Shown here: positions 1 through 64,000 of the stretch, one piece after another
Position numbering within the stretch: position 1 is the first letter of the stretch
Layout of the letters: the number at the start of each line of letters is the position of its first letter
DNA from: Acidobacteriota bacterium
Lineage (GTDB): Bacteria; Acidobacteriota; UBA890; WLXD01
Direction of reading: 5' to 3'
Assembly (NCBI GenBank): GCA_963666055.2
Contig: CAXWPH010000002.1
Coordinates: 128,001 to 192,000 of the forward strand
Length of the DNA: 64,000 bases
Translations under genes and position numbers: made by a program
The notes under the pieces: model-generated
What the model saw: only the letters and a program-made list of their open reading frames with translations
Databases searched by the model: none
What the model was told of the DNA's origin: nothing

Positions 1-144
1 GCGATGTCCAGAGGAAGTTCTGAACCTGATTAGAAGACTAACTCAATTTAATGATAGTTTTTGACGTTTAAATCAATGCTAAATATATTTTAGATAGCTT
101 CTAACGACTTTTAAGGAGTTATAATAGGTAAATGAGGGTGGCCG

Positions 145-606
145 ATGATCAACAAGCGGCCTGGAGGAGCGTCTTTCGCGTGGGGCACACGGTCGAGCAC
201 CGCGCCCCTTGGGCGCGGCTGTGCAAGCTCGGCCACCCCTGTCCGACAACTGCGGACGACGCTGGTGTTGGTCGTTGCGGCTGTGGCGTGGTCTTGGCTA
301 CTTTCTCGAAAGGCACCAGGAGCCAGTAGTGCCAACCGCCGAGACTACGGCGAGTTCTTGCAGGAAATGCTGGCGTTCCACTCCGCGGACATGGCGCTTG
401 CCTTCGGCGGAGGCGGGCTGAACCGGGTGCCGGTGGTCAGCGTTGGCTCGTGGAATGAAGAATGGGAAGGGCATGCAGTGATGCCGTCCCGGTTCAATTC
501 CACACTTTCGCCGCGCACGCAGCAGGGATTCGACTACGTGCTGGCGATCAAGCAGGCCTTCGGCTGGAACCACTACGCCGAGAAGAGCGCGCAACTGTCG
601 TACTAG
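145..606 (+). pseudogene. Truncated or internally deleted glycoside hydrolase (GH99-like C-terminus) with an N-terminal TM segment
   Basis: The motif VGSWNEEWEGHAVMPS resembles the GH99-like SWNEWxEGxxIEP catalytic motif. At 153 aa, a hydrophobic anchor is joined almost directly to the C-terminal part. Confidence 0.4.
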
Positions 607-785
607 TGGCCGGCCACTAGAAGGTTGGCGCTCGGCCAATCTCGCGTTTCGATCCTGTGCCGCATCTCGCTTGCGTATCCTTACGGCGCGACGACGCGGC
701 AGAGTAGGCTTGGCGCGGCTGGGGCCATCTGACGGCCATGCGACCGGCACAGCGTCGGCCGCCGGTCCGCTCCGAGGAGACAGTG

Positions 786-2201
786 GTGAGCGCGCAACTG
801 GGCCTGTTGATCGGCTACTCGGCGGCGCTGATCTGCATCGGCGTGTGGGTTGGTCGGCGGGTCGATAGCGCCCGGCAGTTCTTCGTTGCCGGACGCCAGC
901 TCGGGCCGTTTCTGCTGTTCTCGACCATCCTGGCGGCCAACATCGGGGCCGGTACCACGATGGGTGCCGCCAGCCTCGGATACCGTGACGGCATCAGCGC
1001 CTGGTGGTGGGTCGGCTCGGCCGGACTGGGCACGTTGCTGCTGGCATACTCGATCGGCCCCATCATCTGGCGACATGCACGCGAGCACGACCTGCGCACC
1101 GTGGGCGACTGGCTGGAGTGGCGCTATGGATCCGGCGTGCGAGGTGTTACAGCTGCCCTTCTTTGGGTTGCCAGCCTGACGGCGTTGTCGGCTCAGTTGG
1201 TGGCGGTGGCGTTCGTGCTCAATGTTGTCGCCGGCGTTCCGGCAGCCTTCGGCTGTGTGCTCGGTGGCTTGGTGGTGACCGTTTACTTCACCGCCGGCGG
1301 CCTGGTGACCTCGGCGTGGGTAAACATGGTGCAGCTCGCGGTCTTGCTGACCGGCTTCGCGCTGGCGCTGCCGATCGCGATGGCCGCGGCCGGTGGGTGG
1401 CAGTCGATCGTCGAGGCCGCGCCGGCCGGTAGCACCGACTTCTTCAGCTGGACGCATGGGGGAGCATCTGGATGGCACTACATGGCGTTGCTGATTCCTG
1501 CGTTCATGGTTTCGCCGGGGCTGCTGCAGAAAGTGTATGGAGCGCGCAGCGCGCGTACAGTTCGACTCGGCGTTGGGGCAAGCGCCTTGGGACTGTTGCT
1601 GTTCGCAGCCGTTCCGCCGCTGCTCGGTATGTTGGCACGCGTCTACGATCCGACCCTGACCGGCGATGCGATCAACCGGGCATTACCCGTGGTGTTGACG
1701 GTGGGGTTGCCGCTGGCGATCGGCACCCTCGGGCTGGCGGCCGTTTTCTCTGCCGAGGTGAGCTCGGCGGATGCCGTGCTCTTCATGCTTTCCACCTCGT
1801 TGTCCGAGGATCTCTATCGCAGGTACCTGGCGCCGGATGCTGGCGATCGCCAGGTGTTGAAGATGGCGCGTCTCGGCGCCGCCGCAGGCGGGGTGCTCGC
1901 CACGATGCTGGCCATCGCGCTGGGTTCGGTGATCGAATCCATCACCATTTTTTACTCGTTGCTGTCGATGAGCCTGTTTGTTCCGATTGTTGGCGGGGTG
2001 TACTGGGCGCGGGCGGGCAGCCGCGATGCGATTGCGGCTATCGTCGTGGGTGTGGGGGTCTTCGTGGTGGCCCGATACATTGCCGACATTCCAACCACCG
2101 GTTTGTGGAATCCCAACTTTGTCGGGCTGCTAGCATCCGCCCTGGCATTCGCGGTCTCGGGATGGCTAACATCCGACCGCCGGTCGCGGGCGACCACCTG
2201 A
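786..2201 (+). CDS. Sodium:solute symporter family protein
   Basis: Multi-TM protein with FFVAGRQLG, AANIGAG, TVYFTAGGL and SAEVSSAD motifs of the SSF family. GAGGAG RBS at 774-779 favours GTG 786. Confidence 0.9.
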   Translation: MSAQLGLLIGYSAALICIGVWVGRRVDSARQFFVAGRQLGPFLLFSTILAANIGAGTTMGAASLGYRDGISAWWWVGSAGLGTLLLAYSIGPIIWRHAREHDLRTVGDWLEWRYGSGVRGVTAALLWVASLTALSAQLVAVAFVLNVVAGVPAAFGCVLGGLVVTVYFTAGGLVTSAWVNMVQLAVLLTGFALALPIAMAAAGGWQSIVEAAPAGSTDFFSWTHGGASGWHYMALLIPAFMVSPGLLQKVYGARSARTVRLGVGASALGLLLFAAVPPLLGMLARVYDPTLTGDAINRALPVVLTVGLPLAIGTLGLAAVFSAEVSSADAVLFMLSTSLSEDLYRRYLAPDAGDRQVLKMARLGAAAGGVLATMLAIALGSVIESITIFYSLLSMSLFVPIVGGVYWARAGSRDAIAAIVVGVGVFVVARYIADIPTTGLWNPNFVGLLASALAFAVSGWLTSDRRSRATT

Positions 2202-2212
2202 GGAGGAGCTAG

Positions 2213-3733
2213 ATGTTCGATCGTAGGTACTTCGTGGGCTTGTTCGCGGGTACTGCTTTTGCCGGCACTCGGCTGCCCGCGACGCTCTGGGAGGCGGTGC
2301 AAGACGAACCCGAATCGCCGATCACCGTCGGCATGATCGAGGGCGCGGAGCAGATCGCCGGCCTGGAGATGACGCCGGACGAGCGCGAGATGATGCGTTC
2401 CGGCCTGGGTCGCCACCTCGAGTCGTACCGCGCGCTGCGTGGCATCGAGATTCCCAATGCGGTGCCCCCCGCCCTTGGCTTCGAGCCCGACATGCCAGGT
2501 GTGGGTGCAACCCTGCCGGAGGGACCGGATCGCGTGCGTCCGACACGCCTGCAGCGGATGGCGCGGCCGGCCGATAGCGACGAGCTGGCGTTCATGCCGG
2601 TCACCCGGCTGGCGCGCTTGTTGCGCAGCCGACAGGTCAGCTCTGTCGAGCTGACGGAACTCTACTTGGAGCGCTTACAGCGCTACGACCCGGCGCTGTT
2701 GTTCACCGTCAGCCTCACCGCCGAGCGCGCCCAGCGACAGGCCCGAGTCGCTGATCGCGAGATCGCCGCGGGCAACTACCGCGGGCCGTTACACGGGATT
2801 CCCTGGGGCGCCAAGGATCTGTTGGCGGTGAAGGGGTATCCGACCACCTGGGGGGCGGCTCCGTACCGCGAGCAGGCGATGTCCGAGGACGCCAGCGTCG
2901 TGCGCCGACTCGACGAGGCCGGCGCCGTGCTGGTTGCCAAGCTGACCCTGGGGGCGCTGGCGATGGGCGATTACTGGTTCGGTGGCCGCACCCGGAACCC
3001 ATGGAATCCGGAAGAGGGCTCCAGCGGGTCATCAGCTGGCCCCGGTTCGGCGACGGCAGCCGGCTGCGTCGGATTCGGAATCGGTACCGAGACGCGCGGC
3101 AGCATCGTATCGCCGAGCACGCGCAACGGCGTGTCGGGACTCCGACCCACGTTCGGTCGCGTCAGCCGCGCCGGCGCCATGGCGCTGTCGTGGAGCATGG
3201 ACAAGATCGGCCCGATGTGCCGTAGCGTCGAGGACTGTGTCTTGGTCTTCGCAGCGATCCACGGGGCCGATGGGATTGACCCGAGTGCCCGCGACGTGCC
3301 GTTCTCCTGGGACGCGCGTCGTGACGTGCACGGCCTTCGGATCGGGTACCTGGAGGCGGCCTTCGAGGACGACGAAGACTACGCGAATCGCGCCTTCGAT
3401 CTAGAAACGTTGCGGGTTCTTCGAGAGGATCTCGGAGTGCACATGGAGCCGGTGCAGATGCCCGACTTCCCGGTCGAGGCAATCGGCTTCGTGCTCATGG
3501 CCGAGGCTGCTGCGGCATTCGACGACCTCACACGCAGCGGGCGGGACGATGAGCTGACGCGGCAAACGCGCGGCTCGTGGCCGAACTCGTTTCGCACCGC
3601 CCGGCTGATTCCGGCCGTTGAGTACACGCACGTGGCCGATGAGGCGGGCATCGACCTGCACGAACACCCCAACGTCGAGTCGTGGCTTGCCCGGGTCGCC
3701 GCGCAGCCAGGACACGTGACGATCGATGCCTGA
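2213..3733 (+). CDS. Amidase-signature family protein; C-terminus replaced by a glutathione S-transferase C-terminal fragment
   Basis: GPLHGIPWGAKDL, SSGSSAG and GTETRGSI give the Ser-cisSer-Lys triad, with a Tat-like N-terminus (DRRYF). After IPAVEY the sequence switches to GST-like YTHVADEAGIDLHEHPNVESWLARVAAQPG. Confidence 0.85.
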   Translation: MFDRRYFVGLFAGTAFAGTRLPATLWEAVQDEPESPITVGMIEGAEQIAGLEMTPDEREMMRSGLGRHLESYRALRGIEIPNAVPPALGFEPDMPGVGATLPEGPDRVRPTRLQRMARPADSDELAFMPVTRLARLLRSRQVSSVELTELYLERLQRYDPALLFTVSLTAERAQRQARVADREIAAGNYRGPLHGIPWGAKDLLAVKGYPTTWGAAPYREQAMSEDASVVRRLDEAGAVLVAKLTLGALAMGDYWFGGRTRNPWNPEEGSSGSSAGPGSATAAGCVGFGIGTETRGSIVSPSTRNGVSGLRPTFGRVSRAGAMALSWSMDKIGPMCRSVEDCVLVFAAIHGADGIDPSARDVPFSWDARRDVHGLRIGYLEAAFEDDEDYANRAFDLETLRVLREDLGVHMEPVQMPDFPVEAIGFVLMAEAAAAFDDLTRSGRDDELTRQTRGSWPNSFRTARLIPAVEYTHVADEAGIDLHEHPNVESWLARVAAQPGHVTIDA

Positions 3734-3875
3734 CGGCGCGTCCACCTGCGCTTGGACGACCGCAGCCATCGGACTGGCTGTCGGGCGCCCGGTCGGGGGC
3801 AACCCGGACCCGCACTCGGCGGACCGCCGTCATGCGCTGGTGACTGCGGAGACGTTCGGTTGGCTAAGGCCTCGG

Positions 3876-6569
3876 TCAGCTTTTCAGTGCGTCGACCGGG
3901 TCGACCCGCGTAGCGCGTAGCGCCGGAGAAAGACAGGCTGCGGTCGCCACGGCGAGCAGAGTGAGCGCTACGGTCAGGACCGTCACCGGGTCGCCCGGAG
4001 CGACGCCGTAGAGCAGGCCGGCGAGCAGCCTCGATACGGCAAGACTGGCCACGGTGCCAAAGACGACCCCGAGTGCCGTCAGCCGGAGGCCGCCGCCGAT
4101 TACCAGCGTCAGCACGTCTCTGCGGTCGGCGCCCAGGGCCATGCGCACACCCATCTCCTGGGTACGCCGTGACACCGTGTACGTCAACACGGCGTAGATT
4201 CCGGCGGTTCCCAGAATCAACGCCAGGCCGGCGAAGATCGTCAACAGTTGCATGGCGAAGCGCGATTGCCACATCAAGTTGCCGAGCCGCTGCTGCAGCG
4301 TTTCTATGCTGTAAACGTTCATGCGCCTGCCGAGCGACCAGATTGCCTGCTCGGCTGGCCGCAACATGCTCTCGGGAGCTTCGCGAGTTCGCGCCACCAG
4401 GTTCATGATCGGCAGCGGCAAATGCGCTGCGGACACGTACACCATGGGGGGAGGTGCGGGGTCGGTGCCGGCACCACGGACGTTGGCCACCAACCCGACG
4501 ATCTCCCATTCCATGTCAGGAAAGCGACGTAGCGTCGCTGCGGTTCCGCTCAACTCGGGGACTATGCGTTCTCCGATAGGGTCCCGGTCGCCGAAATATC
4601 GCCGCGCGAACTCCGCGTTGACCACCAGTACTGGCGCCGCCTCGACGGTGTCGAATTGGTCGATCGTGCGGCCGCTGAGCAGGGCGATTCCCATGGTCTC
4701 GAAGTAGCCGCGCATTACGATACGCGCCACGACGTTGGGGTTGCGCGCCGCGTCGGGTGCCTCGCCTGGCCGGTGGAACCGAATCGGGGCATTGGCGAAC
4801 TCGGGCGGCACAAAGCTCACGGCGCTCGCAGATTCGATGCCCGGCAACTGCTCCAACGCAGCTGCGGCCTGCTCGAAATGCGATATCCAGGCTGCCGGGT
4901 CGGGTCCAATGCGCAGCGAGTTGCGAAGCGTGATGAGCTGGTCAGCGTCGTAACCGAGCTCCACATTCTGCAGGTTGCGGAAGCTCTGAAGAAGCAAGCT
5001 GGCTCCCACCAATAGCACCACCGAGACGGCTGTTTCAGTGATCACCAAGAGACCGCGCAGCCGCCCTGCGCGTCCGCCGGTAGTGCTGCCCCGACTGCCG
5101 TCTTGGAGTGCCGAGGACAGCGTCTGGCGTCTGGCGACGCGCGCCGGGGCCAGTGCCGCGACAACTCCTGTTAGAACGCACAGCACGGCAGCAAACCCGA
5201 GCACCGTGCTATCGACTCGTACATGTTCGAGGAACGGCACGGCGGCGAGCCCGCCGATGGTCGTCGACCCGCCCGCGCCGGTGCCGGGAATTAGCCGCAG
5301 CAGGACCGGCAGCGTGGCGAACGCCACGAGCACGCCTACGCCACCGCCCAACGTGGCGAGCACCAACCCCTCGCTGACCATCTGTCGCAACAGCCGTCCG
5401 CGGCCGGCGCCCAGGGCGCTGCGCAGCGCCACCTCGCGTGATCGCTCGATGGCGTGCGCCAGGCCGAGGTTAGTGACATTGGCGCACGCGATGAGCAGAA
5501 CCAGGCCAACAGCCAGCAGCAAGAATCCGAAGGTCTGCCGGTAGGCGCCGACCGCATTATCCCGAACCGGTGTGACCTTGACGCCCCAGCCGCTGTTGGA
5601 CTCCGGGAACTCGACCTCGGCGTCGGCCGCGATCGCCGACATCTCCTGCTGCGCTCGAGCTACCGTCACGCCGGGCTTGAGGCGCGCGAAAACTGCGTTG
5701 TTGCGGGTCGTGCGGTCCTGCTCGCGGCCGACAAATGCGGTAGGCATCCACAGATCCGGTTGAACCGGTAACTGGTGCGTCGAGTAGAAGTCGGGGCGCA
5801 GGATACCGATCACGACGAAGGGCTCGTCATCCAGCACAACCGTCTTGCCGATGAGGGCCGGGTCCCCGCCTAAAGCCCGCTGCCAGATACCGTGACTGAC
5901 GATGACAACACCCGTGCCGGTCGCGTCACCCCGCTCGAACGTGCGTCCGAGGTATGGCTTGACCCCCAGCACGTCGAAGTAGTTTTCCGTAACCACATGC
6001 GTCAACGGCACGAGCGGCTCGTCGAGCTGCGTGAAGGCCACGCTGTTGTTGGACATGGCGGCCATGTCGGTGAACGACGAGGCGCGTGCCGTCCATGCCA
6101 AGAATTCGGCCGGGGGTGCTCCGGCAAAGGTCGTCAGTCCACGCCGGCTACCGTCGCCCCATAGAAGCATGAGGCGGTCGGGCTCCGCATACGGTAGGGG
6201 ATGGAACAGCACCCCATGGACGATGCTGAAGATGGCGGTGTTGGCGCCGATCCCGAGCGCCAAGGCGAAGACTGCTCCCGCGACGTAAGCAGGCCGACGC
6301 CACAGGGCACGCACGGCGTAGCGTAGATCCTGGGCGGCCCCGTCCACGAAGTTCGCCAAGGGTCGCTGGATGCCGCGGCGCAGTCCGAGGCGGATGGCGT
6401 CCTCGGCGGCGTTGAGGAGGCGTCGGGCGCGGAAACCGCGGCCGTGGCCCTCGGCGCGAGCCTGCGCCAGCTCGCCCTCCCACTCCGCATACCAGTCGTG
6501 CCGACGTGCACCGGGCACGACTCGGCGGAGGATTCGCAGTAGGTACGATCCAGTGCCCCGGCTAGACAC
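3876..6569 (-). CDS. ADOP-type duplicated MacB/FtsX ABC permease
   Basis: QDLRYAVRAL, LALGIGANTAIFS, LLIACANV, REVALRSALGA, RTQEMGVRMALGA and RATRVDPVDALK motifs. Confidence 0.93.
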   Translation of the reverse strand: MSSRGTGSYLLRILRRVVPGARRHDWYAEWEGELAQARAEGHGRGFRARRLLNAAEDAIRLGLRRGIQRPLANFVDGAAQDLRYAVRALWRRPAYVAGAVFALALGIGANTAIFSIVHGVLFHPLPYAEPDRLMLLWGDGSRRGLTTFAGAPPAEFLAWTARASSFTDMAAMSNNSVAFTQLDEPLVPLTHVVTENYFDVLGVKPYLGRTFERGDATGTGVVIVSHGIWQRALGGDPALIGKTVVLDDEPFVVIGILRPDFYSTHQLPVQPDLWMPTAFVGREQDRTTRNNAVFARLKPGVTVARAQQEMSAIAADAEVEFPESNSGWGVKVTPVRDNAVGAYRQTFGFLLLAVGLVLLIACANVTNLGLAHAIERSREVALRSALGAGRGRLLRQMVSEGLVLATLGGGVGVLVAFATLPVLLRLIPGTGAGGSTTIGGLAAVPFLEHVRVDSTVLGFAAVLCVLTGVVAALAPARVARRQTLSSALQDGSRGSTTGGRAGRLRGLLVITETAVSVVLLVGASLLLQSFRNLQNVELGYDADQLITLRNSLRIGPDPAAWISHFEQAAAALEQLPGIESASAVSFVPPEFANAPIRFHRPGEAPDAARNPNVVARIVMRGYFETMGIALLSGRTIDQFDTVEAAPVLVVNAEFARRYFGDRDPIGERIVPELSGTAATLRRFPDMEWEIVGLVANVRGAGTDPAPPPMVYVSAAHLPLPIMNLVARTREAPESMLRPAEQAIWSLGRRMNVYSIETLQQRLGNLMWQSRFAMQLLTIFAGLALILGTAGIYAVLTYTVSRRTQEMGVRMALGADRRDVLTLVIGGGLRLTALGVVFGTVASLAVSRLLAGLLYGVAPGDPVTVLTVALTLLAVATAACLSPALRATRVDPVDALKS

Positions 6570-6864
6570 GCTGTTGCCCGCCCGTCGCGGCGAGATGCTG
6601 GGCAGGGTAGCGGTCTCGAGCCTGGGCGATAAGCGTCGTCGCGTGCCTGGTGAGCTCGTAGTACTTACGAGCCGGTCGGTTGCTCGAGCGTGCTACACGC
6701 ACCGCCTCCCAGCGCGATCGCAGCACGCCGGCCTCCTCGAGTCGTCGCAGCAGCGGATAGACGGTACCGCTACGCACGCCCACCACCTCGATAATCTCGA
6801 AACCGTATCGATAACCGGCGTCGAGCGCCTGCAACACCATGGCGGTCGCGTATGTCATGCGCAT
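6562..6864 (-). CDS. PadR-family transcriptional regulator
   Basis: YGFEI...GTVYPLLRRLEEAG...RKYYELT. It overlaps the start of the ADOP permease. Confidence 0.93.
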   Translation of the reverse strand: MRMTYATAMVLQALDAGYRYGFEIIEVVGVRSGTVYPLLRRLEEAGVLRSRWEAVRVARSSNRPARKYYELTRHATTLIAQARDRYPAQHLAATGGQQRV

Positions 6865-6885
6865 GCCGGTGACCTCCCGTAGTTT

Positions 6886-6917
6886 ATCTATCTAAGTCTA
6901 AATCGATATAGATAGAT
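6886..6917. promoter_or_regulatory. Inverted-repeat operator upstream of PadR
   Basis: ATCTATCTA-N14-TAGATAGAT perfect 9-bp inverted repeat containing TCTA-N8-TAGA. It forms an AT-rich island about 20 bp upstream of the PadR start. Confidence 0.65.
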
Positions 6918-6947
6918 TTGCACGTCACCCGTGGCGTGAGATTCGGA

Positions 6948-7505
6948 TTACTCGAGGGTGCGGCCTTCGGCGAGGAGCGCGTCGACGTGTTCGAATAGGT
7001 CGTCGCCGCGGACGTCCAGCGCACGCACGCGACCGCGCCGGTCGAGCAGCAGATTGGTCGGCAACCGGTCGATGCCGAACTGCAGCGCGATGCTGTCCTG
7101 GTAGCCGCAGTCGGCGTGAATCTGCGGCCACGCGACACCATGCCGGCGTCGCCAGCTGGTGAGGTCGCGGCGGCTCATACGGTCGAGGCTTATTCCAAGC
7201 ACGCGGAAATCATCGCCGTATGTGGCGCGCGCCCGCTTCAGGTGTGGCAGCTCGCGCAAGCAGGGCGCACACCAGGTTGCCCAGAAGTCGACCAACGTGA
7301 TGCGCCCCTGGATGCGCTCGTAGGTCCAGGTACTGCCGTCCAAAGCCTGCGCGTCGAGGTTGATCAGAGCACGCACGAGCTGGGCCCGATCAACGGTCCG
7401 TTGAGCAGCGCGAGGCGCTGCCGCGACGGTCAAAGCAAACATCGCGATAACCAGACCGGTGAGACGGGTTCCAACCGGAAGGCTGCAACACCAGCAGGCG
7501 GCCAT
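6948..7505 (-). CDS. TlpA/ResA-like thiol-disulfide oxidoreductase
   Basis: VDFWATWCAPC motif, LGISLD and the cis-Pro loop LPTNLLLD. N-terminal hydrophobic signal; start uncertain. Confidence 0.88.
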   Translation of the reverse strand: MAACWCCSLPVGTRLTGLVIAMFALTVAAAPRAAQRTVDRAQLVRALINLDAQALDGSTWTYERIQGRITLVDFWATWCAPCLRELPHLKRARATYGDDFRVLGISLDRMSRRDLTSWRRRHGVAWPQIHADCGYQDSIALQFGIDRLPTNLLLDRRGRVRALDVRGDDLFEHVDALLAEGRTLE

Positions 7506-7528
7506 TCAAGAGCGCCGGCTTGGAAACC

Positions 7529-7684
7529 GAGACATCCGCGGTCAGGAACGGCCGTAAGGTCTCATGCCCCTCAATCGGACCCAGGAGGGGCGCCCGACGA
7601 AGCCTTCGGAGGGCCCAACTCAGCGAACCTTGCGCCTCGATAGGGTTTCACCTGCAGTGCCCGACTTCTGGGGGCGTGCCGCGG
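7529..7684 (+). ncRNA. Candidate structured RNA (unassigned)
   Basis: Several stems: gagac/gtctc with gcggtc/ggccgt, gcccctc/gaggggc, cgaa/ttcg, aacctt/agggtt and catgcccc/ggggcgtg. G-U pairs favour the + strand. No family identified. Confidence 0.25.
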
Positions 7685-7696
7685 TCGCGATCCGCG

Positions 7697-7936
7697 TCAG
7701 GTAACGTCCTTCAACTTGAGGCCGTTCTTCTTCAGGTAGCGCAGCAGGCCGTCGCGGTCGATGCTCTTGAGCGCCGTGGTCGACAGCTTCAGGCGTACCG
7801 ACCTTCCGAGCTCGGGTATCCACACTTTCTTGCGCGCCAGGTTGGGGCGGAACCACCGCTTGGTGCGGTTGTTCGCATGCGAGACATTGTTGCCCGAGCG
7901 GGGCCCCTTACCGGTAATCACACACCTTCTGGCCAT
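7697..7936 (-). CDS. rpmB: 50S ribosomal protein L28
   Basis: [33 protein letters not shown] is the canonical L28 N-terminus. Confidence 0.97.
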
Positions 7937-8298
7937 GACTATGATCTCTGAAATCACTCGGATGTTGCCGCGACCATCCGGGCGCTCACAGACAAGGAGC
8001 GTCACCGGAACGGCGAGAGGCGCAAGGATAGCACAGCGCCCCGCGTTCAGTGCGTGCCGGTGCGTGCCACGATGGTCTTGCGGTACCTGCTGTTTCTGGC
8101 TTCTCGAAGGATGGTCCGATGCTCCGTTTCGGAATCATGGCTGGCCGGCAACGCACGTCGTCGCGGTGGGCCGACCGACCAGCGTCCCGAAGCCTTCCGA
8201 CTACGATAACGGCGCAAAGCGCCGACGTCCCGTCGGGAGCCCTGACTGAGCACGCTGGTGATTCGAATGCGGAAAGTGGTGCAGGCTAGAATCCAACC

Positions 8299-8928
8299 AT
8301 GACCGAGCTGGCTCTGGAACGTAGCGCGCTGGTGCGGCGCGGACTGCTGCTGAGCTGGGCAACGCTGGCGTACAACGGCATCGAGGCCGGGCTGGCGCTG
8401 GCGGCCGCCGCCATGGCCGGGTCGGTGGCCCTCGTAGGCTTCGGTGCCGATAGCACCATCGAGGTCTCGGCGGCCGCCGTGGCCCTTTGGCGCTTGCACG
8501 CCGATGCCGACCCCGTCCGCCGTGCGCACGCCGAGAGAGTCTCACTGCGGCTCATCGGTGGGAGCTTTCTGGTGCTTGCTGTCTATGTGACCATCGAGGC
8601 TCTGCGTATGTTGTCGCTTCGCCAGGCTCCGGACGGGAGCTTGCTAGGTATCGCTGTGGCCGCCGGCTCGGTGCTGGTGATGCCGCTGCTGGCGCGGGCC
8701 AAGCGCAAGGTAGCGTTGGCGATGTCCAGTAGCGCACTGCACCTCGAGGCCAACCAGACGATGCTATGTACGTATTTGTCGGCCATTCTCCTGGGCGGGC
8801 TGCTGTTGAACGCGCTGTTCGGCTGGTGGTGGGCAGATCCAATGGCCGCCCTCGTGATGGCGCCGATCATCGTGCGCGAGGGATGGCACGCCTTCCGCGG
8901 CCGCTCGTGCCCGTGCTGCCCTCGCTAG
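8299..8928 (+). CDS. Cation diffusion facilitator-like membrane protein
   Basis: YNGIEAG, SVALVGFGADS and GWWWADPMAAL motifs, with a Cys-rich tail CPCCPR. Confidence 0.85.
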   Translation: MTELALERSALVRRGLLLSWATLAYNGIEAGLALAAAAMAGSVALVGFGADSTIEVSAAAVALWRLHADADPVRRAHAERVSLRLIGGSFLVLAVYVTIEALRMLSLRQAPDGSLLGIAVAAGSVLVMPLLARAKRKVALAMSSSALHLEANQTMLCTYLSAILLGGLLLNALFGWWWADPMAALVMAPIIVREGWHAFRGRSCPCCPR

Positions 8929-9623
8929 GGGGCTCGCGCACGATCGACGTGTGGCCGTTCTCCCTCGACGGAGCCCTGGCGGCGCCCGACACGCTCGACA
9001 GCGTCGAGCACGCTCGCCTGCGGCGGATGCGCTCACCGTCGAAGCGACTCGAGTTTCTCGTTGGGCGGTCAGTGCTGCGGCGCATTCTCGGCGAGGTTCT
9101 CGACATCAATCCAGGCGAGGTACAGCTCGACTACGGGGCGCACGGCAAGCCGCTATTGCGCGGCGACGAGCTGACGTTCAATCTCTCGCACTCCGGACAG
9201 CGCGCCCTGGTCGCCATCGCGGCGGGTGGACGAGTGGGTGTGGACGTTGAACAGTGCCGAGCGCGGCGACCGTTCCAACAGCTATCGCGGCGCTTCTTCT
9301 CGGAGGCGGAGGATCGTTGGCTGCGGGCGCTGCCGGCGCCCGACCGGGCCGCGGGCTTCTATCAGATGTGGACGTTAAAAGAGTCGTACCTCAAGGCGAT
9401 CGGCACCGGGCTGGCCTTCTCGCCTCGCGGTTTCGCAATGGATCTGACGTGCGCGCCGCCCCGCCTGATGGCGACGGAGTACCCCGGCGACGAACCCGCC
9501 CGGTGGCGCTTTGCCACCCCCGGGCTGCGCGGCAACTACGCCGCCGCGCTGTGCTGGGACGGCGAGGGCCGCCGGGTCCGTCAGCGCGACGTTTCGGAGT
9601 TGTCCTGGAGCGGCGGCGTGTGA
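8913..9623 (+). CDS. Sfp-type 4'-phosphopantetheinyl transferase
   Basis: HGKP, FNLSHS, VGVDVE and WTLKESYLKAIGTGL motifs. Start estimated at GTG 8907 or 8913. Confidence 0.9.
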   Translation: MLPSLGGSRTIDVWPFSLDGALAAPDTLDSVEHARLRRMRSPSKRLEFLVGRSVLRRILGEVLDINPGEVQLDYGAHGKPLLRGDELTFNLSHSGQRALVAIAAGGRVGVDVEQCRARRPFQQLSRRFFSEAEDRWLRALPAPDRAAGFYQMWTLKESYLKAIGTGLAFSPRGFAMDLTCAPPRLMATEYPGDEPARWRFATPGLRGNYAAALCWDGEGRRVRQRDVSELSWSGGV

Positions 9624-9690
9624 GGTTCGCGACCCGCTACACTTGCAAGACAGGCTGCTGGGGACACCTCGGATGGCGCAAGGAGGGGAC

Positions 9691-10272
9691 ATGAAGTGGC
9701 TCAAACCACTGCTGTTGCTTGCCGCGCTCGGCCATATCGCGGTCGGGCTTTACTTTCTCTATGCAGTCGATGCGGCTGCGCGCCTGGTGGGGTTCGACCT
9801 GCTCAACACCGGTTCCCGCGGCGAGCTGCGGGCGCTGGCAGGCGGTCTCGTAGTGGCTATCGGCGCAATGATATTGAGGGGCGTTTTCGGAGGGCGGTTC
9901 GGGCGGCAGTGGCTCTACGCGGCGGGGATCATCTATACGGGGCTTCTCGCCGGCCGCGTCGTCAGCCTCGGCATGGATGGGCTGGCCGCCCACACCGTCT
10001 TCGCCGGGTTGTTCGAGGCGGCGCTGGCGGTGTTGTTCTTCTGGTCCGGAGCCGAGGTCAGTCGATCTGTAACCGTTGCCGGCGAGGCGCCCAAACTGGG
10101 GGCCTCCAGCGAGCCGGTTGAGACCTCGGCGACACCCGGTTCGATCGCACCACCGCTGCAGGCCGAGACCCTGCCGGGGTCGGCGCCGATGGTGAAAGAC
10201 GATGTGGCGCCGGAGGTCGACGGGCAGGACGCATCGGACCGCCCGCCCGGGTCAGCTGGAGACGGCGAGTAG
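9691..10272 (+). CDS. DUF4345-like membrane protein with an acidic disordered tail
   Basis: Four TM segments with ELRALAGG and GRVVSLGMDG. Strong RBS AGGAGGGG before ATG 9691. Confidence 0.65.
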   Translation: MKWLKPLLLLAALGHIAVGLYFLYAVDAAARLVGFDLLNTGSRGELRALAGGLVVAIGAMILRGVFGGRFGRQWLYAAGIIYTGLLAGRVVSLGMDGLAAHTVFAGLFEAALAVLFFWSGAEVSRSVTVAGEAPKLGASSEPVETSATPGSIAPPLQAETLPGSAPMVKDDVAPEVDGQDASDRPPGSAGDGE

Positions 10273-10980
10273 CTCCGTCACGAACGTCAGAATCTGCCGC
10301 GGGTGCTCGGCACGGTAGTGGGGTTCGGCGGACCAATGCGAGTCGTCGGACAAGGGCCCATAGACGGCGCTGATGCCAATTACCTCCACCGGAATTCCCT
10401 GGCCGGCGTAATGGAGGTTGGTGTTGTGAACGCACTCGATATCCGACTCGTGGTCACCGACGTAGATGATGCGGCCGGGTCGTGTCCCCGTCAGGCGCTC
10501 GACGCAGGCCACGAGCGCGTCCGGCTGAGGTTTTTGTCGCCCGGGATCGACGGTTTCGAACCCCATCACCTCGTCGAAGTGCGCTTCCAGCTGCAGCCGT
10601 TCGAGAAAGCGGATGATGTTTTGAGTTGCGTTGAGCGACACGATGCCGTGCGATAGGTGCGCCAGCCCTTCCAGGACCTCGGGAATACCGTCGTAGGAGG
10701 CTGTAGCAGTCTCGTCGGCGAGTTGCTCATCCCGCCAGCTCGACTCGGCCAGCCGGATCTGATCGTCCGTCATTTCAAGTTCCTGTCGATAAAAGTCCTT
10801 CCAATGCCGGTGCCGATGGAGGGCGCGCTCGTAGCGCTGCAGCGAGCGCAGAGCATCGAAGACGTCGGGCGACTCTCCCTTGATGCGCTGCACCAGCGTC
10901 CGCGTGACGTTGAAGTTCTTCTGGCGCGTGTCGACCAACGTGCCGTCGAAATCCCAGATGACCGCCTGCACCTCGCGCAT
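10252..10980 (-). CDS. HAD-IA family hydrolase (phosphoglycolate phosphatase-like)
   Basis: IWDFDGTLVDT, KPQPD and YVGDHESD motifs. Confidence 0.88.
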   Translation of the reverse strand: MREVQAVIWDFDGTLVDTRQKNFNVTRTLVQRIKGESPDVFDALRSLQRYERALHRHRHWKDFYRQELEMTDDQIRLAESSWRDEQLADETATASYDGIPEVLEGLAHLSHGIVSLNATQNIIRFLERLQLEAHFDEVMGFETVDPGRQKPQPDALVACVERLTGTRPGRIIYVGDHESDIECVHNTNLHYAGQGIPVEVIGISAVYGPLSDDSHWSAEPHYRAEHPRQILTFVTELLAVSS

Positions 10981-11080
10981 ACGGTGAGACTAGCAGGCGA
11001 TGGTGGAAGTCGGCCCACTACACTTCCACCGCGGCCTTCTAACCGATCGCCCGGCGCGCTTGACGGGACAATGGAGCCTG

Positions 11081-11099
11081 TATTAAACGATGTTTAGTA
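11081..11099. promoter_or_regulatory. Palindromic operator upstream of the second PadR
   Basis: TATTAAAC-GAT-GTTTAGTA near-perfect palindrome. A TTGACG -35-like hexamer lies at 11060-11065. Confidence 0.6.
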
Positions 11100-11121
11100 A
11101 ATCAGGAGAGGCGCGATCCCA

Positions 11122-11460
11122 ATGGGCAAGAAGGGCTATCTGGGGGAGTTTGAGCACATCGTCTTGTTGGCGCTAGTGCGTCTCGGCGGTGAGGCCGCTG
11201 GCCGAGCCATCTACGAGGAGATCGACCGGCTGGCCAGCACTTCGGTGGCCATCACGGCGGTCTATGTGACCCTTTCGCGGCTCGAAAAGAAGAGCTATGT
11301 CTCCGCGAAGCTCTCCGCGCCCACCCCCGTACGCGGCGGGCGAGCCACCAAGAGCTTTCGGATCGAGGCCGCCGGCCTGGCGGCGCTGCAGCGCTCACGC
11401 CAACAGCTCGAACGGTTCTGGGATGGGGTCGAGATCGGCTCCGAGGCCGAAGGTCGATGA
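11122..11460 (+). CDS. PadR-family transcriptional regulator
   Basis: LGEFEHIVLLALVRL...AVYVTLSRLEKK...RGGRA motifs. Confidence 0.92.
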   Translation: MGKKGYLGEFEHIVLLALVRLGGEAAGRAIYEEIDRLASTSVAITAVYVTLSRLEKKSYVSAKLSAPTPVRGGRATKSFRIEAAGLAALQRSRQQLERFWDGVEIGSEAEGR

Positions 11461-13262
11461 TGCCGCCGGTGTGGGCTGGTTGCCTGAGGGTCTTGTTGCC
11501 GCCGAGACTGCGCTCCGCGGTGATGCGGGATACCTGCACGACGTTCGAGAACCTCGAGGCGCGCCTCGGGCGTCGAGCCGCGCTGCGATGGCTGCGCAGC
11601 CAGGTGCGTGGCGCCGTCGGGCCCTCCCTGCGACATCGGCTCGAATCGGGCGCTGTACCGATGCGACATATCAGGTGCGCCGTGACCAGCCTGGGCGCGG
11701 ATGTTCGCCAGGCGGTGCGCGGTGCAGTGCATCAGCCGGGCTTCAGCGTTGCAGTCGTGCTCACCCTCGGTCTGGGGATTGGCGGCACCGTCGCCATCTT
11801 CAGTGTTGTCGACGCGGTGTTACTGCGCCCGCTGCCGTATCTGGACGCCGAACGGCTTGTTCGGGTCTGGGAGTCAAATGCCATGCTCGGATTCCTCGAA
11901 GATGGCCCATCGCCGGCCAATTTCCTCGACTGGGAAGCGCGCAACGAGGTGTTCGATGGCATTGCGGCGTGGTGGCCGGAGACCGCCATATACAAGTCCG
12001 CCGACCGCGCCGAACAGCTGGAGGTAGCGCATGTTTCTGGCGATTTCTTCCGCCTTCTAGGCACCGAGCCGCTGCTCGGCCGCCTGCTCTCGCCCGACGA
12101 TGCGGTCGGCTCGTGGTACGACAACAGCGGCAATCACTACGGCGCCGAGCCGCTGATCGCGGTGAGCCACCAGTTCTGGAGCTCCCGCCTCGGGGCTGAT
12201 CCACAGGCCGTTGGGCGAGTCATCGAGGTGAATCGTGTGCTGTGGCGGATCGTCGGCGTGATGCCGGCGAGCTTCGCCCTACCCAGGGCGGATATCGACC
12301 TGTGGAACTCTTGGGATCTCGGGGCGCGCGCCCGATCGACCGCCGGCCAGCCTTCGCGTGACTCGCGGTTTCTTGGTGTGGTCGCGCGCCTCCGTGAAGG
12401 ATTGCACATGTCGGCAGCCCAGCTACGGCTGGACGCTCTTGCAGCCGCGCTCGCCACCGAATATCCGGCCACCAACGCCGGTTGGGGTATCCGCGTTACG
12501 CCGCTCAGCGGTCAACTGATCGACCCGGCCCGGCGGCCGCTCGGGGTGCTGTCCGGTGCTGTCGGACTTCTTTTGTTGACGGCTTGCGCCAACGTTGCGG
12601 GATTGCTGTTGGCGCGGTCCACGGCGCGTCGTGGCGTCGGTGTAGTAGGTGACGTTCGCCACCACGACTTGCGCCAGGGGCCACAGCCCGAGATTTTCCT
12701 TCCCTACGCCCAGAACCCGTATCCAGCGCTCAACGTGGTGTTGCGGACCCGTCCGGGTGAGGCGCCCAGTATCGCCGCGATCGAGGCGCTGGTGACGGAG
12801 ATCAATCCCGATCAACCCGTGCACAGCGTGGTGGCGATGCGCGAGCTGGTCGCTGCCACGCTGGCACGGCAACGCTTTGCCGCCACGCTGCTGATCGTCT
12901 TCGCTGGCATCGCGCTGCTGCTGACCACCGTCGGGACCTACGGGGTCGTCGCCTGGTCGGTGAGCCGTCGCGTGCGCGAGCTGGGTATCCGCTCGGCGCT
13001 CGGCGCACGCTCCTCGGAGGTGCGCGTGATGGTCGTCCGCGAGGGCCTGGGTCTTGGCATGATGGGTGTGCTTATGGGTCTCGGTGCCTCGCTGTTGCTC
13101 ATCCGGTCGCTGGACGGATTGCTGTATGAAGTGCGCAGTGACGACGCTGCGACCCGCTTCATTGTGGGTGCGGGACTGCTCGTGGTCACCGCCGCCGCGA
13201 GCTACTTGCCGGCGCGGCGTGCCTCGGCGGTGGAACCGACCGAGGCCTTGCGGTCCGAGTAG
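11457..13262 (+). pseudogene. ADOP-type ABC permease with a large in-frame internal deletion
   Basis: 601 aa versus about 890 aa for its two paralogues. CANVAGLLLARSTARR is joined directly to GVGVVGDVRH at about 12632. Confidence 0.8.
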
Positions 13263-13357
13263 CATCCCGGCCGGCGTTCGACTCTCCCCGGAAACCAGCA
13301 TACTGGGTGGTGTCGATATCGTCCGCGTTACGGCGGCACGAGTGATCCCGGGAAGCC

Positions 13358-13948
13358 ATGATTGAATCGCTCGCACATTGGATCGAGGGTTCGGGCGCCC
13401 TCGTGTACGCGCTCGCCCCGCTGTTTACCTTGCTCGTGGCAATCTTGCCGATTCCGGCCGAGATCCCCGCTCTGCTGAACGGCATGGTATTCGGCCCGCT
13501 CTGGGGCACGCTCATCACCTGGCTCTTCGCTCTTGCGGGGGCACAGATCAGCTTTGAGCTCGCCCGTCGCTTCGGACGCCCCCTGGGCGACCGGCTCATG
13601 CCGGCAGGCGTTCTGCACCGTGCCGATCGCGCCGTGCAGTCGGCTGGCTGGCCGGTGCTGTTGACCCTGCGCCTCCTCCCTACGGTTGCTTTCACCGCGG
13701 TCAACTGGGCCGCGGGGCTGACGATGGTTTCCCGGTGGACGTTCGTGTGGACCACGGCTCTGGGCATTCTCCCCGGCGCCATTGTCTTCACGCTTACCGG
13801 GACGGGGCTCGGCCCGCTGCTTCGCGGCGGCCCTGCAGAGTCCATGGGCGCTTGGCCGTGGGTCGCCGCCGCGATGCTGACGGTGGTACTGACGGCGTGG
13901 CTCTGGCGCCGCAGGGGGCGTTCGGATGCGGACACGCCGTCCCGCTAG
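13358..13948 (+). CDS. DedA/VTT (TVP38/TMEM64, SNARE-associated) membrane protein
   Basis: LPIPAE, GMVFGPLWG, FELARRFGR, LRLLP and TALGILPG motifs. Confidence 0.9.
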   Translation: MIESLAHWIEGSGALVYALAPLFTLLVAILPIPAEIPALLNGMVFGPLWGTLITWLFALAGAQISFELARRFGRPLGDRLMPAGVLHRADRAVQSAGWPVLLTLRLLPTVAFTAVNWAAGLTMVSRWTFVWTTALGILPGAIVFTLTGTGLGPLLRGGPAESMGAWPWVAAAMLTVVLTAWLWRRRGRSDADTPSR

Positions 13949-13991
13949 TGGAACAGTCGCGACCAAGTGCTCTTGTGTGTCACGACGCAGG

Positions 13992-16658
13992 CTACTCGCC
14001 GCGTAGTGACACCGCCGGATCGATCGAGGCCGCTCGTCGCGCCGGCAGCACCGAAGCCACAACAGCGGCGACCAAGAGACAGGCGACGACGGCGAGATAG
14101 GTGGTGGGCTCCGTCGGACTCACGCCGAACAGTAGTGCCGCGATCCATCGTGACGTGATGATGGCGAGCAACAGGCCAATCACCAGCCCACCTCCGACCA
14201 TCCTGCTGCTCTGGCCAAGCACCATGCGCACCACATCGCTGCTGCTGGCCCCGAGCGCCATCCGTACGCCGACTTCGTGCTGTCGCTGCGACACCAGGTA
14301 ACTGAGCACCCCGTACACCCCGAGAGCTGCCAGAAACAGAGCAATGAGCGAGAAGATCCCCAGGATTGTCGACGCGAAGCGCTGGCGCGACACCGAATTC
14401 TCCAGCGTCGACGTCATCGTGTCGATGTTGTAGACGGCGAGCTCCCTGTCCAGCGACCAGATACCCGAGCGCACCGACGCAACCATGTCGAGCGGGTCGC
14501 CGTTGGTGCGCACCATCAGAGTGACTACTCCGAACGCCGGCGCTTGTAGCAGGTTCACGTACATCGCCGGGGGCGCGTCGCGATCCAGTCCCAGCGTTCT
14601 TTCGTTCTCGATCACGCCGAGGACGCGGCGTGGTATCCCCGCCCACGGTAGCTCGAGCTGGTGCTCGAGTGGCTCGAGTCCGTCGAAGTAGCGCTCTCGG
14701 GCGGCGCGGTTGATAAGCACCACGGGCTCGCTCTGCGCATCGTCGGTGGCATCCATCAGTCGACCGTGGAGAAGCGTTGCACCGACGGTGTCGAAGTAGG
14801 TCGGAGTCACCAGGCGTAAGGTGATCTCACCCTGCCCCGCGTTGTAGGGGATGCCGACGATCCCGAAGCTGTTGGTGAAGCCAGCCTGGAGTGGGTGGTT
14901 CGAGGCAAGCGCGGCCGCGCGCACGCCCGGCAGTGCCTGTACGCGCTCCAGCAGCGAACCGTAGAAGTTGCGTCGTTCCGGCCAGCTGGGCCAATTCTGG
15001 AAATCGCGCGGATAGCGGGAGTCGGGAAGCTGGAAGTCGGCTCGGAGCACGTTTGCGGCGCGGAACCCGGGGTCGACTCCCTGGAGATTCCACAGCGTTC
15101 CGATGAGTAACGCGGCAGCGACCAGCAGCACCACCGCCAGAGCGGTCTGTCCCGCAACCAAGCAGCGGCGCATGAACAGCTTCGACACGGCCGCCGCTTC
15201 GGCCTGCGAGCGTCCCTCCTTGAGGGCGCTCTGGACGTCGATCCGGCGTGCTTGGAGCGTCGGCAGCAACCCGCAACCGATGCCGATGAGCGCACTTGTC
15301 ACGGCCGCAAACAGCAACACCCGGGAGTCGATGCCGACGATCGCCTGACCGAGCAACTGCGGCGGTGCCAACGCTAGGAGCGCGCCCAAGCCGACGTTCG
15401 AGAGCACCCCGCCAGCCAGCAGTGCCAAGCCGGTCAGCAGCAACCCCTCGGTCAGGAAACGCCGTGCCAGACGCGCATCGCTGGCCCCGAGTGCCACGTA
15501 GACGGCGGTCTCCTGGGCGCGGGCGGCTCCTCGTGCCAGCAACAAGTTGGCGACGTTGGCGCAAGCGATCGCCAACACGGTCGTCACAGCCGCAAACAGC
15601 AGCCACAATGTCGTCTCGGCGCCGCCACGTCGATAGTCGGTCAGCGGCTCGACGAAGACACCGCGATTGGCGTTCTCCGGGTAGCTGGCCTCCAGATCTG
15701 CGGCAATCGACTCGAGCTCGTCGGCAGCGTTCGCAAACGATGATGCGGCGGCCAGTCGCCCCAGCACTGTCACGTCGTGTCGGGCGCGTGCCGAGTTGGT
15801 TGAGTCGCGCTGCAACGGTATCCACAGGTCGTAGTCGAGGTCGGGAAAATCCACACCGGGTGGAAGGACGCCGACGATCGTATGACTTCGATCGTTGAGC
15901 TCGATCGACGTGCCGATCACCTCCGGTGCGGCGGCGAACGCGTCCTGCCAGAAGGCGTGGGTGAGGAGCGCAACCGGCTCCCCGCCGGGGACGTCCTCGG
16001 CCGCCGTGATCGCTCGCCCGAGGGCAGGGGCCACACCGAGCACCCTCAAGAGGTCCGCGCCCGCCGTGACTACTTTGAGCCGCCGTGGCTCGCCACCGGC
16101 TCGGGTCAGATTGAGGTTGCCGGTGGCGTACATCGCCATGCCGTCGAAGGCGCGGCTACGCTCTCGGAAATCCAAGAAATCATGTACCGACGCCTGCTCG
16201 CGCACCGTTCCTGTGGCGCGGTCGTTTTCCCAGATCATCGCTAGCCGGGCAGCGTCTTCGTAGGGAAGCGGGCGCAGCAGCACGCCGTTGACGACACTGA
16301 AGATAGCGGTGGTCGTACCGATGCCGAGCGCCAGCGTGAGCACAATCACGGCGCTCAGGCCCGGCTGCCTGGTTAACGATCGGCCTGCCATACGTAGGTC
16401 TTGCCAGAGATGGTCGACCACCATGCTCCATTCCTCCCGCTCGATTCGTTGCAGCCCCAGCCGATGGCAGTCTTCGCGCACCTGCGCCCGATCGCCGAAC
16501 CTTTGCATCACATCGTGACGCGCTTCTTCTTCGGTCAGCCCGCATTGCACGAGCTCCGCGACGCGCCCGTCGATGTGGAAGTCGAGCTCGTCGTCGATAT
16601 CGGACCGCAGCACTCGGCGTGGGAACAGACGGCGCCAGACATCGCGCCAATCACGCAC
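13992..16658 (-). CDS. ADOP-type duplicated MacB/FtsX ABC permease
   Basis: N-terminal DIDDELDFHI prefix, WQDLR, LALGIGTTTAIFSVVNGVLL, RQHEVGVRMALGA and RRAASIDPAVSLR motifs. Confidence 0.93.
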   Translation of the reverse strand: MRDWRDVWRRLFPRRVLRSDIDDELDFHIDGRVAELVQCGLTEEEARHDVMQRFGDRAQVREDCHRLGLQRIEREEWSMVVDHLWQDLRMAGRSLTRQPGLSAVIVLTLALGIGTTTAIFSVVNGVLLRPLPYEDAARLAMIWENDRATGTVREQASVHDFLDFRERSRAFDGMAMYATGNLNLTRAGGEPRRLKVVTAGADLLRVLGVAPALGRAITAAEDVPGGEPVALLTHAFWQDAFAAAPEVIGTSIELNDRSHTIVGVLPPGVDFPDLDYDLWIPLQRDSTNSARARHDVTVLGRLAAASSFANAADELESIAADLEASYPENANRGVFVEPLTDYRRGGAETTLWLLFAAVTTVLAIACANVANLLLARGAARAQETAVYVALGASDARLARRFLTEGLLLTGLALLAGGVLSNVGLGALLALAPPQLLGQAIVGIDSRVLLFAAVTSALIGIGCGLLPTLQARRIDVQSALKEGRSQAEAAAVSKLFMRRCLVAGQTALAVVLLVAAALLIGTLWNLQGVDPGFRAANVLRADFQLPDSRYPRDFQNWPSWPERRNFYGSLLERVQALPGVRAAALASNHPLQAGFTNSFGIVGIPYNAGQGEITLRLVTPTYFDTVGATLLHGRLMDATDDAQSEPVVLINRAARERYFDGLEPLEHQLELPWAGIPRRVLGVIENERTLGLDRDAPPAMYVNLLQAPAFGVVTLMVRTNGDPLDMVASVRSGIWSLDRELAVYNIDTMTSTLENSVSRQRFASTILGIFSLIALFLAALGVYGVLSYLVSQRQHEVGVRMALGASSSDVVRMVLGQSSRMVGGGLVIGLLLAIITSRWIAALLFGVSPTEPTTYLAVVACLLVAAVVASVLPARRAASIDPAVSLRGE

Positions 16659-16661
16659 GCC

Positions 16662-17009
16662 TCAGTCGCTCCATTCCGGCGCAACGTCGAGCACGGCGGC
16701 GACCGCGTTGGCGTGGCGCAACCAGCGGCGCGTGTCGCGGCGCAGCCGCTCGTGTCCCGTCTGGGTGAGCTCATAGAGCTTGGCGCGCCGTTGCGTATCC
16801 GATATTCCCCATGAGCTGATGAGCAGGGCATCGCGCTCCAACCGGTGCAGCGCCGGGTACAGGGCCCCCTCTTCTATACGCAGGGCATTGCCAGCAAGCT
16901 CTTCGATGCGACGGCTGACCCCCAGTCCGTGCAGCGGGCCGTGGGTCAACGCCTGCAGGATGAGCAGGCTCAGGGAGCCGTACAGTGTTCCCGCGTCGAC
17001 GGTGCCCAT
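16662..17009 (-). CDS. PadR-family regulator (acidobacterial type)
   Basis: GSLSLLILQAL..GPLHG...IEEGALYPALHRLE...RRAKLYELT. Confidence 0.94.
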   Translation of the reverse strand: MGTVDAGTLYGSLSLLILQALTHGPLHGLGVSRRIEELAGNALRIEEGALYPALHRLERDALLISSWGISDTQRRAKLYELTQTGHERLRRDTRRWLRHANAVAAVLDVAPEWSD

Positions 17010-17054
17010 GGATGGTCTCTCCGGCGAAAATCCGGCCGCCGCCGGCTCCCTTTA

Positions 17055-17102
17055 CCTAATCTATTTAGGAGATGGAAAAATAGCATACCTAAGCTGCTAA
17101 GG
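17055..17102. promoter_or_regulatory. Tandem palindromic PadR operators
   Basis: CCTAA-tctat-TTAGG (17055-17069) and CCTAA-gctgc-TAAGG (17088-17102), 33 bp apart in an AT-rich patch. Confidence 0.65.
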
Positions 17103-17180
17103 GAAAGGATCGCATGAGCGATCCGCGCCGCAACTTGCTGCGGCGCGTCATGCGCATGCCCGGCGACGTAGACTGATGAA

Positions 17181-17993
17181 ATGAGCGTCGAATCGGTGCT
17201 GATTCCAGAGTTGGAGGGTGTCGACGGGCTAGTGTTCGACCTGGAGGGGACCCTGTACGTGGGGGACCGTCCGGTGGCCGGCGCCGCCGCATCGATTGCC
17301 ACGCTGCGCGCCCGCGGCATGCCGCTGCGCTTCCTTACCAACACCACTACGTGCGCTCATGAGGCGCTGACCGTCAAGCTCGAGGGCATGGGATTCGAGG
17401 TGTCCGGCGACGAGGTGTTCTGTGCCCCCACCGTCGCCGGCCGTTTCCTGCGAGAGAACGACGCGAGCGCCTGGCTACTCGTGTCGCCGGCTGCGCTGCC
17501 GGACTTCGATGGTGTGCGCACCGACCCCGACAATCCCGACTACGTGGTGGTGGGCGATCTGGGCGATGACTGGACGTTCGAGCTGCTGAACCGCGCCTTC
17601 GTCCTGGTGCGTGAGCGTGGCGCACGCCTCATCGGATTGGTACGAAGCCGATACTGGCTGTCGGCAGATGGCGCGCGACTCGACGTGGGGCCGTTCGTCG
17701 TAGCGCTGGAGTACGCCACGGGGCGGTCAGCCACGATCTTCGGCAAGCCGGAGCGCGCCATCTTCGAGACCGTGCTTCGCACGATGGGGCTACCGGCAGG
17801 ATCGGTCGCCATGGTCGGCGACGATCCGATCACCGATGCCGCCGCCGCCGCGGCGGTCGGGATGCGCACCGTGCTGGTACGTACCGGCAAGTATCGGGAA
17901 GGGGCCGAGGACCCGAGTGAGTCGGTCGGCGACGCCCCTGGTAACGCCGACGTGGTGGTCGACTCGGTGGCCGACCTGATCGTCTCCGGCTAG
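17181..17993 (+). CDS. HAD-IIA hydrolase (LHPP/NagD-like)
   Basis: FDLEGTLY, FLTNTT, VVVGDLG, GKPE, MVGDD and LVRTGKYR motifs. Confidence 0.9.
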   Translation: MSVESVLIPELEGVDGLVFDLEGTLYVGDRPVAGAAASIATLRARGMPLRFLTNTTTCAHEALTVKLEGMGFEVSGDEVFCAPTVAGRFLRENDASAWLLVSPAALPDFDGVRTDPDNPDYVVVGDLGDDWTFELLNRAFVLVRERGARLIGLVRSRYWLSADGARLDVGPFVVALEYATGRSATIFGKPERAIFETVLRTMGLPAGSVAMVGDDPITDAAAAAAVGMRTVLVRTGKYREGAEDPSESVGDAPGNADVVVDSVADLIVSG

Positions 17994-18269
17994 CAGGCCG
18001 TGGTGAAAGTGTGGTGGGTCTGGTTACGGCGAGTTGGGGCCAGATGCAAGGCGGCCTGACACAGGCGATGCCCTAGCCATCGTCGAGAAAGGCCAACACC
18101 GCAGATGGCCCCAAATCGCCGTAACCCTTCGGGCGACACGGGGTTGCGCGCGTATGCTGCGTCGTTCCTCGTCAACGATGGGGTAACCATCGCCTACCTC
18201 CTCTCTCTTTGCCTCCACTTCGCAAGACCCTGTCGCCAGACCCACCACACTTTCACCACGGCCTGCTAG
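17990..18269. mobile_element. MITE (non-autonomous, about 280 bp) with 34-bp terminal inverted repeats, flanked by CTAG
   Basis: The left end CTAGCAGGCCGTGGTGAAAGTGTGGTGGGTCTGG is the exact reverse complement of the right end CCAGACCCACCACACTTTCACCACGGCCTGCTAG. No transposase inside. Confidence 0.88.
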
Positions 18270-18271
18270 CG

Positions 18272-18910
18272 TCAGCTCGTCTGTGGCGCCTTCAGAGCTG
18301 CCTTGCGGTTCCGGTAAAGCTGCTGGTCCACGACCGCAGCCATCGCCTCGGCGTCCAGCCCGTACTCGAGGAATTCATCGATCACGCCAACAAACCTGGC
18401 TGGATCCTCGAGCGCGTCCTTGTAGTGCACCTCGATCATCTGGAAGTTGGGGCGATCGCGCACCAGGAACTGGACCTGCACCAGATGTCGCAGGAAGAAC
18501 TGTTTCGTTTGCAGATCGTCGAGCGGATTGTCTTCGGCGCGCCGCTCGAGCATCTTGTTCTGCGATGCCACGACCTCGTCGAGGTCGCGACGCATGAAGA
18601 TCACCTTGTAGAAGTGCTCCGCCGGCAAGTCTTTGAGCAAGTGCGAGATGACCTTCAAGACCTTGCCGCGCGCCTCGCCGACCCACGACTTATCGGTCTC
18701 GCTTTCGAGGTCCTTGACGCGCTCGTGCTCGTAGTAGCCCTTGGGGTTGTCGACATCGGCGGCGCGCTCGTTGTCCGTGAGGATGGGCAGTCCGGCGGCA
18801 TCGAGCATGCGCATCATCATCGAGGTGCCGGAACGCGGTAGCCCGGACACGATGATTACCTCGTCGCCGTACTTGCGACGGCGGAGAGCTCTCTTGAGCG
18901 AAGTCAGCAA
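18272..18910 (-). CDS. Sulfotransferase-family protein
   Basis: 5'-PSB-like IVSGLPRSGTSMMMRML, NPKGYYE and IFMRRDLDEVVASQ. Start estimated at TTG 18910. Confidence 0.85.
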   Translation of the reverse strand: MLTSLKRALRRRKYGDEVIIVSGLPRSGTSMMMRMLDAAGLPILTDNERAADVDNPKGYYEHERVKDLESETDKSWVGEARGKVLKVISHLLKDLPAEHFYKVIFMRRDLDEVVASQNKMLERRAEDNPLDDLQTKQFFLRHLVQVQFLVRDRPNFQMIEVHYKDALEDPARFVGVIDEFLEYGLDAEAMAAVVDQQLYRNRKAALKAPQTS

Positions 18911-19049
18911 GGGAATCTCTCGGCACGCAGGAGTGGATGATCGGGTCATTGTAGCAAGGCGACCACTCTGGCCCTTGCGGCGCCGGCGCCCATCTTTCGC
19001 GGTGGCGGGGCACGTCAGGGACCGCATCGTTACGTGTACACTGCGGCCT

Positions 19050-20231
19050 ATGAAATGGGCCTCGTTCTTGTCGGAGGAAGCCTGTCTCGACGTCGCCGTG
19101 CAACAGGCGTCCGGCGAGATCGATCGGGCTCTGGGGGGCCGCCAGCCCGACTTGCTATTGCTCTTTGCCTCCGATCATCACGCCGATGACTATCCGGAGG
19201 TGCCTCAGGAGGTCCGGCGATACTTCCCATCCGCACGCTTCTTGGGTTGCTCCGGTGGCGGGGTAGTGGGCGGTGGGCGCGAGATCGAGCATGCTCCCGC
19301 GCTGTCGATGACCGCCGCCGTCCTCCCGGATGTACGCATCGAACCTTTTCACCTCGACTCTGACGAGAGCGACCAATTGATCGAGGAGCCCCAGCGGTGG
19401 CACCGGTGCCTCGACGTTGACATGTCCCGGCCGGCGCACTTCGTGCTGCTGGCGGACCCCTTCAGCTGCGATGCGCGCGGGCTACTGGCCTCGCTCGACT
19501 CGGTGTATCCGGAGAGTCGCAAAGTGGGTGGGCTGGCCAGCGGAGCGAGCCGGCCTGGCGACAACGCACTGTTCATCGATGACGACGTGCGGACCGAGGG
19601 CGTTGCCGGCCTGTTGCTCAACGGTGACATCGCCATGGACACGATCGTTGCGCAGGGCTGCCGACCGATCGGTCCGCTGCTGTTCATCACCAGCGCGGTA
19701 CGCAATCGAATTCTCGAGCTTGACGGAAGACGTCCGACGGAGCTGCTCGGTGAGCTGTACGACGAGCTGTCGGTTGCAGACCGGAAACTCTTTCGACACT
19801 CATTGTTCATCGGCGTGGTGATGACGGAGGGGCGCTCGGCCTATTCGCGTGGCGACTTCCTGGTGCGCAATCTGGTGGGCGTGGAGCCCGAGACTGGCGT
19901 CATCACGGTTGGCGAGCTCGTGCAGCCGGGGCAGGTAGTGCAGTTTCACCTGCGTGATGCCGACACATCGGCAGAGGATCTCGATGCTCTGCTGCGCGAA
20001 TACAAGAACAGCAATGGTGCGACGCCCGACGGAGCGCTGCTGTTCTCTTGCCTGGGTCGCGGCGAGACACTCTACGGGGAGCCTGATCACGACAGCCGCA
20101 TGATCAATAGCCGCCTGGGTGACATGCCCATTGGTGGTTTTTTTTGCAGTGGCGAGATCGGCCCGGTTGACTGCCGCACGTTCGTACATGGTTACACCAG
20201 CTCGATCGCCCTGTTCCGGCAGGAGAGCTGA
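19050..20231 (+). CDS. FIST (NosP-like) N+C domain protein
   Basis: LGCSGGGVVG, VGGLASG, VAQGCRPIG, VQFHLRDA, LLFSCLGRG and GFFCSGEIGPV...HGYT motifs. Confidence 0.93.
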   Translation: MKWASFLSEEACLDVAVQQASGEIDRALGGRQPDLLLLFASDHHADDYPEVPQEVRRYFPSARFLGCSGGGVVGGGREIEHAPALSMTAAVLPDVRIEPFHLDSDESDQLIEEPQRWHRCLDVDMSRPAHFVLLADPFSCDARGLLASLDSVYPESRKVGGLASGASRPGDNALFIDDDVRTEGVAGLLLNGDIAMDTIVAQGCRPIGPLLFITSAVRNRILELDGRRPTELLGELYDELSVADRKLFRHSLFIGVVMTEGRSAYSRGDFLVRNLVGVEPETGVITVGELVQPGQVVQFHLRDADTSAEDLDALLREYKNSNGATPDGALLFSCLGRGETLYGEPDHDSRMINSRLGDMPIGGFFCSGEIGPVDCRTFVHGYTSSIALFRQES

Positions 20232-20234
20232 GGC

Positions 20235-21011
20235 GTGGGCCCGTCGCCGACCGGGACGCTGCTGGTGGCGTTGTGCTGCAGCGCCAGCGCCACACAGGCG
20301 ACGCTGTCCATCGAGTACATCGCTCACGCCAGCTTCTTGATCGAGTCGCCGGGTGGCGCCCGCATCCTGGTGGATCCGTTCGCCAGCCGTGTGTGGATCG
20401 GCTACGACTTTCCCGAGGGCCTGCATCCCGACGCGGTCGTGATCACCCATCCGCACTATGATCACGATGCCGGGCGGTTCCGTGGCTCGCCGTTCCCGTG
20501 GCCTGAGGCGCGCATCTTCGACGCCCCCGGCGAGTTCATGGTCGACGACGTTCGCGTGATCGGGCTGCGCGGAAAGCACGCCGATCCGTACGGCGAGGAG
20601 TTCGGCCAGCGCAACACGATCTGGGTGATCGAGACGGCCGGTCTCCGAATCGCACACATCGGCGACAACGGCCCGCTGACACGCGACAACGTTCGCGATC
20701 TCGGCACCATCGACATTCTCATGTTGCCGATCGATGCCCAGTACCACATCCTGGCGCGCGAGGAGGCCGCCGCGCTCGTTACGGCGGTGCAACCACGGCA
20801 CCTGGTACCGATGCACTATCGGCTGCCGGAGCTGGAGCCGGACCCCGACTCGCCCGCTGACCTCGGCACCATCGACCCCTGGCTGCAGGGCCGCGCCGGA
20901 GTTGTGCGGCTCGGTTCCCACCGGTGGCAGGTGGGGCTCGACACGCTGCTCCCGGCCGGCAGCACGGTCGTCTTCGAGCCTTCGCCGCGGGTGGCGCGGC
21001 CAGCGCGCTAG
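20235..21011 (+). CDS. MBL-fold metallo-hydrolase (secreted)
   Basis: HASFLI, ITHPHYDHD, HIGD and VPMHY motifs, with a signal peptide. Confidence 0.88.
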   Translation: MGPSPTGTLLVALCCSASATQATLSIEYIAHASFLIESPGGARILVDPFASRVWIGYDFPEGLHPDAVVITHPHYDHDAGRFRGSPFPWPEARIFDAPGEFMVDDVRVIGLRGKHADPYGEEFGQRNTIWVIETAGLRIAHIGDNGPLTRDNVRDLGTIDILMLPIDAQYHILAREEAAALVTAVQPRHLVPMHYRLPELEPDPDSPADLGTIDPWLQGRAGVVRLGSHRWQVGLDTLLPAGSTVVFEPSPRVARPAR

Positions 21012-21094
21012 GGCATCGCCAGCGTCAGGCCGCCTTGCATCTAACCCCAGCTCGCCGAAACCAGGCCCGTCACACTTCCGCCACGGCCTGCTAG
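21008..21094. mobile_element. Truncated copy of the MITE (left arm, inverted)
   Basis: The reverse complement matches the first about 87 nt of the 17990 element and ends at its internal CTAG. Both ends are CTAG and overlap stop codons of convergent genes. Confidence 0.85.
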
Positions 21095-21822
21095 GGGTCG
21101 GAGTCGAACGGTGCTCCCAGTGCTGCCGCGAACGCGCGGATGCGGGCCGCGTTCGCTCCCAGATCACTGCGGCCGACGCGCGACGTCGAGCGTACGTCAA
21201 CTACCGACCCCGACGAGACCGGGCGGACGCGCACGACGAAATCCTCTACGAAGGCAAAAACACTCGATACCGCATAGGCCTCGATGTGGCCGTCGGCACG
21301 GTTACTGAAGGCAATGGTAAGGCCGATCTCCTCCGCTGCCCGAATGGCGGCCGCGTGAGCCGCGCCGGGGTCGAGGTCGAGCTCGATGGGTCGCAAGTCG
21401 GGATAAGCGCGTCGTTGCTCGACGATGACCTCGGCGCCGCCCTGCGGATAGGTCAAGTCGCGGCTCGCGTTATCGTCGTGGTCGAGGGCGACACGGTATG
21501 CGGGCGCATCGTCGGGTGACGTGGTGATGTCGTGAATCGGCGGCGCGTTCATCTGCAGGCGGGCGGCCACCAGCGCAATGATCAGCACTGTGCCGCCGAA
21601 GAGTCCGCGTCGGCCTGCCGCCGGCGACCGCGAATCCTTTCGTGCCCGGCGCCACGCCAGCAGGCCGAGGGCGATGCTGAGCAGGCCCCCCAGGGCCCAA
21701 GTCAGCACGAAGACTCCGAACCCGCTTAGCGGCCTGGCGGCGCCGACATGGATTGCTGCTACTGCGCCCCCCATGATGCCGACGGTAACGATGGGGGAGT
21801 ATGCTGCACTCCGCATCAACAT
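21091..21822 (-). CDS. DUF1499 domain membrane protein
   Basis: Three TMs followed by PPIHDITT, QRRAYPDL and VDVRSTSRVGRSDLGANAARIR. Confidence 0.9.
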   Translation of the reverse strand: MLMRSAAYSPIVTVGIMGGAVAAIHVGAARPLSGFGVFVLTWALGGLLSIALGLLAWRRARKDSRSPAAGRRGLFGGTVLIIALVAARLQMNAPPIHDITTSPDDAPAYRVALDHDDNASRDLTYPQGGAEVIVEQRRAYPDLRPIELDLDPGAAHAAAIRAAEEIGLTIAFSNRADGHIEAYAVSSVFAFVEDFVVRVRPVSSGSVVDVRSTSRVGRSDLGANAARIRAFAAALGAPFDSDP

Positions 21823-22030
21823 TCCTTGCTCCCGAAGTGCCGGCAGGTGCGCCGTAGATGAGTCCCAGAGACCTCATCGGCCTGCTCTCGAGCTCCTCTG
21901 AATCCGACTTCGACGAGACGGTCCGCCGGTACTGCCAGCCGGCTGTTGGGGTAGGCATCGTACAAGACCCTGTACCGGCGCAGGATGCGCACGTCCCTAC
22001 TAGGCTACTCGACTCAGGTAGACTCTCGTG

Positions 22031-22954
22031 ATGGCCGAAGATCGCAAGGAGCTCGTGGCGATCGTCGCGGCGAGGGAGGATGAGCTCGCGCCGCTGCGCG
22101 AGCGTGTGCTCGTTTCCGAGAAGATCAAAGATGGGCCCCGCTACTACCTACGGGGCACGCTGCGCGGAGTGCAGGTCGTGCTCGCGGTTACCGGCGACGG
22201 CAAGCGCAACGCCGATCTCGGAATCCGACGGTTGATCCAGATGTGCGCGCCGACGCGCGTCCTGGCTGTCGGGTTGGGAGGCGCGCTCTCGACAGACCTT
22301 GCGGTTGGCGACCTGGTGGTCTCCAGCGAAGTGATGGAGGGAGAACACACACTCGCCTGTCCGGATCTGCAGTGGCTGGAGGAAGCGTCGATTCATCTGG
22401 ATTATGACCTCGGGCGGCTGGTTACCGTCGACGAGATCTTGGCGACACCATCGAGCAAGTCGGAGTGGTACGGGCGGACATGGCGCGACCAGCCCGCTGC
22501 TGCCGACATGGAGTCCGCCTGCTTCGCCAGAGTGGCCGTAGCCTACAACCTGCCATACCTGATCGCGCGGGCTATCAGCGACGCTGCCGACGAGGTGCTA
22601 CCAGAGTTCCTCGAGGACTGCCGCGCGCAGGACGGCAGCATCGACAAGCGTCAGGTGTTTTGGAAGACGCTCTGGCGACCACGCTCGTGGGGCAACATCG
22701 TACGCTTGCGCTCGCGCATGCGGCGGTGCGCTAGCACGCTGGCCGATTTCGCCGAAGGGATTGGTTGCTGCGTTAGCCTAGCTGCGTTCCCCTCACTGGG
22801 CGCGTTGCCAGCGTCCGCCATTGACATGCCCCGAGGTGTCAAGGACACTCGGAACCCTATGCCCTCAGTGCGGTGCGCTGGTCTTGAACGCGGCGCGCCT
22901 GCCTCTTGTGCGTCGCCGTTGCCGGCGCCGATGCCGCGTTGCGAGTACGCATGA
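22031..22954 (+). CDS. Nucleoside phosphorylase/MTA-SAH nucleosidase fold protein (HpnG-like) with a suspicious C-terminal extension
   Basis: TGDGKRNA, GLGGALS..LAVGDLVV, AADMESA and RAISDAADEVLP motifs. The last about 60 aa look non-homologous. Confidence 0.75.
   Translation: MAEDRKELVAIVAAREDELAPLRERVLVSEKIKDGPRYYLRGTLRGVQVVLAVTGDGKRNADLGIRRLIQMCAPTRVLAVGLGGALSTDLAVGDLVVSSEVMEGEHTLACPDLQWLEEASIHLDYDLGRLVTVDEILATPSSKSEWYGRTWRDQPAAADMESACFARVAVAYNLPYLIARAISDAADEVLPEFLEDCRAQDGSIDKRQVFWKTLWRPRSWGNIVRLRSRMRRCASTLADFAEGIGCCVSLAAFPSLGALPASAIDMPRGVKDTRNPMPSVRCAGLERGAPASCASPLPAPMPRCEYA
22821..22849 (+). promoter_or_regulatory. Sigma70-like promoter with an overlapping palindrome, upstream of the mevalonate operon
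   Basis: TTGACA (22821-22826), a 17-bp spacer, then GACACT (22844-22849). TTGACA-N10-TGTCAA forms a palindrome. Confidence 0.5.
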
Positions 22955-23997
22955 GCAGTACCGACTCACCGGCCGCCAAGCCACCGGCCGAGCGCGACCG
23001 CAAAGCCGAGCACATCCAGCTGGCGCTCGAAGAGCGTATGCAGCACGGCAGTCGCGGCTTCGACGCTTGGCGGCTCGAGCATTGCGCCCTTCCCGAGCTC
23101 GACCTGGCCGAGGTCGACCTCAGCACCGAATTCCTCGGCAAGCAGCTGGCGGCGCCGCTCCTTATCTCCTGCATGACCGGTGGCACCGCTGACGCGGCCC
23201 GAATCAACCGCAACTTGGCCATCGGCGCCGAGCGGGCCGGTGTTGCGGTTGGCGTGGGGTCGCAGCGCAAGGCGCTGGAGGATCCTACGCTCCAAGCCAC
23301 CTTCCAGGTTCGTGAGTACGCTCCCACGGTCCCCCTGCTGGCCAATCTAGGGGCGGTGCAATTGAACTGCGGGTACGGCGTCGCCGAGTGCCGGGCGGCC
23401 GTTCATATGATCGATGCCGACGCTCTCGTGTTGCACCTGAACCCTCTGCAGGAGGCGATTCAGCCCGAGGGCGATGTCAACTTCGCCAACCTGTTGCCGA
23501 AGATCGGCGCGATTGTTGGTCAACTCGAGGTACCGGTCATCGTCAAGGAGATCGGCATGGGCATATCGCTGTCGGTGGCCGAGCGCCTCGCTGAAGCCGG
23601 CGTCCGTATCATCGACACTGCGGGGCATGGGGGCACCAACTGGGCGCGCATCGAAGCGCAGCGTGCCGACGACCTCGAGCTCGGTGCGACGTTCGCCGAG
23701 TGGGGAATTCCAACGCCCGACAGCATCCGCGCCGTCGCCAGCGTGCCGGGAGTCACCGTCATTGGCAGCGGCGGGGTCCGTACTGGAATCGACGTGGCCA
23801 AGGCGGTAGCGCTCGGCGCTGACATGGTCGGCCTGGCGTATCCGTTCCTCAAAGCGGCGCTGGAGTCAGCCGCTGCCGTCGTGGCGCGGATCGACCGTAC
23901 CTTGACGGAGCTCAGGGTGTCGATGTTCTGCGCCGGCATCCGTACAGTGGCCGATCTGCGTGCCGCAAGTCTGATCGAGCGAGCGACTCGGCGATGA
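22951..23997 (+). CDS. fni: Type 2 isopentenyl-diphosphate delta-isomerase (FMN)
   Basis: RKAEHI, APLLISCMTGG, GVGSQR, HLNPLQEAIQPEGD, GGTNW and EWGIPT motifs. Confidence 0.96.
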   Translation: MSSTDSPAAKPPAERDRKAEHIQLALEERMQHGSRGFDAWRLEHCALPELDLAEVDLSTEFLGKQLAAPLLISCMTGGTADAARINRNLAIGAERAGVAVGVGSQRKALEDPTLQATFQVREYAPTVPLLANLGAVQLNCGYGVAECRAAVHMIDADALVLHLNPLQEAIQPEGDVNFANLLPKIGAIVGQLEVPVIVKEIGMGISLSVAERLAEAGVRIIDTAGHGGTNWARIEAQRADDLELGATFAEWGIPTPDSIRAVASVPGVTVIGSGGVRTGIDVAKAVALGADMVGLAYPFLKAALESAAAVVARIDRTLTELRVSMFCAGIRTVADLRAASLIERATRR

Positions 23998-25247
23998 CTG
24001 ACGCTGCCGAGCCGGTCGACCAGGGCACCCTCGTAGACGAGATCGTAGCCGGCACCCGGCGCTTCCATCACCTGCCGTCCGAGCTCGGCGCCGCTGAGGC
24101 TGCGGCCATTCGACGACAGGCGCTCGAGCGCCTGGCCGGAGTAAATCTGACACATACCGGCAAGTACTCATTCGACGCCGCGCGCGCCGCCGACAGCCAT
24201 TGCGAGAATCTGATCGGTGTGACGCAGGTGCCGGTCGGTGTAGCAGGGCCACTACTCGTGCGGGGTGATTATATCGACGGTGAGGTCTACGTCCCTCTGG
24301 CTACGACGGAGGGAGCGCTCGTCGCCAGCATTAACCGGGGCTGTGCGGCCATCCGCGCGGCCGGCGGGGCCGCCGTGTACGTGGAGGACGTCGGCATGAC
24401 CCGGGCGCCGGTGTTTCGCTCCAGCGGGCTGGCGCAGACACGTGAGTTCCTCCGCTGGGTTACCGACAACGAGGATGAGATCCGCTCCGTGGCAGAGGGC
24501 ACGAGCCGCTTCCTGCAGCTGGTGGATATCCGCCCCTATGCTTTCGGTACCACGATCTTCCTGCGCTTCAGGTTTCGCTCGGGCGATGCCATGGGAATGA
24601 ACATGGCAACCATCGCCTGCGATCAGCTAGTGCGCGAGTTGATCGAGCCGGCGACCGGGGTACCCTGCGTTGCTCTTTCCGGAAACTACTGTACCGACAA
24701 GAAACCCGCGGCGATCAACTTCCAGGAAGGCCGCGGCAAGCGCATACACGCGCAGGTCAGACTCGACGCCGATGTGCTGGCGCGCCTGAAGACGAGCGCG
24801 GCCGAGCTGCTCGAGGTGCAGTATCGCAAGAACCTGCTGGGCTCGATTGCTGCCGGTTCGATAGGTTTCAATGCCCACGTCGCCAACGTTCTCGCGGCGG
24901 TGTTTCTCGCTACTGGACAGGATCCGGCGCATGTAGTGGAAGGGTCGATGGGAATCACCTCTATCGAGCCTGGCGACGAGGGTGGCGTGGTGGCATCGAT
25001 GTACCTGCCTGCTGTTCCGCTGGCGGCGATCGGCGGTGGTACTGCGCTCGACACACAACGCGAGGCGCTTGCTGTGCTCGGCGTTGCTGCAGAGCCGGAC
25101 CGGCCTGGTGTCGCGGTGCTGCGATTAGCCGAGATCCTCGGCGCCGCCGTCCTCGCAGGCGAGCTGTCGTTGCTGGCCGCTCTTACCTCTCAGGACCTCG
25201 CCGGCGCCCACAAGCGGCTGGGGCGGCGCGCCCGGCCCGGCAGCTAG
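23994..25247 (+). CDS. hmgA: Class I (archaeal-like, NADPH) HMG-CoA reductase
   Basis: ENLIG, PLATTEGALVASINRG, MTRAPVF, GDAMGMNM, SGNYCTDKKP, ATGQDPAHVVE and a C-terminal catalytic His (AHKRLGR). Confidence 0.96.
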   Translation: MTDAAEPVDQGTLVDEIVAGTRRFHHLPSELGAAEAAAIRRQALERLAGVNLTHTGKYSFDAARAADSHCENLIGVTQVPVGVAGPLLVRGDYIDGEVYVPLATTEGALVASINRGCAAIRAAGGAAVYVEDVGMTRAPVFRSSGLAQTREFLRWVTDNEDEIRSVAEGTSRFLQLVDIRPYAFGTTIFLRFRFRSGDAMGMNMATIACDQLVRELIEPATGVPCVALSGNYCTDKKPAAINFQEGRGKRIHAQVRLDADVLARLKTSAAELLEVQYRKNLLGSIAAGSIGFNAHVANVLAAVFLATGQDPAHVVEGSMGITSIEPGDEGGVVASMYLPAVPLAAIGGGTALDTQREALAVLGVAAEPDRPGVAVLRLAEILGAAVLAGELSLLAALTSQDLAGAHKRLGRRARPGS

Positions 25248-25258
25248 ACGGTCGCCTG

Positions 25259-26377
25259 ATGGAAGCGGCGCGGTTGCCCGAAGGGCGCTTGCTGACGCGC
25301 GTCTCGACGCCTGGAAAGCTCATCCTCATGGGCGAACATGCGGTCGTCTACGGTCGGCCGGCGCTGGTGGCGGCCACTAGCCTGCGCCTACGGGTCTACC
25401 TATACCGCGCACAGCGGGCCGGCGTGGAAGTGGAGTTGCCGGAGCTCCAGTTCCAAAACCACGTTTCTTGGCAAGAGATCTGGCGCTATGCGAGCCGAAT
25501 GCGGCAGCGGTGGGACCGCTACGACACGAGCCTGACGCCGGAGGTGTTCGCTCGCCTTCAGGACGACCGCCCCGACCGGTTGGTGCTGCTGGCACTGGGC
25601 GAGGCAATCACGGCGCTCGGTGAGGATCCCGGCGCGAAGGACCATCCGCTGAGCGCGCTGCGGCTTCGGGTGGACTCGGCGGTCCCAATGGAGGTCGGCT
25701 TTGGGAGCTCCGCCGCCACCGCCGTGGCAGTGGTAACAGCGGTTTGTGCGCTCTCTGGTAAGGCGGAGAGGTGGTCACTGATTGGGCCGATCGTGGGCGA
25801 GGTGGAGCGCCGGCAGCATGGCGCGCCGTCTGGGGTGGATGTCGCGGCCGTGTTTCACGGCGGTGTGTTGCGCGCTCGCCGCGGCGGCGAAGAGCTATTG
25901 ATCGAGCCGCTGGCGGCGCGCCCTGACACCCTGCAGCGGCTGCGGGTGTTCGACACGGGTCGCTCGGCCGAGCCGACCGGCGCGGTGGTCGCGGCAGTAC
26001 GGGCGCAACACGACCGCCACCCAGCCAGCTTCGAGGCGTCGCTGGACGCTGCCGAATCCGCAACCCGGGCCTTCCAGGACGCGGTTACCGCATCAGCTGA
26101 CCAGATCGACCTGGTGCCACCGATCCGCGATGCTCAGCGCTACCTGGAGTCTCTCGGTGTGGTGCCCGAGCCAGTATGCGACGCCGTCCGCGCTGTCGAA
26201 GCTCTGGGCGGCGCCGCCAAGATCTCCGGTTCGGGTTCGCTCGCGGGGCCAGGGGCCGGCTCTTTGTTGGTATTGTTGCCTGCTGGGATCGAGAATCTCC
26301 CAGAGCCGCTGGCGAGGCTTCCGGAGCACGAAGTGTCGCTGGGCGCGGAGGGTGTGCGCGTAGAGGTGGCGTCATGA
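25259..26377 (+). CDS. mvk: Mevalonate kinase
   Basis: PGKLILMGEHAVVYG, GHMP loop PMEVGFGSSAA, HGAPSGVD and AKISGSG. Confidence 0.92.
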   Translation: MEAARLPEGRLLTRVSTPGKLILMGEHAVVYGRPALVAATSLRLRVYLYRAQRAGVEVELPELQFQNHVSWQEIWRYASRMRQRWDRYDTSLTPEVFARLQDDRPDRLVLLALGEAITALGEDPGAKDHPLSALRLRVDSAVPMEVGFGSSAATAVAVVTAVCALSGKAERWSLIGPIVGEVERRQHGAPSGVDVAAVFHGGVLRARRGGEELLIEPLAARPDTLQRLRVFDTGRSAEPTGAVVAAVRAQHDRHPASFEASLDAAESATRAFQDAVTASADQIDLVPPIRDAQRYLESLGVVPEPVCDAVRAVEALGGAAKISGSGSLAGPGAGSLLVLLPAGIENLPEPLARLPEHEVSLGAEGVRVEVAS

Positions 26378-27399
26378 GCCGCAGCGCCACCGTCGAAGCA
26401 CCCTCCAATATCGCGTTTGTGAAGTACTGGGGTGCCGCTGACCTGGAGAAGGCCATCCCGCTCAACGCTTCGATCTCGATGTCGTTGCGGGCGTGCGTCA
26501 CACGGACGAGCGTCGAGACGCTCGCGGCCGGCGCCGACGACCAGATCTGGATGCGCGTCGACGGCCAATGGCGTCGCGCCGAAGGAGCGTTCCGGCATCG
26601 CGCAGCGGCACATCTGGAAGGTCTGCGGCGTTGGGCCAAAGTCGACGTGGGCTTTCGGGTCGCTACCGAGAACAGCTTTCCTGCCGCCGCCGGTATCGCC
26701 TCGTCGGCTTCCGGCTTCGCCGCCCTCACCCTGGCGGTGCTGGCGGCGCTCGAGCGGGAGCCGGCAGGTGATGAGCTATCGAATTTGGCGCGGTTGTCTG
26801 GCTCAGGCTCCGCGTCGCGGTCGGTTTTCGGCGGCTACGTGCAGTGGCCGCACGGCGACGAGGCAGACCCGTGGCGCGCCGCACCGCTGGCGACGGCCTC
26901 GCATTGGGACCTGCGCGACGTAATCGCGATTGTGCAAACCGGTCCCAAGGCGGTGTCGTCTCTCGAGGGGCACGCCCGGGCCCCCACCAGCCCCCATTTC
27001 GCACGCCGGCAGGAGCTCATCCCGTCGCGTCTTCAACGGGTGCGCGACGCCATCGAGGCGCGCGACCTGGACCAACTCGGTCCGGTCGTCGAGGAAGACG
27101 CGATTGAGCTCCACCTGGTAGCGATGTCCTCGCAGCCTCCGATCTTCTACTGGCAGCCGGCGACGCTTCGCGTGCTGCACCACGTTCGCACCCTGCGGAG
27201 CGGTGGAACGTCGGCGTGGGCAACAATGGACGCCGGAGCTAACGTGCATGTGATTTGCTCCGCCGACGACGAGGCAGACGTCGCCGCCGGGTTGGAAGCG
27301 CTCGATGGTGTCCAGAGTGTGATCCGCGACGGCGTGGGCTCGGGACCACGGACCCTGCCGGTATCGCTGCTCGATGCTCTGGATCGAGCGCAGCCATGA
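26374..27399 (+). CDS. mvaD: MVD-family decarboxylase (probably phosphomevalonate decarboxylase)
   Basis: NIAFVKYWG, NSFPAAAGIASSASGFAAL, GSGSASRS and TMDAGANVHVI motifs. ATGA overlap with mvk. Confidence 0.93.
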   Translation: MSRSATVEAPSNIAFVKYWGAADLEKAIPLNASISMSLRACVTRTSVETLAAGADDQIWMRVDGQWRRAEGAFRHRAAAHLEGLRRWAKVDVGFRVATENSFPAAAGIASSASGFAALTLAVLAALEREPAGDELSNLARLSGSGSASRSVFGGYVQWPHGDEADPWRAAPLATASHWDLRDVIAIVQTGPKAVSSLEGHARAPTSPHFARRQELIPSRLQRVRDAIEARDLDQLGPVVEEDAIELHLVAMSSQPPIFYWQPATLRVLHHVRTLRSGGTSAWATMDAGANVHVICSADDEADVAAGLEALDGVQSVIRDGVGSGPRTLPVSLLDALDRAQP

Positions 27400-28196
27400 A
27401 CGACCTGGTGGTAGTCAAGCTCGGTGGCAGCTTGATCACGAACAAGCGCCGCCATCGAACGGTGAGGCGGGCTGAGCTTTCGCGACTCGCCGGCGAGATC
27501 GCGGCGCTCACCCGCCGCTTTGGATTCCCGATGCTGTTAGGGCACGGTAGTGGGTCCTTTGGGCACGTGGCGGCAGCGGAGTCAGGCGTTCACGACGGGA
27601 TGGCCGGGCGTCGTGCGCGGGTCGGTGTGTCGCAGACGCAGGCTGCAGCTGCAGAGCTGCACGCGATCGTGATGAGCGCTCTGCGCGATGCCGGTGTGGC
27701 TGCCTACTCGGTGGCGCCGTCGAGCGCTATTGTCGCCAGAGGCCCCGGTCTTCGGCCGAGCGTGCACCTGGAGCCGGTGCTCCGAGCGCTCGACAGTGGG
27801 CTGCTACCCGTTACGTATGGCGACATCGTCATGGACCGGCAACGTGGCTGCTCGATTTGCTCGACCGAAATGGCGCTGCTGGCGTTCGTTCGCTCGCTAC
27901 GCTCGTCAAATCGGCGTGTCTCCGACGCCATCTGGCTCGGAGACACCGACGGCATTCTGGATGCGGCTGGGGTGAGCGTTACTCGCGTCCGCTTGCGAGA
28001 CGCCAGGCGCGTCCGCCGCCTGGTGAGTGGCGCGGCCGCGACCGACGTGACCGGCGGCATGCGCCATCGGTTCGAGGCGGCGTTGGCGCTGGCCCGCATT
28101 GGCGTACGGTCCTATCTGCTCGATGGCCGTCGACCGGGCATCCTGCGACGTGCGCTGCGGGGCACCGCGGTGCCGGGGACAATCGTCGAGCGTTGA
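27396..28196 (+). CDS. ipk: Isopentenyl phosphate kinase
   Basis: VVKLGGSLITNK, HGSGSFGH (IPK signature His), PVTYGD, ICSTE and DVTGGM motifs. Confidence 0.92.
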   Translation: MNDLVVVKLGGSLITNKRRHRTVRRAELSRLAGEIAALTRRFGFPMLLGHGSGSFGHVAAAESGVHDGMAGRRARVGVSQTQAAAAELHAIVMSALRDAGVAAYSVAPSSAIVARGPGLRPSVHLEPVLRALDSGLLPVTYGDIVMDRQRGCSICSTEMALLAFVRSLRSSNRRVSDAIWLGDTDGILDAAGVSVTRVRLRDARRVRRLVSGAAATDVTGGMRHRFEAALALARIGVRSYLLDGRRPGILRRALRGTAVPGTIVER

Positions 28197-28276
28197 CCGG
28201 CGGCGGCTTCGTTGCCTGGGCCGCGCCCCCGCCAGGGTGGATAATGGACCTCGGCCAGCCAAAGCCAGGCGCACGC

Positions 28277-29197
28277 ATGGACCGCATCGAAGACCTTCTC
28301 GAGAAGACCAGCCGCACGTTCGCGCTATCGATCCCGTTGCTGCCGGAGCCGACCCGCCGCGAGCTTGGCATCGCCTACCTGCTGTTCCGCATTGCGGACA
28401 CCTTCGAGGACGCGTCGCAATGGGACCGACAGCAGCGCATCGATGCCCTCGAAGAGTTCATGAGCCTGGTTCGAGATCCGGACGAGCAGCGCGCCGCCGA
28501 GCTGGGACGTAGGTGGGCCGCCTCCGTACCGATTGACCATCCCGGCTATCTCGAGCTACTCGGCGAATCCGCAACCGTGATCCGGGAATACCAGCGTCTG
28601 CGACCTGACGCACGGGAGATCATCCGTGAGCACACGTTGCGGACCGTTGCTGGCATGTCCGGATTCGTCAAGCGCTCTGTCGATGGCGTGCTCAAGCTCG
28701 AGTCTCTCGCTGACTTGCGCGAGTACTGTTACGTGGTTGCCGGTATCGTCGGTGAGCTCAGCACTGATCTGTTCCTCCTCGAGCGCCCCCAGCTGGCGTC
28801 GTCGATCGAGTTCTTGCGACAGCGCGCTGCGCGGTTTGGCGAGGCGCTGCAACTGGTCAACATCCTCAAGGATGCCGCCACCGACCGGCGTGAGGGTCGG
28901 CGTTACCTGCCTGCAGCGTTGAAGCGCAAGGAGATCTTCCGGTTGGCCCGCGAAGACCTCCGAGTAGCAGCCCATTACACCAACGCACTGCAGGCGGCGG
29001 GTGCGCCGCGCGGCATCGTCGCGTTCTGCGCGCTACCTACACGGCTGGCCGTCGTCGCCCTCGACATCGTCGAGCGGTGCGGGCCCGGCGCGAAGATCTC
29101 ACGCCAAGACGTTGCCGACATCGTCGAGGCCCTGAACCTAGATCTCGACGTCGGTGCTCCCGCGGTGGCGATTCCAGCAACCGCGAAACCGACGTGA
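28277..29197 (+). CDS. Squalene/phytoene synthase family, single-enzyme squalene synthase type
   Basis: TSRTFALSI, YLLFRIADTFED, YCYVVAGIVG and LQLVNILKD...D..EGR.YLP motifs. Confidence 0.9.
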   Translation: MDRIEDLLEKTSRTFALSIPLLPEPTRRELGIAYLLFRIADTFEDASQWDRQQRIDALEEFMSLVRDPDEQRAAELGRRWAASVPIDHPGYLELLGESATVIREYQRLRPDAREIIREHTLRTVAGMSGFVKRSVDGVLKLESLADLREYCYVVAGIVGELSTDLFLLERPQLASSIEFLRQRAARFGEALQLVNILKDAATDRREGRRYLPAALKRKEIFRLAREDLRVAAHYTNALQAAGAPRGIVAFCALPTRLAVVALDIVERCGPGAKISRQDVADIVEALNLDLDVGAPAVAIPATAKPT

Positions 29198-29226
29198 CCA
29201 AGCCGGTGTCCGGCGCTGCTCCGAGA

Positions 29227-30048
29227 TCACTTTTCGGCACCTTCGGGGTTAGCTCTCTTGGCGCGGTCGATCCAGGCGTCGGCGTCCGGATGGCCCCGTT
29301 GCTGCCATTCCCGGGCTCGATCCATAGTCCGCCGATAGGCGTCGCGGCTTGCCGCGGCGTCGTCGACTTCGGCGTAGGCCTCGGCTAGCGCGAGGAGGTT
29401 GGGGGGGTACTCGGGGTAGAGCTCGACTGCGCGTCGCGCCTGCTCCAGGCCCTCGTCCGCGTCTCCGGGACCGGTGGGCCAGCCGGGCGCTTGCACCAGC
29501 ATTTGCGACAACACGCGCCGAGGTCCCGCGTAGTCGAGACGTTCGTGCCCGGCGATGGCAGCACGGAGCTCGCGTTCCATCGTGCGTAGCCCGTCCGAAG
29601 CCGTGGCGCGACGCTGGTTGGCTTGTACGCCGACGGCGATCGCCAGCCAGTAGTGGCAGTCCGGGTTCGTTGGCTCGCGCCTTCGGCACCACTGGGCCGT
29701 TTGCACTGCCTCGGTGGCCTTGTCCTTACGAGCCTGCGGATCGTCCAAATGCTCCCCGAGCCAGGTCTGTGCCCTCACGGCACCGATGATTGCCAGTGCG
29801 CTCGACGGACGGGCGATGGCGGATCGGATCCAGAGGGCCTCGGCCTGACGCACCGCGTCGACCTTGGGGCGTAGCCCGAACGCTTCCTCGGCGGCGGTAG
29901 CCAGACGGGCAGCCTCCTCCTCGTCGATGCGTTCCGGATCGACGCGGCCGAGCGCCGAGCTCGTGTCGAGCGGCTGGAGCGCAGCGACACACGCGGACGA
30001 AGCGAGAGCTGCGGCTGCCAGTAAGGCGGCGGATCGACGAAGGCTCAT
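29227..30048 (-). CDS. TPR/TatT-like lipoprotein (BstC-like)
   Basis: Lipobox LASSA-C and a helical body with CHYWLAIAVG, DYAGPRRVL and QAPGWPTGPGD. Confidence 0.75.
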   Translation of the reverse strand: MSLRRSAALLAAAALASSACVAALQPLDTSSALGRVDPERIDEEEAARLATAAEEAFGLRPKVDAVRQAEALWIRSAIARPSSALAIIGAVRAQTWLGEHLDDPQARKDKATEAVQTAQWCRRREPTNPDCHYWLAIAVGVQANQRRATASDGLRTMERELRAAIAGHERLDYAGPRRVLSQMLVQAPGWPTGPGDADEGLEQARRAVELYPEYPPNLLALAEAYAEVDDAAASRDAYRRTMDRAREWQQRGHPDADAWIDRAKRANPEGAEK

Positions 30049-30938
30049 CGAGCCGCCGAGTACGCCGCCCGGGCAAGGTCCAGCGCCTCGGCGTCCAGGG
30101 CTTCGAAGCGCTCTAGTCGCATGGTTTCGAGCACGTCAGCGAAGCTCGCCGACTGGTGGATGCCGAGCAGCCCGTGGACTAACTGCCGACGCACCGGCTC
30201 GTCGACGCGGTCGCCCACGACGACGACGAGCCAGGCCAAGAGAGGCGGTGACGTCGCCACCACCTCGAGCGACTCCGCGCCCGGAAACGAAGCCAACGCG
30301 GCAGTCTGGTTGCCATCGAGAAGTACGGCAACTTCCTCGCCGGCGGCCACACGCCGTATGCCGGCAAGGACCCGCCGTGTGAACTTGACGGAAAGCGAAT
30401 CCGGCAGCTCCCCCCAATGCGCCAGTGCCGGCCCGCGTACGAAACCGGGTGCGTATGCCGGAATGCCTAGTAGCTCCCAGCCGGAGAGCGAGGCGGGCCC
30501 GGTGACCGCTCCGGCGAAAGCCACCAGGCTCCAGCGCTCGGTGGCGCTCCCGGACGCCTGTACCGCCTGCACCACCGCCGTGAGCACCAGCTCCTGCTCG
30601 TACTTCAGATATAGCGGTAGTGGCACCAACGCCAGCGACGTGGCGTGGTCGCGTAGACGGCCTACCCCGGCTTCCTCGCTCGGATGGTATTCGGCCGTCA
30701 AGGTCCCGGTCGGCCACCCTGAGGCGTCCGAGACCATCGCTGCGAAGTCGTTCATCGTCGGCTGCGCCTGCTCGGTGTTGCTCGGATACCCTGGCGCGCA
30801 GGCCACCAGCCGCAGAGTCTCCAGGTCGGCGGATACGCCAGCCTGACTCCCACCGCCTGCCGTCGTCGCAGCTGCCGTCGTCGCACAAAGCGCCACCGCG
30901 AAGAGAAGCTTGTTCATCGTCGGCGCAGAATCGTTCAT
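30045..30938 (-). CDS. Periplasmic PhnD/phosphonate-binding-like protein (BstB-like)
   Basis: Signal peptide, CAPGYP and SBP-like alpha/beta pattern. Coupled by a 4-bp overlap to the lipoprotein. Confidence 0.65.
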   Translation of the reverse strand: MNDSAPTMNKLLFAVALCATTAAATTAGGGSQAGVSADLETLRLVACAPGYPSNTEQAQPTMNDFAAMVSDASGWPTGTLTAEYHPSEEAGVGRLRDHATSLALVPLPLYLKYEQELVLTAVVQAVQASGSATERWSLVAFAGAVTGPASLSGWELLGIPAYAPGFVRGPALAHWGELPDSLSVKFTRRVLAGIRRVAAGEEVAVLLDGNQTAALASFPGAESLEVVATSPPLLAWLVVVVGDRVDEPVRRQLVHGLLGIHQSASFADVLETMRLERFEALDAEALDLARAAYSAAR

Positions 30939-30984
30939 CGTGGGGAGGGTTGTCAGTATTCTTCGAAAGAATACCTGCCACCTG

Positions 30985-33678
30985 TCAACGGCGCGCGATC
31001 CCGCTCACGATCAACAGGTTCGGCAGCACGATCAAGGCGGCGACAGTGCAAGCGCCCACCCCTAGCAGCAGTACGACCCCAAGGCTCGCCATGCCGCGGT
31101 GTGTAGCAAACACGAGGCTTCCGAATCCCACCATGGTCGTAAGCGAAGCGATGAGGATCGCCCGCCCGGTATGCGAAACGACCGTCATGATGCCGGCGCC
31201 GCCCTCTAGTCGCAGTCGGTGGACGATGTGTACTCCGGCATCGATGCCGACTCCCAGGACGATCGGCACCGCCACCAGGTTGGCGAAATTAAACGACAGA
31301 CCGAGCGCCCACATGAGTCCGAGCATCCATACCGTCCCGAAGAAAACCGGGACGAGGGCGAGAGCCGTGTGCCGCGCGTTGCGCAGATCCAGCAGCAGCA
31401 CCAGGAACACGACCAACGCGGCGCTCGCGAATGCTAGCCCGAACCCCGAGGTGATCAAGGCAGAGTGGGTTTCGAAGAGCACCGGAAAGCCGATGGCGTC
31501 GTTGGCGACGCGGCGCGACGCGAAGTTGAACTGTCGCAGGAAGCGGGTGTCATAAATATCGCCTGCCGGGAACAGATAGCCAACGTATCGGTCGTCCTCG
31601 GTGATGAATCGATCGACGATGTCTGAAGGCAAGGATGCTCGGGTCGGGAGCGGCACGCCGGCGGCGTCGCGCAGCTGCTGTAGGACGCTGAACGCCTCGA
31701 GGCGCAGGGCCTCCTGTGCCTCGGCCCACTCGGCGATCCGCTCGCGGCTCGCCGCGATCGTTAGCTCGATGGCTCTTGCGGTCACCTGACGGGCCTCTTC
31801 CAAGGCTCCGGACACCCCTCCCAGCCCGGCAACGAAAGCGTCGTCGGCGGCGATGGCCAAGGCAGACTCTAGTCGCGACAGCGAGTCACTCAGGCGGCGG
31901 CCGTCGAACGCCGCCTCGCCCACCTCGATGACTTCCAGAGTCCGGCGGAGGCGCGCCGCGGCGGCCTCCGACGCCAACGGTTGATCGGGCAGGAATGCGA
32001 GTACCGATTCGAACCGGCGGATGCTGGCCTCGCTCTCGGCGCGCCGACGTAGCGCGCGGAGCTGTTCCAGATCGTCGGCAACGACGAGGTTGAAGTCGTG
32101 GCTGAGCGCCGACTCGTCGTTGATGATCTGCAGATAGCGGATTGACTCGGAGCCTGCCGGGAGAAGCTCTAACAGGCTCGATTCCAGCTTCACGCGGCTC
32201 GCTGCGAGCCCGGCGATCGCGGTCAGGCCGATCGCCAGCGCGACGACTAGGCTCGGTGACGCGCAAACCCAACGGGCTGCCCGATCGTCCCAGATCTGGT
32301 CGACGGCGGCAGGTGCGGCGGCGTTGTCGTCTTCGCGGCTGCCGCGCAACAACAGCAGCGCCGGTAGCACCAGCAGGGCGGCAAGCAGGCAGAGCAGCAC
32401 GCCGACGCTGGTGACCAGGCCCAGCTGGGAAAAACCACGGAAGTCCATGAGCAGCAGACAGGCAAAGACCGCCGAGGTGGTGAACGCCGACGCGACGACT
32501 GCGGCACTTGTCTTTCGAAGCGCGGCGCGCACCGCCTCCCGTCGCCCTTTGTGCTGCCGTTCGAGCTCGTACTGCGATAGGGGGTGCACTGCGTAGTCGA
32601 TACCCATGCCGACGAGAATGGGGATCAGGGCCGCGGTGATGATGTTGAGCGACCCAATCTCGAGCTGCACCGCGCCGATCGACCAAATCACTCCGGCCGC
32701 CCGGGTCGCCAAACCGAGCAGAGCGTGGCGCCGCCGGCGGAACACCAGCAACGAGATTCCGAGTACGCCGACGATAGCGATCAACGAAGTGCGGCGGGTG
32801 TCTCGTCCTATGGCGTTCATTTCTTCCACGGCCATGGCGACAGGACCGGTGAGTCCGTAGCGAACGCCTGGATGCTCCGACAATACGGAGGTGACGGCCA
32901 CGCGGACGCTATCCACCAGCGTTCGCTGCGCTTCCAGGCTGCTATCCAGGTTCGCGGGGCTGACCAGTACGAACAAAACGCGCTCATCACTGGTCGACAG
33001 GTAGCCATCAGCGGTCAGCGATCCGCGCCGCCCGCTGTCGATCAGCCTCAGCGGCGCCTGCTTCAGCCGATCGACGAACCCATGAGGGTCGCTGAGGAAG
33101 TCGCGCTCGGCGTCGACGAGCGCGAGGAGCCGGGTGGCTGCTACGGCAGCATCGTCCGACCGCAAGACGCTGCCGGATTCGAGTGAATCCTCGACGCCAG
33201 TGGCAATGCGTACGTTCAGGTTGGCCCAGCTAGTCAGGGTCAGCGTGCCATCGACAGCAAGCAGCCCCTGCAACATCTCGAACGCCTGCTCGACCATGTC
33301 CGCCGGCGCCAAGGCAAGCGCATGATCGGCAAGCCATTCCAAGTCGATGCGGTAGAACACGCTACGTACCTGCGAGTCTGCCTGTAGGCGCTCGGCGATC
33401 TCTCGCGCCGTGGTCTCCAGCTCTTCAACCGATGCGCCGCTCGCGCTTGCCTCGAGCGCGACAATGAGCGGCTCAGCGCTGGCGAACTGGGAGCGCAGCG
33501 AGTTCCATCGCGCCTGGTCCACGTCGTCTTGTGGCACCAGCTCCTGTCGCGAGGTCAGGAACTCGATTCCCGTTCCCAGCCAAATGGAGATAGCGCACAG
33601 TGCCACAGCGATGGTCAGCACGGCGCGTGGATGGTCCAGAACCAACGATTCGGCGCGCTTGAGCACAGGGCGTATCAT
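30985..33678 (-). CDS. RND/MMPL lipid transporter (HpnN/BstA-like)
   Basis: 897 aa with two TM blocks carrying ILVGMGIDYAVH and LGVGIDAGVHIVHR, plus GLTGP and TTMVGFGSL. Confidence 0.92.
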   Translation of the reverse strand: MIRPVLKRAESLVLDHPRAVLTIAVALCAISIWLGTGIEFLTSRQELVPQDDVDQARWNSLRSQFASAEPLIVALEASASGASVEELETTAREIAERLQADSQVRSVFYRIDLEWLADHALALAPADMVEQAFEMLQGLLAVDGTLTLTSWANLNVRIATGVEDSLESGSVLRSDDAAVAATRLLALVDAERDFLSDPHGFVDRLKQAPLRLIDSGRRGSLTADGYLSTSDERVLFVLVSPANLDSSLEAQRTLVDSVRVAVTSVLSEHPGVRYGLTGPVAMAVEEMNAIGRDTRRTSLIAIVGVLGISLLVFRRRRHALLGLATRAAGVIWSIGAVQLEIGSLNIITAALIPILVGMGIDYAVHPLSQYELERQHKGRREAVRAALRKTSAAVVASAFTTSAVFACLLLMDFRGFSQLGLVTSVGVLLCLLAALLVLPALLLLRGSREDDNAAAPAAVDQIWDDRAARWVCASPSLVVALAIGLTAIAGLAASRVKLESSLLELLPAGSESIRYLQIINDESALSHDFNLVVADDLEQLRALRRRAESEASIRRFESVLAFLPDQPLASEAAAARLRRTLEVIEVGEAAFDGRRLSDSLSRLESALAIAADDAFVAGLGGVSGALEEARQVTARAIELTIAASRERIAEWAEAQEALRLEAFSVLQQLRDAAGVPLPTRASLPSDIVDRFITEDDRYVGYLFPAGDIYDTRFLRQFNFASRRVANDAIGFPVLFETHSALITSGFGLAFASAALVVFLVLLLDLRNARHTALALVPVFFGTVWMLGLMWALGLSFNFANLVAVPIVLGVGIDAGVHIVHRLRLEGGAGIMTVVSHTGRAILIASLTTMVGFGSLVFATHRGMASLGVVLLLGVGACTVAALIVLPNLLIVSGIARR

Positions 33679-33810
33679 GCGCGGCAGTCTACCGAATGAG
33701 GCTGGCGGCGACTGGCGAGCCAGGAGCGCACAATGCGCACTATGCCGCGTCCACGAGCACCCTGTAGCATCGCGCTCACCTGACCAGCCCGCCCCCCTTG
33801 CGAGAATGCC

Positions 33811-34770
33811 GTGAAGTCGCTGATTCTCACCCAGTCTGATATTCGCTCCGTGGTGAAGATGAGCGCCGTGGTACCCGCGATCGAGACGGCGTTCGAGGCG
33901 CATGGGCGCGGCGACACACAGATGCCGGTGAAGGTCTACCTCGATCTGCCTGAGCACCATGGCGACTTCCGGGCCATGCCCGCCTACATGGATGGATCGG
34001 CGGGGGTGAAGTGGGTCAACTCGCACCCGCGGAACCCGGAGGACCACGGGTTGCCGTCGGTTCTCGGCATGTACATTCTCAGCGACCCGTCCACTGCTGT
34101 GCCGCTGGCGGTCATGGATGCAACGCTGCTGACTGCGCTGCGCACCGGCGCGGCGGCGGCTGTCGCTGCCAAGCACCTGGCGCGGCCGGATGCCCGCAGC
34201 GTCGGCTTCGTCGGTTGTGGCGTGCAGGCGCGTACCATGCTCGACGCGCTACGCGTTGTCTTGGACGGCCTGCAGGTCGTGGCTGCCGATCAGAACCCCG
34301 ACGCGGCGGCTACTTTCGCCACTGAGATTGGCGGAATTGTCGGCGACGTGGCGGCTGCAGCAGCCTGCGACATCGTTTGCACCGCAACGCCTTCGCGCAC
34401 CCCGATCGTGCGTCACGAGTGGGTGAAGCCGGGTACGCACATCAACGCCATGGGTGCCGATGCGCACGGCAAGCAGGAGCTCGAGTCCAGCCTGATGGCG
34501 GCTGCCAAGGTAGTCATTGACGACTGGCAGCAGGCCTGTGCGAGTGGCGAGGTGAACGTGCCCTTGCAGGAAGGCTCGCTCGCTCGAGACGACATTCACG
34601 CCGCCCTGGGGGAGATTGTGGCGAGGTTGGCGCCGGGTCGTGAGACCGATGCCGAGATTACCGTGTTCGATTCCACCGGGCTCGCCGTACAAGACGTCGC
34701 GTTGGCGCGCCTAATATACGAGCAGGCCCGCGCCGCCGGGGTCGGTCTGGAGGTCGATTTTCTCGCCTAG
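33811..34770 (+). CDS. Ornithine cyclodeaminase/mu-crystallin family (archaeal-type alanine dehydrogenase-like)
   Basis: MPVKVYL..GDFRAMPAY..AGVKWVNSHP, LRTGAA, GCGVQA, HINAMGAD and FDSTGLAVQD motifs. Confidence 0.9.
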   Translation: MKSLILTQSDIRSVVKMSAVVPAIETAFEAHGRGDTQMPVKVYLDLPEHHGDFRAMPAYMDGSAGVKWVNSHPRNPEDHGLPSVLGMYILSDPSTAVPLAVMDATLLTALRTGAAAAVAAKHLARPDARSVGFVGCGVQARTMLDALRVVLDGLQVVAADQNPDAAATFATEIGGIVGDVAAAAACDIVCTATPSRTPIVRHEWVKPGTHINAMGADAHGKQELESSLMAAAKVVIDDWQQACASGEVNVPLQEGSLARDDIHAALGEIVARLAPGRETDAEITVFDSTGLAVQDVALARLIYEQARAAGVGLEVDFLA

Positions 34771-34846
34771 TCGCCTGTGCCAGTGGTGGAGGCCGGCCGT
34801 ACGGGTGGACCCGGCGCGTACCCAAACGAGTGAAGGAGCGATGGCC

Positions 34847-35971
34847 ATGAAGACGCGCGGATTTCAACAGACCAGCTGGTGGTTTACCCTGTTGCTGGTC
34901 GTCGCCACGGCATGCGTGCCGACGACCGTCGCTGCTCCGGCAGCGATGCAGTACGCGCAGCTGCATCACTCCGAGTACGGAGCCGCGATCGAGGCTGCGC
35001 GCGCTGTTGTTCAGGAGCGCCTGCTCGAGTACCCCGGACTGTCGATCGCCGTTGGAATCGACGACCGGATCGTCTGGGCAGAGGGATTCGGCTGGGCCGA
35101 TATCGAGCAGTGTGTTCCGGTGCGACCCACGTCTCGGTTTCGCGTCGGCAGCGTCGCCAAGCCGATGACCGCGTCGCTTCTCGGCCTGCTCTACGAGGAA
35201 GGCAAGATCGACCTCGACGCGCCGGTGCAGACATACGTGCGGACGTTTCCAGAGAAGAGCCACCCGATCTCTACGCGCCTGCTCGCCGGGCACCTGGCCG
35301 GCATTCGCGACTACGAAGGCGACGAGTTCTTCAGCGCCGTTCGCTACGACACCGTGTCGGAAGGGCTGGAAATCTTCGCTGCCGACCCGTTGCGGTTCGA
35401 GCCGAGCAGCGAGTACTTGTACTCGAGCTACGGATGGAACCTGATCAGCGCCATCATCGAGGGTGCGAGCGGCGAGGAGTTTCTACCGCAAATGCAGAGC
35501 CGCGTATTCGAGCCGCTTGGCATGCTCGACACAACTTCGGATCAGAATGCCTTGATTGTCCGCGAGCGGGTCCGACCTTATGAGCGCGGGGATGACGGAC
35601 TCCTGTACAACGCCCCTCATGTCGACAACAGTTACAAGTGGGCCGGCGGGGGGTTTCTCTCTACTGCACAGGACCTCGTGCGCTTCGGCATGGCGCACAT
35701 GAAGCCCGGCTTCTTGCAGATGGCGACCCTGCAGGAGTGGCAGACGTCACAACGAACGAACGATGGCCTGGAGACCGGCTACGGAATGGGCTGGAGCGTT
35801 GGCACGGACGCGTCGGGCCGCCGAAGCGTCGGTCACGGCGGCGGCTCGGTGGGCGGAACCACCGGGCTCATGCTGCTGCCGGATGACGGCTTGGTGATTG
35901 CCGTCACCAGCAACATGAGCGGCGCGCCGGGTTTTCCCACTCAGGAAATTGTCGATCTGTTCCTGCAGTAG
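34847..35971 (+). CDS. Serine hydrolase, beta-lactamase family (class C/LACTB-like)
   Basis: SxxK (GSVAKP), YSSYGW, NSYKWAGGG and GHGGG motifs, with a signal peptide. Confidence 0.9.
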   Translation: MKTRGFQQTSWWFTLLLVVATACVPTTVAAPAAMQYAQLHHSEYGAAIEAARAVVQERLLEYPGLSIAVGIDDRIVWAEGFGWADIEQCVPVRPTSRFRVGSVAKPMTASLLGLLYEEGKIDLDAPVQTYVRTFPEKSHPISTRLLAGHLAGIRDYEGDEFFSAVRYDTVSEGLEIFAADPLRFEPSSEYLYSSYGWNLISAIIEGASGEEFLPQMQSRVFEPLGMLDTTSDQNALIVRERVRPYERGDDGLLYNAPHVDNSYKWAGGGFLSTAQDLVRFGMAHMKPGFLQMATLQEWQTSQRTNDGLETGYGMGWSVGTDASGRRSVGHGGGSVGGTTGLMLLPDDGLVIAVTSNMSGAPGFPTQEIVDLFLQ

Positions 35972-35990
35972 CCGCCGCGGTCATGGCATG

Positions 35991-36785
35991 TCAGGAAGCC
36001 CGGCGGAGTTTGATATCTCCGTTCATCGTGGATAACGAGATCGAGCGCCCTCCGGAGCCGATCGTGCCGCTCGCCTTGTTGCGGATCCAGCCTGACTTCT
36101 CCAACGGCCAGTCAGACTCGACGCTGCCGTTCATCGTCGAGGCGCTCACGTCGGCGTTCGCACCGACCGGCAGCACCACCTCGATGGCCACGTTCATCGA
36201 CTTCAGCTCGAGGTCTCCCGACCAGTCGGTCGAACCGATGCGTGTCCACACCTCGCCGTTCATCGTCGAGGCGCGCGCCCAGCCCGTCGTCCATACCTCG
36301 ATGGCACCGTTCATCGTCAGTAGCTCGACGTCACTGCGCAGGTTGTCGGCGCCGATGCGGCCATTCATCGTCTGGCCGACGAACCGTACTCCGGCCGGGA
36401 CGCGCACGGTGAAGGTCACCTTGGTCTTGTTCTTGTTGCTGCTCATGTGCCCCGAGTCGGGCTCGCAGTCGTTGCTCGACCACAGTCGCCCTGGATAGAT
36501 CGAGCAGATGGTCACGCCATCGTCGTGCTCGACGACCTCGAAGGTGACCTCGTCTCGGTCAACGGCGGGCCCCTCCTTGACGGCCTTTACCTCGACGCGG
36601 TCGCCGTCGCTGTATTCGGCTATCAACGGGCCGTTGGCGTTCTTGATCTGCAGCGTCTTGCCTGGGGCGACACTGCCCGACCAGCTGAATTCGTCATTGC
36701 TCTGCACGGCGGTCGGGCCCATGCCGGTCAACAGAATGGCGGCAAAGCCGGTTGCCAAAGCGAGTCGAAGGCGAGTGCTCATCAC
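35991..36785 (-). CDS. DUF4097 beta-strand repeat (adhesin-like) protein
   Basis: Repeated (S/T)MNGxI units and a signal peptide. Confidence 0.85.
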   Translation of the reverse strand: MMSTRLRLALATGFAAILLTGMGPTAVQSNDEFSWSGSVAPGKTLQIKNANGPLIAEYSDGDRVEVKAVKEGPAVDRDEVTFEVVEHDDGVTICSIYPGRLWSSNDCEPDSGHMSSNKNKTKVTFTVRVPAGVRFVGQTMNGRIGADNLRSDVELLTMNGAIEVWTTGWARASTMNGEVWTRIGSTDWSGDLELKSMNVAIEVVLPVGANADVSASTMNGSVESDWPLEKSGWIRNKASGTIGSGGRSISLSTMNGDIKLRRAS

Positions 36786-36964
36786 GGGCGCTGCTCCTTA
36801 CGAGGGGATTGCCGATCGTAGGGCGTGGGGTCTCCACGGGTGGTCGGAGACTCTTGCTCTGCCCTTCTCTACGGTTGGACGCCACCCGAAGTTGCGCGGT
36901 TGCCACATCAACGCGATAACGAGTGCGATGCCCGCGACCAAATCTGGGCTCGCGGGTTTGCGTC

Positions 36965-37384
36965 CTATGTCGCGCGAGCGCGGATCTGATCGACGAAGAG
37001 ATGGGCTTTCGGCGTTGAGAACCTGCATTCGACTTTTCCCGACGCGTCGTCGTCGAACGCCGCTGCTTCAAACGCCACGAGTAACCTGGCGTTGCCCTCG
37101 AGCTCGCAGCGGAGCTTCTCCAGCGCTTCGGCCTTCAGTGGGATGTTGACGATCGGCTTGGAGAACGTGAACGCCGCGAAACGCTCTTGCGTGACGACCA
37201 GGGAGCCGACGAACCAGCTAGCCCGATAGAGGGAGCGCTTGCCGGGTGCACGAAAGTTCCGATAGGTAACCCAGCCGCTGATGCCCTCCTCCATCAACAC
37301 CAGCCCCTCCTCACGCAGCACCGGCAGCAGGGCCGCGGGCACGCTGCCGATTCCGAACAGCCGGTGGAGGAAGCTCTTCGCCAC
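36965..37384 (-). CDS. Conserved hypothetical protein
   Basis: Compact 139-aa ORF in operon orientation with protein-like composition (RLFGIG, YRNFRAPGK). Confidence 0.7.
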   Translation of the reverse strand: MAKSFLHRLFGIGSVPAALLPVLREEGLVLMEEGISGWVTYRNFRAPGKRSLYRASWFVGSLVVTQERFAAFTFSKPIVNIPLKAEALEKLRCELEGNARLLVAFEAAAFDDDASGKVECRFSTPKAHLFVDQIRARAT

Positions 37385-37433
37385 TGCTCTGATCGCCTCG
37401 AGCGGTCAGTCTGGCAGGCCGGCCGCGGTTGAT

Positions 37434-38381
37434 CTATCGAATCTCACTCAAGAAGCCTCTGACAGCTTCGTGAAACGCAACGGGCTGCTCGACGAACGGG
37501 AAGTGCCCGGCTTCCGGGATCAGCGTGAGCCGTGATCCCGGCATGCTGTCGTGCAGTGCCTTTCCACCGAGCTCCACCGCCGGTTCGTCGGCCCCGTACA
37601 GGATCAACGTCGGTACCGACACCTCTGCGAGGCGCTCATGAAGGTCGAAGCTCGTCAGGTCCACCATGATCGCACCGAACTGCTCGCTGCGCTGCGAGTA
37701 GTCGTCGGGAACGTACAGATCGAGATCGGCGAGTCGTTCCGGATCGTGGAACTGCGGCCTGAACGACAGGCGCAGGAGCTCCTCGATGGCGCTTGGCTCG
37801 CGGTTGGCGAAGGCATCGGTGCCCATGATCTCTTGACGGCGGACGCCATCCTCCGCGGTGATGCGCTCGGCCAGCAGCGCCTCCTCCTGTTGCCAAAACT
37901 CCGAGCTGGCGGGCATGGAGTCGAGCAGTATCAGCGATCGGAGGTTGCCGCCATGCTCCAGGGCATAGTTGATCGCCAACAGCCCGCCCCACGAATGCGC
38001 CATCAGGTGGATCCGACCGAGCTCCAACGACACGCGTAGGGACTCGATGTCGTCGACGAAAGCGGCGATCCGCACGGTGCTCGGGTCGACCGTCGGCGCC
38101 GAGCGCCCGCTCAGCCGCTGGTCGTAGAAGACCAGCTCGTAGGAGTCGGCGAGCGGTGCCAGGTGGGGAAGTAGATAGCCGTGCTCGAGAACTGGTCCGC
38201 CGTGAACGACGACGATCGGGTCTCCGGCACCCATCTGCTTCACGTACAGCTCGGTGCCGTTGATCTCCCGTCGACCCTTGTCGATCGGAAGCTCTGACGG
38301 TGCCCCCGAGCATGTGGCAGCGCTGAGGATGCCCAGCAGGACACACGACAGGTTCCTCAGGTCATGCATCATTCCGCGCAT
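37434..38381 (-). CDS. Alpha/beta hydrolase (proline iminopeptidase-like)
   Basis: VVHGGP, YDQR.SGRS, AHSWGG nucleophile elbow and AGHFPFVE. Confidence 0.9.
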   Translation of the reverse strand: MRGMMHDLRNLSCVLLGILSAATCSGAPSELPIDKGRREINGTELYVKQMGAGDPIVVVHGGPVLEHGYLLPHLAPLADSYELVFYDQRLSGRSAPTVDPSTVRIAAFVDDIESLRVSLELGRIHLMAHSWGGLLAINYALEHGGNLRSLILLDSMPASSEFWQQEEALLAERITAEDGVRRQEIMGTDAFANREPSAIEELLRLSFRPQFHDPERLADLDLYVPDDYSQRSEQFGAIMVDLTSFDLHERLAEVSVPTLILYGADEPAVELGGKALHDSMPGSRLTLIPEAGHFPFVEQPVAFHEAVRGFLSEIR

Positions 38382-38407
38382 GAAGTAACGGCGACCATCG
38401 GCGAACG

Positions 38408-41400
38408 CTACTGCGACACGACCACGGCAGGTACGTTGGCGCCCTTGACCATGGTGTTAAACGCCGTCAGGTCCTTGTCGATGATCGCTTGTAGCTGACC
38501 CATGAGGTCGGTGAGCTGGGGCTTCAGGTCATCGAAGCGCTCGTAGGCTCCGTCGGTGGGACGGTTGTTGCCACCACCGAAGCCACCCAGGGCGTAGCCG
38601 TAGACGTTGACGATCTGGTTATCGAGCATCGGCGGGAAGTTGAGCGGGTCTTGGCTCGACCGGCTCTTGACTTGAGTGATCTTCTCCTCGATTACCGTCA
38701 GCTTGTCGGCCATGGTCTTTTGGGCGGTGGTGATCTGCTGGTTGTCGATACCGGCCCTACCCATCTGGGCAATGACCTCGGCGCTCTGCTTCTTGATGTC
38801 GCGGAGCCTCTGCAGTGCATCGTACATCTCACCGATGGCGTCGCCGACCTCGCCGAGAAACTCGTGCTGCAGGCGCAGATCCTCGGCGGTCACACCCGGC
38901 TTGGGATTGATGTCGACGACGATCTGTTGCTCCTGGCTCCAGTCGCCGCGTGTCAGGCGGACGGTGTACGTGCCGGGCAGAACCGGCCGGCCGGGTGCAG
39001 AGCCCCACAACGTCACGTCGTCGGGAATATCCGGCTCTTCCTCGCGTAGGCGCCAGGTGAACGTGTTCAGCCCCGGCTTCGCGGTGAGCGTGGCGGGGCC
39101 GTCGCCGAACTGGGCCGCGAACCCGCCACCGCCGGACCCCGGTGCAACATCGTCGTCAGGGTTGCCCGTGATCTCCTTTATGACCTCGCCGTCGCCGCCG
39201 ACGATGGATAGCTTGATCTCGTCTTGCGGCTCTTGGTCGAGGTAGTAGCGGATGCGGGTGGGGCCAAAGTTGCCCGCCCGGTAGGCGTGGCGCGGCGGGA
39301 ACAGGTAGTTGCCCGACGCTGCCATCGCCCCGTCCAAGTCGCGCAGCATGGTCATGTCGTCGAGGATCCAGAAGCCGCGACCCTGGGTCGACACCACCAA
39401 GTCTCCTCGATGGACTCGCAGGTCGGTGACCGGTGTCACCGGCAAGTTGAGCTGGAGCTCCTGCCAGTGGGTGCCGTCGTCGAACGAGGCGTACATGCCG
39501 TACTCGGTGCCGGCGAAAATCAGCCCTTGCTGCTCAGGGTCCTCGCGCACGGCGCGCACGAAGTTGGTGGCGGGAATGCCGTTGCTCCCATCGGTCAATA
39601 GCCGCCAACGGTCACCGTAGTTGCTGGTCTGGAAGATGTACGGTCGAAAGTCGCCCTCGCGGTATCGGTATACAGCGACGTGGGCGCGGCCGGGGTCGTG
39701 CGCCGACAGGTCGATGACGTTGACCGTCCCGCCGGCAGGCATGTCGCGGGGAGTGATGTCGGTCCAGCTGCCACCGTTGTTGCGCGACACGTGGATCTTG
39801 CCGTCGTCGGAGCCCGCCCACAAAAGCCCTTCAGTGTGGGGCGATTCCTCGAACGCGAAGATGGTGTTGTAAACCTCGACGCCGGTCGAGTCGTGGCTGA
39901 TCGGGCCGCCGGCGTAGTCCTGAGTCTCGGGGTTGTCGGTGGTCAGGTCGGGGCTGATCACCTCCCAGCTTTGGCCGCCGTCGCCGGTGCGGTGCACTAC
40001 CTGGGAGGTGTGGTAAACAACGTCGGGGTCGTGCGGCGAGATGCGGATGGGTGCGTTCCACTGGAAGCGATACTCGAGGTCGCGCGGTGCCTGGCCCAGC
40101 TGCAGTTGTGGGTAGGCGAGTATCTGACGCGAGGAACCGGCATCGCGATCGACGCGTGAGATCGCCCCACCGTAACAACCTGCGTAGACTACCGAGTTGT
40201 CGCGTGGGTCGATGGCGATATGGCCGGACTCACAGCCGCCCACCGCATACCAATCCGGGAATACGCGGTTACGGCCAGTGAAGCTCGGCACCGAGATCGT
40301 GCTGTTGTCCTGCTGCGGGCCGTAGATGCGGTACGGCCAGTCGTCGTCAACGAAAACGCGGTAGATCTCCGCGGTAGGCTGGTTCATCTGTGACGACCAT
40401 GATTCGCCGCCGTTGAACGATACGTTGGCGCCGCCGTCGTTGGCGTTGATCATGATCTGCGGCGAGCCCGGGTTGATCCAGAGGTCGTGGTTGTCGCCGT
40501 GCGGCACGTCGATCTGCTGGTCGAATTCGACCCCCCCGTCGATCGATCGGTATAGGCCGGTGTTGAGAGCGTAGACGGTGTTCTCGTCCTTGGGATCGGC
40601 GTAAATGTGAGTGTAGTACCAGGGCCGCTGGCGTAGGTTGGCGGCGCTGTTGATGCGGCTCCAGTTGGCGCCGGCGTCGTCGGAGCGATACACACCGCCG
40701 CGCTCCCCCTCGCCCTCGATCAGCGCCCAGAGCCGGTCGGAGTTGGCCGCCGAGACGGTCACGTCGATCTTGCCGAGCAGCCCGGTCGGGAGGCCGCCGG
40801 CGAGCGGGTTCCAGGTATCGCCACCATCGGTGCTCTTCCAGATCCCGCCCTTGTCGTTGCCCGAGATCAGCGTCCAGGGCTTGCGCTCTACGCGCCAGGC
40901 GGCGGCATACAGGATGCGCGGGTTGTTGACGTTCATGGCGACCTGGTTGAAGCCGGTGGCCTCGTCGATGTAGAGGACCTTCTCCCAGCTGTCGCCACCG
41001 TCGGTGGTGCGGAAGACGCCGCGGTCCTCGTTGGGTCCGAAGATGTGCCCGAGCGCCGCCACGTAGACGACGTCAGGGTTGTCCGGATGGACGCGGATCT
41101 TGGGGATCTGGCCGGCGTGGTCGAGACCGATGTGGGTCCAGGTCTTGCCGGCATCGGTCGATCGATAGATGCCGTCTCCGTTGGAGATGTTGCCGCGCGG
41201 ACACCCCGAGCCGGTGCCCGCGTAGAGGACGTTGGGATCGGAGGGCGCCACGGCGATCGCGCCGATGGCACCGACGCCGAAGAACCCGTCGCTGATGTTG
41301 TTCCAATTGTTGCCGGCATCGCTGGTCTTCCAAACGCCGCCGCCGGTGCTGCCGAAGTAGTAGGTCAGCGGGTCACCGATGACGCCGGTTACCGCCGTCG

Positions 41401-41599
41401 ATCGACCACCGCGCGAGAAACGCGACGAGCGGTATTCCAGGCCCTCGAAGTACAGCGGGTCGACCGTAACGTTGGTTGCATCCTCTTGCAGGTCACGGCG
41501 ACTCCCCTGGGCGAATGCGGCTGCGGTCGGCAGCGTGATGACTGCTACGAGCAAGAGGATCGCGAACGAGACACCGGTGATACGCCGATCAGGCTGCAT
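38408..41599 (-). CDS. Secreted BNR/Asp-box (VPS10/sortilin-like) repeat glycosyl hydrolase-like protein
   Basis: Many SxDxGxxW Asp-boxes, PHGDNH, NDGG and WNAPI motifs. AGGAG RBS before ATG 41599. Confidence 0.9.
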   Translation of the reverse strand: MQPDRRITGVSFAILLLVAVITLPTAAAFAQGSRRDLQEDATNVTVDPLYFEGLEYRSSRFSRGGRSTAVTGVIGDPLTYYFGSTGGGVWKTSDAGNNWNNISDGFFGVGAIGAIAVAPSDPNVLYAGTGSGCPRGNISNGDGIYRSTDAGKTWTHIGLDHAGQIPKIRVHPDNPDVVYVAALGHIFGPNEDRGVFRTTDGGDSWEKVLYIDEATGFNQVAMNVNNPRILYAAAWRVERKPWTLISGNDKGGIWKSTDGGDTWNPLAGGLPTGLLGKIDVTVSAANSDRLWALIEGEGERGGVYRSDDAGANWSRINSAANLRQRPWYYTHIYADPKDENTVYALNTGLYRSIDGGVEFDQQIDVPHGDNHDLWINPGSPQIMINANDGGANVSFNGGESWSSQMNQPTAEIYRVFVDDDWPYRIYGPQQDNSTISVPSFTGRNRVFPDWYAVGGCESGHIAIDPRDNSVVYAGCYGGAISRVDRDAGSSRQILAYPQLQLGQAPRDLEYRFQWNAPIRISPHDPDVVYHTSQVVHRTGDGGQSWEVISPDLTTDNPETQDYAGGPISHDSTGVEVYNTIFAFEESPHTEGLLWAGSDDGKIHVSRNNGGSWTDITPRDMPAGGTVNVIDLSAHDPGRAHVAVYRYREGDFRPYIFQTSNYGDRWRLLTDGSNGIPATNFVRAVREDPEQQGLIFAGTEYGMYASFDDGTHWQELQLNLPVTPVTDLRVHRGDLVVSTQGRGFWILDDMTMLRDLDGAMAASGNYLFPPRHAYRAGNFGPTRIRYYLDQEPQDEIKLSIVGGDGEVIKEITGNPDDDVAPGSGGGGFAAQFGDGPATLTAKPGLNTFTWRLREEEPDIPDDVTLWGSAPGRPVLPGTYTVRLTRGDWSQEQQIVVDINPKPGVTAEDLRLQHEFLGEVGDAIGEMYDALQRLRDIKKQSAEVIAQMGRAGIDNQQITTAQKTMADKLTVIEEKITQVKSRSSQDPLNFPPMLDNQIVNVYGYALGGFGGGNNRPTDGAYERFDDLKPQLTDLMGQLQAIIDKDLTAFNTMVKGANVPAVVVSQ

Positions 41600-41814
41600 G
41601 GCGGTTCTCCTCGGATGATGACGCCGGGTCCCGCTCCGAGTGCTCGCGCCGCGGCGGCGGAGCGGCCGCTCGGTGCCCACGCGCCGGTGCCAGGTGCTGG
41701 CCGCGCCAAGTGAACCGAGAAAGGCTCAGGTGGTCAAGCCCGCGGCGCTGAGCGGACCTGCGGCGTGTCGAATCAGTGCAGATCGCACCACTTCGGCAGA
41801 ATTGGCGGCGAGGC

Positions 41815-43179
41815 TCAGACGCTCCTGCGGCCGTAGCCCCCGAACACCGCCATCAGCACGATCGACAGCAGCAGCCACGAGTGCAGGTTGGCCATGCCGA
41901 CTTGCATGGCACCCAGTCGCGGCATCCCGGTTGCCGAACCGGAAGCGGTCAGCGAAGCGGCGAGAATGGTAGGGATGAACCATGGGAGCAGAAACGGGTA
42001 GGTGCATACGGTGGTGTCGAGCAGGTTGGCACGGCGCGTCGGTCCGACGCCGAGTTGCTCGCCGGTCTGGCGGGCGAACGCTCCCACCGCCAGAATCGCG
42101 ACGACGGAATGTGTGGTCAGCATGACGGCGCCGGACACCGCTGCGAAGATCCAGACCTCTGCGCCGCGCTCCGATCGCACCGATCGACGCGTTGTACGCA
42201 CCAGGCGATCGAGCAAACCGCTGGCCTCGATACCGGCTACCAGTCCCATCAACAGCAGCGTGAAGATCGAGATGCCGAGGGCTCGTTCGATGCCTTCTAC
42301 GACCAGCCCGCGTGCCGCGAAGGCTCCAGGCTCGATTCGAAGTACGTCGCTTGGCTGGATCAACCCTCCGATCCAGCCTACCGCCAACGCTACGGCGATC
42401 CCCGCCAGCAAGCCCTCCACCAGATGGTGCCGCCGTAGCAGCATGACGAACACGAGAGCCGGAGCGACGAGCAACGCCAGCGGCGCGGCACTGCCGGTGG
42501 CCTCCGACGTGATCGGGAGACTGTCGCCGCCGCCGAGTACCGTGTACCCGAGCAGCGCGATCCCGGCGGCGGGAAGGGCGTAGCGCAAGCGTGACCGCAC
42601 CACCTCGCCGATCGGCGCTCCCTGTGTGGTGGCCGAGGCGATGGTCGTATCGGAGACGGGAGAGATGTTGTCGCCGAATGTCGCACCGCCGATGATCGCG
42701 CCGGCGAGGATCACAGGGTCGGTTCCCAGCGCCGCTCCGGCCGGGTAGAGCACCGGAAGACACAAGATCAACGTCCCCAGGCTGGTACCCGTCGAGGCGG
42801 AGAACAGGCAGCAGACGAGAAACGCTGCCGCCGCATAGCCACCGCCGTGCAGCCCACTCGCCTGCGCTGCCCCAGCGAGCGCGTTTACCAAGCCGCCGCC
42901 GGTGAGCAGTGCGCCGAGGATTCCGGCGAGCATCCACGCCATCAGCATGAGCATGACGATCGGTTGGCTCATCCCGCGCAGCAACGTGTTGCAATACCGC
43001 TCGCGGTCGCGGGCCAGCAGCAGAGCCACCAGAATGGCGGCGATCAGCACTGGCCACAGGCCGCGCTCATCCGGTGCTCCGGAGAGCCCCAGCCAGGTGA
43101 CACCGGCGATGAACATTACGAACGGCGCCAGCGCTGCGGCACTGCCGCCGAAGAACCCGAGTGGACGCGCTTCTTGCAT
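41815..43179 (-). CDS. NhaC-family transporter
   Basis: STGTSLGT and GATFGDNISPVSDTTIASA motifs in a multi-TM protein. Confidence 0.88.
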   Translation of the reverse strand: MQEARPLGFFGGSAAALAPFVMFIAGVTWLGLSGAPDERGLWPVLIAAILVALLLARDRERYCNTLLRGMSQPIVMLMLMAWMLAGILGALLTGGGLVNALAGAAQASGLHGGGYAAAAFLVCCLFSASTGTSLGTLILCLPVLYPAGAALGTDPVILAGAIIGGATFGDNISPVSDTTIASATTQGAPIGEVVRSRLRYALPAAGIALLGYTVLGGGDSLPITSEATGSAAPLALLVAPALVFVMLLRRHHLVEGLLAGIAVALAVGWIGGLIQPSDVLRIEPGAFAARGLVVEGIERALGISIFTLLLMGLVAGIEASGLLDRLVRTTRRSVRSERGAEVWIFAAVSGAVMLTTHSVVAILAVGAFARQTGEQLGVGPTRRANLLDTTVCTYPFLLPWFIPTILAASLTASGSATGMPRLGAMQVGMANLHSWLLLSIVLMAVFGGYGRRSV

Positions 43180-43265
43180 CTACGCTCCCGGCAGCGTAAC
43201 CAGACCCATCAGAATTCCCGGTGGCCTGCCAGGGACCAACCTTATCGGAAGCGGGAGAGGTCAGC

Positions 43266-43610
43266 ATGAATGAACACGACGACGAGTTCACCCTGTACGA
43301 CCTACGTGTCGAGGTGGTTGCAGGAGACCGCCCGATGGTCTGCGCTCATCGGGAAGGCGACTATTTCGAGCTGCGCGGCGAGAACCTGTCGTTTCCAGCG
43401 GGTCAGACGTTCCCGATATACCCGCTGGCCGCTTTGCTGCCGTTGCTGCCGGCCAAGCAGCGCGAAACGCATCCACACGACTGGATGACCACCGACATGG
43501 AGGTCGCCTGCCCGGATCCTCTTTGCGGCGGACGCTTCCGCATCACCCGCCGGGGTCGCACCACCTTCCGTCATCAGGACGTGACTGCGGTGCGGCTGCC
43601 TAAGGAGTGA
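43266..43610 (+). CDS. TIGR04076-family small Cys protein
   Basis: LYDLRVEVV..C.H..GDYFEL.GE, LPLLPAKQR and ACPDP motifs. Confidence 0.8.
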   Translation: MNEHDDEFTLYDLRVEVVAGDRPMVCAHREGDYFELRGENLSFPAGQTFPIYPLAALLPLLPAKQRETHPHDWMTTDMEVACPDPLCGGRFRITRRGRTTFRHQDVTAVRLPKE

Positions 43611-43632
43611 CGCTGGCGTGAGGAGCCGACAA

Positions 43633-44667
43633 ATGGAGATCACCCCCGGGTATACGGTGCCGCCGATCATTGTTGGGCTCTGGCAGCTTTCAGCCGGACA
43701 TGCTCGGGGCGGCGCCGAGGATCGATCCCGGGTGCTCGCTGGTCTGGAGCGGTTTGTCGAGGCCGGACTGTGCACGTTCGATTGCGCCGACATCTATACC
43801 GGTGTGGAGGAGTTGTTGGGGGACCTTCGCAGAAGGTTGTCGGGCGGTGCCGCGCGGCTTCGCGTGCATACGAAGTTCGTGCCCGATCGTGATGCCCTCG
43901 CAACGATCAACCGCGGCTACGTGGCGCATGTCATCGATCGTTCGCTCCGCCGGCTCGGAGTCGAGCGCCTCGATATGGTGCAGTTCTACTGGTGGGACGA
44001 CGACGTTTCGGGGTACCTCGATACGGCTGGTTGGTTGTGCGATTTTCAGCGCGCCGGAAAGATCCGCCTGATCGCGGCCACTAACCTGGATGTCGCCCAC
44101 TTGAGCGAGCTCGCCGACGCCGGCATCCACCTGGTGAGCAACCAGGTGCAGTACTCGCTGCTCGACCGCCGCCCAGAACACGCGTTGGCCGACTACTGCG
44201 CGACGAACGACGCGTATTTGCTTTGCTATGGCACCGTCGCAGGTGGTTTCCTGTCGAATCGCTGGCTGGGCAGTCCAGAGCCGCACGCCCCGTGGGCCAA
44301 TCGGTCGCTGCAGAAGTACCGGCTCATCGTCGACGAATTCGGCGGCTGGGACGCTTTGCAGAAGCTGTTGCGGGTGCTTGCCGATATCGGCGCGCGTCAC
44401 CAGGCAACGGTTGCCAACGTCGCGACACGATGGGTTCTAGGGCGCGCAGGAGTCGCGGCAGCGATCGTCGGTGCGCGTAACGCCGATTACCTGGACGAAA
44501 TGACGCGGACCCTTGAGCTCACGCTCGACGCTGAAGATTACTCGCGCATCGACGACGTACTGGTTCGGCAACCCGGTCCCGACGGCGATGTGTTCTCGCT
44601 CGAGCGCAACTCCGAGAGCCCGCACGCGGCCATCATGCGCACCAATCTGAGCCGCGAATCGGGTTGA
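43633..44667 (+). CDS. Aldo/keto reductase
   Basis: GLWQLSAGH, FDCADIYTGVE, HTKFVPD, SLRRLGVERLDMVQF and NQVQYSLLDRRP motifs. Confidence 0.93.
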   Translation: MEITPGYTVPPIIVGLWQLSAGHARGGAEDRSRVLAGLERFVEAGLCTFDCADIYTGVEELLGDLRRRLSGGAARLRVHTKFVPDRDALATINRGYVAHVIDRSLRRLGVERLDMVQFYWWDDDVSGYLDTAGWLCDFQRAGKIRLIAATNLDVAHLSELADAGIHLVSNQVQYSLLDRRPEHALADYCATNDAYLLCYGTVAGGFLSNRWLGSPEPHAPWANRSLQKYRLIVDEFGGWDALQKLLRVLADIGARHQATVANVATRWVLGRAGVAAAIVGARNADYLDEMTRTLELTLDAEDYSRIDDVLVRQPGPDGDVFSLERNSESPHAAIMRTNLSRESG

Positions 44668-44764
44668 ACCCCGGCGTGAAGCGGCTACGATACGGAGCTG
44701 GGTGTGGAGACCGAGGGTGATATCCACACGGCACGCGCCGGTTTCCTCACATGAGGGCAGGTAC

Positions 44765-45520
44765 ATGAACGGCGACATCAGAGTGGTCACGTTCGACGCT
44801 CGCGGCACGCTCTTGAAGGTGCGATTCTCGGTCGGCGAGACGTACAGCGCTGTGGCCAGGCGGCACGGCGCTGACCTGTCGACCACTGCGATCGAGGCGG
44901 CGTTCTTTGCGGTGTTTCCCAGCATGCCGCCGCTGGCCTTCCCACCCATGCACGATGAGCAGCTGCGCGAGCGTGAGCATCAGTGGTGGCGGACTCTGGT
45001 GGAGCGGGTCGTCGAATCCGCCGATCAGCAGGTCGACGACTTCGACGAGTTCTTCGCCGAGCTGTATTCGCTATACCGTGGCGCCGAGGGTTGGAAGCCA
45101 TATCGTGAGGCGGCATCAGTGCTGTGCTTGCTGCGCTCGGCCGGCTACAAGCTGGGCGTCGTGTCCAACTTCGACTCGCGCATCGAGGATGTGTTGTTGG
45201 CGCTGAACATGAGCATCTGGTTCGACTCGGTGGTGTTCTCCTCGCGCGCCGGTGTCGCCAAGCCGGGTGTCGGGATCTTCCGGCGGGCTCTGGCCGAGCT
45301 CGATGTAAAGGCGGAGCACGCGTTGCATGTCGGCGACAGCCTCCGTAAGGACTGGGAAGGCGCCCGCAACGTCGGAATGAAGGCCATCCTGCTCGATCGC
45401 ACCGCTCGTTACGCCGCCAACACGCCCTCGGATTGCGATGTGGTCCCCAGCCTCGAGGCAGTGCTCGAACGCCTCGGCGTGGCTGGCTTTTCCGAGTTGG
45501 CGCGCGCCCACGCCAGCTAG
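44765..45520 (+). CDS. HAD-IA hydrolase (REG-2/HDHD3-like)
   Basis: TFDARGTL, VVSNFDSR, AKPG..IF and HVGDS..DWEGA motifs. Confidence 0.88.
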   Translation: MNGDIRVVTFDARGTLLKVRFSVGETYSAVARRHGADLSTTAIEAAFFAVFPSMPPLAFPPMHDEQLREREHQWWRTLVERVVESADQQVDDFDEFFAELYSLYRGAEGWKPYREAASVLCLLRSAGYKLGVVSNFDSRIEDVLLALNMSIWFDSVVFSSRAGVAKPGVGIFRRALAELDVKAEHALHVGDSLRKDWEGARNVGMKAILLDRTARYAANTPSDCDVVPSLEAVLERLGVAGFSELARAHAS

Positions 45521-45532
45521 CAGGCCGTGGTG
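45517..45532. repeat. Solo MITE terminal repeat
   Basis: CTAGCAGGCCGTGGTG is identical to the MITE terminus, and its TAG is the stop codon of the HAD gene. Confidence 0.75.
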
Positions 45533-45535
45533 GCT

Positions 45536-46456
45536 TCAGTCCCCGATGTCGTCTGACACGAGGGCGATCTGGTCACCCATCGGACTTACTGCCAGCCGCG
45601 TGATCGAGCTTATCCCCGCCGTCGATAGATCCGCCGCCAGCGTCCAGGTGTCGTCCCGGAACGGGTCGCGCACGAACACCCGCGAGTCGGTAGCCATCAG
45701 CATGCGGCCGTCCGGAGTCCACGCCAGGTCCTGGCTCCCCGGCAAGGCGTCGACGAGCTCGAACACCGCTCCGTTGATTGGGTTCACCAGTCGGATCGCC
45801 CAGTGGTCGCCATCACGCTGCAGGAAGCTGAAGAAGTCAGGGTCGTGGCGCGCCTGCAGCGATCGGCCGATGTCCTGCGCCACCGTCGTGGTGGTATCCG
45901 TGCGGAGGTCGGCCAGCTGCAACGTCGGCGGCTCGCCGAGGATGAACAGAATCAACGAACCGTACCGGTTCCAGGAGTGGTAGCCGACCGGGGCAACGTC
46001 GGGGAGCAGCAGTCGCGGCGAGGTGCCGTCGCGACGGAATGTCCACAGTCGTTGAGTCCCGTCCGACTCGACTCGTACAACCGACATGTCTTCGTTGGCC
46101 GGCCATACGACGCTGGGCGAGTATTCCGACTCGGGGGTGGCGGTGATTTGTGTGTGCTCTCCCGACGACAGATCCACCCGGAAGATGTCGGTCTGCTCGC
46201 CGCGTTGCGACGTGTACAACAGGCCGTCGCCCTCGGGCTCGAAGTGGGGTTGGTTGTCGTAGCCCGGGCGGTTGGTGAGGTTGCGCGGAGCACCCAAGGT
46301 TGGCGGGCTCGACGCAAGATCCAGATCGACGAGAAAGATATCGGTTCCCGGCGCCGCCTGCCTGGAACCCGGGACGGCTGCTGACAGCGTCGCGACACCC
46401 GCCAGCAGAATTATCAGCCTCGAGGCAACGGTCTGCAAAGCTTTCCTCCCGCGCAT
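45536..46456 (-). CDS. TolB-like/PD40 beta-propeller protein
   Basis: NLTNRPGYDNQPHF, ITATPESEYSP and RLAVSP.GDQIALV motifs, with a signal peptide. Confidence 0.85.
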   Translation of the reverse strand: MRGRKALQTVASRLIILLAGVATLSAAVPGSRQAAPGTDIFLVDLDLASSPPTLGAPRNLTNRPGYDNQPHFEPEGDGLLYTSQRGEQTDIFRVDLSSGEHTQITATPESEYSPSVVWPANEDMSVVRVESDGTQRLWTFRRDGTSPRLLLPDVAPVGYHSWNRYGSLILFILGEPPTLQLADLRTDTTTTVAQDIGRSLQARHDPDFFSFLQRDGDHWAIRLVNPINGAVFELVDALPGSQDLAWTPDGRMLMATDSRVFVRDPFRDDTWTLAADLSTAGISSITRLAVSPMGDQIALVSDDIGD

Positions 46457-46569
46457 GCGATGGTGTGGCGCAGAGAATACCGTGCCTTGCGCCCGCCGCG
46501 TCGATCCGCTTCTCTGTGTGCTGCTCATAGTCATGTCCCCGCGGCAGCGGGCTGGATTGGAGAACCTCG

Positions 46570-47030
46570 ATGTCGTTGCTGGAGATGCTCGCGCAACAGG
46601 TGGGCGGAAACCTCGTAGCCGATCTTGCCCGTCAACTCGGATCGGACCAAGGCGCAACCGGAAACGCGGTGACCGCAGCTTTGCCGGCGCTGGCGGCGGC
46701 GATAGCATCCTCGGGCATGTGCTGGGAAGTCGGCGTGGCCCGATGGAGCAGAGTCTCAGTCGCTCCAGCGGCCTGGACGTGGGCACGATCACAAAGTTGT
46801 TGCCGTTGTTGGCGCCGATCGTGATGGGCATGCTGGGCAAGCAGCAACGTCAGCAAGGCCTGGACGCCGGCGGGCTGGCGGGAATGCTTTCCGGAGAGCA
46901 GGCACGTGTCGAGCGTCAAGCGCCCGGAATGCTGGGTAAGCTACTCGATGCCGACGGCGATGGCGACGCCACGGACGACGTCCTGCGGATGGGCGCCAGT
47001 CTGCTCGGAGGGCTCTTCGGCAAGAGGTGA
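46570..47030 (+). pseudogene. DUF937 (YidB-like) gene broken by a deletion and frameshift
   Basis: The N-terminus (MSLLEMLAQQ...AALPAL) is in one frame and the C-terminus (ILGHVLG...LLPLLAPIVMG...LDADGDG) in another, joined at about 46690. Confidence 0.8.
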
Positions 47031-47097
47031 GCTCGCGGCTCCGCGACCGGCTCCGACAGGGCTGGTATCCCGGCAATCGGTCCCCGGGGTCGAGGTG

Positions 47098-47415
47098 CTA
47101 GGTCGTGCCGTCGCCACCCAGGCAAGGCGGCGACTCGATGCGTGCGGCTTCGGTTTCGGCGAACTCCTCGGGAGTCAGCGTCTGGATCCCGAGCGCGTGG
47201 ATGCCATCCTGCCGCTCGGCGTCAAGCAACTGGTAGATTCGCTGGTGACGTCGCACCCGCGTCTCGCCGTTGAACGCGGCCGACACTACGAAGACGCGAA
47301 AGTGGGTCTCCGATCCGGGTGCCACATTGTGCATGCCGCTCTCGTTCACAACCTCGAGACGCTCGGGGTGGAGCGCGTCTTGTAGCTTGCTTTCAATTCG
47401 ACTCTGCAATTGCAT
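47098..47415 (-). CDS. bolA: BolA family protein
   Basis: LEVVNESGMHNV..GSETHF, RHQRIY, IHALGI and SPPCLGG motifs. Confidence 0.93.
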   Translation of the reverse strand: MQLQSRIESKLQDALHPERLEVVNESGMHNVAPGSETHFRVFVVSAAFNGETRVRRHQRIYQLLDAERQDGIHALGIQTLTPEEFAETEAARIESPPCLGGDGTT

Positions 47416-47468
47416 CAGGAGCACCTGCTTCACAGGGAGTGACTATTGTAGAGGCTCGGAGGTGGCGG

Positions 47469-47825
47469 ATGGGACGATCGATGCTGCGACGGGCGCTCCT
47501 GTCGATCTTGTTTGTCGCGGTCGGCTACGCGGGCTTGTCGGGAGCCTCGTCGGCGGCGATCCAGGAACGTGTCGAGGGAGTGTGGGACGCACGAACCTAC
47601 GTGCTTGCCGACGGCACCCTTCATTCGGTTGAGCTCAACCTGTCGGTTGGTGACGCCGTTCAGGGCCTGCCAGAGGCGCCGTTACGGATGATTGCCCGAC
47701 ACCCGGAGCAGGCGGTTCCCGAGACAGCTCGCGTGACGGTCGAAGGAGACGCTCTGACACTCCTGTTCCCGAGCGGCAACCGCCTCTACTTCGAGCCTGT
47801 GAAGCCGCCGTCGGGTCAACCATGA
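47469..47825 (+). CDS. Secreted lipocalin-like hypothetical protein, possibly internally deleted
   Basis: Signal peptide, VEGVW strand and C-terminal LTLLFPSGN. It is unusually short for a beta-barrel. Confidence 0.55.
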   Translation: MGRSMLRRALLSILFVAVGYAGLSGASSAAIQERVEGVWDARTYVLADGTLHSVELNLSVGDAVQGLPEAPLRMIARHPEQAVPETARVTVEGDALTLLFPSGNRLYFEPVKPPSGQP

Positions 47826-48382
47826 AAGTTCTCGTCGGCTCGACAAACCCGGTGAAGCGTGCCTCGGTAGAGGAGGCGTTCGGACTCTTCTTCGATACTC
47901 CTCATGTGCGGGGCGTGGCGGTTCCCTCGGGGGTGCCCGACCAGCCGGTCAACGACGAGACGTTGATCGGTGCACGCAATCGGGCGACGGCGCTGCGCGC
48001 CCTTCGCGAAGACCGTGAAGTCGACTATTTCGTCGGTATCGAGGGTGGAATCGTCGAGCAAGCCGAGCGGGTGTTCGCGTTCGGCGGCATGTGCGTGGTC
48101 GATCGACAGGGTCGTGAGGCTCTGGGCAGCTCGCCTCACTTCGAGCTGCCACCTAACGTCGCCCGCCAGGTGCTGGCGGGACGCGAGCTGGGCATGGTGA
48201 TCGATGAAATCACCGGCCAGCAGAACAGCAAGCACAAGGGCGGAGCGATCGGATACTTCACGCGCGGTGTGATGGACCGTCGCGCACTGTACGTAGCCGG
48301 CCTCGTGGTCACGCTGGTGCCGTTCTTGAATCATGCCTTGTACTTCAACGACGGCTCGGTGCAATCGGTAGGCGGGGCGTGA
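47822..48382 (+). CDS. yjjX: Inosine/xanthosine triphosphatase (NTPase I-T)
   Basis: VGSTNPVK, SGVPDQP, GARNRA, GIEGGI and GGAIGYFT motifs. Confidence 0.93.
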   Translation: MKVLVGSTNPVKRASVEEAFGLFFDTPHVRGVAVPSGVPDQPVNDETLIGARNRATALRALREDREVDYFVGIEGGIVEQAERVFAFGGMCVVDRQGREALGSSPHFELPPNVARQVLAGRELGMVIDEITGQQNSKHKGGAIGYFTRGVMDRRALYVAGLVVTLVPFLNHALYFNDGSVQSVGGA

Positions 48383-48807
48383 GCGCCGTGCCGGGCCCGC
48401 GCGTCGGCGGCATCGTAGAGACCTCGCTCTACGTGTCAGATCTCGATCGCGCCGAGCGCTTCTATCGACGTCTGTTTGGCTTCGAACGGCTTGTCGGGGA
48501 CGATCGTATGCGGGCGCTGGCTGTCTGCGAGCGGCAGGTGCTGCTGCTGTTTCGTCGCGGCGGCTCTCTGCAGTCCATAGAAACGTCTGAGGGCACGATC
48601 CCGCCTCACGACGGCGTCGGGCAGCTGCACGTGGCGTTTGCCTCTCGAGCCGATGAGCTCGACGATTGGGGGCGCCGCCTGGCGGCCGCGGGCATCGAGG
48701 TCGAGAGTCGGATGCGATGGCCGGCCGGGGGAGAGAGCGTGTTCTTCCGCGACCCCGATGGCCATCTGGTCGAGCTGGTCACTCCGGGCTTGTGGGCAGT
48801 GTACTGA
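48379..48807 (+). CDS. VOC/glyoxalase family protein
   Basis: ETSLYVSDL, IPPHDG..HVAF and FRDPDGHLVEL.TPGLW motifs. Confidence 0.92.
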   Translation: MSAVPGPRVGGIVETSLYVSDLDRAERFYRRLFGFERLVGDDRMRALAVCERQVLLLFRRGGSLQSIETSEGTIPPHDGVGQLHVAFASRADELDDWGRRLAAAGIEVESRMRWPAGGESVFFRDPDGHLVELVTPGLWAVY

Positions 48808-48823
48808 GGCTGATAGCGCATCG

Positions 48824-49759
48824 ATGCTTGGCGAACGGAGCTTGGGCTGGCTGGCGATTGCGGTGTGCTCGATCGCCGCCTGTGGCCCCGCAGATGGCGA
48901 CCCCGAACCGCTCGTTCCTGGCGCTGTGCATCGCTTCGAGACGGTTGGCGAAGAGCGCTGGCACTGGGTGGAGTCGGGTTCTGGTCCGCCGCTCGTCGTC
49001 CTGCACGGCTTCCCCGAGAGCTGGTACGCCTGGAGCGAGCTTGTCGAGACGATGGCCTCTGATTTCCGCGTGCTGGCTGTCGATCTCAAGGGCGCGGGGC
49101 TGTCTAGCACTAGCGACGGCGACTATAGCGTCGCGGCGATGGCCGACGAGCTGGCCGCGCTGCTCGAGCAGATCGGCGTCGATCGGTTCTACCTCGCAGG
49201 CCACGACTGGGGCGGGCTGGTCGGAGCGCGGCTGGCTGGCGAGCATCCGCAGCGAGTTATCGCCTACGCACACGTCAGCGCGCCGGTCGAACGCTACGAC
49301 CTGAGCCGCATGGCCGATCTGCGCGACTTGTACAACGATCCCGAATCGGCGACCGCCCTGATGTTGAACGCCGAGCTGTTCGTAAAGCGGATGCTGGGCC
49401 TCACCGTGGCGGGGGGAGTCGAGGCGCTCTCAGCACAGCGCGTACAGCACCATATCGACTCCTTCGGTCGGGGCGATGTCCGCGCCGCAATGGCGCGCTA
49501 TTTCCGTGATCTGGACCTTGACGAGGGCTGGCGCCTCGGCGGACGCGCGCGAGCCGACTGGTCGCGCATGAGCTTTCCCGTCCTGGTGCTGGCCGGCGGC
49601 CGCGACCTGATGGTGCCGCTGGAGGAATACCTCGGTGTGCACGGACGCGCCCCCGGCCTCGAACGTGTGGTGGTGATCGACGGGGCAGGGCACTATCCGC
49701 ACGAGGAACGGCCCCTCGAGGTGATCGACATCCTGCAGGAGTTCTTCGAGCGAACATGA
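48824..49759 (+). CDS. Alpha/beta hydrolase, epoxide hydrolase-like (possible lipoprotein)
   Basis: HGFPE, GHDWGG and GAGHYPHEERP motifs, with a lipobox-like IAAC. Confidence 0.88.
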   Translation: MLGERSLGWLAIAVCSIAACGPADGDPEPLVPGAVHRFETVGEERWHWVESGSGPPLVVLHGFPESWYAWSELVETMASDFRVLAVDLKGAGLSSTSDGDYSVAAMADELAALLEQIGVDRFYLAGHDWGGLVGARLAGEHPQRVIAYAHVSAPVERYDLSRMADLRDLYNDPESATALMLNAELFVKRMLGLTVAGGVEALSAQRVQHHIDSFGRGDVRAAMARYFRDLDLDEGWRLGGRARADWSRMSFPVLVLAGGRDLMVPLEEYLGVHGRAPGLERVVVIDGAGHYPHEERPLEVIDILQEFFERT

Positions 49760-50736
49760 GCGAGTTTCCCGTCGTCCGCGCCGCCGTTGTGCAGGCTGCC
49801 CCGGTGCTGTTCGAGCGTGACGCCACCATCGACAAGCTTGCCGATCTGGTTGCCGACGCCAGCGCAGCGGGAGCGCGTCTCGTGGTGCTGCCAGAGGCGT
49901 TCATCCCCGCCTATCCTCGAGGTCTCTCGTTTGGCGCTGTGGTCGGCAGCCGCAGCGAGGAAGGACGCGACCTATGGGCTCGCTACTGGGCTAACTCGGT
50001 CGACCTGGACGGGCCGGAAGGGCAGCGAGTCGCCGATATCGCCGCCCGTAACGACGTCTATCTGGCGGTCGGAGTGATCGAGAAGGACTCCGAGTTCGGT
50101 GCCGGGACGCTTTATTGCACGCTGGCCTACTTCGGCCCCGTTGGCACACTGCTCGGCAAGCATCGGAAGCTGAAACCGACCGGGTCAGAGCGCCTGATCT
50201 GGGGTGAGGGTGACGGCAGCACGCTGAGCACAGTGCACACCGAGTGGGCAACTCTTGGCGGCCTTATCTGCTGGGAGAACTACATGCCGCTCGCTCGGGC
50301 GACGATGTACGCCAAAGGTGTGGAGATCTACATTGCGCCGACCGCCGACTGCCGAGATACATGGCAGGCGACGATGCGACACATCGCTGTAGAAGGTCGC
50401 TGCTTCGTGCTGGGCTGCAATCAGTTCGTTACGCGCGCCATGTATCCGGCCGACCTGCGCGCCAGCGCGGAGATTCAAGACCTTCCGGAAGAAGTGTGCC
50501 GCGGCGGCAGCGTCGTGTACTCGCCGCAGGGAGAGCTTCTTGCTGGACCGTTGTACGGTGCTGAAGGAATGCTGGTCGTCGAGCTGGACATGCGTGAGAT
50601 AACCCGCGGCAAGTACGATTTCGACCCGGTGGGGCACTACGGTCGTCACGACGTGTTCCGTTTGAGCGTCGACGAACGACCCCAGCGCCCGTTGTACGGC
50701 GGCGGTCCCGAAAACCGTCGCCACGGCGATTCATGA
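49756..50736 (+). CDS. Nitrilase (carbon-nitrogen hydrolase)
   Basis: Glu-Lys-Cys triad in PEAF, KHRKLKPT and ICWENYMP. Confidence 0.95.
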   Translation: MSEFPVVRAAVVQAAPVLFERDATIDKLADLVADASAAGARLVVLPEAFIPAYPRGLSFGAVVGSRSEEGRDLWARYWANSVDLDGPEGQRVADIAARNDVYLAVGVIEKDSEFGAGTLYCTLAYFGPVGTLLGKHRKLKPTGSERLIWGEGDGSTLSTVHTEWATLGGLICWENYMPLARATMYAKGVEIYIAPTADCRDTWQATMRHIAVEGRCFVLGCNQFVTRAMYPADLRASAEIQDLPEEVCRGGSVVYSPQGELLAGPLYGAEGMLVVELDMREITRGKYDFDPVGHYGRHDVFRLSVDERPQRPLYGGGPENRRHGDS

Positions 50737-51698
50737 GCGAGCTAGCCGTCAGCTACGACGACGTGGTGGCCGCTGCCCGGCGTCTGCGCGGTGTCGCGCA
50801 TCGGACGCCCGTGTTGAGCTCGCGCAGTTTCAACGAGCGCTGCGGCGGCACCGTGTTTTTCAAGTGCGAGAGCTTGCAGCGCAGCGGGGCATTCAAGTTC
50901 CGTGGCGCCTACAACGCGCTGTCCAAGCTGTCTCCAGACGAGGCTGCCCGCGGGGTGGTCGCCTACTCGAGTGGCAACCACGCGCAGGCGATGGCGCTTG
51001 CCGGCAAGCTTCTCGAAATCCCGGTCACGATCGTCATGCCCGACGATGCGGCGCAGGTAAAGGTCGACGCGACGCGCGGCTACGGGGCAGGGATCGTCAC
51101 CTACGACCCGCACACCGAGCGACGCGAGGAGCTCGGGGCGGCGATCCGCGACGAGCGTGGCCTGGTGCTGGTGCCGCCCTTCGACCACCCCGACATCGTC
51201 GCGGGGCAGGGGACGGCTGCGCTCGAGCTGCTTCGAGAGACGGGAGAGCTCGACATGCTCCTGACGCCGTGTGGCGGCGCTGGTCTGCTGTCGGGGTGTG
51301 CTATCGCCACTGCTGCGATGGCGCCGGGCTGCCGGGTGATCGGGGTTGAGCCCGAAGCCGGGGACGACGCCAATCGCTCGTTTCGTAGCGGCAAGCTCGA
51401 GAGCGTCGAGTATCCTGACACCATCGCTGACGGTGCCCGAACGCTGTCGCTCGGGGAGATCACCTTCCCGATTGTTTGCTCCAAGGTGGCTGACATGGCG
51501 ACGGTATCGGATGAAGCGTTGCTGCGAACGATGCGGTTCCTGTTCGAACGTCTCAAGATCGTCATCGAGCCCACCGGCGCGCTGGCGGCGGCGGCCGTCC
51601 TCGAGCACGTTGTCGATGTGCACGACCTTCGCGTCGGCGTCGTGCTCAGTGGCGGCAACGTCGATCCGACAAGCATCGGTGCATGGTTCAGCGACTGA
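50733..51698 (+). CDS. PLP-dependent ammonia-lyase (serine racemase/3-hydroxyaspartate ammonia-lyase/threonine dehydratase family)
   Basis: FKCESLQRSGAFKFRGA, SSGNHAQ, TIADGA and LSGGNVD motifs. Confidence 0.93.
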   Translation: MSELAVSYDDVVAAARRLRGVAHRTPVLSSRSFNERCGGTVFFKCESLQRSGAFKFRGAYNALSKLSPDEAARGVVAYSSGNHAQAMALAGKLLEIPVTIVMPDDAAQVKVDATRGYGAGIVTYDPHTERREELGAAIRDERGLVLVPPFDHPDIVAGQGTAALELLRETGELDMLLTPCGGAGLLSGCAIATAAMAPGCRVIGVEPEAGDDANRSFRSGKLESVEYPDTIADGARTLSLGEITFPIVCSKVADMATVSDEALLRTMRFLFERLKIVIEPTGALAAAAVLEHVVDVHDLRVGVVLSGGNVDPTSIGAWFSD

Positions 51699-52636
51699 AC
51701 CGCGAAGGCACAACCGGCGGGCCCCTCGCGTACCTCGCCGTGGCCAGCGGCGCGACCCTGTTTTCTGGGCTCATCGTCGCCAGCCGGGCGTTGTCACAGC
51801 GCGGCTTTTCGCTCTACGAGATCTCGCTGAGCGGGATTCTCTTCAGCGGCCTGATTTTCGGTGTCGTGCTTGCTCTACGACCGGATCTGCGTCCCCGACG
51901 CCGCGATTGGGTTCTGTTCTTCGCTTACGGTCTGGTCGGTGCGGTGCTGCAGTTGAGCCAGTTCGCGGGCGTCGTGCTGGGTGTTCCGATCGCGCTCATC
52001 GGTTTGTTGCTCTATACGCAACCGATCTGGACGCTCTTGTTTGGTCGCATCCTGTTGGCCGAAGCTGTGACGCGCCGCAAAGTGGGTGCGCTGTGCCTGG
52101 CGACGGCCGGTACGCTGGTGCTGTTTCAGCCCGGCACCTCAAGCCTCGACCATTCCTGGGTTGGTATGCTGACGGCGTTGATCGCCGGCGTGATGCTATC
52201 GCTGTGGCTGATCTTGGGGCGCATGAGTGGGCTGCGCGGCAACGCGCCGATTACCACCGCGTTTGCCTACATGGCGTCATCGTCACTGATTCTGCTTCTG
52301 GTCTGGCCGCTGCTGCGCTTGACCGTCGGACCTGTCGAGTGGCTGAGGCTTTCGCCGGCCCCGTTCCTGGTGCACTGGCGCTTGGTGGCCCTGTACACTC
52401 TGTTCGCTAATCTGGTACCGGCAATACTGGTGAACTGGGGCGTGCGCCGCATCGACACGATGGCAGCGGGGATGCTGCTGTTGTTGGAGCCGGTGGTGGC
52501 GGCGTGGGCAGCATATCTGGCGTTCGGCGAAGCGTTCGGCAAGTCCGTTTGGCTCGGCGGCGCCTTGATATTGGTCGGGAACTTCGTGCTGCTGGGTGCG
52601 CCTAAGGGGGTTGCGCGTGAGTCAAGCGCAGGATGA
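51683..52636 (+). CDS. DMT/EamA transporter
   Basis: About 10 TMs with LLYTQPIW and LLLEPVVA motifs. Confidence 0.88.
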   Translation: MVQRLNREGTTGGPLAYLAVASGATLFSGLIVASRALSQRGFSLYEISLSGILFSGLIFGVVLALRPDLRPRRRDWVLFFAYGLVGAVLQLSQFAGVVLGVPIALIGLLLYTQPIWTLLFGRILLAEAVTRRKVGALCLATAGTLVLFQPGTSSLDHSWVGMLTALIAGVMLSLWLILGRMSGLRGNAPITTAFAYMASSSLILLLVWPLLRLTVGPVEWLRLSPAPFLVHWRLVALYTLFANLVPAILVNWGVRRIDTMAAGMLLLLEPVVAAWAAYLAFGEAFGKSVWLGGALILVGNFVLLGAPKGVARESSAG

Positions 52637-52964
52637 TCGCCGAACGCATGATCGGCAGTCGCTGGCGCTGCCGATTGTTCTCGACGTCGAGATACATGGC
52701 TACGATGACGCGAAAAAGCCCTTTCGCGCTATTGGCGAGACCGTCAACGTGGGCCGCGGCGGGCTGATGGCGCAACTCGATCGGGCCGTGTCGCCGGGGG
52801 TGCGCTGCTTGACACATTTTCCGCGCGGGACTGGCAAGATCGGCCGCACGATGATCTACGGCACGGTGAGTCGGTCGGAGCTCAGCGGCTCGGGTCACGA
52901 GGTCGCCGTCGTGTTCGATACGGCGCTGCGGCGGGTGGAGATGCCAGCAACGCCGAAGCCCTGA
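52617..52964 (+). CDS. Stand-alone PilZ domain protein
   Basis: RxxxR (RTHDR) and a degenerate (D/N)xSxxG motif (NVGRGG). Confidence 0.75.
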   Translation: MSQAQDDRRTHDRQSLALPIVLDVEIHGYDDAKKPFRAIGETVNVGRGGLMAQLDRAVSPGVRCLTHFPRGTGKIGRTMIYGTVSRSELSGSGHEVAVVFDTALRRVEMPATPKP

Positions 52965-53017
52965 TCGCTCCGGCCGACCAAGGTGGTTGCTGGTCGCGAC
53001 GCAGGTTCTCGGTGGCG

Positions 53018-53914
53018 TTAGTTTGTCACCGGGGACTGCGTGAAGGCTCCGTTCCATAGCACCAAGTCGCACTCGTACGGGTCGCCGTTCCATCCGGCCG
53101 GCGCGGCCGGCCCCGATGCGCCGTCGGATCCCAGCGACGTCAGCGTGTAGGACTCGACCGTGTGCTCGTAGCTCCAGGCGAAGCCCCAGCGGTCGATCGG
53201 AGGCACTGCGCCTAGGTATTTCGGCGTCAGGTCGGCGAAGCTGTCGGCATAGTCGCCTTGGTCGACTGCGTACGTGCCGTTGGCGACGGCGATGGTGCGC
53301 ATGTCGGCCAGCGTACCCCGCTGGCGGGCACGATCGTAGGCGGTAATGAACTGCGCTACGCCGATCATCGATAGGACCATCACGACCGCCAGGATGACAA
53401 GCAACTCGATGAGCGAGAATCCGTCCGTACCGGTTGCTTTTCGTGGTGCTTCCCGTGAGGCGCTTCCGTGGCGGGCCTTCAGAGTCTCCGAAAGCTTGTT
53501 CAGGCGGTCGGCGACCTCCACGAACTCGTCCTTGGCGCGCAGCTGCGAATGCGCGTCGTAGTCACCTTCGGCGAGCCTGCGGATGTGTCGGCTGATGGGC
53601 ACCAGCGGTCCGACAAATCGGTGCAAAACGATCACCGTAAGCACCAGGGCGACGATGCCGAGGATCGGTAGTATCCAGACCGCGCGCAAGAGCTCAGTGC
53701 GGATGGCGACGTCGATCACCGGCGCGAGCGCTGCCGCACTGGTGCCCGCTTCGGTGAGGATACGTTCAAGGACACGGCGAACAGCCAGATAGGAGACTAG
53801 CTGCGCGAGTCCGGCGCCGATCGAGGCGAGGAAGAAGAACACCAGCGCGTAACGGAACTGCAGGCGCGGTCGGAGCAGGTAGTTGCGCAGTCGTCGTCTG
53901 CTGTTTCTGGCCAT
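53018..53914 (-). CDS. Fusion of a 2TM-HAMP module with a type IV pilin/GspG-like pseudopilin
   Basis: HAMP region HRFVGPL..I...LAEGDY...LRAKDEF..VADRLNKL, then G|FSLIELLVIL, DRARQR.T.ADMR.I, DRWG and LTSLGSDG. Confidence 0.8.
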   Translation of the reverse strand: MARNSRRRLRNYLLRPRLQFRYALVFFFLASIGAGLAQLVSYLAVRRVLERILTEAGTSAAALAPVIDVAIRTELLRAVWILPILGIVALVLTVIVLHRFVGPLVPISRHIRRLAEGDYDAHSQLRAKDEFVEVADRLNKLSETLKARHGSASREAPRKATGTDGFSLIELLVILAVVMVLSMIGVAQFITAYDRARQRGTLADMRTIAVANGTYAVDQGDYADSFADLTPKYLGAVPPIDRWGFAWSYEHTVESYTLTSLGSDGASGPAAPAGWNGDPYECDLVLWNGAFTQSPVTN

Positions 53915-54104
53915 CGGACCCTCGTAGGTATCAGTTCCGACCAGTATTGACCCTTTGATGGCCCAATCAGAAGACGAAAATCGCCCCAGGCTGTTTTTGT
54001 CCATTCCTGGTCGTCAGACGTGCACCGTGATCGGGCGCGTCCGTTCCGGGGCGGGTGCACCGGCGCCGGGCTCTCTGCTCGTCGACGTCCTTGGCGGCGC
54101 TACG

Positions 54105-54995
54105 TCACTCCTGAGCCGGACGCTTTACGACGCGTTCGAGTGGCTGCAGGGTCGCTTGTGGTCGAAACGCTTCCCGTGCCGCCAAGTCGTAGCGATCTCC
54201 AGGGGCGAGGAAGTAGAAGTCGCCGCCGCTGTCGATGCGGCGCTGCGCATCGTAGATTGCCACGTAGCTACGACCGATCACCTCGAACCGGTCGCCGCGC
54301 ACGACGATGGCAGTGTCCTCGTCGATGCCGATACCGAGCAGGTCAGGGTGTGCTGCGACGATTTCGAGTAGGTCGAACTGGCGGTTGCGTTGCAGCAGAT
54401 GCTGATCGATTGCAACTCCCGTGACGAACGCGAAGCCCTCCTCATGATCGCCCATCATGACGGTGTTTCCGTTTGTATCGCCGCGCGCCAGGTACTCACC
54501 CTGGATCGTCGCTCCGGCCGACGAGCCGCCGATCACGCCGCCCCGACCAAGCAACGCGCGTAGCTCGGCCTCGACCCGTGTTCCCAGGTACGCATCGGCG
54601 AGCCGCCATTGCCGGCCACCGGTGAACCAAACGCCCCGTGCCTTTCGGATGGGTGCCGCGAAACCATCGCGGTTGGCGACGTCGGGGTCATAGGTGTGCA
54701 GCAGGGTCAGCCGAGACGCCCCGGCGTCGCGAAAGGCGGCCATGCCACCCCAGCCGGGGTCATAGTCGGGGGCGCCCCCGGCGGTGGGGATCACCACGAT
54801 CGGGGCGTCGTTGCCGCCCGCCAGCTGCATGAAACGCTCCAGGATCTGGGGATCGTGCATGCCGCCGCCGACGATAACCAGTGCGCCGCGCTCGGGGCCC
54901 CGTTGGGCGGCCGCCGGCGTCGCCAGCGACCCCAAAGCACCCGACATGGCGGCAATGAGCGCAACGGTACGTATCTGGTTTGTGGCTCGCAACAT
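54105..54995 (-). CDS. Cyanophycinase-like peptidase (S51), exported
   Basis: VIPTA, FTGGRQ, GGSSAGA, IDQH...RNR and GIGIDEDTA motifs, with a signal peptide. Confidence 0.92.
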   Translation of the reverse strand: MLRATNQIRTVALIAAMSGALGSLATPAAAQRGPERGALVIVGGGMHDPQILERFMQLAGGNDAPIVVIPTAGGAPDYDPGWGGMAAFRDAGASRLTLLHTYDPDVANRDGFAAPIRKARGVWFTGGRQWRLADAYLGTRVEAELRALLGRGGVIGGSSAGATIQGEYLARGDTNGNTVMMGDHEEGFAFVTGVAIDQHLLQRNRQFDLLEIVAAHPDLLGIGIDEDTAIVVRGDRFEVIGRSYVAIYDAQRRIDSGGDFYFLAPGDRYDLAAREAFRPQATLQPLERVVKRPAQE

Positions 54996-55116
54996 GGGCT
55001 GCTCCTTGCTCGATGACAGGGGTGAGCCCACAATGCTAACGCGCCGTCGCGGTGGCGGTCAGATGGTGATTCGCGTCGGCGCCCGGCTCACGATGTCGTG
55101 CTTCGAGAGCCGTGTG

Positions 55117-56811
55117 CTAGGTGTGTACAGCGGCTACGGGGCCGGATCGCGTACGGCCGGCGAAGAAGCCCACCACTCCCGGCACCAGCGCCAGCCCGAT
55201 GATGGCCAGCCCACTTACCAGGTAGGTGGAGTTACCGCTGGTGACCAACGGAAGCCCGAGCGCCACCGCGTCGATCACATAGTGGGCCACTATGCATGTC
55301 ACCAGGCCGTAGTGCAGGAAGGCGATCCCGAAGAGGACGCCCGCGATGGTCAGCTCGATGCCGCGGATGTACACCGGAAACACCGGGTAATTCGAATGGC
55401 CGAACGCCCAGATCGCAGCAGGGACGATCAACGCCACCGTCGTCGACCCCGACAGCTTCTTGAAAAGTGAGATCCCGAACAGGCGGTAGATGGTCTCCTC
55501 GGAGATCGCAGCAACGAGAGAGATGGTGAGCGGCGTGAGAAACGGGAACAGGTTATTAAAGATCTCCGAGTAGGGGCCCTCGGCGGGTAGCCAAGCGCCC
55601 ATGTAGCGTTGCGCAAACCAGTAGAAGCCGGTGAGGAAGCCGAGCAGCGTGGCCGCCAACGCGTAGCCGCGCAGCGCCGCGGCGCCGAACTGGCGGTTGA
55701 ATATCTTGCCGCGCACGGCGTCGGCGAACCCATGGATGCTGGCGGGGAAGTGGTCGCGCGCCATCGATTCGCCGGCGGCCGTCGGGAACATGACGAACAC
55801 GGTGTAGAACACGGCTCCGAGGGTCAGCGCGAGCACCGACACTCCGATGAATACCGGCCACCCGACCTGGGTCTGATACGAGAACAGCACGTTGGGCCAG
55901 CTCGTCGCGGTATATACGGCGAACATGGTTCCCACGATCACGCCGCAGGTGATCGCCACACGCCATTCGATGTTGCCGGTGCGGTAGCGGGCGATCGCGA
56001 TACCCATACCGGCGAGTGCTAACAGCACCGTCAACACGATGCTACCCACTGCGAGCAGGCTTCCGACGCTAAGCTCGCCCTGGAGCTCGCGCGAGAACTC
56101 CTCGGGTACCCGCATCGAGCGCACGTACCCGCCCACCTCGTCGCCCAGCACGCGCACCGACACTCGCGCGTAGCCGGTGCCAGCTTGCGCGTCGTCCGGG
56201 CGCCAAGCGATGTCGGTTCCGCGGACCTTCCATACGAACAGATGGTCTGTCCGATTGTCTTTCCGGTCGGCCGACGCCGAAACCGCTTCCAGTTGCGACA
56301 GGTCCCAACCCCTGCCGCGAACGAAGGCCTCGGCTCTGGCCCGCGCCGCAGGTTCATCGAGGTCGGCTCCGTCCGCGGCTTCCTCGACAACGTGTCGGAA
56401 GGCCACGACTTCACCATCGACGCCTACCTCGGCCAACCACTCCTCGGCGTCGAGTGGCCTGAACCAGCGAATGTCCCATCGCCAGACCGGCACCTCTTCG
56501 CGTGCCCAGCGCCCCGCTTCCTCGTCGCCGACGTTACGCTGCAGAAAGATCAGGGCCTCGCTGTCGCCGGAAAAGATCGCCGCCCGCCGGAAATCGCCCA
56601 GCTCGGCCCCCAGCCCCTCGATGAACTCAGTGGCGTTCGCGACGGCTTCTTCGCGGGTGACGTCCATCTCCACCAGGGCCAGCGGGACCGCCGACTGATA
56701 GAGCAGTACGACAACCGCCAGACCGACCGCGCCGAGGGCGGTCAGCACGAGATCGGAGCGGCTGAGCTTCAGCATTACGTACTCCGGCGGGAAAACGAGA
56801 ACGCTCGCCAC
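55117..56811 (-). CDS. CPBP (Rce1/Abi) intramembrane glutamic protease with a large N-terminal extracytoplasmic domain
   Basis: AAISEETIYR, WAFGH and IVAHYVID motifs. The start may be ATG 56775. Confidence 0.9.
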   Translation of the reverse strand: MASVLVFPPEYVMLKLSRSDLVLTALGAVGLAVVVLLYQSAVPLALVEMDVTREEAVANATEFIEGLGAELGDFRRAAIFSGDSEALIFLQRNVGDEEAGRWAREEVPVWRWDIRWFRPLDAEEWLAEVGVDGEVVAFRHVVEEAADGADLDEPAARARAEAFVRGRGWDLSQLEAVSASADRKDNRTDHLFVWKVRGTDIAWRPDDAQAGTGYARVSVRVLGDEVGGYVRSMRVPEEFSRELQGELSVGSLLAVGSIVLTVLLALAGMGIAIARYRTGNIEWRVAITCGVIVGTMFAVYTATSWPNVLFSYQTQVGWPVFIGVSVLALTLGAVFYTVFVMFPTAAGESMARDHFPASIHGFADAVRGKIFNRQFGAAALRGYALAATLLGFLTGFYWFAQRYMGAWLPAEGPYSEIFNNLFPFLTPLTISLVAAISEETIYRLFGISLFKKLSGSTTVALIVPAAIWAFGHSNYPVFPVYIRGIELTIAGVLFGIAFLHYGLVTCIVAHYVIDAVALGLPLVTSGNSTYLVSGLAIIGLALVPGVVGFFAGRTRSGPVAAVHT

Positions 56812-56870
56812 GGGGTTTGACTACCGACAGAGAATAGCCTGGTCGCCCTTCGGGCCGAAGCCCTTACCAG

Positions 56871-56947
56871 AGTTCCTCAGCACCCTGCTAGTGGCGTGTG
56901 CGGGCGCCGCAGACCCCGCCTCCGCGGCCGCCACCACGGCCTGCTAG
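56871..56947. repeat. Two MITE-like terminal remnants
   Basis: CACCACGGCCTGCTAG (56932-56947) is identical to the MITE right end and overlaps the permease stop. A related TTCCTCAGCACCCTGCTAG ends at 56891. Confidence 0.65.
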
Positions 56948-57798
56948 GTGCCACCGGGGGCGCGGGTCATCTGGAACGCCGGCGCTATCAAGGCCGCCAC
57001 CAGGTAGACGGCCGCGATCACCGCTACGGTCACCAGCAGGTTGCGTCGGTCGATGGGCTCGCTGCTCTCCCATCGGAACAGACGGCTATTGGCCCAGATG
57101 CCGACGCCCATGGTGGCGAAAAGCACGGCGATGGGGCCTGCCAGCTCGGCTAGTCCATACCCTCTGATCATTACTCCGTGGAGCGACTCGACGAGGTAGC
57201 TCGAGGGGATAAGCCGCGATGCTGTTTTCGCCCACTCGGGAAGCATGAAGGCTGGTAATGCGGCACCCGACCCGAAAATCAGGGGAAAGAACAGCAGGTT
57301 GGTGATGGCGGGAGCGCTGCGCATGTCCTGCGCCACGCTGCCTATGAATAGCCCTAGCGGCACGAAGGCCGCGGCGCCGATCAATAGCACCAACACGGTG
57401 AGCAGCAGCGAGCCGTCGACCTGATAGCGGAACACCAGCCAGCCCACGGCCGCCTGCGTGGTGATCGCCAACGACATGGTGACGATGGCCCGAATGCCGT
57501 TCGCTAGCACGATCGTCGTAGGCGTTATCGGCGTGGCGCGATAGCGCCGTAGGATGCCGGACTCGCGTTCCTTCACCATCAAATACGAGACGCCGAAAAA
57601 CGCTCCCGACATGATAGTGATGGTGAACAGACCCGGCATCATCAGCACCTTGTTTTCGACGCTGCGAAAGAAGATGAAGCCGAAGAGGAAGAGCCAAGTG
57701 AGCGGGAACAGGAGGGTCCAGAACAGCGAAGTCGGTGAACGGAAGGCCTGCAGCAGCCCGGCGTGCGTAAGCGGGCCCAATCCGCGCAGGTAGCTCAC
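56944..57798 (-). CDS. ABC-2 type exporter permease
   Basis: FWTLLFP, ERESGILRRYRATP and PLIFGSGAALP...LPEW motifs. Confidence 0.92.
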   Translation of the reverse strand: MSYLRGLGPLTHAGLLQAFRSPTSLFWTLLFPLTWLFLFGFIFFRSVENKVLMMPGLFTITIMSGAFFGVSYLMVKERESGILRRYRATPITPTTIVLANGIRAIVTMSLAITTQAAVGWLVFRYQVDGSLLLTVLVLLIGAAAFVPLGLFIGSVAQDMRSAPAITNLLFFPLIFGSGAALPAFMLPEWAKTASRLIPSSYLVESLHGVMIRGYGLAELAGPIAVLFATMGVGIWANSRLFRWESSEPIDRRNLLVTVAVIAAVYLVAALIAPAFQMTRAPGGT

Positions 57799-58730
57799 GG
57801 CGAACTCTCCTCGCCGCTCTCTTCTTCGTCGAGGTCGTCTCCCATGAGCTCCAGATAGACGTCCTCCAGCGTTGGACGCTTGAGCCGGAGGTCGATTAAT
57901 CGCAGGTGCTGCGATCGCAGCATGTCGCCGAGGGCCAGAATCGTGGCGGTGGGATCACTGGTCGAGAACTTGTGATGAACGCCCTGTTGACCCAGTGCCT
58001 CCACGCCCACCGCCACCATCGGTGCAGGGTCCATGGTGCCGTCTACCTGGATCCAGATAGTGGAGGACTCCTTGGACTGGCCGACCAGATCAAAGGGCGT
58101 GCCGTCGGCTACGATCTCGCCTCGTCGCAGCATGATGACGCGATCGCACAGGTGCTCGGCCTCCTCGATGTAATGTGTGGTCAGCAAGGTGGTGCGCCCC
58201 TGGTCGCGCAGCTCCCGAACGATCTGGTGCAGGTCTCGGCGCGCCTTCGGATCGAGACCTGTCGTGGGCTCGTCGAGCATCACCAGCTCGGGGTCATGAA
58301 TGAGCGCGATGCCGATCACCAGCCGTTGCTTTTCGCCGCCCGACAGGGTGTCGGCCTTCCGGCCGGCCAGCCCCTCGAGGTCGACTCGCTCGAGGATGGC
58401 GTCCGCAGATTGCGCCGACTCGTAGAACGACGCGAACAGCTGGAGCAGCTCGCGCACCGTGAGCTCCGTAGGCAGCGGCGTAGTTTGCAGCTGCACCCCA
58501 AGTCGCTCCTTCAGCTTGCGGCTTTGTGTCGCGGGATCCAGTCCGAGCACCGAGACGGTGCCCGATGTCGGCTGCCGGAGCCCCTCGAAGATCTCCACGA
58601 GCGTCGTTTTGCCGGCGCCATTGGGGCCCAGGATCCCCACCACCCCGCCGCTGTCGATGTCGAGATCGATGCCACGGAGCGCGACTGTCGAGCCGTATTC
58701 TTTTCGCAGCCCCGCTGCCTGGATCACCAT
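57795..58730 (-). CDS. ABC exporter ATP-binding protein
   Basis: GPNGAGKTT, LSGGEKQR, LDEPTTGLD and TTHYIEEAE motifs. Confidence 0.96.
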   Translation of the reverse strand: MVIQAAGLRKEYGSTVALRGIDLDIDSGGVVGILGPNGAGKTTLVEIFEGLRQPTSGTVSVLGLDPATQSRKLKERLGVQLQTTPLPTELTVRELLQLFASFYESAQSADAILERVDLEGLAGRKADTLSGGEKQRLVIGIALIHDPELVMLDEPTTGLDPKARRDLHQIVRELRDQGRTTLLTTHYIEEAEHLCDRVIMLRRGEIVADGTPFDLVGQSKESSTIWIQVDGTMDPAPMVAVGVEALGQQGVHHKFSTSDPTATILALGDMLRSQHLRLIDLRLKRPTLEDVYLELMGDDLDEEESGEESSP

Positions 58731-58737
58731 GCGCGAG

Positions 58738-60006
58738 TCAGCGTGTCGCCGCGCTCGGTGTTGACCGTGGCGCCGCCAACGCCGGGAAGCCGGCGGCTCT
58801 GAGTGCCAGATAAATACCGCCGATTCCGAGAATGATCGCCACCATCCGGATCAAGAAACCGACGTAAGGGATCGCCGCCACGAGGAAGAGCAGCAGCAAG
58901 CCCACGGCGAGCGAAAGGTACTCTGATGAGCTCCGTCGGCCCAGACGGCGCAGCAACCAGTCGCCGATGAACTGCGCCGTCACCAGTCGCGCGATGAACG
59001 CGCCGAGCCCGAATAGCAGTAGCCCGACCACACCCAAGGGCAGGGTGACGATCAAGGCGATAGCGACAAGACACGCTACCGGGAACACCACCGCCACCAC
59101 GAATCCGAAACCGAGCCCTGGCGCCGGGTTGTTGCGTAAGCTCGCCGCCGGCGCACGCGCCGCGGGGCCGCCCAATAGCAGAAATACTGCGCCGACGATC
59201 AGGTTGCTCAGATACGCCCAGACCTTCCAGGCGATGCCCCAGAAGCTGAAGCGCGCCGTTTCGTTGGCCTCTTCGTCATTGGAGTCCACCTCGCGGTTCC
59301 AGCTCAGCGCGCCGCCGATCTGTGCCGTGTCGGCGATCTCGGCCTCCTCGTTCGACTCGTAGGTGACGTCGCCGTGGACGACGGCGGATTCCGCCAGCGC
59401 CAGCTTGCCGACCTCCATGTCGATGGCGTACACGGTTCCGCCGATGTTGGCGTGCCCGGCACTGCCGAGGATTGCTCCGTCCACCGTTCCGTCCATGTTG
59501 ATCGAGCCACAGAAACACATCACGTTGCCGTGGATGATCGCGCCCTCGAGGATCGTGGCGCCGGCAGTGCCCACGTACAGGTCGCCGTCGATCTCGCCCG
59601 ACACCGTGATGCCTGCTACCCAGGCGAAGACGTCGCCCTCGACGTGTCCGGCGACGGTGGCAGTTTGCGCGAAGAAGAAGGCATTGTGCCCGACGTCTCC
59701 GGCCAAGGTGACACTCTGGCCCCACAGAAAGATGTCGCCGCCGACGTCGCCGACGCGCTCGCTCAGCACGCTCATGAACCGCGGTCGTTCCGGGGGCTCG
59801 ACGGCTGCTGTCGCAGGCGCTTGCTCTACGGAGGTTGCAGCCGGCGGCTCCGTGGGGTCCTGTGCCGGCACCGGAGCGGTTGTCGCGGCGGCAACCTCCT
59901 CGACCCCGGCCGCCATCGGTGCCGCCAACAGGAAAATGCCGCCGCACACGAGGCACGTGCTGGTCGTAACAGCGGTGATAATCGTTAGCTGAGTGGCAAC
60001 TCTCAT
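58738..60006 (-). CDS. Bactofilin-like beta-helix repeat protein with a C-terminal multi-TM domain
   Basis: Signal peptide, repeated V.G.V.GD units, then hydrophobic helices (IPYVGFL). ATG 60006. Confidence 0.8.
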   Translation of the reverse strand: MRVATQLTIITAVTTSTCLVCGGIFLLAAPMAAGVEEVAAATTAPVPAQDPTEPPAATSVEQAPATAAVEPPERPRFMSVLSERVGDVGGDIFLWGQSVTLAGDVGHNAFFFAQTATVAGHVEGDVFAWVAGITVSGEIDGDLYVGTAGATILEGAIIHGNVMCFCGSINMDGTVDGAILGSAGHANIGGTVYAIDMEVGKLALAESAVVHGDVTYESNEEAEIADTAQIGGALSWNREVDSNDEEANETARFSFWGIAWKVWAYLSNLIVGAVFLLLGGPAARAPAASLRNNPAPGLGFGFVVAVVFPVACLVAIALIVTLPLGVVGLLLFGLGAFIARLVTAQFIGDWLLRRLGRRSSSEYLSLAVGLLLLFLVAAIPYVGFLIRMVAIILGIGGIYLALRAAGFPALAAPRSTPSAATR

Positions 60007-60098
60007 GCGTGGTTTCCGCGGCTCTGCGGGCAACGCAGCAGGACAGTCTCCAGTATCGCAGCCTCGCAGGGGCACGCCCACGGAATGAAGCGGAATGG

Positions 60099-60156
60099 CC
60101 GGGTGGTCGTGCCACTGGTCGATAGCATCGTCCGAGTGGCCGCCCCGGTGGCCGAT
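60099..60156 (-). promoter_or_regulatory. Candidate LytTR-binding direct repeats
   Basis: Imperfect 25-bp direct repeats at 60099 and 60132 (33-bp period), upstream of a TGcGATACT extended -10-like box at 60052-60060. Confidence 0.4.
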
Positions 60157-60169
60157 GCTGCGGTTATGG

Positions 60170-60943
60170 CTACCATCCGAGCAACTCGCGCAGCTGGCGC
60201 GCGCGCCGCCGGGAGACGTGCACCTGGATGCCGACCGCCGGCCGCAACACGGCCGTGTAGGTGCCCGAGAACATGGGTGCCAGGTGGTCGACCCACTCCA
60301 GGTTGACGATCGCAGCGCGAGAGACGCGAACGAAGGGCGGCGAGGGCAGACGCTCCTCGACCTCGTGGAGCGCTTGCTTGAGGCGGTAGCGTCCCTTCGG
60401 CGTGGCGGCCCAGGTGATGGTGTCCTCCACGCTCACGCAAGCAATGTCCTCGAGCTGGAGGTTGACGATCTTGCCGGCTCGATGACCTGCCAGATGGCCA
60501 CTGACACGCCGGGTGTTTCCTGGTGTTGCGGTTGGCGTTGTCGGCTGATCTTGCTGCGGGTGCCGCTGCCACAGCCCCTGTCGGACGCGCCTCAATGCTC
60601 GCGACAGCTGCTCGCGATCGATTGGCTTGACAAGATAGTCGGTACCTTCGAGGGCGAAGGCGTCGACGGCGTGTTCTTCGTAGGCGGTCGTAAAGACAGC
60701 CAGCGGTCGCACGCTCTCGGGAAGATGTTCGTGCAATGCGCGTAGGGTCTCCAGACCGTCCTTGTCGGGCATGCGGACGTCGAGAAAGACCACGTCGGGA
60801 CGTTCCTCGAGCACCACCTTGATCGCTTCGGTACCGCTTGCGGCCACCCCGACGAGCTCGACGTCGCTGTGCTCCGCAAGCAGGCGTTTCAGGCGGCGGC
60901 GAGCGAGCGGCTCATCGTCGACAGTTACGGCGCGGATGTTCAT
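60170..60943 (-). CDS. LytTR-family response regulator
   Basis: VDDEPLAR, FLDVRMP, FTTAY, DYLVKP and FVRVSRAAIVNL...VSRR motifs. Confidence 0.96.
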   Translation of the reverse strand: MNIRAVTVDDEPLARRRLKRLLAEHSDVELVGVAASGTEAIKVVLEERPDVVFLDVRMPDKDGLETLRALHEHLPESVRPLAVFTTAYEEHAVDAFALEGTDYLVKPIDREQLSRALRRVRQGLWQRHPQQDQPTTPTATPGNTRRVSGHLAGHRAGKIVNLQLEDIACVSVEDTITWAATPKGRYRLKQALHEVEERLPSPPFVRVSRAAIVNLEWVDHLAPMFSGTYTAVLRPAVGIQVHVSRRRARQLRELLGW

Positions 60944-62040
60944 GACGGTATCCTCATCTCGATTCGAGTGCCGGGGTCGAGCTTGGCGGCGACCAGCGTG
61001 GCAGCGCCGCGATAACGTAGCGCGAGGCGTTGCAGGACGTTGGCCAGGCCGCCGCCCGCGCCACCCGTTCCGGGGCTCAGCTCGACGGCCGCTAGCGAAG
61101 AGTCGCCGGCGCTGTTCGCCAGACGGCGTTGCAGCTCATCGGGCAGTCCAGGTCCGTCGTCCTCGACGCACACAACCAGTGTGTCGGTGGTGCACTCCAC
61201 CCTGATGCGGACGGTGCCCCCCTCGGCGCGTGTTGCCACGGCGTGCTGCACGGCGTTCTCCACCAGCGGTTGCAGCACCAATCCCGGAATGCTGCGCTGC
61301 AAAGCAGCCGGGTCGACTTCCTGCTCGAATCGCAGGCGCTCTCCGAGGCGCGCTTTCTCGACTCGAATGTAGTGGCCCACGGCTTCGAGCTCGCGAAATA
61401 GCGGCACGGTGCCCTCGGCGGACGAACGCAGCGTATAGCGCAGCAGATGTGCCAAGTCGCCAACCAGCTGCTCGGCAACGGCAGGGTCATCGTGGGTCAG
61501 CTCGGCGAGCGCATTGAAAGCGTTGAACAGGAAATGCGGGTTGATCTGCGCCTGCAGCGCTTTGAGGCGTGCTTGCAGCGCCGCCTCTCGCATCGCTGCC
61601 TCGCGTGAGCGGGCGGCCTCGATCTCTCGCCGCATGCGCGCGTGAGAGTAGATCACGCCCGCCAATCCCAGGCCGAGGACCACGGCCAGTGCCGGCAAGG
61701 TCACGGCTTCCCGCCAGCGAAGCAGCCAGTATGAGGGCGGTTCGCGTACCAGCGTCGCCCAGCTGGTAACGATGGTCCCAAGTAGGATGAGCGCCTTGTC
61801 CAGAGGGTTGCGAAGGTAGGCGGGAAAGCTCGCGTAGCTCGGCTCGACGAGGCGACGGAAGACGATACCGCTGAGTCCACCGCAAAGCAGGGCCCATCTG
61901 GGCTCCCAGGCGCTGTGCAGGTACCAGAGCAGCAGCAGCGACACCAGCGCTCCGCCGAGAGCAGCGCCGAGGTCCGAGACCACACCGCGGACGCCGCGTC
62001 GGTGCGCCGGTCGCCCTGGCACGGTTGTCTCGGTAGTCAT
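60940..62040 (-). CDS. LytS/YehU-type histidine kinase
   Basis: LKALQAQINPHFLFNAFN, LQPLVENAVQH, DDGPG and GLANVLQRL motifs. Confidence 0.95.
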   Translation of the reverse strand: MTTETTVPGRPAHRRGVRGVVSDLGAALGGALVSLLLLWYLHSAWEPRWALLCGGLSGIVFRRLVEPSYASFPAYLRNPLDKALILLGTIVTSWATLVREPPSYWLLRWREAVTLPALAVVLGLGLAGVIYSHARMRREIEAARSREAAMREAALQARLKALQAQINPHFLFNAFNALAELTHDDPAVAEQLVGDLAHLLRYTLRSSAEGTVPLFRELEAVGHYIRVEKARLGERLRFEQEVDPAALQRSIPGLVLQPLVENAVQHAVATRAEGGTVRIRVECTTDTLVVCVEDDGPGLPDELQRRLANSAGDSSLAAVELSPGTGGAGGGLANVLQRLALRYRGAATLVAAKLDPGTRIEMRIPS

Positions 62041-63212
62041 GTGGTGAGCTCGCGTGGTCGTAGGACGAGCAGCGTTATGTCGTCGGCCCGCTCGGCATCG
62101 GGTCCGGTGTGGCGATGGAGCGCGGCGAGCACCGCAGCGCTGATGTCAGCTGCGGTGCCATGACGGTGGGCTTGTGTCACCTGCTCCAGGCGCCCCTCGC
62201 CGAACTCCTCGGCGTGGCCATCTACAGCCTCGGTGACGCCGTCGGTATAGATCAACAGGATCTCGTCGAGCTCCATGGTGCGCTCTTGCAGCTCGTACTC
62301 GCTGTCGGCGAACAGCCCCAGCGGTCGCCCACCGCCGAACAACCGGTGCACTGCATCTGGGCCGATGATCAGCGGGGGGTTGTGGCCGGCGTTCACGTAG
62401 CGCAAGTATCCAGCCAGTGTCAGATGCCCGACGAAGAACGTCGCGTAGCGTTCGGGTGCGGTGCGCTCGACCAGGAAACGGTTCACCAGGCGGCAGATTT
62501 CGGCGAGGTCGTCATGTACCGAGTGGGCTGCAAGAAACGCGGATTGTAGCGACGACATGAGGAACGCGGCAGGCACACCCTTGCCGGATACGTCACCCAC
62601 GGCGAAACAAATGCCGTGCTCGCCGCGGTCGAGAACCTCGTAGTAGTCGCCACCCACCTGCCGTGAGGCGATGTTGACCGCATGTGTCTCTACCCACGAC
62701 CGGGTCGGCGCTCGTCCGCGCAGCAAGCTTTGCTGGATTCGACCGGCGATCTGAAGGTCGTCCTCCATCCGCTGCTTGGCCTCGATCTCCCGCTCCAGGC
62801 GCCGGTACGTATAGATCAGCGACGCCAAGCCGAGGCCCAGGATTACACCCAATACAGGCAGGGTGATCGCCTCGCGCCAGCGCAGCAGCCAATAGGATGC
62901 CGGCTCGCGAGCGAGCGTGCCCCAGGTGGCGAACACCGTCCCCAGTGCGATCACCCCGACGCTCAACGGATGTCGCAGATATGGAGGGAACGCCGAGTAG
63001 CTGGGGCGCACGAACCCTCGCGTCGTCACGCCGCCCAGGCCGCCGCAGACAAGCGCCCAGATCCAACCCGGATGTCGCTCGCCGTGCAGATAGAGCAGGA
63101 GGACGTATGCCAGCAGCGTGCCGATGGTGGCTGCCAGCAGGTCGGCAGCGAGACGCTGCCCGATGCCCGGGTCGGGCGCTGATTCGCCGATTGACGCCGA
63201 TGCAGTCGTCAT
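62037..63212 (-). CDS. Membrane-bound PP2C (SpoIIE/RsbU-type) phosphatase
   Basis: IQQSLL, VGGDYY, GDVSGKG, NAGHNPP, YTDGVTEA and DDIT motifs. Confidence 0.95.
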   Translation of the reverse strand: MTTASASIGESAPDPGIGQRLAADLLAATIGTLLAYVLLLYLHGERHPGWIWALVCGGLGGVTTRGFVRPSYSAFPPYLRHPLSVGVIALGTVFATWGTLAREPASYWLLRWREAITLPVLGVILGLGLASLIYTYRRLEREIEAKQRMEDDLQIAGRIQQSLLRGRAPTRSWVETHAVNIASRQVGGDYYEVLDRGEHGICFAVGDVSGKGVPAAFLMSSLQSAFLAAHSVHDDLAEICRLVNRFLVERTAPERYATFFVGHLTLAGYLRYVNAGHNPPLIIGPDAVHRLFGGGRPLGLFADSEYELQERTMELDEILLIYTDGVTEAVDGHAEEFGEGRLEQVTQAHRHGTAADISAAVLAALHRHTGPDAERADDITLLVLRPRELTT

Positions 63213-63243
63213 TCGGCGGCGACCCCGGATCCTGCGGCGCGGC

Positions 63244-63807
63244 TCAATTCGCCCGCGTCAAGTACTCGCCGGTGCTCGTATCGACCCGAACGCGGTCGCC
63301 CTGGTTGATGAACGGAGGAACCTGGATCACCAGACCAGTCTCCAGCGTAGCCGGCTTGGTCTGCGCCGCTGCGGTGGCGCCTTTGATGGCCGGATCCGTC
63401 TGCGTGACCACCATCTCGACGGCGCCGGGAAGCTCGACCCCGAGGGCCTCCGTACCCACGAAGGTGACTTTGACCTCGGTGTTCGCCAGCAGGTAGGGCA
63501 GCTCTGCCTGGAGCTTGTCAGCGGTCATCCCGGACTGCTCGTAGGTCTCGAGGTCCATGAAAGTGTAGAGATCGCCGTCCAGAAAAAGGTATTGCATGGT
63601 GCGTCGGTCAACGTGTGCCGTTTCCAACGTTTCGGCAGAGCGGAAGCGCTTGTCGATCAGCGTCCCAGTGCGCAAGTTGCGCAGCTTCGTCTGCATCACC
63701 GCTTGACCTTTCCCCGGTGTGACGTGGGTGAACTCCTGGACACGTAACAGCTCACCGTCGACTTGCAGGACCATGCCCCGCTTCAACTTCGTAGCCGGAA
63801 TGCCCAC
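63244..63807 (-). CDS. efp: Elongation factor P
   Basis: HVTPGKGQA, TKPATLETG and VPPFI..GD.VRVDT motifs. AGGAGAG RBS before GTG 63807. Confidence 0.97.
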   Translation of the reverse strand: MGIPATKLKRGMVLQVDGELLRVQEFTHVTPGKGQAVMQTKLRNLRTGTLIDKRFRSAETLETAHVDRRTMQYLFLDGDLYTFMDLETYEQSGMTADKLQAELPYLLANTEVKVTFVGTEALGVELPGAVEMVVTQTDPAIKGATAAAQTKPATLETGLVIQVPPFINQGDRVRVDTSTGEYLTRAN

Positions 63808-64000
63808 CGATGGCTCTCCTGGTGAGGTGACTTGCTGTCTGGCGCCCACTGTCGGCTCGACGCCCTCTGCGGCCACCCGGATTCCCCAGAGCGTACCGTG
63901 CGTCCGAGGGGATTTCGACCACCGGGCTGTGCTGCGGTTTCAGCCAAACAGGTGGCGCAAGAAGAAACCGATGTTGGCGGGACGCTCCGCCAACCGCCGC

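Follow-up and report, generated by a model that had tools for sequence, protein, structure and literature searches.

A hopanoid-type operon without its cyclase converges on a BstABC-like transporter trio in an acidobacterium

Gene content and conservation of the locus

The window, which is the whole stretch of 64,000 nucleotides analysed, belongs to an Acidobacteriota genome (G000; 95.7% complete, 15 contigs, of which C1, C6, C11 and C15 are named below). It was compared with other Acidobacteriota genomes, given here as G and L numbers. Profile searches and coordinates placed all ten genes of the first-pass annotation at the positions and in the orientations that it had given (Table 1), and the interval of about 30 bp that it reported between the converging stops was counted as 29 bp. 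Neighboring genes overlap by 4 bases at five of the nine junctions of the locus. A promoter and terminator scan of the locus returned nothing that exceeded shuffled sequences.

Table 1. Features of the locus, with coordinates in the window and profile scores
Feature	Position	Strand	Evidence
Gap upstream of hpnG, inferred deletion site	21823..22030		208 bp; shc-hpnH(-hpnA) occupy the spot in G008, G005, G109, G276 and G132
HpnG-like purine nucleosidase/phosphorylase (MTAN fold)	22031..22954	+	TIGR03468 95 bits (cut-off 187), NF004079 94 bits; both below cut-off
fni, type 2 IPP isomerase	22951..23997	+	TIGR02151 396 bits (cut-off 281)
hmgA, class I NADPH HMG-CoA reductase	23994..25247	+	TIGR00533 445 bits (cut-off 442)
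mvk, mevalonate kinase-like GHMP kinase	25259..26377	+	TIGR00549 136 bits (below cut-off 163)
mvaD, phosphomevalonate decarboxylase (PMD) type	26374..27399	+	TIGR01240 225 bits (cut-off 171)
ipk, isopentenyl phosphate kinase	27396..28196	+	NF040647 149 bits (cut-off 120); top PDB matches are IPKs
sqs, squalene-synthase-like (Sqs/FdfT type)	28277..29197	+	PF00494; TIGR01559 93 bits (cut-off 287)
Intergenic gap between converging stops	29198..29226		29 bp; no terminator-like site listed there
bstC, BstC-like TPR lipoprotein (lipobox Cys20)	29227..30048	-	NF045602 83 bits (cut-off 350)
bstB, BstB-like periplasmic binding protein	30045..30938	-	NF045601 63 bits (cut-off 350); PF12974
bstA, MMPL/RND transporter	30985..33678	-	NF045600 (BstA) 359 bits (cut-off 1400); TIGR03480 (HpnN) 366 bits (cut-off 752)

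The full gene order, with its convergence, was found in six of the nine family relatives that were fetched (G001-G005 and G007). A 7 kb insertion separates sqs from bstC in G006, while G008 and G009 show only part of the locus, each on short contigs. The convergent layout is retained in five genera. Thus, the arrangement is not a product of chance, and the linkage of the mevalonate/sqs operon with the trio, checked by synteny, is conserved across the family. Between G000 and G001, dN/dS was 0.08 for sqs (95% 0.05-0.13), 0.06 for hpnG, 0.19, 0.24 and 0.16 for bstA, bstB and bstC, and 0.09-0.20 for the mevalonate genes, these being simple Nei-Gojobori values that saturate beyond the genus; the bstB of G003, which consists of two split matches, was omitted. 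By these ratios sqs, hpnG and the trio are under purifying selection, and the range of 0.06-0.24 on these genes rules out the locus as a decaying relic.

A mevalonate route probably leading to squalene

The alternative mevalonate route named by the first-pass annotation was borne out, as a PMD-type MvaD is followed by IPK and the MEP pathway is replaced. The closest solved relative of MvaD is the PMD of A. thermophila (6N0X, E 8e-63; described in PMC9254496). At the two sites that distinguish 6N0Z from 6N0X, positions 194 and 20 of the latter, the protein retains His and lacks Lys, respectively. A gene for an HMG-CoA synthase-like protein is located on C11. Neither a paralogue of mvk nor a phosphomevalonate kinase was found in G000 by tblastn, the query for the latter being the mvk of the window only. 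The MEP genes dxs, dxr and ispG are all absent from G000, and dxr is found in none of the 11 family genomes. Since the MEP genes tested are missing, the mevalonate route is likely the only isoprenoid source of the cell. For the label "archaeal-type", which the first-pass annotation gave to this operon, haloarchaea/Chloroflexi-type is the better name. With that pathway the operon shares a single mevalonate kinase, a decarboxylase of PMD type and IPK, with phosphomevalonate kinase not found. The present case differs in its acidobacterial host and in the insertion of the genes in a hopanoid operon. In the MEP-using relatives of that operon (G178 and G223), dxs stands at its end in place of the mevalonate genes.

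In the predicted sequence of reactions, HmgA would convert HMG-CoA to mevalonate, which would be phosphorylated by Mvk. The PMD would decarboxylate the phosphorylated mevalonate to isopentenyl phosphate, IPK would give IPP, and Fni would isomerize it. The IspA encoded on C1 would then make FPP, and Sqs would join two molecules of FPP to squalene. The same route would feed menaquinone and undecaprenol. As it must do so with the MEP pathway gone, this suffices to explain the retention of the mevalonate genes.

Sqs is the product of the sole PF00494 gene in G000, its top PDB matches are squalene synthases, and it is found in 10 of the 11 family genomes. It retains the flap, the DTFED motif, the catalytic Tyr and NILKD, and has an invariant K-x-x-R near the C-terminus. 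The GAKISR segment was paired with VKIRK, one of the motifs of human squalene synthase (PMC10378455), by position and judgement, as it lies outside the HMMER alignment. The TIGR01559 score is far below the cut-off and counts against the squalene reading, yet it still exceeds those for HpnD (59) and HpnC (42). In four other genomes (G109, G276, G178 and G223), PF00494 is represented by a single gene, a member of the Sqs clade within the shc operon, so there it must supply squalene. We infer that the Sqs of G000 likewise converts FPP to squalene.

The HpnG-like protein retains the catalytic Glu of the MTAN fold, the MES motif and R-x-x-x-D. Its gene is syntenic with hpnG of intact operons, the copies of which also fall below the TIGR03468 cut-off; a single inserted base close to the 3' end adds approximately 57 residues compared to G002. 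Lacking adenosylhopane as a substrate, the orphan enzyme has probably been kept as a nucleosidase of broad use on adenine nucleosides, with a possible role in, for example, the futalosine route to menaquinone. G000 carries MqnE, an MqnC-like gene and two PF02621 genes, and none of its five PF01048 genes reaches the MqnB cut-off.

Probable deletion of the cyclase

Genes for SHC, OSC, squalene epoxidase and HpnH are absent from the G000 assembly (95.7% complete), and HpnA is missing from it as well. The PF13243 and TIGR01787 profiles gave two weak partial matches only, and PF08491 gave none. In tblastn, the SHC, OSC, epoxidase, HpnD and HpnE of relatives found no match in G000, and HpnH found only one of 23% identity (E 8e-5). 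The single P450 match is fragmented into short frames that lie between insertion-sequence genes. The first-pass annotation had proposed synthesis of a cyclic triterpenoid, possibly a sterol. Without a triterpene cyclase or an epoxidase in the genome this is not supported, a near-complete genome devoid of a cyclase being the outcome that the annotation had itself named as refuting it, and a sterol pathway in G000 was rejected on the missing OSC and epoxidase and the fragmented P450. The only cyclases of the family are SHC, found in two of the 11 genomes (G008 and G005), as is HpnH, with shc and hpnH together directly upstream of hpnG.

The operon of G008 is intact, with an SHC that has the DCDD motif and scores 737 bits with TIGR01507 (cut-off 431), and with HpnH and HpnA above their cut-offs. 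In G005 the shc gene contains an in-frame TAG. Intact operons are also present in G109, G276 and G132, from three other families. The ancestral order given by these relatives is shc-hpnH-(hpnA)-hpnG-fni-hmgA-mvk-pmd-ipk-sqs, from which we infer that the G000 lineage deleted shc, hpnH and hpnA. What remains has in common with the hopanoid operon (shc-hpnH-hpnA-hpnG and HpnN) the hpnG gene, a squalene synthase and an HpnN-like RND protein. It is unlike that operon in the three missing genes, in one Sqs instead of HpnCDE, and in the BstB/C-like partners of the RND protein. Contigs from three sequencing runs (X1, X3 and X4) cover positions 19500-24842 with 0-1 differences and bridge the junction upstream of hpnG, which is thus not an assembly error. 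The cyclase is absent from all five genomes of genus g1 and from nine of the 11 in the family, including G004 and G007 (two contigs each, 96-97% complete). An assembly gap as the explanation of the missing shc is ruled out, as the site is contig-internal and bridged and the two-contig relatives are also without a cyclase.

The loss at the shc site is clean in genera g1 and g3. In G007 the site holds transposase genes, and its close relative L175 retains hpnA-hpnG. G076 has sqs-dxs without shc. Loss of the cyclase in the family looks repeated from the gene arrangements, with one or two events in addition to the G005 stop. L175 favors two; FastTree trees of the operon and of the trio conflict over the placement of G007.

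Part of this picture has been described. An acidobacterial SD22 genome has mevalonate genes replacing the MEP pathway, a single squalene synthase, shc and hpnH, and for SD6 genomes the capacity for squalene synthesis in the absence of shc has been noted (both in Sinninghe Damste et al. 2017, PMC5462960). The SD22 genome retains shc and hpnH, both of which are missing here, and the text of that paper contains neither "hpnN" nor "transport", so that the link to a transporter is not covered there. The view that the combination is undescribed therefore fails for the set of mevalonate genes, squalene synthase and shc. For a cyclase-free Bst-like trio our literature search found no published description, the related results being mainly the Bst paper and a preprint.

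The transporter trio and its cargo

BstABC is described as a sterol transporter of sterol-making methanotrophs (PMC10942540) and is proposed to carry its cargo across the periplasm, from inner to outer membrane. The three facing genes of the window form a true homologue of the M. capsulatus system by sequence and, for BstC, also by fold, in agreement with the first-pass annotation; each score lies far below the NCBIfam cut-off for BstA, BstB or BstC. The best match of the BstC-like lipoprotein is 7T1S, both by sequence (E 2e-16) and by fold (E 2e-8). The only PDB match of the BstB-like protein, which is found in 10 of the 11 family genomes, is 7T1M (E 6e-10). The RND protein is equally BstA-like and HpnN-like and matches HpnN in the PDB (E 4e-41). 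As in M. capsulatus (PMC10942540), the genes for RND protein, binding protein and TPR lipoprotein form one run adjacent to genes of triterpene synthesis. By sequence, the closest solved relatives are BstB and BstC, and the conserved APxWP loop and the Glu86 position are retained. The trio differs in an identity of approximately 26% for BstC, in Trp at the place of Tyr120 of BstB, and in a genome without osc, smo and sdmB. As osc and smo are missing, its cargo cannot be a home-made sterol, and we predict from the gene content that it is squalene or another lipid. No plasmid match was found for the BstB-like protein. A lesion in the G005 bstC was not counted as a gene break, as it lies upstream of an intact lipobox.

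The reading that we prefer, and to which we give a probability of roughly one half, is that the hopanoid-type operon, devoid of shc, hpnH and hpnA, makes uncyclized squalene, and that the facing trio carries it out of the inner membrane and across the periplasm to the outer membrane. By analogy with the proposal for BstABC, the RND protein would lift the lipid from the inner membrane, the binding protein would shuttle it, and the lipoprotein would receive it. Squalene would then replace hopanoids as an apolar modifier of the membrane. In a sample of 301 Acidobacteriota genomes, a PF00494 gene is present in 30 of the 31 with a close BstC-like protein, compared to 153 of the 270 others, these counts spanning kin, the group being delimited post hoc at a score gap (E 5e-72 to 9e-28), and PF00494 also taking in phytoene synthases, such that the co-occurrence is with the squalene/phytoene-synthase family. 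With a cyclase the BstC-like group does not co-occur, as one is present in 7 of the 31 and in 52 of the 270. HpnE scores above its cut-off beside HpnC/HpnD in all five cyclase-less trio genomes tested. Several observations count against squalene as the cargo: some 100 sampled genomes have a PF00494 gene and neither a cyclase nor the close BstC group, G142 has bstABC and no PF00494 gene, and the trio adjoins sqs only in the family of the window. A homologue search with the BstB alignment returned 187 proteins, nearly all of them unnamed. In 22 other genomes, with bstB-bstC elsewhere, the pair is accompanied by a co-oriented BstA-like gene (10), by a divergent gene for another MMPL protein (6), or by neither in the fetched stretch (6). 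In 11 of the 22 it is followed by genes for an fn3 protein and an outer-membrane barrel, which looks like uptake and speaks against export of squalene.

The operon could make squalene while the trio handles another lipid, one with a polar head. This might be a sterol or hopanoid acquired from a host or from the surroundings in replacement of the lost hopanoids, or a lipid of the cell's own such as a fatty acid or polyprenol; the position of the trio beside sqs would be inherited from a hopanoid-making ancestor. We consider this less likely than the preferred reading, but the most probable of the alternatives. Glu86 of BstC binds the sterol hydroxyl (PMC10942540), and alignment and residue table identify its equivalent in G000 as Glu99. 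This residue is retained in the seven cyclase-less genomes of g1 and g3, the long-term cyclase-less members, and is replaced by N, H or R in G005, G008 and G007. As squalene has no polar head, the retained Glu99 favors a hydroxylated ligand, but the whole BstC-like group often has Glu or Asp here regardless of cyclase state. TatT proteins, which are related to BstC, have long-chain fatty acids as ligands (PMC11713862). Outside the family, the fn3 protein and barrel follow bstBC in 11 of 16 cyclase-less genomes and in none of six with a cyclase, and in G031, G049 and G064 bstABC adjoins genes for a porin resembling FadL (tested in G031), a dehydrogenase similar to SdmB/HpnA and a member of the steroid 5-alpha-reductase family. 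Against this, the steroid reductase and the fn3 protein are both without a match in G000, the trio closely tracks PF00494 genes, and the convergent layout persists in the five genera.

Three further possibilities concern the fate of squalene itself. Its conversion to a cyclic triterpenoid by an unrecognized cyclase is improbable. Candidates for it are QW-repeat proteins with a single barrel, encoded on C6 and C15, which match PF13243/TIGR01787 weakly and resemble Planctomycetota and Verrucomicrobiota clusters with SQHop_cyclase_C, and monodomain class II cyclases exist (MstE, PMC12324236). Such proteins are present in all five g1 genomes but were not found in six genomes of the other four genera, including those of the cyclase-less g3 and g4. 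They have approximately 420 residues, no DXDD or DCTAE motif and no link to the locus, and their confinement to g1 led us to reject them as a family-wide replacement. Desaturation of squalene to C30 carotenoids, with the trio moving the pigment, is a shade less probable again. Sqs can feed C30 carotenoid synthesis (PMC9907078) and G000 has ten PF01593 matches, but none of the eight proteins tested reaches a carotenoid-enzyme cut-off (maximum for the crtI family 132, cut-off 238) and one of them is protoporphyrinogen oxidase. Five PF01593 genes (two pairs and a single one) lie beside aminomethyltransferase-like or other flavoprotein genes, and none is near sqs. Finally, a sterol or hopanoid could be made, as first proposed, by a cyclase encoded in the 4% of the genome that the assembly lacks. 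The assembly is in 15 contigs, and the phylum does have sterol genes together with the same mevalonate operon and BstB/C-like genes (epoxidase and OSC in G169, an epoxidase-OSC fusion in G276). The family-wide absence of the cyclase, the bridged shc site, the concurrent lack of HpnH, HpnA and epoxidase, and the P450 in pieces make this very improbable.

A tentative generalization, which we consider less likely than not, is that Bst-type trios form a wider bacterial family for triterpene trafficking with acyclic squalene as the basic cargo, in which transport of hopanoids and sterols would be special cases that come with a cyclase. Several marine Acidobacteriota lineages would then have dropped the cyclase independently and built a squalene-modified outer membrane, which would amount to an archaea-like tuning of the membrane with a dedicated transporter. 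As Bst homologues are maintained in cyclase-free genomes, a Bst-like annotation should not be taken to signal sterol synthesis. The family is a natural series that runs from an intact shc through an shc with a stop to recent and then old loss, so that ligands can be compared directly between versions of the same binding proteins. The series makes testable the fate of squalene in bacteria that have a squalene synthase and no cyclase, and how a carrier of hopanoids or sterols changes its cargo. The findings are also relevant to the question of which Acidobacteriota may give rise to hopanoid biomarkers.

The operon and its missing front genes

The window is 128001-192000 of contig C2 in the source genome, G000, an assembly of 5.73 Mb in 15 contigs (completeness 95.7%); its GC content stays level throughout. 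The layout described in the first-pass annotation was recovered in full: seven plus-strand genes (hpnG-fni-hmgA-mvk-mvaD-ipk-sqs) face the three minus-strand genes of a BstABC-like trio (lipoprotein, binding protein, RND), with converging stops 29 bp apart. The accompanying proposal, synthesis of a cyclic triterpenoid, possibly a sterol, was not borne out. Searches of the genome by tblastn with queries from relatives found no squalene-hopene cyclase (SHC), oxidosqualene cyclase (OSC), epoxidase, HpnD or HpnE, and only one HpnH match, at 23% identity. PF08491 had no matches there, and PF13243 and TIGR01787 gave just two weak partial matches, in proteins of ~420 and ~230 residues lacking the DXDD motif, which was present in 9/9 full cyclases checked from a 61-genome sample. 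For this genome the sterol interpretation does not hold. Single-barrel QW-repeat proteins occur in 2-4 copies in all five genomes of its genus, g1, and were not found in the family's other four genera.

The locus region was obtained from nine of ten family relatives; the tenth (G010, 77% complete) gave no match. A full cyclase was found in 2/11 family genomes, the same two that carry HpnH. G008 has shc-hpnH-hpnA-hpnG-fni, with shc, hpnH and hpnA all above cut-off; another short contig of this genome has sqs facing bstC-bstB-bstA. G005 has shc-hpnH-transposase-hpnG-fni-...-sqs facing the trio, its shc carrying an in-frame TAG close to the start in the assembled sequence. Transposase genes occupy the front-gene site in G007, the front genes are missing in G001-G004 and G006, and the G009 contig ends before the site. 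Among 13 metagenome loci from an hpnG alignment (two being copies of G001 and G006, two having too little upstream), hpnA precedes hpnG only in L175, whose HpnG shares 86% identity with the G007 protein. In another locus, L172, the counterpart of the sulfotransferase-like gene that precedes shc in G005 directly adjoins hpnG and would mark the deletion boundary. In trees G005 is basal in the family and genera g1 and g3 are joined; the operon tree pairs G007 with G008 as sisters, which the trio tree does not. The order shc-hpnH-(hpnA)-hpnG-fni-hmgA-mvk-mvaD-ipk recurs in three other families (G109, G276, G132), followed by sqs in G109 and G276, in G178 and G223 the order is shc-hpnH-hpnA-hpnG-(fni)-sqs-dxs, and G076 shows sqs-dxs alone. 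We read the locus as a hopanoid operon truncated at its front, the likely product of which is uncyclised squalene (probability about 0.8).

Comparing G000 with its relative G001 gave dN/dS values of 0.08 (sqs), 0.06 (hpnG), 0.16-0.24 (trio genes) and 0.09-0.20 (mevalonate genes), every bootstrap interval falling below 0.33; three other within-genus pairs gave 0.04-0.32 for the same genes. The remaining genes are thus maintained. Sqs, the sole PF00494 protein of the genome, retains the catalytic motifs of the human and fungal enzymes (human motifs from PMC10378455).

No adenosylhopane is expected in G000 because HpnH is lacking. The HpnG-like protein retains the MTAN catalytic residues. A one-base insertion right before the ancestral stop, supported by sequencing contigs of three runs, lengthens the protein so that it overlaps the fni start. 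It is one of five PF01048 proteins in the genome, with a purine nucleoside phosphorylase, an MTA phosphorylase and two MTAN-like proteins with hydrophobic N-termini. None of the five reaches the MqnB cut-off, and the futalosine menaquinone cluster contains no MqnB. The orphan HpnG-like protein may, as a hypothesis, be a housekeeping nucleosidase.

Features and their coordinates
Feature	Location	Content
Upstream flank, family-conserved	window 17181-21822	HAD hydrolase, sulfotransferase-like, FIST-domain, metallo-beta-lactamase-fold, DUF1499 genes
hpnG 3' end	window 22760-22954	one-base insertion
Downstream flank, family-conserved	window 33811-35971	alanine dehydrogenase/ornithine cyclodeaminase gene; serine hydrolase of beta-lactamase fold (below all resistance cut-offs)
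Sulfotransferase-like gene (by eye; no NCBIfam match)	L036:7905-9185 (G005)	divergent from and upstream of shc
Sulfotransferase-like gene (by eye; no NCBIfam match)	L172:2042-3142	directly abutting hpnG
Single-barrel QW-repeat proteins	L002:484-1746 (G000:C6:241883-243145); paralogues on C15	CxxCH motif, no DXDD
Menaquinone cluster	L160, L159 (G000:C15:948586-959319)	MqnE, MqnC-like, two PF02621 genes
Epoxidase and OSC, genus g117	L104 (G169:C37:29445-32779); L110 (G276:C22:9114-12440)	DCTAE motif in OSC
Mevalonate gene set	L118:7267-10912 (G064)	UbiD-family, aconitase X-like, DUF126 genes and ipk consecutive; fni and mvk-like gene nearby
bst and steroid-reductase loci	L050:2816-10793, L051, L095 (G031, G049, G064; no cyclase)	bstABC, then FadL-like porin, SdmB/HpnA-like dehydrogenase, steroid 5-alpha-reductase-family gene
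bstBC, fn3 and PF25183 barrel loci	L047, L088-L093, L096, L097, L099, L100

Isoprenoid supply

NCBIfam cut-offs are passed by fni, hmgA, mvaD and ipk, mvk falling narrowly below; tblastn with mvk found no second kinase in the genome. Among solved structures, MvaD is closest to 6N0X (E 8e-63). 6N0Z, presumably a specificity-switch mutant of the A. thermophila phosphomevalonate decarboxylase, differs from 6N0X in having Lys at position 20 and Met at position 194, where the window protein has Ala and His. The entry 6N0X is that decarboxylase, whose specificity was altered through mutagenesis, according to PMC9254496. The genome lacks dxr, ispG and dxs (dxr is found in 0/11 family genomes), has an HMG-CoA synthase-like gene on contig C11 (TIGR01835 249/360, below cut-off), and has an FPP synthase on C1, flanked by xseB-like and tlyA-like genes (named from reading the sequences) with no dxs between them; the route through phosphomevalonate decarboxylase and isopentenyl phosphate kinase is therefore very likely the cell's sole isoprenoid source. 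In another Acidobacteriota family, L118 carries the set of genes belonging to the archaeal dehydratase/decarboxylase mevalonate route.

The trio and its cargo

BstB (7T1M) is the binding protein's sole solved relative. Among solved structures the lipoprotein is closest to BstC (7T1S) by both sequence and fold (model pLDDT 91), and its named relatives are Acidobacteriota MAGs (4 loci). The RND protein scores equally for HpnN and BstA. The trio probably works like BstABC, yet is not classed as a member because all three proteins score far below the Bst cut-offs. Among 301 genomes of the phylum at least 90% complete, 110 match the BstC profile at E 1e-8. A close tier of 31 lies under 1e-70 (next score 9e-28); the 270 others include G047, unpublished. 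A PF00494 gene occurs in 30/31 close-tier genomes versus 153/270 others and a cyclase in 7/31 versus 52/270, counts that draw on related, non-independent genomes and on a tier picked after the scores were seen. Outside the family bstB adjoins bstC in 22/22 genomes; ten have a co-oriented BstA-like gene, six another MMPL gene facing away and six none in the fetched stretch. Beside shc stand bstA- and bstB-like genes in G027 and a distant bstC-like gene in G132.

The trio may instead serve uptake of lipid from outside, as its contexts in cyclase-less genomes outside the family suggest. In 11/16 of these, genes for a ~740-aa fn3-domain protein and a ~1000-aa outer-membrane barrel (PF25183) come after bstB-bstC, an arrangement seen in 0/6 genomes with a cyclase, and three have a steroid 5-alpha-reductase-family gene near the bst genes, possibly forming sterol uptake and modification loci. 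Against this, tblastn found neither fn3 protein nor steroid reductase in G000. Glu86 of BstC binds the sterol hydroxyl, as PMC10942540 describes; the equivalent Glu99 of the G000 lipoprotein is retained in the seven cyclase-less g1 and g3 genomes (not in G005, G007 or G008), which counts against transport of squalene. The BstB Tyr120 position is Trp in G000; PMC11713862 reports Tyr120 as dispensable. That the trio carries squalene from the truncated operon, the reading taken as a whole, stands at roughly even odds.

The sterol scenario fits a different genus, g117, since it has an epoxidase, an OSC and, in both G169 and G276, BstB/C-like genes. In G276, epoxidase and OSC form one fused 1108-aa protein, and the shc-mevalonate-sqs operon is complete; in G169 the run fni-...-sqs is there but the hpn genes are missing.

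Earlier papers record mevalonate genes, squalene synthase, shc and hpnH in one SD22 acidobacterial genome and squalene-making capacity without shc in SD6 genomes (PMC5462960), and cover the spread of Sqs and HpnCDE (PMC7306690), cyclase clades (PMC12324236), sterol genes in some acidobacteria (PMC10202945), and both a carotenoid route from squalene and squalene-type hydrocarbons as membrane modifiers (PMC9907078). In the literature searched, which covered few subscription papers, a Bst-like trio in genomes without a cyclase was not described. The original observation was right, and a hopanoid operon truncated to leave squalene uncyclised is a better reading of it than a sterol.

Follow-up and report, generated by a model that had tools for sequence, protein, structure and literature searches.

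Which route to IPP and DMAPP is encoded by a run of mevalonate genes that holds a decarboxylase and an isopentenyl phosphate kinase (IPK) side by side? Experiments have established the route that decarboxylates before the second phosphorylation in haloarchaea and Chloroflexota. We examined a 64,000-nucleotide stretch of an acidobacterial genome (the window) and the whole source assembly (G000; 95.7% complete, 15 contigs).

The gene block and the proposed route

The features of the block are as follows.

22028..22954, + strand: hpnG-like nucleoside phosphorylase (PF01048 86.9 bits; TIGR03468 HpnG 94.5, below the cut-off of 187.1)
22951..23997, + strand: fni, type 2 isopentenyl-diphosphate isomerase (TIGR02151 396.5, cut-off 281.3)
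23994..25247, + strand: hmgA, class I (NADPH) HMG-CoA reductase (TIGR00533 445.3, cut-off 441.8; class II model 28.5)
25259..26377, + strand: mvk, mevalonate kinase (TIGR00549 136.4, cut-off 163.05)
26374..27399, + strand: GHMP decarboxylase, predicted phosphomevalonate decarboxylase (TIGR01240 224.9; Ala21, His200, Arg212, Asp286)
27396..28196, + strand: ipk, isopentenyl phosphate kinase (NF040647 149.1, cut-off 120)
28277..29197, + strand: squalene/phytoene-synthase family gene (PF00494 123.5 bits; TIGR01559, the best model, 93.2 of 286.75)

The five genes from fni to ipk (22951-28196) lie where an earlier note on this DNA had placed them, with its three ATGA overlaps at 23994, 26374 and 27396 and an 11-nt gap between hmgA and mvk. 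As that note also stated, mvk is the sole GHMP kinase of the block, and ipk, with its SFGH signature (GSGSFGH, His57), directly follows the decarboxylase, whose stop its start overlaps. The compact operon of five genes proved too short: a fourth ATGA, at 22951, overlaps the hpnG-like stop with the fni start, and the squalene-synthase-like gene starts 80 nt past the end of ipk, giving a block of at least seven genes (22028-29197), which are probably co-transcribed. In 80 related loci, the decarboxylase is adjoined by ipk in 78 and by mvk in 78, and this shared order indicates that the arrangement is not due to chance. The two loci without an adjacent ipk belong to genomes that carry it elsewhere. 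A squalene/phytoene-synthase family gene lies near the decarboxylase in 56 of the 80, and the hpnG-like gene occupies the same position in four further genomes (G004-G007); it is probably left over from a hopanoid cassette. Hopanoid synthesis in G000 itself was not supported, as no shc or hpnH was found in the genome. Nor was recent transfer of the block into G000, since its GC3 (0.75-0.79) matches that of five window genes (0.76-0.79) and the block is family-wide.

HMG-CoA synthase is encoded on another contig (G000:C11:85208-86296; PF01154 over the cut-off, TIGR01835 249 of 360), and G000 possesses this enzyme, HMG-CoA reductase and mevalonate kinase. In the route that we propose, HMG-CoA from the synthase would be reduced by HmgA to mevalonate, which Mvk would phosphorylate once. 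The decarboxylase is predicted to convert mevalonate 5-phosphate to isopentenyl phosphate, from which Ipk would form IPP, and Fni would convert IPP to DMAPP. Judged from sequence, it is probable that the block supplies IPP and DMAPP by this haloarchaea/Chloroflexota-type, decarboxylate-first mevalonate route. This is likely a known pathway in new host lineages and not new chemistry.

The decarboxylase: residues, structure and phylogeny

Lys21 is among the diphosphate-binding residues of diphosphate decarboxylases (MDDs) (Dellas 2013, PMC3857490), and the accessible part of Zhu 2024 recognizes a phosphomevalonate decarboxylase (PMD, or MPD) by the missing MDD Lys and the retained PMD His. In our alignment, the Lys position of the G000 enzyme is Ala21, His200 is present and the catalytic Asp286 is kept. 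In a residue count from which four of 80 related loci, without a clean ORF, were dropped and in which one was partial, position 21 is non-Lys and position 200 is His in 87/87 sequences of the clade, all of which also keep Asp286, while the corresponding residues are Lys and Met in 15/15 PMK-linked enzymes. The two positions align with N20 and H194 of the Anaerolinea PMD, the residues altered in its N20K/H194M mutant (6N0Z). Arg212 is found throughout the clade (87/87), in 54/54 Anaerolinea-like enzymes (the full-length members of 120 motif loci) and, together with His200, in 9/9 haloarchaeal homologues, which are related to a gene on a Halococcus plasmid (NF040704 440.8, cut-off 475) and may be a paralogous set; Trp replaces it in 15/15 PMK-linked enzymes. 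This match between decarboxylase type and IPK or PMK context reflects few independent origins. Two single-residue markers were rejected: His200 alone, because Bernardetia has Lys plus His, and the Arg193 equivalent (position 197), which is Arg in 25/87 clade sequences and in only 5/15 PMK-linked ones.

Other family tests gave mixed results. The published filter (Dellas 2013, Table 4, PMC3857490) treats Arg at the position of Ile27 as a mark of MPDs and has Ala and Thr in place of Ser139 and Ser192. The G000 enzyme has Ala27, Ser144 and Ser196; Arg occurs at the first position in 0/87 clade sequences, 51/54 Anaerolinea-like enzymes and 3/9 haloarchaeal ones, and both serines are MDD-like, likewise in 54/54 Anaerolinea-like enzymes. 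Against the haloarchaeal MvaD model NF040704 it scored 151.9 (cut-off 475), and an Anaerolinea-like protein also fell below, at 199. The MDD model TIGR01240 (cut-off 171.35) is passed by both, by the latter at 260.3, and therefore does not discriminate. The closest PDB match is the Anaerolinea PMD (215.8 bits, about 40% identity, a margin of 60 bits); a Lys/Met PMK-linked control also matches that enzyme best (231 versus 223.5 bits), so the match was rejected as a diagnostic and lends little weight. The predicted structure (pLDDT 95.2) resembles 6N0Z, 6N0Y and 6N0X most closely, with TM scores of 0.89 to 0.94.

Phylogenetic analysis placed the relatives of the decarboxylase in a clade of their own (support 100/100) outside the PMK-linked clade (98/93). 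A sister relation to the Anaerolinea-like enzymes, without nesting among them, received weak support (91/81, and 75 in a second tree that excluded two long rows), and AU tests on that reduced set did not reject alternative placements (p 0.126 and 0.348). The enzyme could not be assigned to a characterised PMD clade. These trees leave out the Roseiflexus, Haloferax and Anaerolinea enzymes proper, and distant relatives are under-sampled; motif-selected metagenome relatives stand for the Anaerolinea enzyme, and the two that were checked score 378 and 405 bits to 6N0X. Identity is 41% to relatives of the Anaerolinea enzyme and about 31% to the haloarchaeal homologues. The decarboxylase relatives come mostly from Acidobacteriota, with some from Rhodothermota, Gemmatimonadota and Schekmanbacteria, and decarboxylase clusters in the ESM Atlas are commonest in Chloroflexota, Acidobacteriota and Myxococcota. 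Taken together, the lack of a PMK in the genome, the absence of Lys21, the presence of His200 and, in relatives, the strict co-occurrence with IPK and exclusion of PMK uphold the reading as a PMD, and we infer that the enzyme acts on mevalonate 5-phosphate. Dual specificity, with some activity on the diphosphate, is possible; given the absence of PMK, such activity would leave the route unchanged.

The kinases and the search for other routes

Mvk scores below the cut-off of TIGR00549, yet this is its best family (the PMK models gave 32.1 and 25.3), and all 11 of its PDB matches are mevalonate kinases. It also scored 78.4 bits with an MVK profile versus 37.8 with a PMK profile. Of the eight PDB matches of Ipk, the top seven are IPK-type and the eighth is FomA. 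All 11 IPK invariants of Dellas 2013 Table 2 are present by spacing (K8, G10, G11, K17, G51, H57, P138, G142, D217, T219 and G220), and H57 is found in 82/82 relatives. Ipk presumably phosphorylates isopentenyl phosphate.

One alternative keeps the classical route but hides its second kinase: Mvk would act twice, or mevalonate 5-phosphate would be the substrate of the IPK-fold protein or of an unrelated kinase, and the decarboxylase would be an MDD. We consider this improbable, although it is the best of the rivals. It could draw on the TIGR01240 match, on Ser144, Ser146 and Ser196, on the missing Arg at the Ile27 position and on the divergence of Mvk, as well as on two departures in Ipk, where STE replaces the SGD of archaeal structures and Arg225 the partly conserved K221. 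Against it, the diphosphate-binding Lys21 is missing throughout the clade, Ipk retains every invariant, and the STE motif recurs in IPKs adjoining Anaerolinea-like decarboxylases and an AcnX/UbiD set.

The genome search for phosphomevalonate kinase that the earlier note had proposed found none in the 95.7%-complete assembly, nor were there matches to DXR, IspE, IspG or IspH. All GHMP matches could be assigned: MVK, the decarboxylase (the only MDD-type homologue in G000), ThrB (324.8, cut-off 194), GalK (235.3, cut-off 226.65), an HddA-like sugar kinase and, below the threshold, a single match in an unrelated ORF; IspE was not among them. A profile of four PMKs (281-470 bits in leave-one-out runs) found only MVK, as did a PMK query from a neighbouring class (33.2 bits). 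PF04275 gave 0 matches and TIGR01220 none, the latter a weak result since its cut-off was passed in no control genome. DXR, IspG and IspH each exceeded their cut-offs in 9/14 control genomes. The block is probably the sole C5 source of the bacterium.

That the PMK is encoded in sequence missing from the assembly, with IPK serving isopentenyl phosphate salvage as in plants, is very improbable. The assembly is incomplete and in 15 contigs, and PMK, MDD and IPK do coexist in plants and Sulfolobus (Dellas 2013, PMC3857490). Set against this, the start of ipk overlaps the decarboxylase stop, the joint absence of PMK, DXR, IspE, IspG and IspH makes a salvage role unlikely, and no PMK was found among the GHMP matches of 11 genomes of the same family. 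Of 121 genomes of the neighbouring class (that of G029), 29 carry the decarboxylase clade; these 29, and no others, have IPK, and in none of them was there a strong PMK match (best PMK-query match, 46.8 bits). In 11 other genomes of that class, a distant Lys/Met decarboxylase lies beside a PMK-like gene, without IPK.

Equally slight is the chance that isopentenyl phosphate comes from the archaeal route, with an AcnX phosphomevalonate dehydratase and a UbiD-type decarboxylase, and that the GHMP decarboxylase plays a secondary part. G000 does have two AcnX large and small subunit pairs and one UbiD; these are unlinked to the operon, and the sole UbiD scores above the cut-off of the model for menaquinone decarboxylase (515.9, cut-off 495.9). 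The IPK-linked AcnX/UbiD proteins of another genome, G266, match G000 at only 35% and 28% over 153 aa; with NF003046, the AcnX small subunits of G000 gave 73 and 59, against 173 for G266. A Thermoplasma-type route also ends with IPK and would make the GHMP protein, of the same superfamily, a mevalonate 3-kinase or bisphosphate decarboxylase, the least credible reading of all given the universally kept Asp286 (M3K is without the catalytic Asp in the part of Aoki 2022 available), NF040847 at 35.1 of 560, no NF040848 match, a single decarboxylase homologue in the genome and the presence of MVK.

Distribution, known systems and significance

The decarboxylate-first reading also fits the distribution of the MEP pathway. 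DXR was found in 0/11 genomes of the family and the decarboxylase in 9/11; in the sister family, the counts were 13/15 and 0/15. DXR is kept in 19 of the 29 clade genomes of the neighbouring class, so PMD and IPK need not be the only route in every genome.

Among known systems, the Anaerolinea thermophila PMD (6N0X, 6N0Y and mutant 6N0Z; Thomas et al. 2019, as far as that source was accessible) likewise has no Lys at position 21 and has His200, Arg212, Arg219, His292 and the Ser144/Ser196 pair in common with the G000 enzyme; it differs in Asn at 21 and Arg at 27, where G000 has Ala. Anaerolinea-like loci had ipk in only 2/54 of the fetched flanks, many of which are short, whereas here five genes form one block. 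The earlier comparison with Haloferax and Roseiflexus stands for the inferred route: Roseiflexus castenholzii (Dellas et al. 2013, PMC3857490) and the haloarchaea with PMD/MvaD share MVK, an MDD homologue without Lys21, IPK and the lack of PMK. It fails for the protein family, given the NF040704 score and the low haloarchaeal identity, and the G000 enzyme is without the Arg83/Ala201/Thr255 filter described for Roseiflexus, whose own sequence lies outside our alignments. The classical mvk-mvaD-pmk-fni operon (Staphylococcus, Enterococcus and Streptomyces; also the class of G029) is similar in its operon-like layout, type 2 IDI and passing of TIGR01240, but here IPK stands instead of PMK, and both Lys21 and Met200 are replaced.

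The nearest description in the literature, in which we found no account of this operon as a PMD and IPK route (Rhodothermota literature lay outside the search), concerns the subdivision 22 acidobacterial MAG Mor1 (Sinninghe Damste et al. 2017, PMC5462960). In the accessible part of that paper, Mor1 has no MEP genes, and type 2 IDI, HMGR, mvK and mvD appear in a hopanoid gene-cluster figure; the gene is named a diphosphate decarboxylase, no IPK is listed and the alternative route is not inferred. The Mor1 cassette is drawn with hopanoid genes, unlike that of G000, which lacks shc and hpnH; the Mor1 mevalonate genes are likely the same cassette.

Among bacterial phyla, the MPD and IPK route was ascribed to Chloroflexota alone (Hoshino and Gaucher 2018), and a 2026 review names only Chloroflexota. 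Our more ambitious proposal is tentative, and we would not expect all of it to hold: a third independent PMD lineage with its own filter (Ala21, Ala27, His200, Arg212), a mobile mevalonate-squalene-hopanoid cassette in at least four bacterial phyla, replacement of MEP throughout an acidobacterial family, and a phylum Acidobacteriota in which isoprenoids are made in four ways (by MEP and by the classical, haloarchaea-type and archaeal mevalonate pathways). The finding extends the range of known chemistry and is relevant to the evolution of PMD and MDD from one another; for the engineering of PMD-IPK bypasses, it supplies a bacterial operon that is already assembled. If it is correct, many proteins labelled diphosphomevalonate decarboxylase would be mislabelled, and the route would be common in soil and marine Acidobacteriota, reaching Rhodothermota, Gemmatimonadota and Schekmanbacteria; it also bears on the pathway that feeds hopanoid biomarkers in these bacteria.

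The mevalonate gene block and its setting

The earlier note had described a tight block of five mevalonate genes with ATGA overlaps. The open reading frames bore out this gene set and the overlaps, of which the block holds four (22951, 23994, 26374 and 27396), with a gap of 11 nt between hmgA and mvk. The extent needed correction, as the true block is two genes longer.

22028-22954, + strand, hpnG-like gene
22951-23997, + strand, fni
23994-25247, + strand, hmgA
25259-26377, + strand, mvk
26374-27399, + strand, decarboxylase gene
27396-28196, + strand, ipk
28277-29197, + strand, squalene-synthase-like gene

The source assembly (5.73 Mb, 15 contigs, 95.7% complete, 2.27% contaminated) belongs to a small class of 26 genomes. 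The nearest named loci are labeled Acidobacteriota bacterium, and their decarboxylases are 81 to 84% identical to that of the window; the source genome thus probably belongs to this phylum. The HMG-CoA synthase gene sits on a different contig, C11. Profile and PDB matches identified the single GHMP kinase as mevalonate kinase (MVK). The gene content is observed, and from it we infer all of the enzyme activities. HmgA would convert HMG-CoA to mevalonate, Mvk would yield mevalonate 5-phosphate (MVA-5-P), a predicted phosphomevalonate decarboxylase (PMD) would decarboxylate MVA-5-P to isopentenyl phosphate in an ATP-dependent manner, Ipk would convert the latter to IPP, and Fni would form DMAPP from IPP; the last gene would serve squalene formation. 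We consider it likely that this organism decarboxylates before the second phosphorylation.

The putative isopentenyl phosphate kinase (IPK) passes NF040647 and keeps 11 of the 11 invariant residues in Table 2 of Dellas 2013 (PMC3857490), mapped by spacing, with Arg in place of the partly conserved Lys221. His57 is present in all 82 relatives, and the STE motif also occurs in IPKs adjoining Anaerolinea-like decarboxylases.

In G005, G008 and G308, hpnG-fni is preceded by shc and hpnH, and the block therefore likely began as a hopanoid and mevalonate cassette. Neither shc nor hpnH had a match in the source genome, and shc was found in 0/5 genomes of its genus. The operon is bordered by the hpnG-like gene on one side and the squalene-synthase-like gene on the other, but the genome and its genus lack squalene-hopene cyclase. 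The hpnG-like frame carries a long C-terminal extension conserved across the genus.

Specificity and phylogeny of the decarboxylase

The top PDB match of the decarboxylase, at 215.8 bits, was the mevalonate 5-phosphate decarboxylase of Anaerolinea thermophila (versus 156.3 for the diphosphomevalonate decarboxylase [MDD] of E. faecalis), and the fold ranking of its model (pLDDT 95.2) was led by three structures of the same enzyme, 6N0Z, 6N0Y and 6N0X. This match says little by itself, because a control Lys/Met enzyme encoded beside a phosphomevalonate kinase (PMK) gene likewise matches the Anaerolinea enzyme best, by a small margin; the specificity residues are more telling. According to Aoki 2022, Thomas et al. 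turned PMD specificity into that of MDD by mutagenesis; the mutations in 6N0Z are N20K and H194M. Zhu 2024 gives a motif in which Lys is lost and His is kept, and states that the Chloroflexota enzyme may carry both activities. At the matching places, the window enzyme has Ala21 and His200. All 87 sequences of its clade are non-Lys at position 21 and His at position 200, and 15/15 PMK-linked enzymes have Lys and Met. Arg212 is a candidate additional marker, as it occurs in every MPD-type set (87/87 clade, 54/54 Anaerolinea-like and 9/9 haloarchaeal sequences) and is Trp in the 15 PMK-linked MDDs. The catalytic Asp286 is kept.

Other observations count against the PMD reading. Dellas 2013 (PMC3857490) places an Arg at the Ile27 position of such decarboxylases, and it is absent from every member of the clade. 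At positions 144 and 196, the enzyme has serines of the MDD type, which Anaerolinea-like proteins share; it falls far below the NF040704 cut-off; and a Bernardetia enzyme combines Lys with His. Separately, on a Halococcus plasmid, a stand-alone PMD-like gene adjoining a transposase (L098:4995-5954), annotated as diphosphomevalonate decarboxylase, scores 440.8 on NF040704.

In a 35-row tree, which represents characterised PMD enzymes only through relatives, the window clade had a support of 100/100 and lay outside the group of PMK-linked enzymes, whose own support was 98/93. Its grouping with Anaerolinea-like enzymes reached 91/81, or 75 without two long rows, and neither alternative pairing was rejected (P values of 0.126 and 0.348). 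As judged from these sequences, the clade is distinct, outside the sampled MDDs and not within a characterised PMD clade. Two long-branch decarboxylases with the Anaerolinea motif (L197 and L250, metagenome contigs) lie directly 3′ of a divergent MVK-like gene.

Phosphomevalonate kinase, MEP genes and alternative routes

A PF00288 search of the genome gave six places. Two were MVK and the decarboxylase, two were galactokinase and homoserine kinase, which both exceeded their NCBIfam thresholds, and the remaining two were an HddA-like sugar kinase and a match below threshold. A profile built on four reference PMKs, each recovered at 281 to 470 bits when left out, found no PMK in all six frames, its sole match being MVK (37.8 bits). 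A PMK query from a neighboring class likewise matched only MVK (33.2 bits), and the animal-type PMK family had no match. TIGR01220 gave nothing real, a weak test since 0/14 control genomes passed its cut-off. The expectation of no PMK, set as a check in the earlier note, was thus upheld in this genome. DXR, IspG and IspH were not found at 95.7% completeness, and IspE was absent among the GHMP matches. That a PMK resides in the unassembled part is very improbable. GHMP matches inspected across the family were all ThrB, GalK, HddA-like, MVK or decarboxylase. DXR was found in 0/11 genomes of the family and the decarboxylase in 9/11, the two genomes that lacked it having completeness values of 71% and 77%. 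In the sister family, 13/15 genomes had DXR and 0/15 the decarboxylase. Together, these patterns indicate that the operon is likely the C5 source of the family and that the role of IPK likely goes beyond salvage.

The neighboring class, which we take from its named loci to be Thermoanaerobaculia, served as a natural control (121 genomes, each at least 90% complete; G044 is included, with no claim on it alone). Forty genomes carried a decarboxylase; it belonged to the window clade in 29 and to a distant type in 11, and IPK occurred in exactly the 29 with the window clade. The PMK query scored 140 to 768 bits in 10 of the 11 distant-type genomes; the PMK of the remaining one is Firmicutes-like (254 bits). 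Among the 29, it matched only nine, at 46.8 bits or less; seven positions were checked, and all were MVK. Because kin are not independent, this co-occurrence counts as a single strong pattern rather than as 40 tests. Each of the 13 genomes negative for DXR carries a decarboxylase, which is of the window clade in 10 and classical in 3. DXR is kept in 19 of the 29, where MEP and the IPK-type route may coexist. Classical sets with a Lys/Met decarboxylase and a PMK-like kinase are found at L134 to L144 (11 genomes of this class), L181 and L182; that of L136 is Firmicutes-like, and L138 contains a fused class II-like HMGR-MVK frame of 760 aa.

A hidden second kinase is an unlikely alternative. An archaeal route via AcnX/UbiD genes is very doubtful, as those of the source genome are unlinked to its mevalonate genes. 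Its two split AcnX large and small pairs (C15:153819-155479 and C1:55219-56923) resemble cis-3-hydroxy-L-proline dehydratase. In another acidobacterial family (G266, G031 and G252), the gene set resembles that of the archaeal (PMDh/AMPD) mevalonate pathway. In G266, genes for a UbiD-like protein, AcnX large, AcnX small (NF003046, 173 against a cut-off of 163) and IPK follow one another (contig C9, L305:4768-8413), and fni and mvk are close by; G031 gave no match to the GHMP decarboxylase. The Thermoplasma route is scarcely credible.

Distribution and novelty

Among the best 80 GTDB loci, many of which are truncated at contig edges, ipk was adjacent in 78, mvk in 78, hmgA in 69, fni in 62 and the squalene synthase gene in 56; the two loci lacking adjacent ipk have it elsewhere in the genome. 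Most are from Acidobacteriota, with several Rhodothermota, two Gemmatimonadota and one Schekmanbacteria. Such a locus was rare in the class of the Longimonas locus (1/81 genomes), and IPK occurred in 23/251 sampled genomes of the source phylum, a patchy distribution that resembles that of a transferred cassette.

Sinninghe Damste 2017 (PMC5462960) reported mevalonate genes, annotated with a classical mvD, in a MAG of subdivision 22 that has no MEP genes. Searches of the openly available literature found no publication on mevalonate in Thermoanaerobaculia and no title on this route in Acidobacteriota. The decarboxylate-then-phosphorylate reading is well supported by genomics: the pathway is known, its host range is likely new, and its decarboxylase forms a distinct enzyme clade.

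Follow-up and report, generated by a model that had tools for sequence, protein, structure and literature searches.

Sequence comparison identifies three adjacent genes in the window, the whole 64,000-nt stretch of Acidobacteriota DNA analysed here, as encoding distant homologues of BstA, BstB and BstC of Methylococcus capsulatus. The locus that holds them is likely a hopanoid cluster without its former cyclase, and both the trio and the neighbouring predicted squalene synthase are under purifying selection, their function kept. We tentatively read the trio as an inner-to-outer-membrane shuttle, a former hopanoid exporter that may now carry squalene or a simple acyclic derivative, a proposal to which we give slightly less than an even chance.

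In agreement with the original prediction, down to the positions, the trio consists of three co-oriented ORFs on the minus strand of G000, the genome carrying the window (95.7% (~96%) complete, assembly not closed). The first encodes an 897-aa BstA/HpnN-like MMPL-type RND transporter (30985..33678, ATG at 33678), called by Pfam (MMPL, 4e-33), NCBIfam and phmmer and displaying 11 peaks in its hydropathy profile. It is followed by a 297-aa BstB-like periplasmic binding protein of PF12974 fold (30045..30938, alternative start 30917; PF12974 match 6e-8) with a predicted signal peptide, and by a 273-aa BstC/TatT-like TPR lipoprotein (29227..30048), single-copy in G000, whose ORF overlaps the binding-protein stop by 4 nt. 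The lipoprotein Cys20 is common to 41 of 47 aligned homologues, and the QAPGWP motif (29476..29493, minus strand, residues 186–191), in which P188, W190 and P191 are invariant, takes the place of the lid loop of BstC (residues 175–184). The binding protein had been noted to lack ABC partners; indeed, no ABC ATPase was found near the trio, the sole Walker A/signature motifs of the window being at ~58.3–58.6 kb, and, unlike in the phosphonate ABC importer PhnCDE, there are no adjacent ATPase or permease genes. A promoter/terminator scan of the locus gave no signal above chance.

BstABC has been described as a putative sterol transporter (Zhai et al. 2024, PMC10942540; PDB 7T1M, 7T1S), and Acidobacteria, the phylum of G000, are absent from the main text of that paper. 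The similarity of the trio to known proteins exceeds chance: compared with PDB by phmmer, the binding protein matched BstB (7T1M, E=5.6e-10) and nothing else up to E=1, whereas the lipoprotein matched BstC (7T1S, E=2.3e-16) and the RND protein HpnN (6WU0, E=4e-41). BstB was also the top structural match of the binding protein (Z 25.3, rmsd 3.1, 257 aligned; next, PhnD-like, Z 21.7), and an Atlas search returned only PF12974/BstB-family clusters. Like BstABC, the trio combines an MMPL RND protein and a TatT-like lipoprotein with a PF12974 binding protein that has no ABC partners, and shares the same folds, the lid loop, the E86/E118 equivalents and isoprenoid genes nearby. Unlike in BstABC, structural identity is 21–25% and all three proteins score below the equivalog cut-offs of NCBIfam (BstA NF045600, 359 versus 1400 bits; BstB NF045601, 63 versus 350; BstC NF045602, 83 versus 350). 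The RND protein scores equally for BstA and for HpnN (TIGR03480, 366 bits against a cut-off of 752; NF052374, 223 against 1100, both below cut-off). Thus, of the proposed orthology to BstA/B/C, homology is upheld by phmmer, NCBIfam and folds, but strict orthology is not supported, since the cut-offs were missed and the RND protein ties with HpnN; it does belong with BstA/HpnN rather than among unrelated MMPL exporters. The BstC model had a single match in G000, the trio lipoprotein, in a one-way check, and its cut-off was passed by none of 71 scanned distant homologues.

HpnN is a hopanoid transporter with proposed partners HpnM/HpnS or HpnT (PDB 5KHN, 6WU0; Lawrence et al., PMC12324291). It resembles the RND protein, and the ancestral cargo was likely a hopanoid, although the partners here are BstB/BstC-like, not MlaC/MlaA- or lipocalin-like. 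Moreover, the RND protein has an Asp both in the TM4-like helix (D361-Y362) and in the TM10-like helix (D813); this second transmembrane Asp is shared with BstA (motif in PMC10942540) and missing from HpnN. The lipoprotein has the TatT/BstC fold, tying between Es_TatT 8G52 (Z 21.5) and BstC 7T1S (Z 21.4). As in the TPAT systems, a TPR lipoprotein of helical ring fold (Z 18.5 to Tp0956 3U64) is paired with a binding protein, but no TRAP P, Q or M genes are present at the locus and the lipoprotein sequence resembles BstC (E 2e-16), not 8G52 or 3U64.

The binding pockets appear to be retained. In the binding protein, E134, W136 and D208 occupy the positions of BstB E118, Y120 and N192, and cavity positions P49, M62, L107, F166 and F278 are conserved; lipoprotein E99 corresponds to BstC E86. 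Cavity residues are kept across 88 binding-protein and 80 lipoprotein sequences, and it is the BstB cavity residues, rather than a polar phosphate/phosphonate pocket, that we see in the binding protein. The serine/threonine motif that we take to characterize phosphonate binders was not seen in the binding protein. We considered the E86 position as a sterol marker and rejected it: E or D is near-universal there (74 of 80 homologues) regardless of cyclase, and the position is therefore not sterol-specific. By contrast with BstC, the R132 position is Asn in all eight cyclase-less family members. Docking of the binding protein onto the lipoprotein received weak model support: the model scored 0.53 (best control 0.23) in a range, ≤0.60, that holds 18 of 157 solved complexes as passes and both of the two passing mismatches among 215, with runs agreeing in at least 89% of contacts and partner pLDDT of at least 91. 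The structure of a TatT–TatP complex has been solved, and one locus (L048) has a fused binding protein–lipoprotein ORF. In the proposed shuttle, the lipid would be extracted from the inner membrane by the proton-driven RND protein and ferried through the periplasm in the hydrophobic cavity of the bilobed binding protein, which would then dock on the TPR lipoprotein. The latter, presumably anchored in the outer membrane, would let the lipid go via its lidded tunnel.

The trio converges, across a 29-nt gap, on a plus-strand gene for a predicted single-enzyme squalene synthase (28277..29197), the sole PF00494 gene of G000, which would be the source of squalene as cargo. The family PF00494 takes in phytoene synthases too; the same synthase type is the sole PF00494 gene in cyclase-bearing G005, G008, G101 and G061. 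Upstream on the plus strand are a mevalonate-route operon (22906..28196) of type 2 IPP isomerase, HMG-CoA reductase, mevalonate kinase, (phospho)mevalonate decarboxylase and isopentenyl phosphate kinase, and an HpnG-like nucleosidase/phosphorylase (22028..22954), the left-over last hopanoid gene, which in G008 follows shc-hpnH-hpnA. Together with the synthase, these genes form the operon that the trio faces. DXR was not found in any of five family genomes. Because the synthase and the trio belong to separate convergent transcription units, their adjacency may be mere history.

No squalene or oxidosqualene cyclase was found in G000 by four genome searches. PF13249 had no match at E≤0.1, SHC and HpnH had no tblastn match, the only HpnH candidates were four radical SAM matches below cut-off, and neither squalene epoxidase nor an HpnA orthologue was found, nor orthologues of the osc, smo and sdmAB of the Methylococcus system. 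A C30 carotenoid route was likewise not found, with no CrtN/CrtI match over cut-off in five of five genomes (in G000, at most 130 bits versus 238); the one such locus that we read in G000 is an oxidoreductase pair adjoining a GcvT-like gene. Consequently, the cargo is not a self-made sterol or hopanoid. Of the squalene-derived cargo originally envisaged, the adjoining squalene synthase remains in favour, whereas products of an own cyclase are out.

Comparison with relatives suggests how this arrangement arose. G008 carries shc-hpnH-hpnA-hpnG-idi2 on one contig and the synthase and trio on another; in G005 the entire block is contiguous, but shc contains a TAG stop and hpnA is partly deleted and carries an IS481; and outgroup G101 has shc-hpnH-hpnG-idi2 plus the same RND clade. 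The SHCs of the family cluster with their counterparts from G101, G053, G057 and G075 (support 1.0). A subdivision-22 Acidobacterium was reported to have mevalonate genes, shc, hpnH and squalene synthase (Sinninghe Damste et al. 2017, PMC5462960), an unusual biosynthetic combination that G008 and G005 share; unlike there, the cyclase is gone in G000, and no transporter was described for that organism (hpnN is absent from the text of PMC5462960). A cyclase is missing from eight of the 10 family genomes that carry the binding protein (92–97% complete, two in 2 contigs), and in the rooted FastTree phylogeny the cyclase-bearing taxa are basal, implying at least two full losses, so the cyclase was likely lost at least twice in the family. 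Convincing DNA remnants of shc, hpnH or hpnA upstream of hpnG were found only in G005 (a G002 match at E=0.001 was unconvincing). Support at the relevant node of the HpnG tree is 0.40, and ancestry is argued from gene order. An export system of true BstABC orthologues for a self-made sterol or hopanoid, with the cyclase missing only from the assembly, is largely refuted: G000 is not closed and an OSC-motif cyclase occurs in six other binding-protein-carrying genomes, but the stretch upstream of hpnG where shc ancestrally lay is covered by the assembly and empty, all eight family genomes lack the cyclase, and the equivalog cut-offs are missed by far.

Among cyclase-less genus-mates, dN/dS (Nei-Gojobori) was 0.19–0.23 for the RND protein, 0.21–0.31 for the binding protein, 0.12–0.17 for the lipoprotein and 0.08–0.19 for the synthase, compared with 0.09–0.21 for the mevalonate genes. 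A slowly decaying relic of the hopanoid cluster is very improbable. The surrounding hopanoid genes are lost or broken, the binding protein has the highest dN/dS of the locus and its gene in G003 carries a 56-nt frameshifting deletion, but trio values of 0.12–0.31 hold up to a dS of 1.35, and seven of eight cyclase-less genomes, from three genera, have intact frames (the RND gene of G009 is cut by a contig end).

What is carried is a separate question. Squalene has no polar head, yet polar ligand residues persist: E99, whose BstC counterpart E86 is required for sterol binding, is kept in seven of eight cyclase-less family members, and E134, W136 and D208 in nearly all. An unrecognised hydratase, oxidase or non-homologous cyclase making a polar triterpenoid would reconcile these residues with the persisting synthase, and HpnG is strongly conserved without HpnH (dN/dS 0.05–0.15). 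We nevertheless consider such an enzyme unlikely, as no candidate converting gene is present in any cyclase-less family locus. The two weak, secreted PF13243-like proteins of G000 were rejected as squalene consumers, being single-domain, devoid of the DxDD motif and limited to the genus (two of five genomes, none in G005, G006 or G007).

The same residues could instead point to scavenged sterols, hopanoids or another polar lipid as cargo of a working shuttle, the synthase link being historical. Indeed, BstC is tolerant of cholesterol and lanosterol, and fatty acids are ligands of TatT. Furthermore, the module lies beside steroid 5-alpha-reductase-like and 3-beta-HSD-like genes in six genomes and beside EBP, SDR and DUF1295 genes in four, with no cyclase or PF00494 found in either set, and occurs with a TonB-dependent receptor and MlaE/MlaD genes at seven loci and with FadL at three. 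However, most of these loci have a different, divergent 780-aa RND protein, and G000 has no such neighbours; steroid reductase, DUF1295 and EBP homologues had no tblastn match there, and KshA was not found in five of five genomes. Scavenging or a non-isoprenoid cargo, the main alternative, which we regard as possible but rather doubtful, would also leave selection on the squalene synthase unexplained. In 301 Acidobacteriota genomes at least 90% complete, among which related genomes are not independent, the binding protein tracks squalene/phytoene synthases (PF00494 in 31 of 33 carriers versus 152 of 268 non-carriers), not cyclases (8 of 33 versus 52 of 268). Among 73 other binding-protein-carrying genomes, for which there is no completeness estimate, 17 gave no match for either a cyclase or PF00494.

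Squalene or a simple acyclic derivative remains our preferred cargo. No description of a dedicated bacterial squalene transport system was found in the literature, BstABC is known as a sterol-specific methanotroph system, and for hopanoid transport the passage through the periplasm is so far only predicted (HpnM/S/T). The new aspect is a Bst-like module surviving without a cyclase, and a Bst-like locus is accordingly no predictor of sterol production. More speculatively, with odds we put appreciably below even, Bst-like modules may be a widespread general triterpenoid shuttle of diderms, with the methanotroph sterol carrier as just one branch. In this family the module would have served hopanoids, outlived repeated cyclase loss and come to supply the outer membrane with plain squalene, a membrane modifier without rings. 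If true, such a cargo would widen what Bst-like carriers are known to move. The family offers a natural series for one transporter, with the cyclase intact (G008), decaying (G005) or gone (eight genomes), through which shifts in cargo specificity among hopanoid, sterol and acyclic lipid, as well as squalene trafficking, can be addressed.

The trio is co-oriented as originally predicted, lies on the minus strand and encodes an 897-aa RND transporter (window 30985–33678; Pfam MMPL), a 297-aa binding protein, B (30045–30938; Pfam Phosphonate-bd), and a 273-aa lipoprotein, C (29227–30048; weak Pfam TPR match). The proposed orthology with BstA, BstB and BstC of the methanotroph sterol transporter (PMC10942540) is partly supported. 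In a PDB sequence search, BstB (7T1M) is the sole match of B and BstC (7T1S) the best match of C, but all NCBIfam scores are far under the cut-offs (RND: HpnN 366 bits, BstA 359 bits; B: BstB 63 bits; C: BstC 83 bits). The AlphaFold model of B (pLDDT 90.7) matches 7T1M with Z of 25.3 (rmsd 3.1, 257 residues aligned), compared with 21.7 for the next structure. The model of C (pLDDT 92.5) matches TatT (8G52; Z 21.5) and 7T1S (Z 21.4); since a generic TPR domain reaches Z of 21.0, the fold of C alone tells less than its sequence match. Close homologues carry Acidobacteriota labels. By analogy, the trio may resemble BstABC in its working, although by equivalog and sterol-gene criteria it is not a member of that system. 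Searches of the accessible literature, mostly outside subscription journals, turned up neither a Bst-like system from Acidobacteriota nor one that lacks a cyclase, and the words Bst, TatT and phosphonate do not occur in the available text of the 2026 version of a hopanoid-transport paper (PMC12324291); related work includes PMC13712982, PMC11713862, PMC5462960, PMC7306690, PMC12324236, 10.1101/2020.12.21.423902 and PMC9907078, the last citing effects that squalene itself has on membranes. An 8-bp inverted repeat between the RND stop and the B start (window 30945–30975, minus strand) is nearly kept in G002, and other members of the genus share just the first half.

Equivalents of Bst residues were mapped by eye from alignments and the residue numbering of PMC10942540. 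B retains those of BstB P34, M47, L92, E118, F150 and F262, with Trp at the Y120 and Asp at the N192 position, and C retains those of BstC E86, Y121, G128, L142, D160 and R166, together with the lid loop. The E86 position is Glu or Asp in 74 of 80 C homologues whatever their cyclase, and is therefore no marker of sterol binding. The RND protein, like BstA, has an Asp in both central helices, whereas HpnN has it in one. The BstC R132 position (residue 144 of C) is Arg in 68/80 homologues; within the family, 8/8 cyclase-less members have Asn there, G005 has Arg and G008 has Asp, which may serve as a lead for a shift in cargo. Both the phosphonate-binder motif and the rule for lipoprotein sorting belong to general background.

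In the window's genome (G000; completeness 95.7%), PF13249 at E ≤ 0.1, TIGR01787 and tblastn with a relative's SHC and HpnH all gave zero matches, CrtN/CrtI gave none above cut-off, squalene epoxidase was not found, and HpnA returned only generic matches (~30%). Single-domain squalene-cyclase-C-like proteins, secreted-looking in L001:1489–2184 and L002:484–1746, occur in several copies in the genus (G000, G002, G004), some adjoining FAD oxidoreductases. Of the 11 genomes of the family, B was detected in 10 and a cyclase in 2; B was found in 0/15 sister-family genomes. G008 has an intact shc-hpnH-hpnA-hpnG-idi2 run. The hopanoid block of G005 is contiguous with the trio, its shc interrupted by a TAG (possibly a sequencing error) and its hpnA disrupted by IS481 and an internal deletion. 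Outside the family, G101 and G053 retain shc-hpnH-(hpnA)-hpnG, which in G101 runs on into idi2; their cyclases group with those of the family, and the G101 RND falls in the sister clade. A FastTree phylogeny built from six proteins of the operon, with outside genomes as root, has G101 and G005 (the latter weakly placed, 0.46) basal, followed by G007 with G008 and then the remaining cyclase-less genera. Loss of the cyclase, at least twice, fits better than late gain.

In four pairs of cyclase-less genus-mates (dS 0.2–1.35), Nei-Gojobori dN/dS is 0.19–0.23 for RND, 0.21–0.31 for B, 0.12–0.17 for C, 0.08–0.19 for the synthase and 0.09–0.21 for mevalonate genes; one exception is a 56-nt deletion in the G003 B gene. 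The trio is convergent with an operon encoding an HpnG-like nucleosidase, IDI-2, HMG-CoA reductase, mevalonate kinase, decarboxylase, isopentenyl phosphate kinase and a squalene synthase-type protein. Searches of five family genomes gave DXR in none and HMG-CoA synthase in four; an essential housekeeping role is therefore likely for the mevalonate genes. The predicted synthase scores 91 against TIGR01559, thus under the cut-off of 287. Its type is the sole PF00494 gene in cyclase-bearing G005, G008, G101 and G061, and in G061 squalene epoxidase adjoins an OSC-motif cyclase, which makes squalene its likely product. The HpnG-like gene (window 22028–22954; 308 aa in G000 versus ~250 aa in relatives; dN/dS 0.05–0.15) is kept in 11/11 family genomes despite loss of HpnH in most; it may therefore also serve as a general nucleosidase. 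Elsewhere in the window, three MacB/FtsX-type permease genes (3876–6569, 11457–13262, 13992–16658) have no ATPase gene nearby.

Scanning genomes for B yielded 196 confirmed relatives and 80 loci. Five of these loci repeated family stretches and were left out; the other 75 come from 73 genomes, as two of them were each in the same genome as another locus. C adjoins B in 68/75 loci, with four of the seven misses at contig ends; 64 loci include an RND gene (divergent 780-aa type, 52; co-oriented 900-aa type, 9; others, 3). A cyclase match occurs in 23 of the 73 genomes (OSC motif in 6) and PF00494 in 52; neither was found in 17, completeness figures not being given, and four cyclase-positive genomes without PF00494 indicate assembly gaps. 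The C profile matched 319 clusters at E ≤ 1e-30; none of 71 distant proteins scanned (69 of 150 listed and two others) passed the BstC cut-off. An even sample of 301 genomes of the phylum includes 33 with B, 60 with a cyclase and 183 with PF00494; the unpublished G119 contributes one genome to the background tallies of cyclase and PF00494. PF00494 is present in 31/33 B-bearing genomes (22/24 outside the family) versus 152/268 others (Fisher p 1e-5) and a cyclase in 8/33 versus 52/268 (p 0.49), both p values being overstated because kin genomes are not independent.

Neighbours of B include hopanoid genes, sterol-type reductases/isomerases, TonB/Mla-like importers, FadL, and an fn3 protein with an outer-membrane barrel. 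An OSC-motif cyclase accompanies the B/C module and 780-aa RND in uncultured Acidobacteriota (L110–L113, L115 and L194:7446–10777, the last with adjacent squalene epoxidase), which are candidate sterol producers. Steroid-reductase/3-beta-HSD-like genes (L035, L065, L070, L071, L083, L085) or EBP/SDR/DUF1295 genes (L061, L067, L105, L107) adjoin modules of genomes in which neither squalene synthase nor cyclase was found, and scavenged sterols might be remodelled there. A TonB-dependent receptor and MlaE/MlaD ABC system adjoin the module with RND in L048, L049, L051, L060, L075, L100 and L106, B and C being fused in L048 (560-aa ORF). A 700-aa fn3 protein and a 1000-aa outer-membrane barrel often come after B and C (L040, L047, L068, L090, L094, L234–L244), a possible outer-membrane partner missing in the G000 family. 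In G027 (L023:12419–18966), an HpnN-like RND, FAD oxidoreductase, distant B-like protein and shc form one run; C was not detected.

Polar residues are conserved, and modules of other genomes sit among sterol-modifier and importer genes; both points would suit a scavenged or other polar lipid as cargo, a rather unlikely reading, and also a squalene derivative from an unrecognised route, which we consider improbable. Because no ring-forming enzyme was found and the synthase is conserved, the most economical reading, tentatively preferred at slightly under even chances, is squalene or a simple derivative. A predicted B–C complex scores 0.53 versus 0.23 for the best control, weak support on a scale where passes at 0.60 or under comprise 18/157 solved pairs and both passes among mismatched pairs (2/215). 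On the model of BstABC and HpnN, the RND protein would likely draw the lipid out of the inner membrane, B would probably ferry it, and C would probably take it up at the outer membrane.
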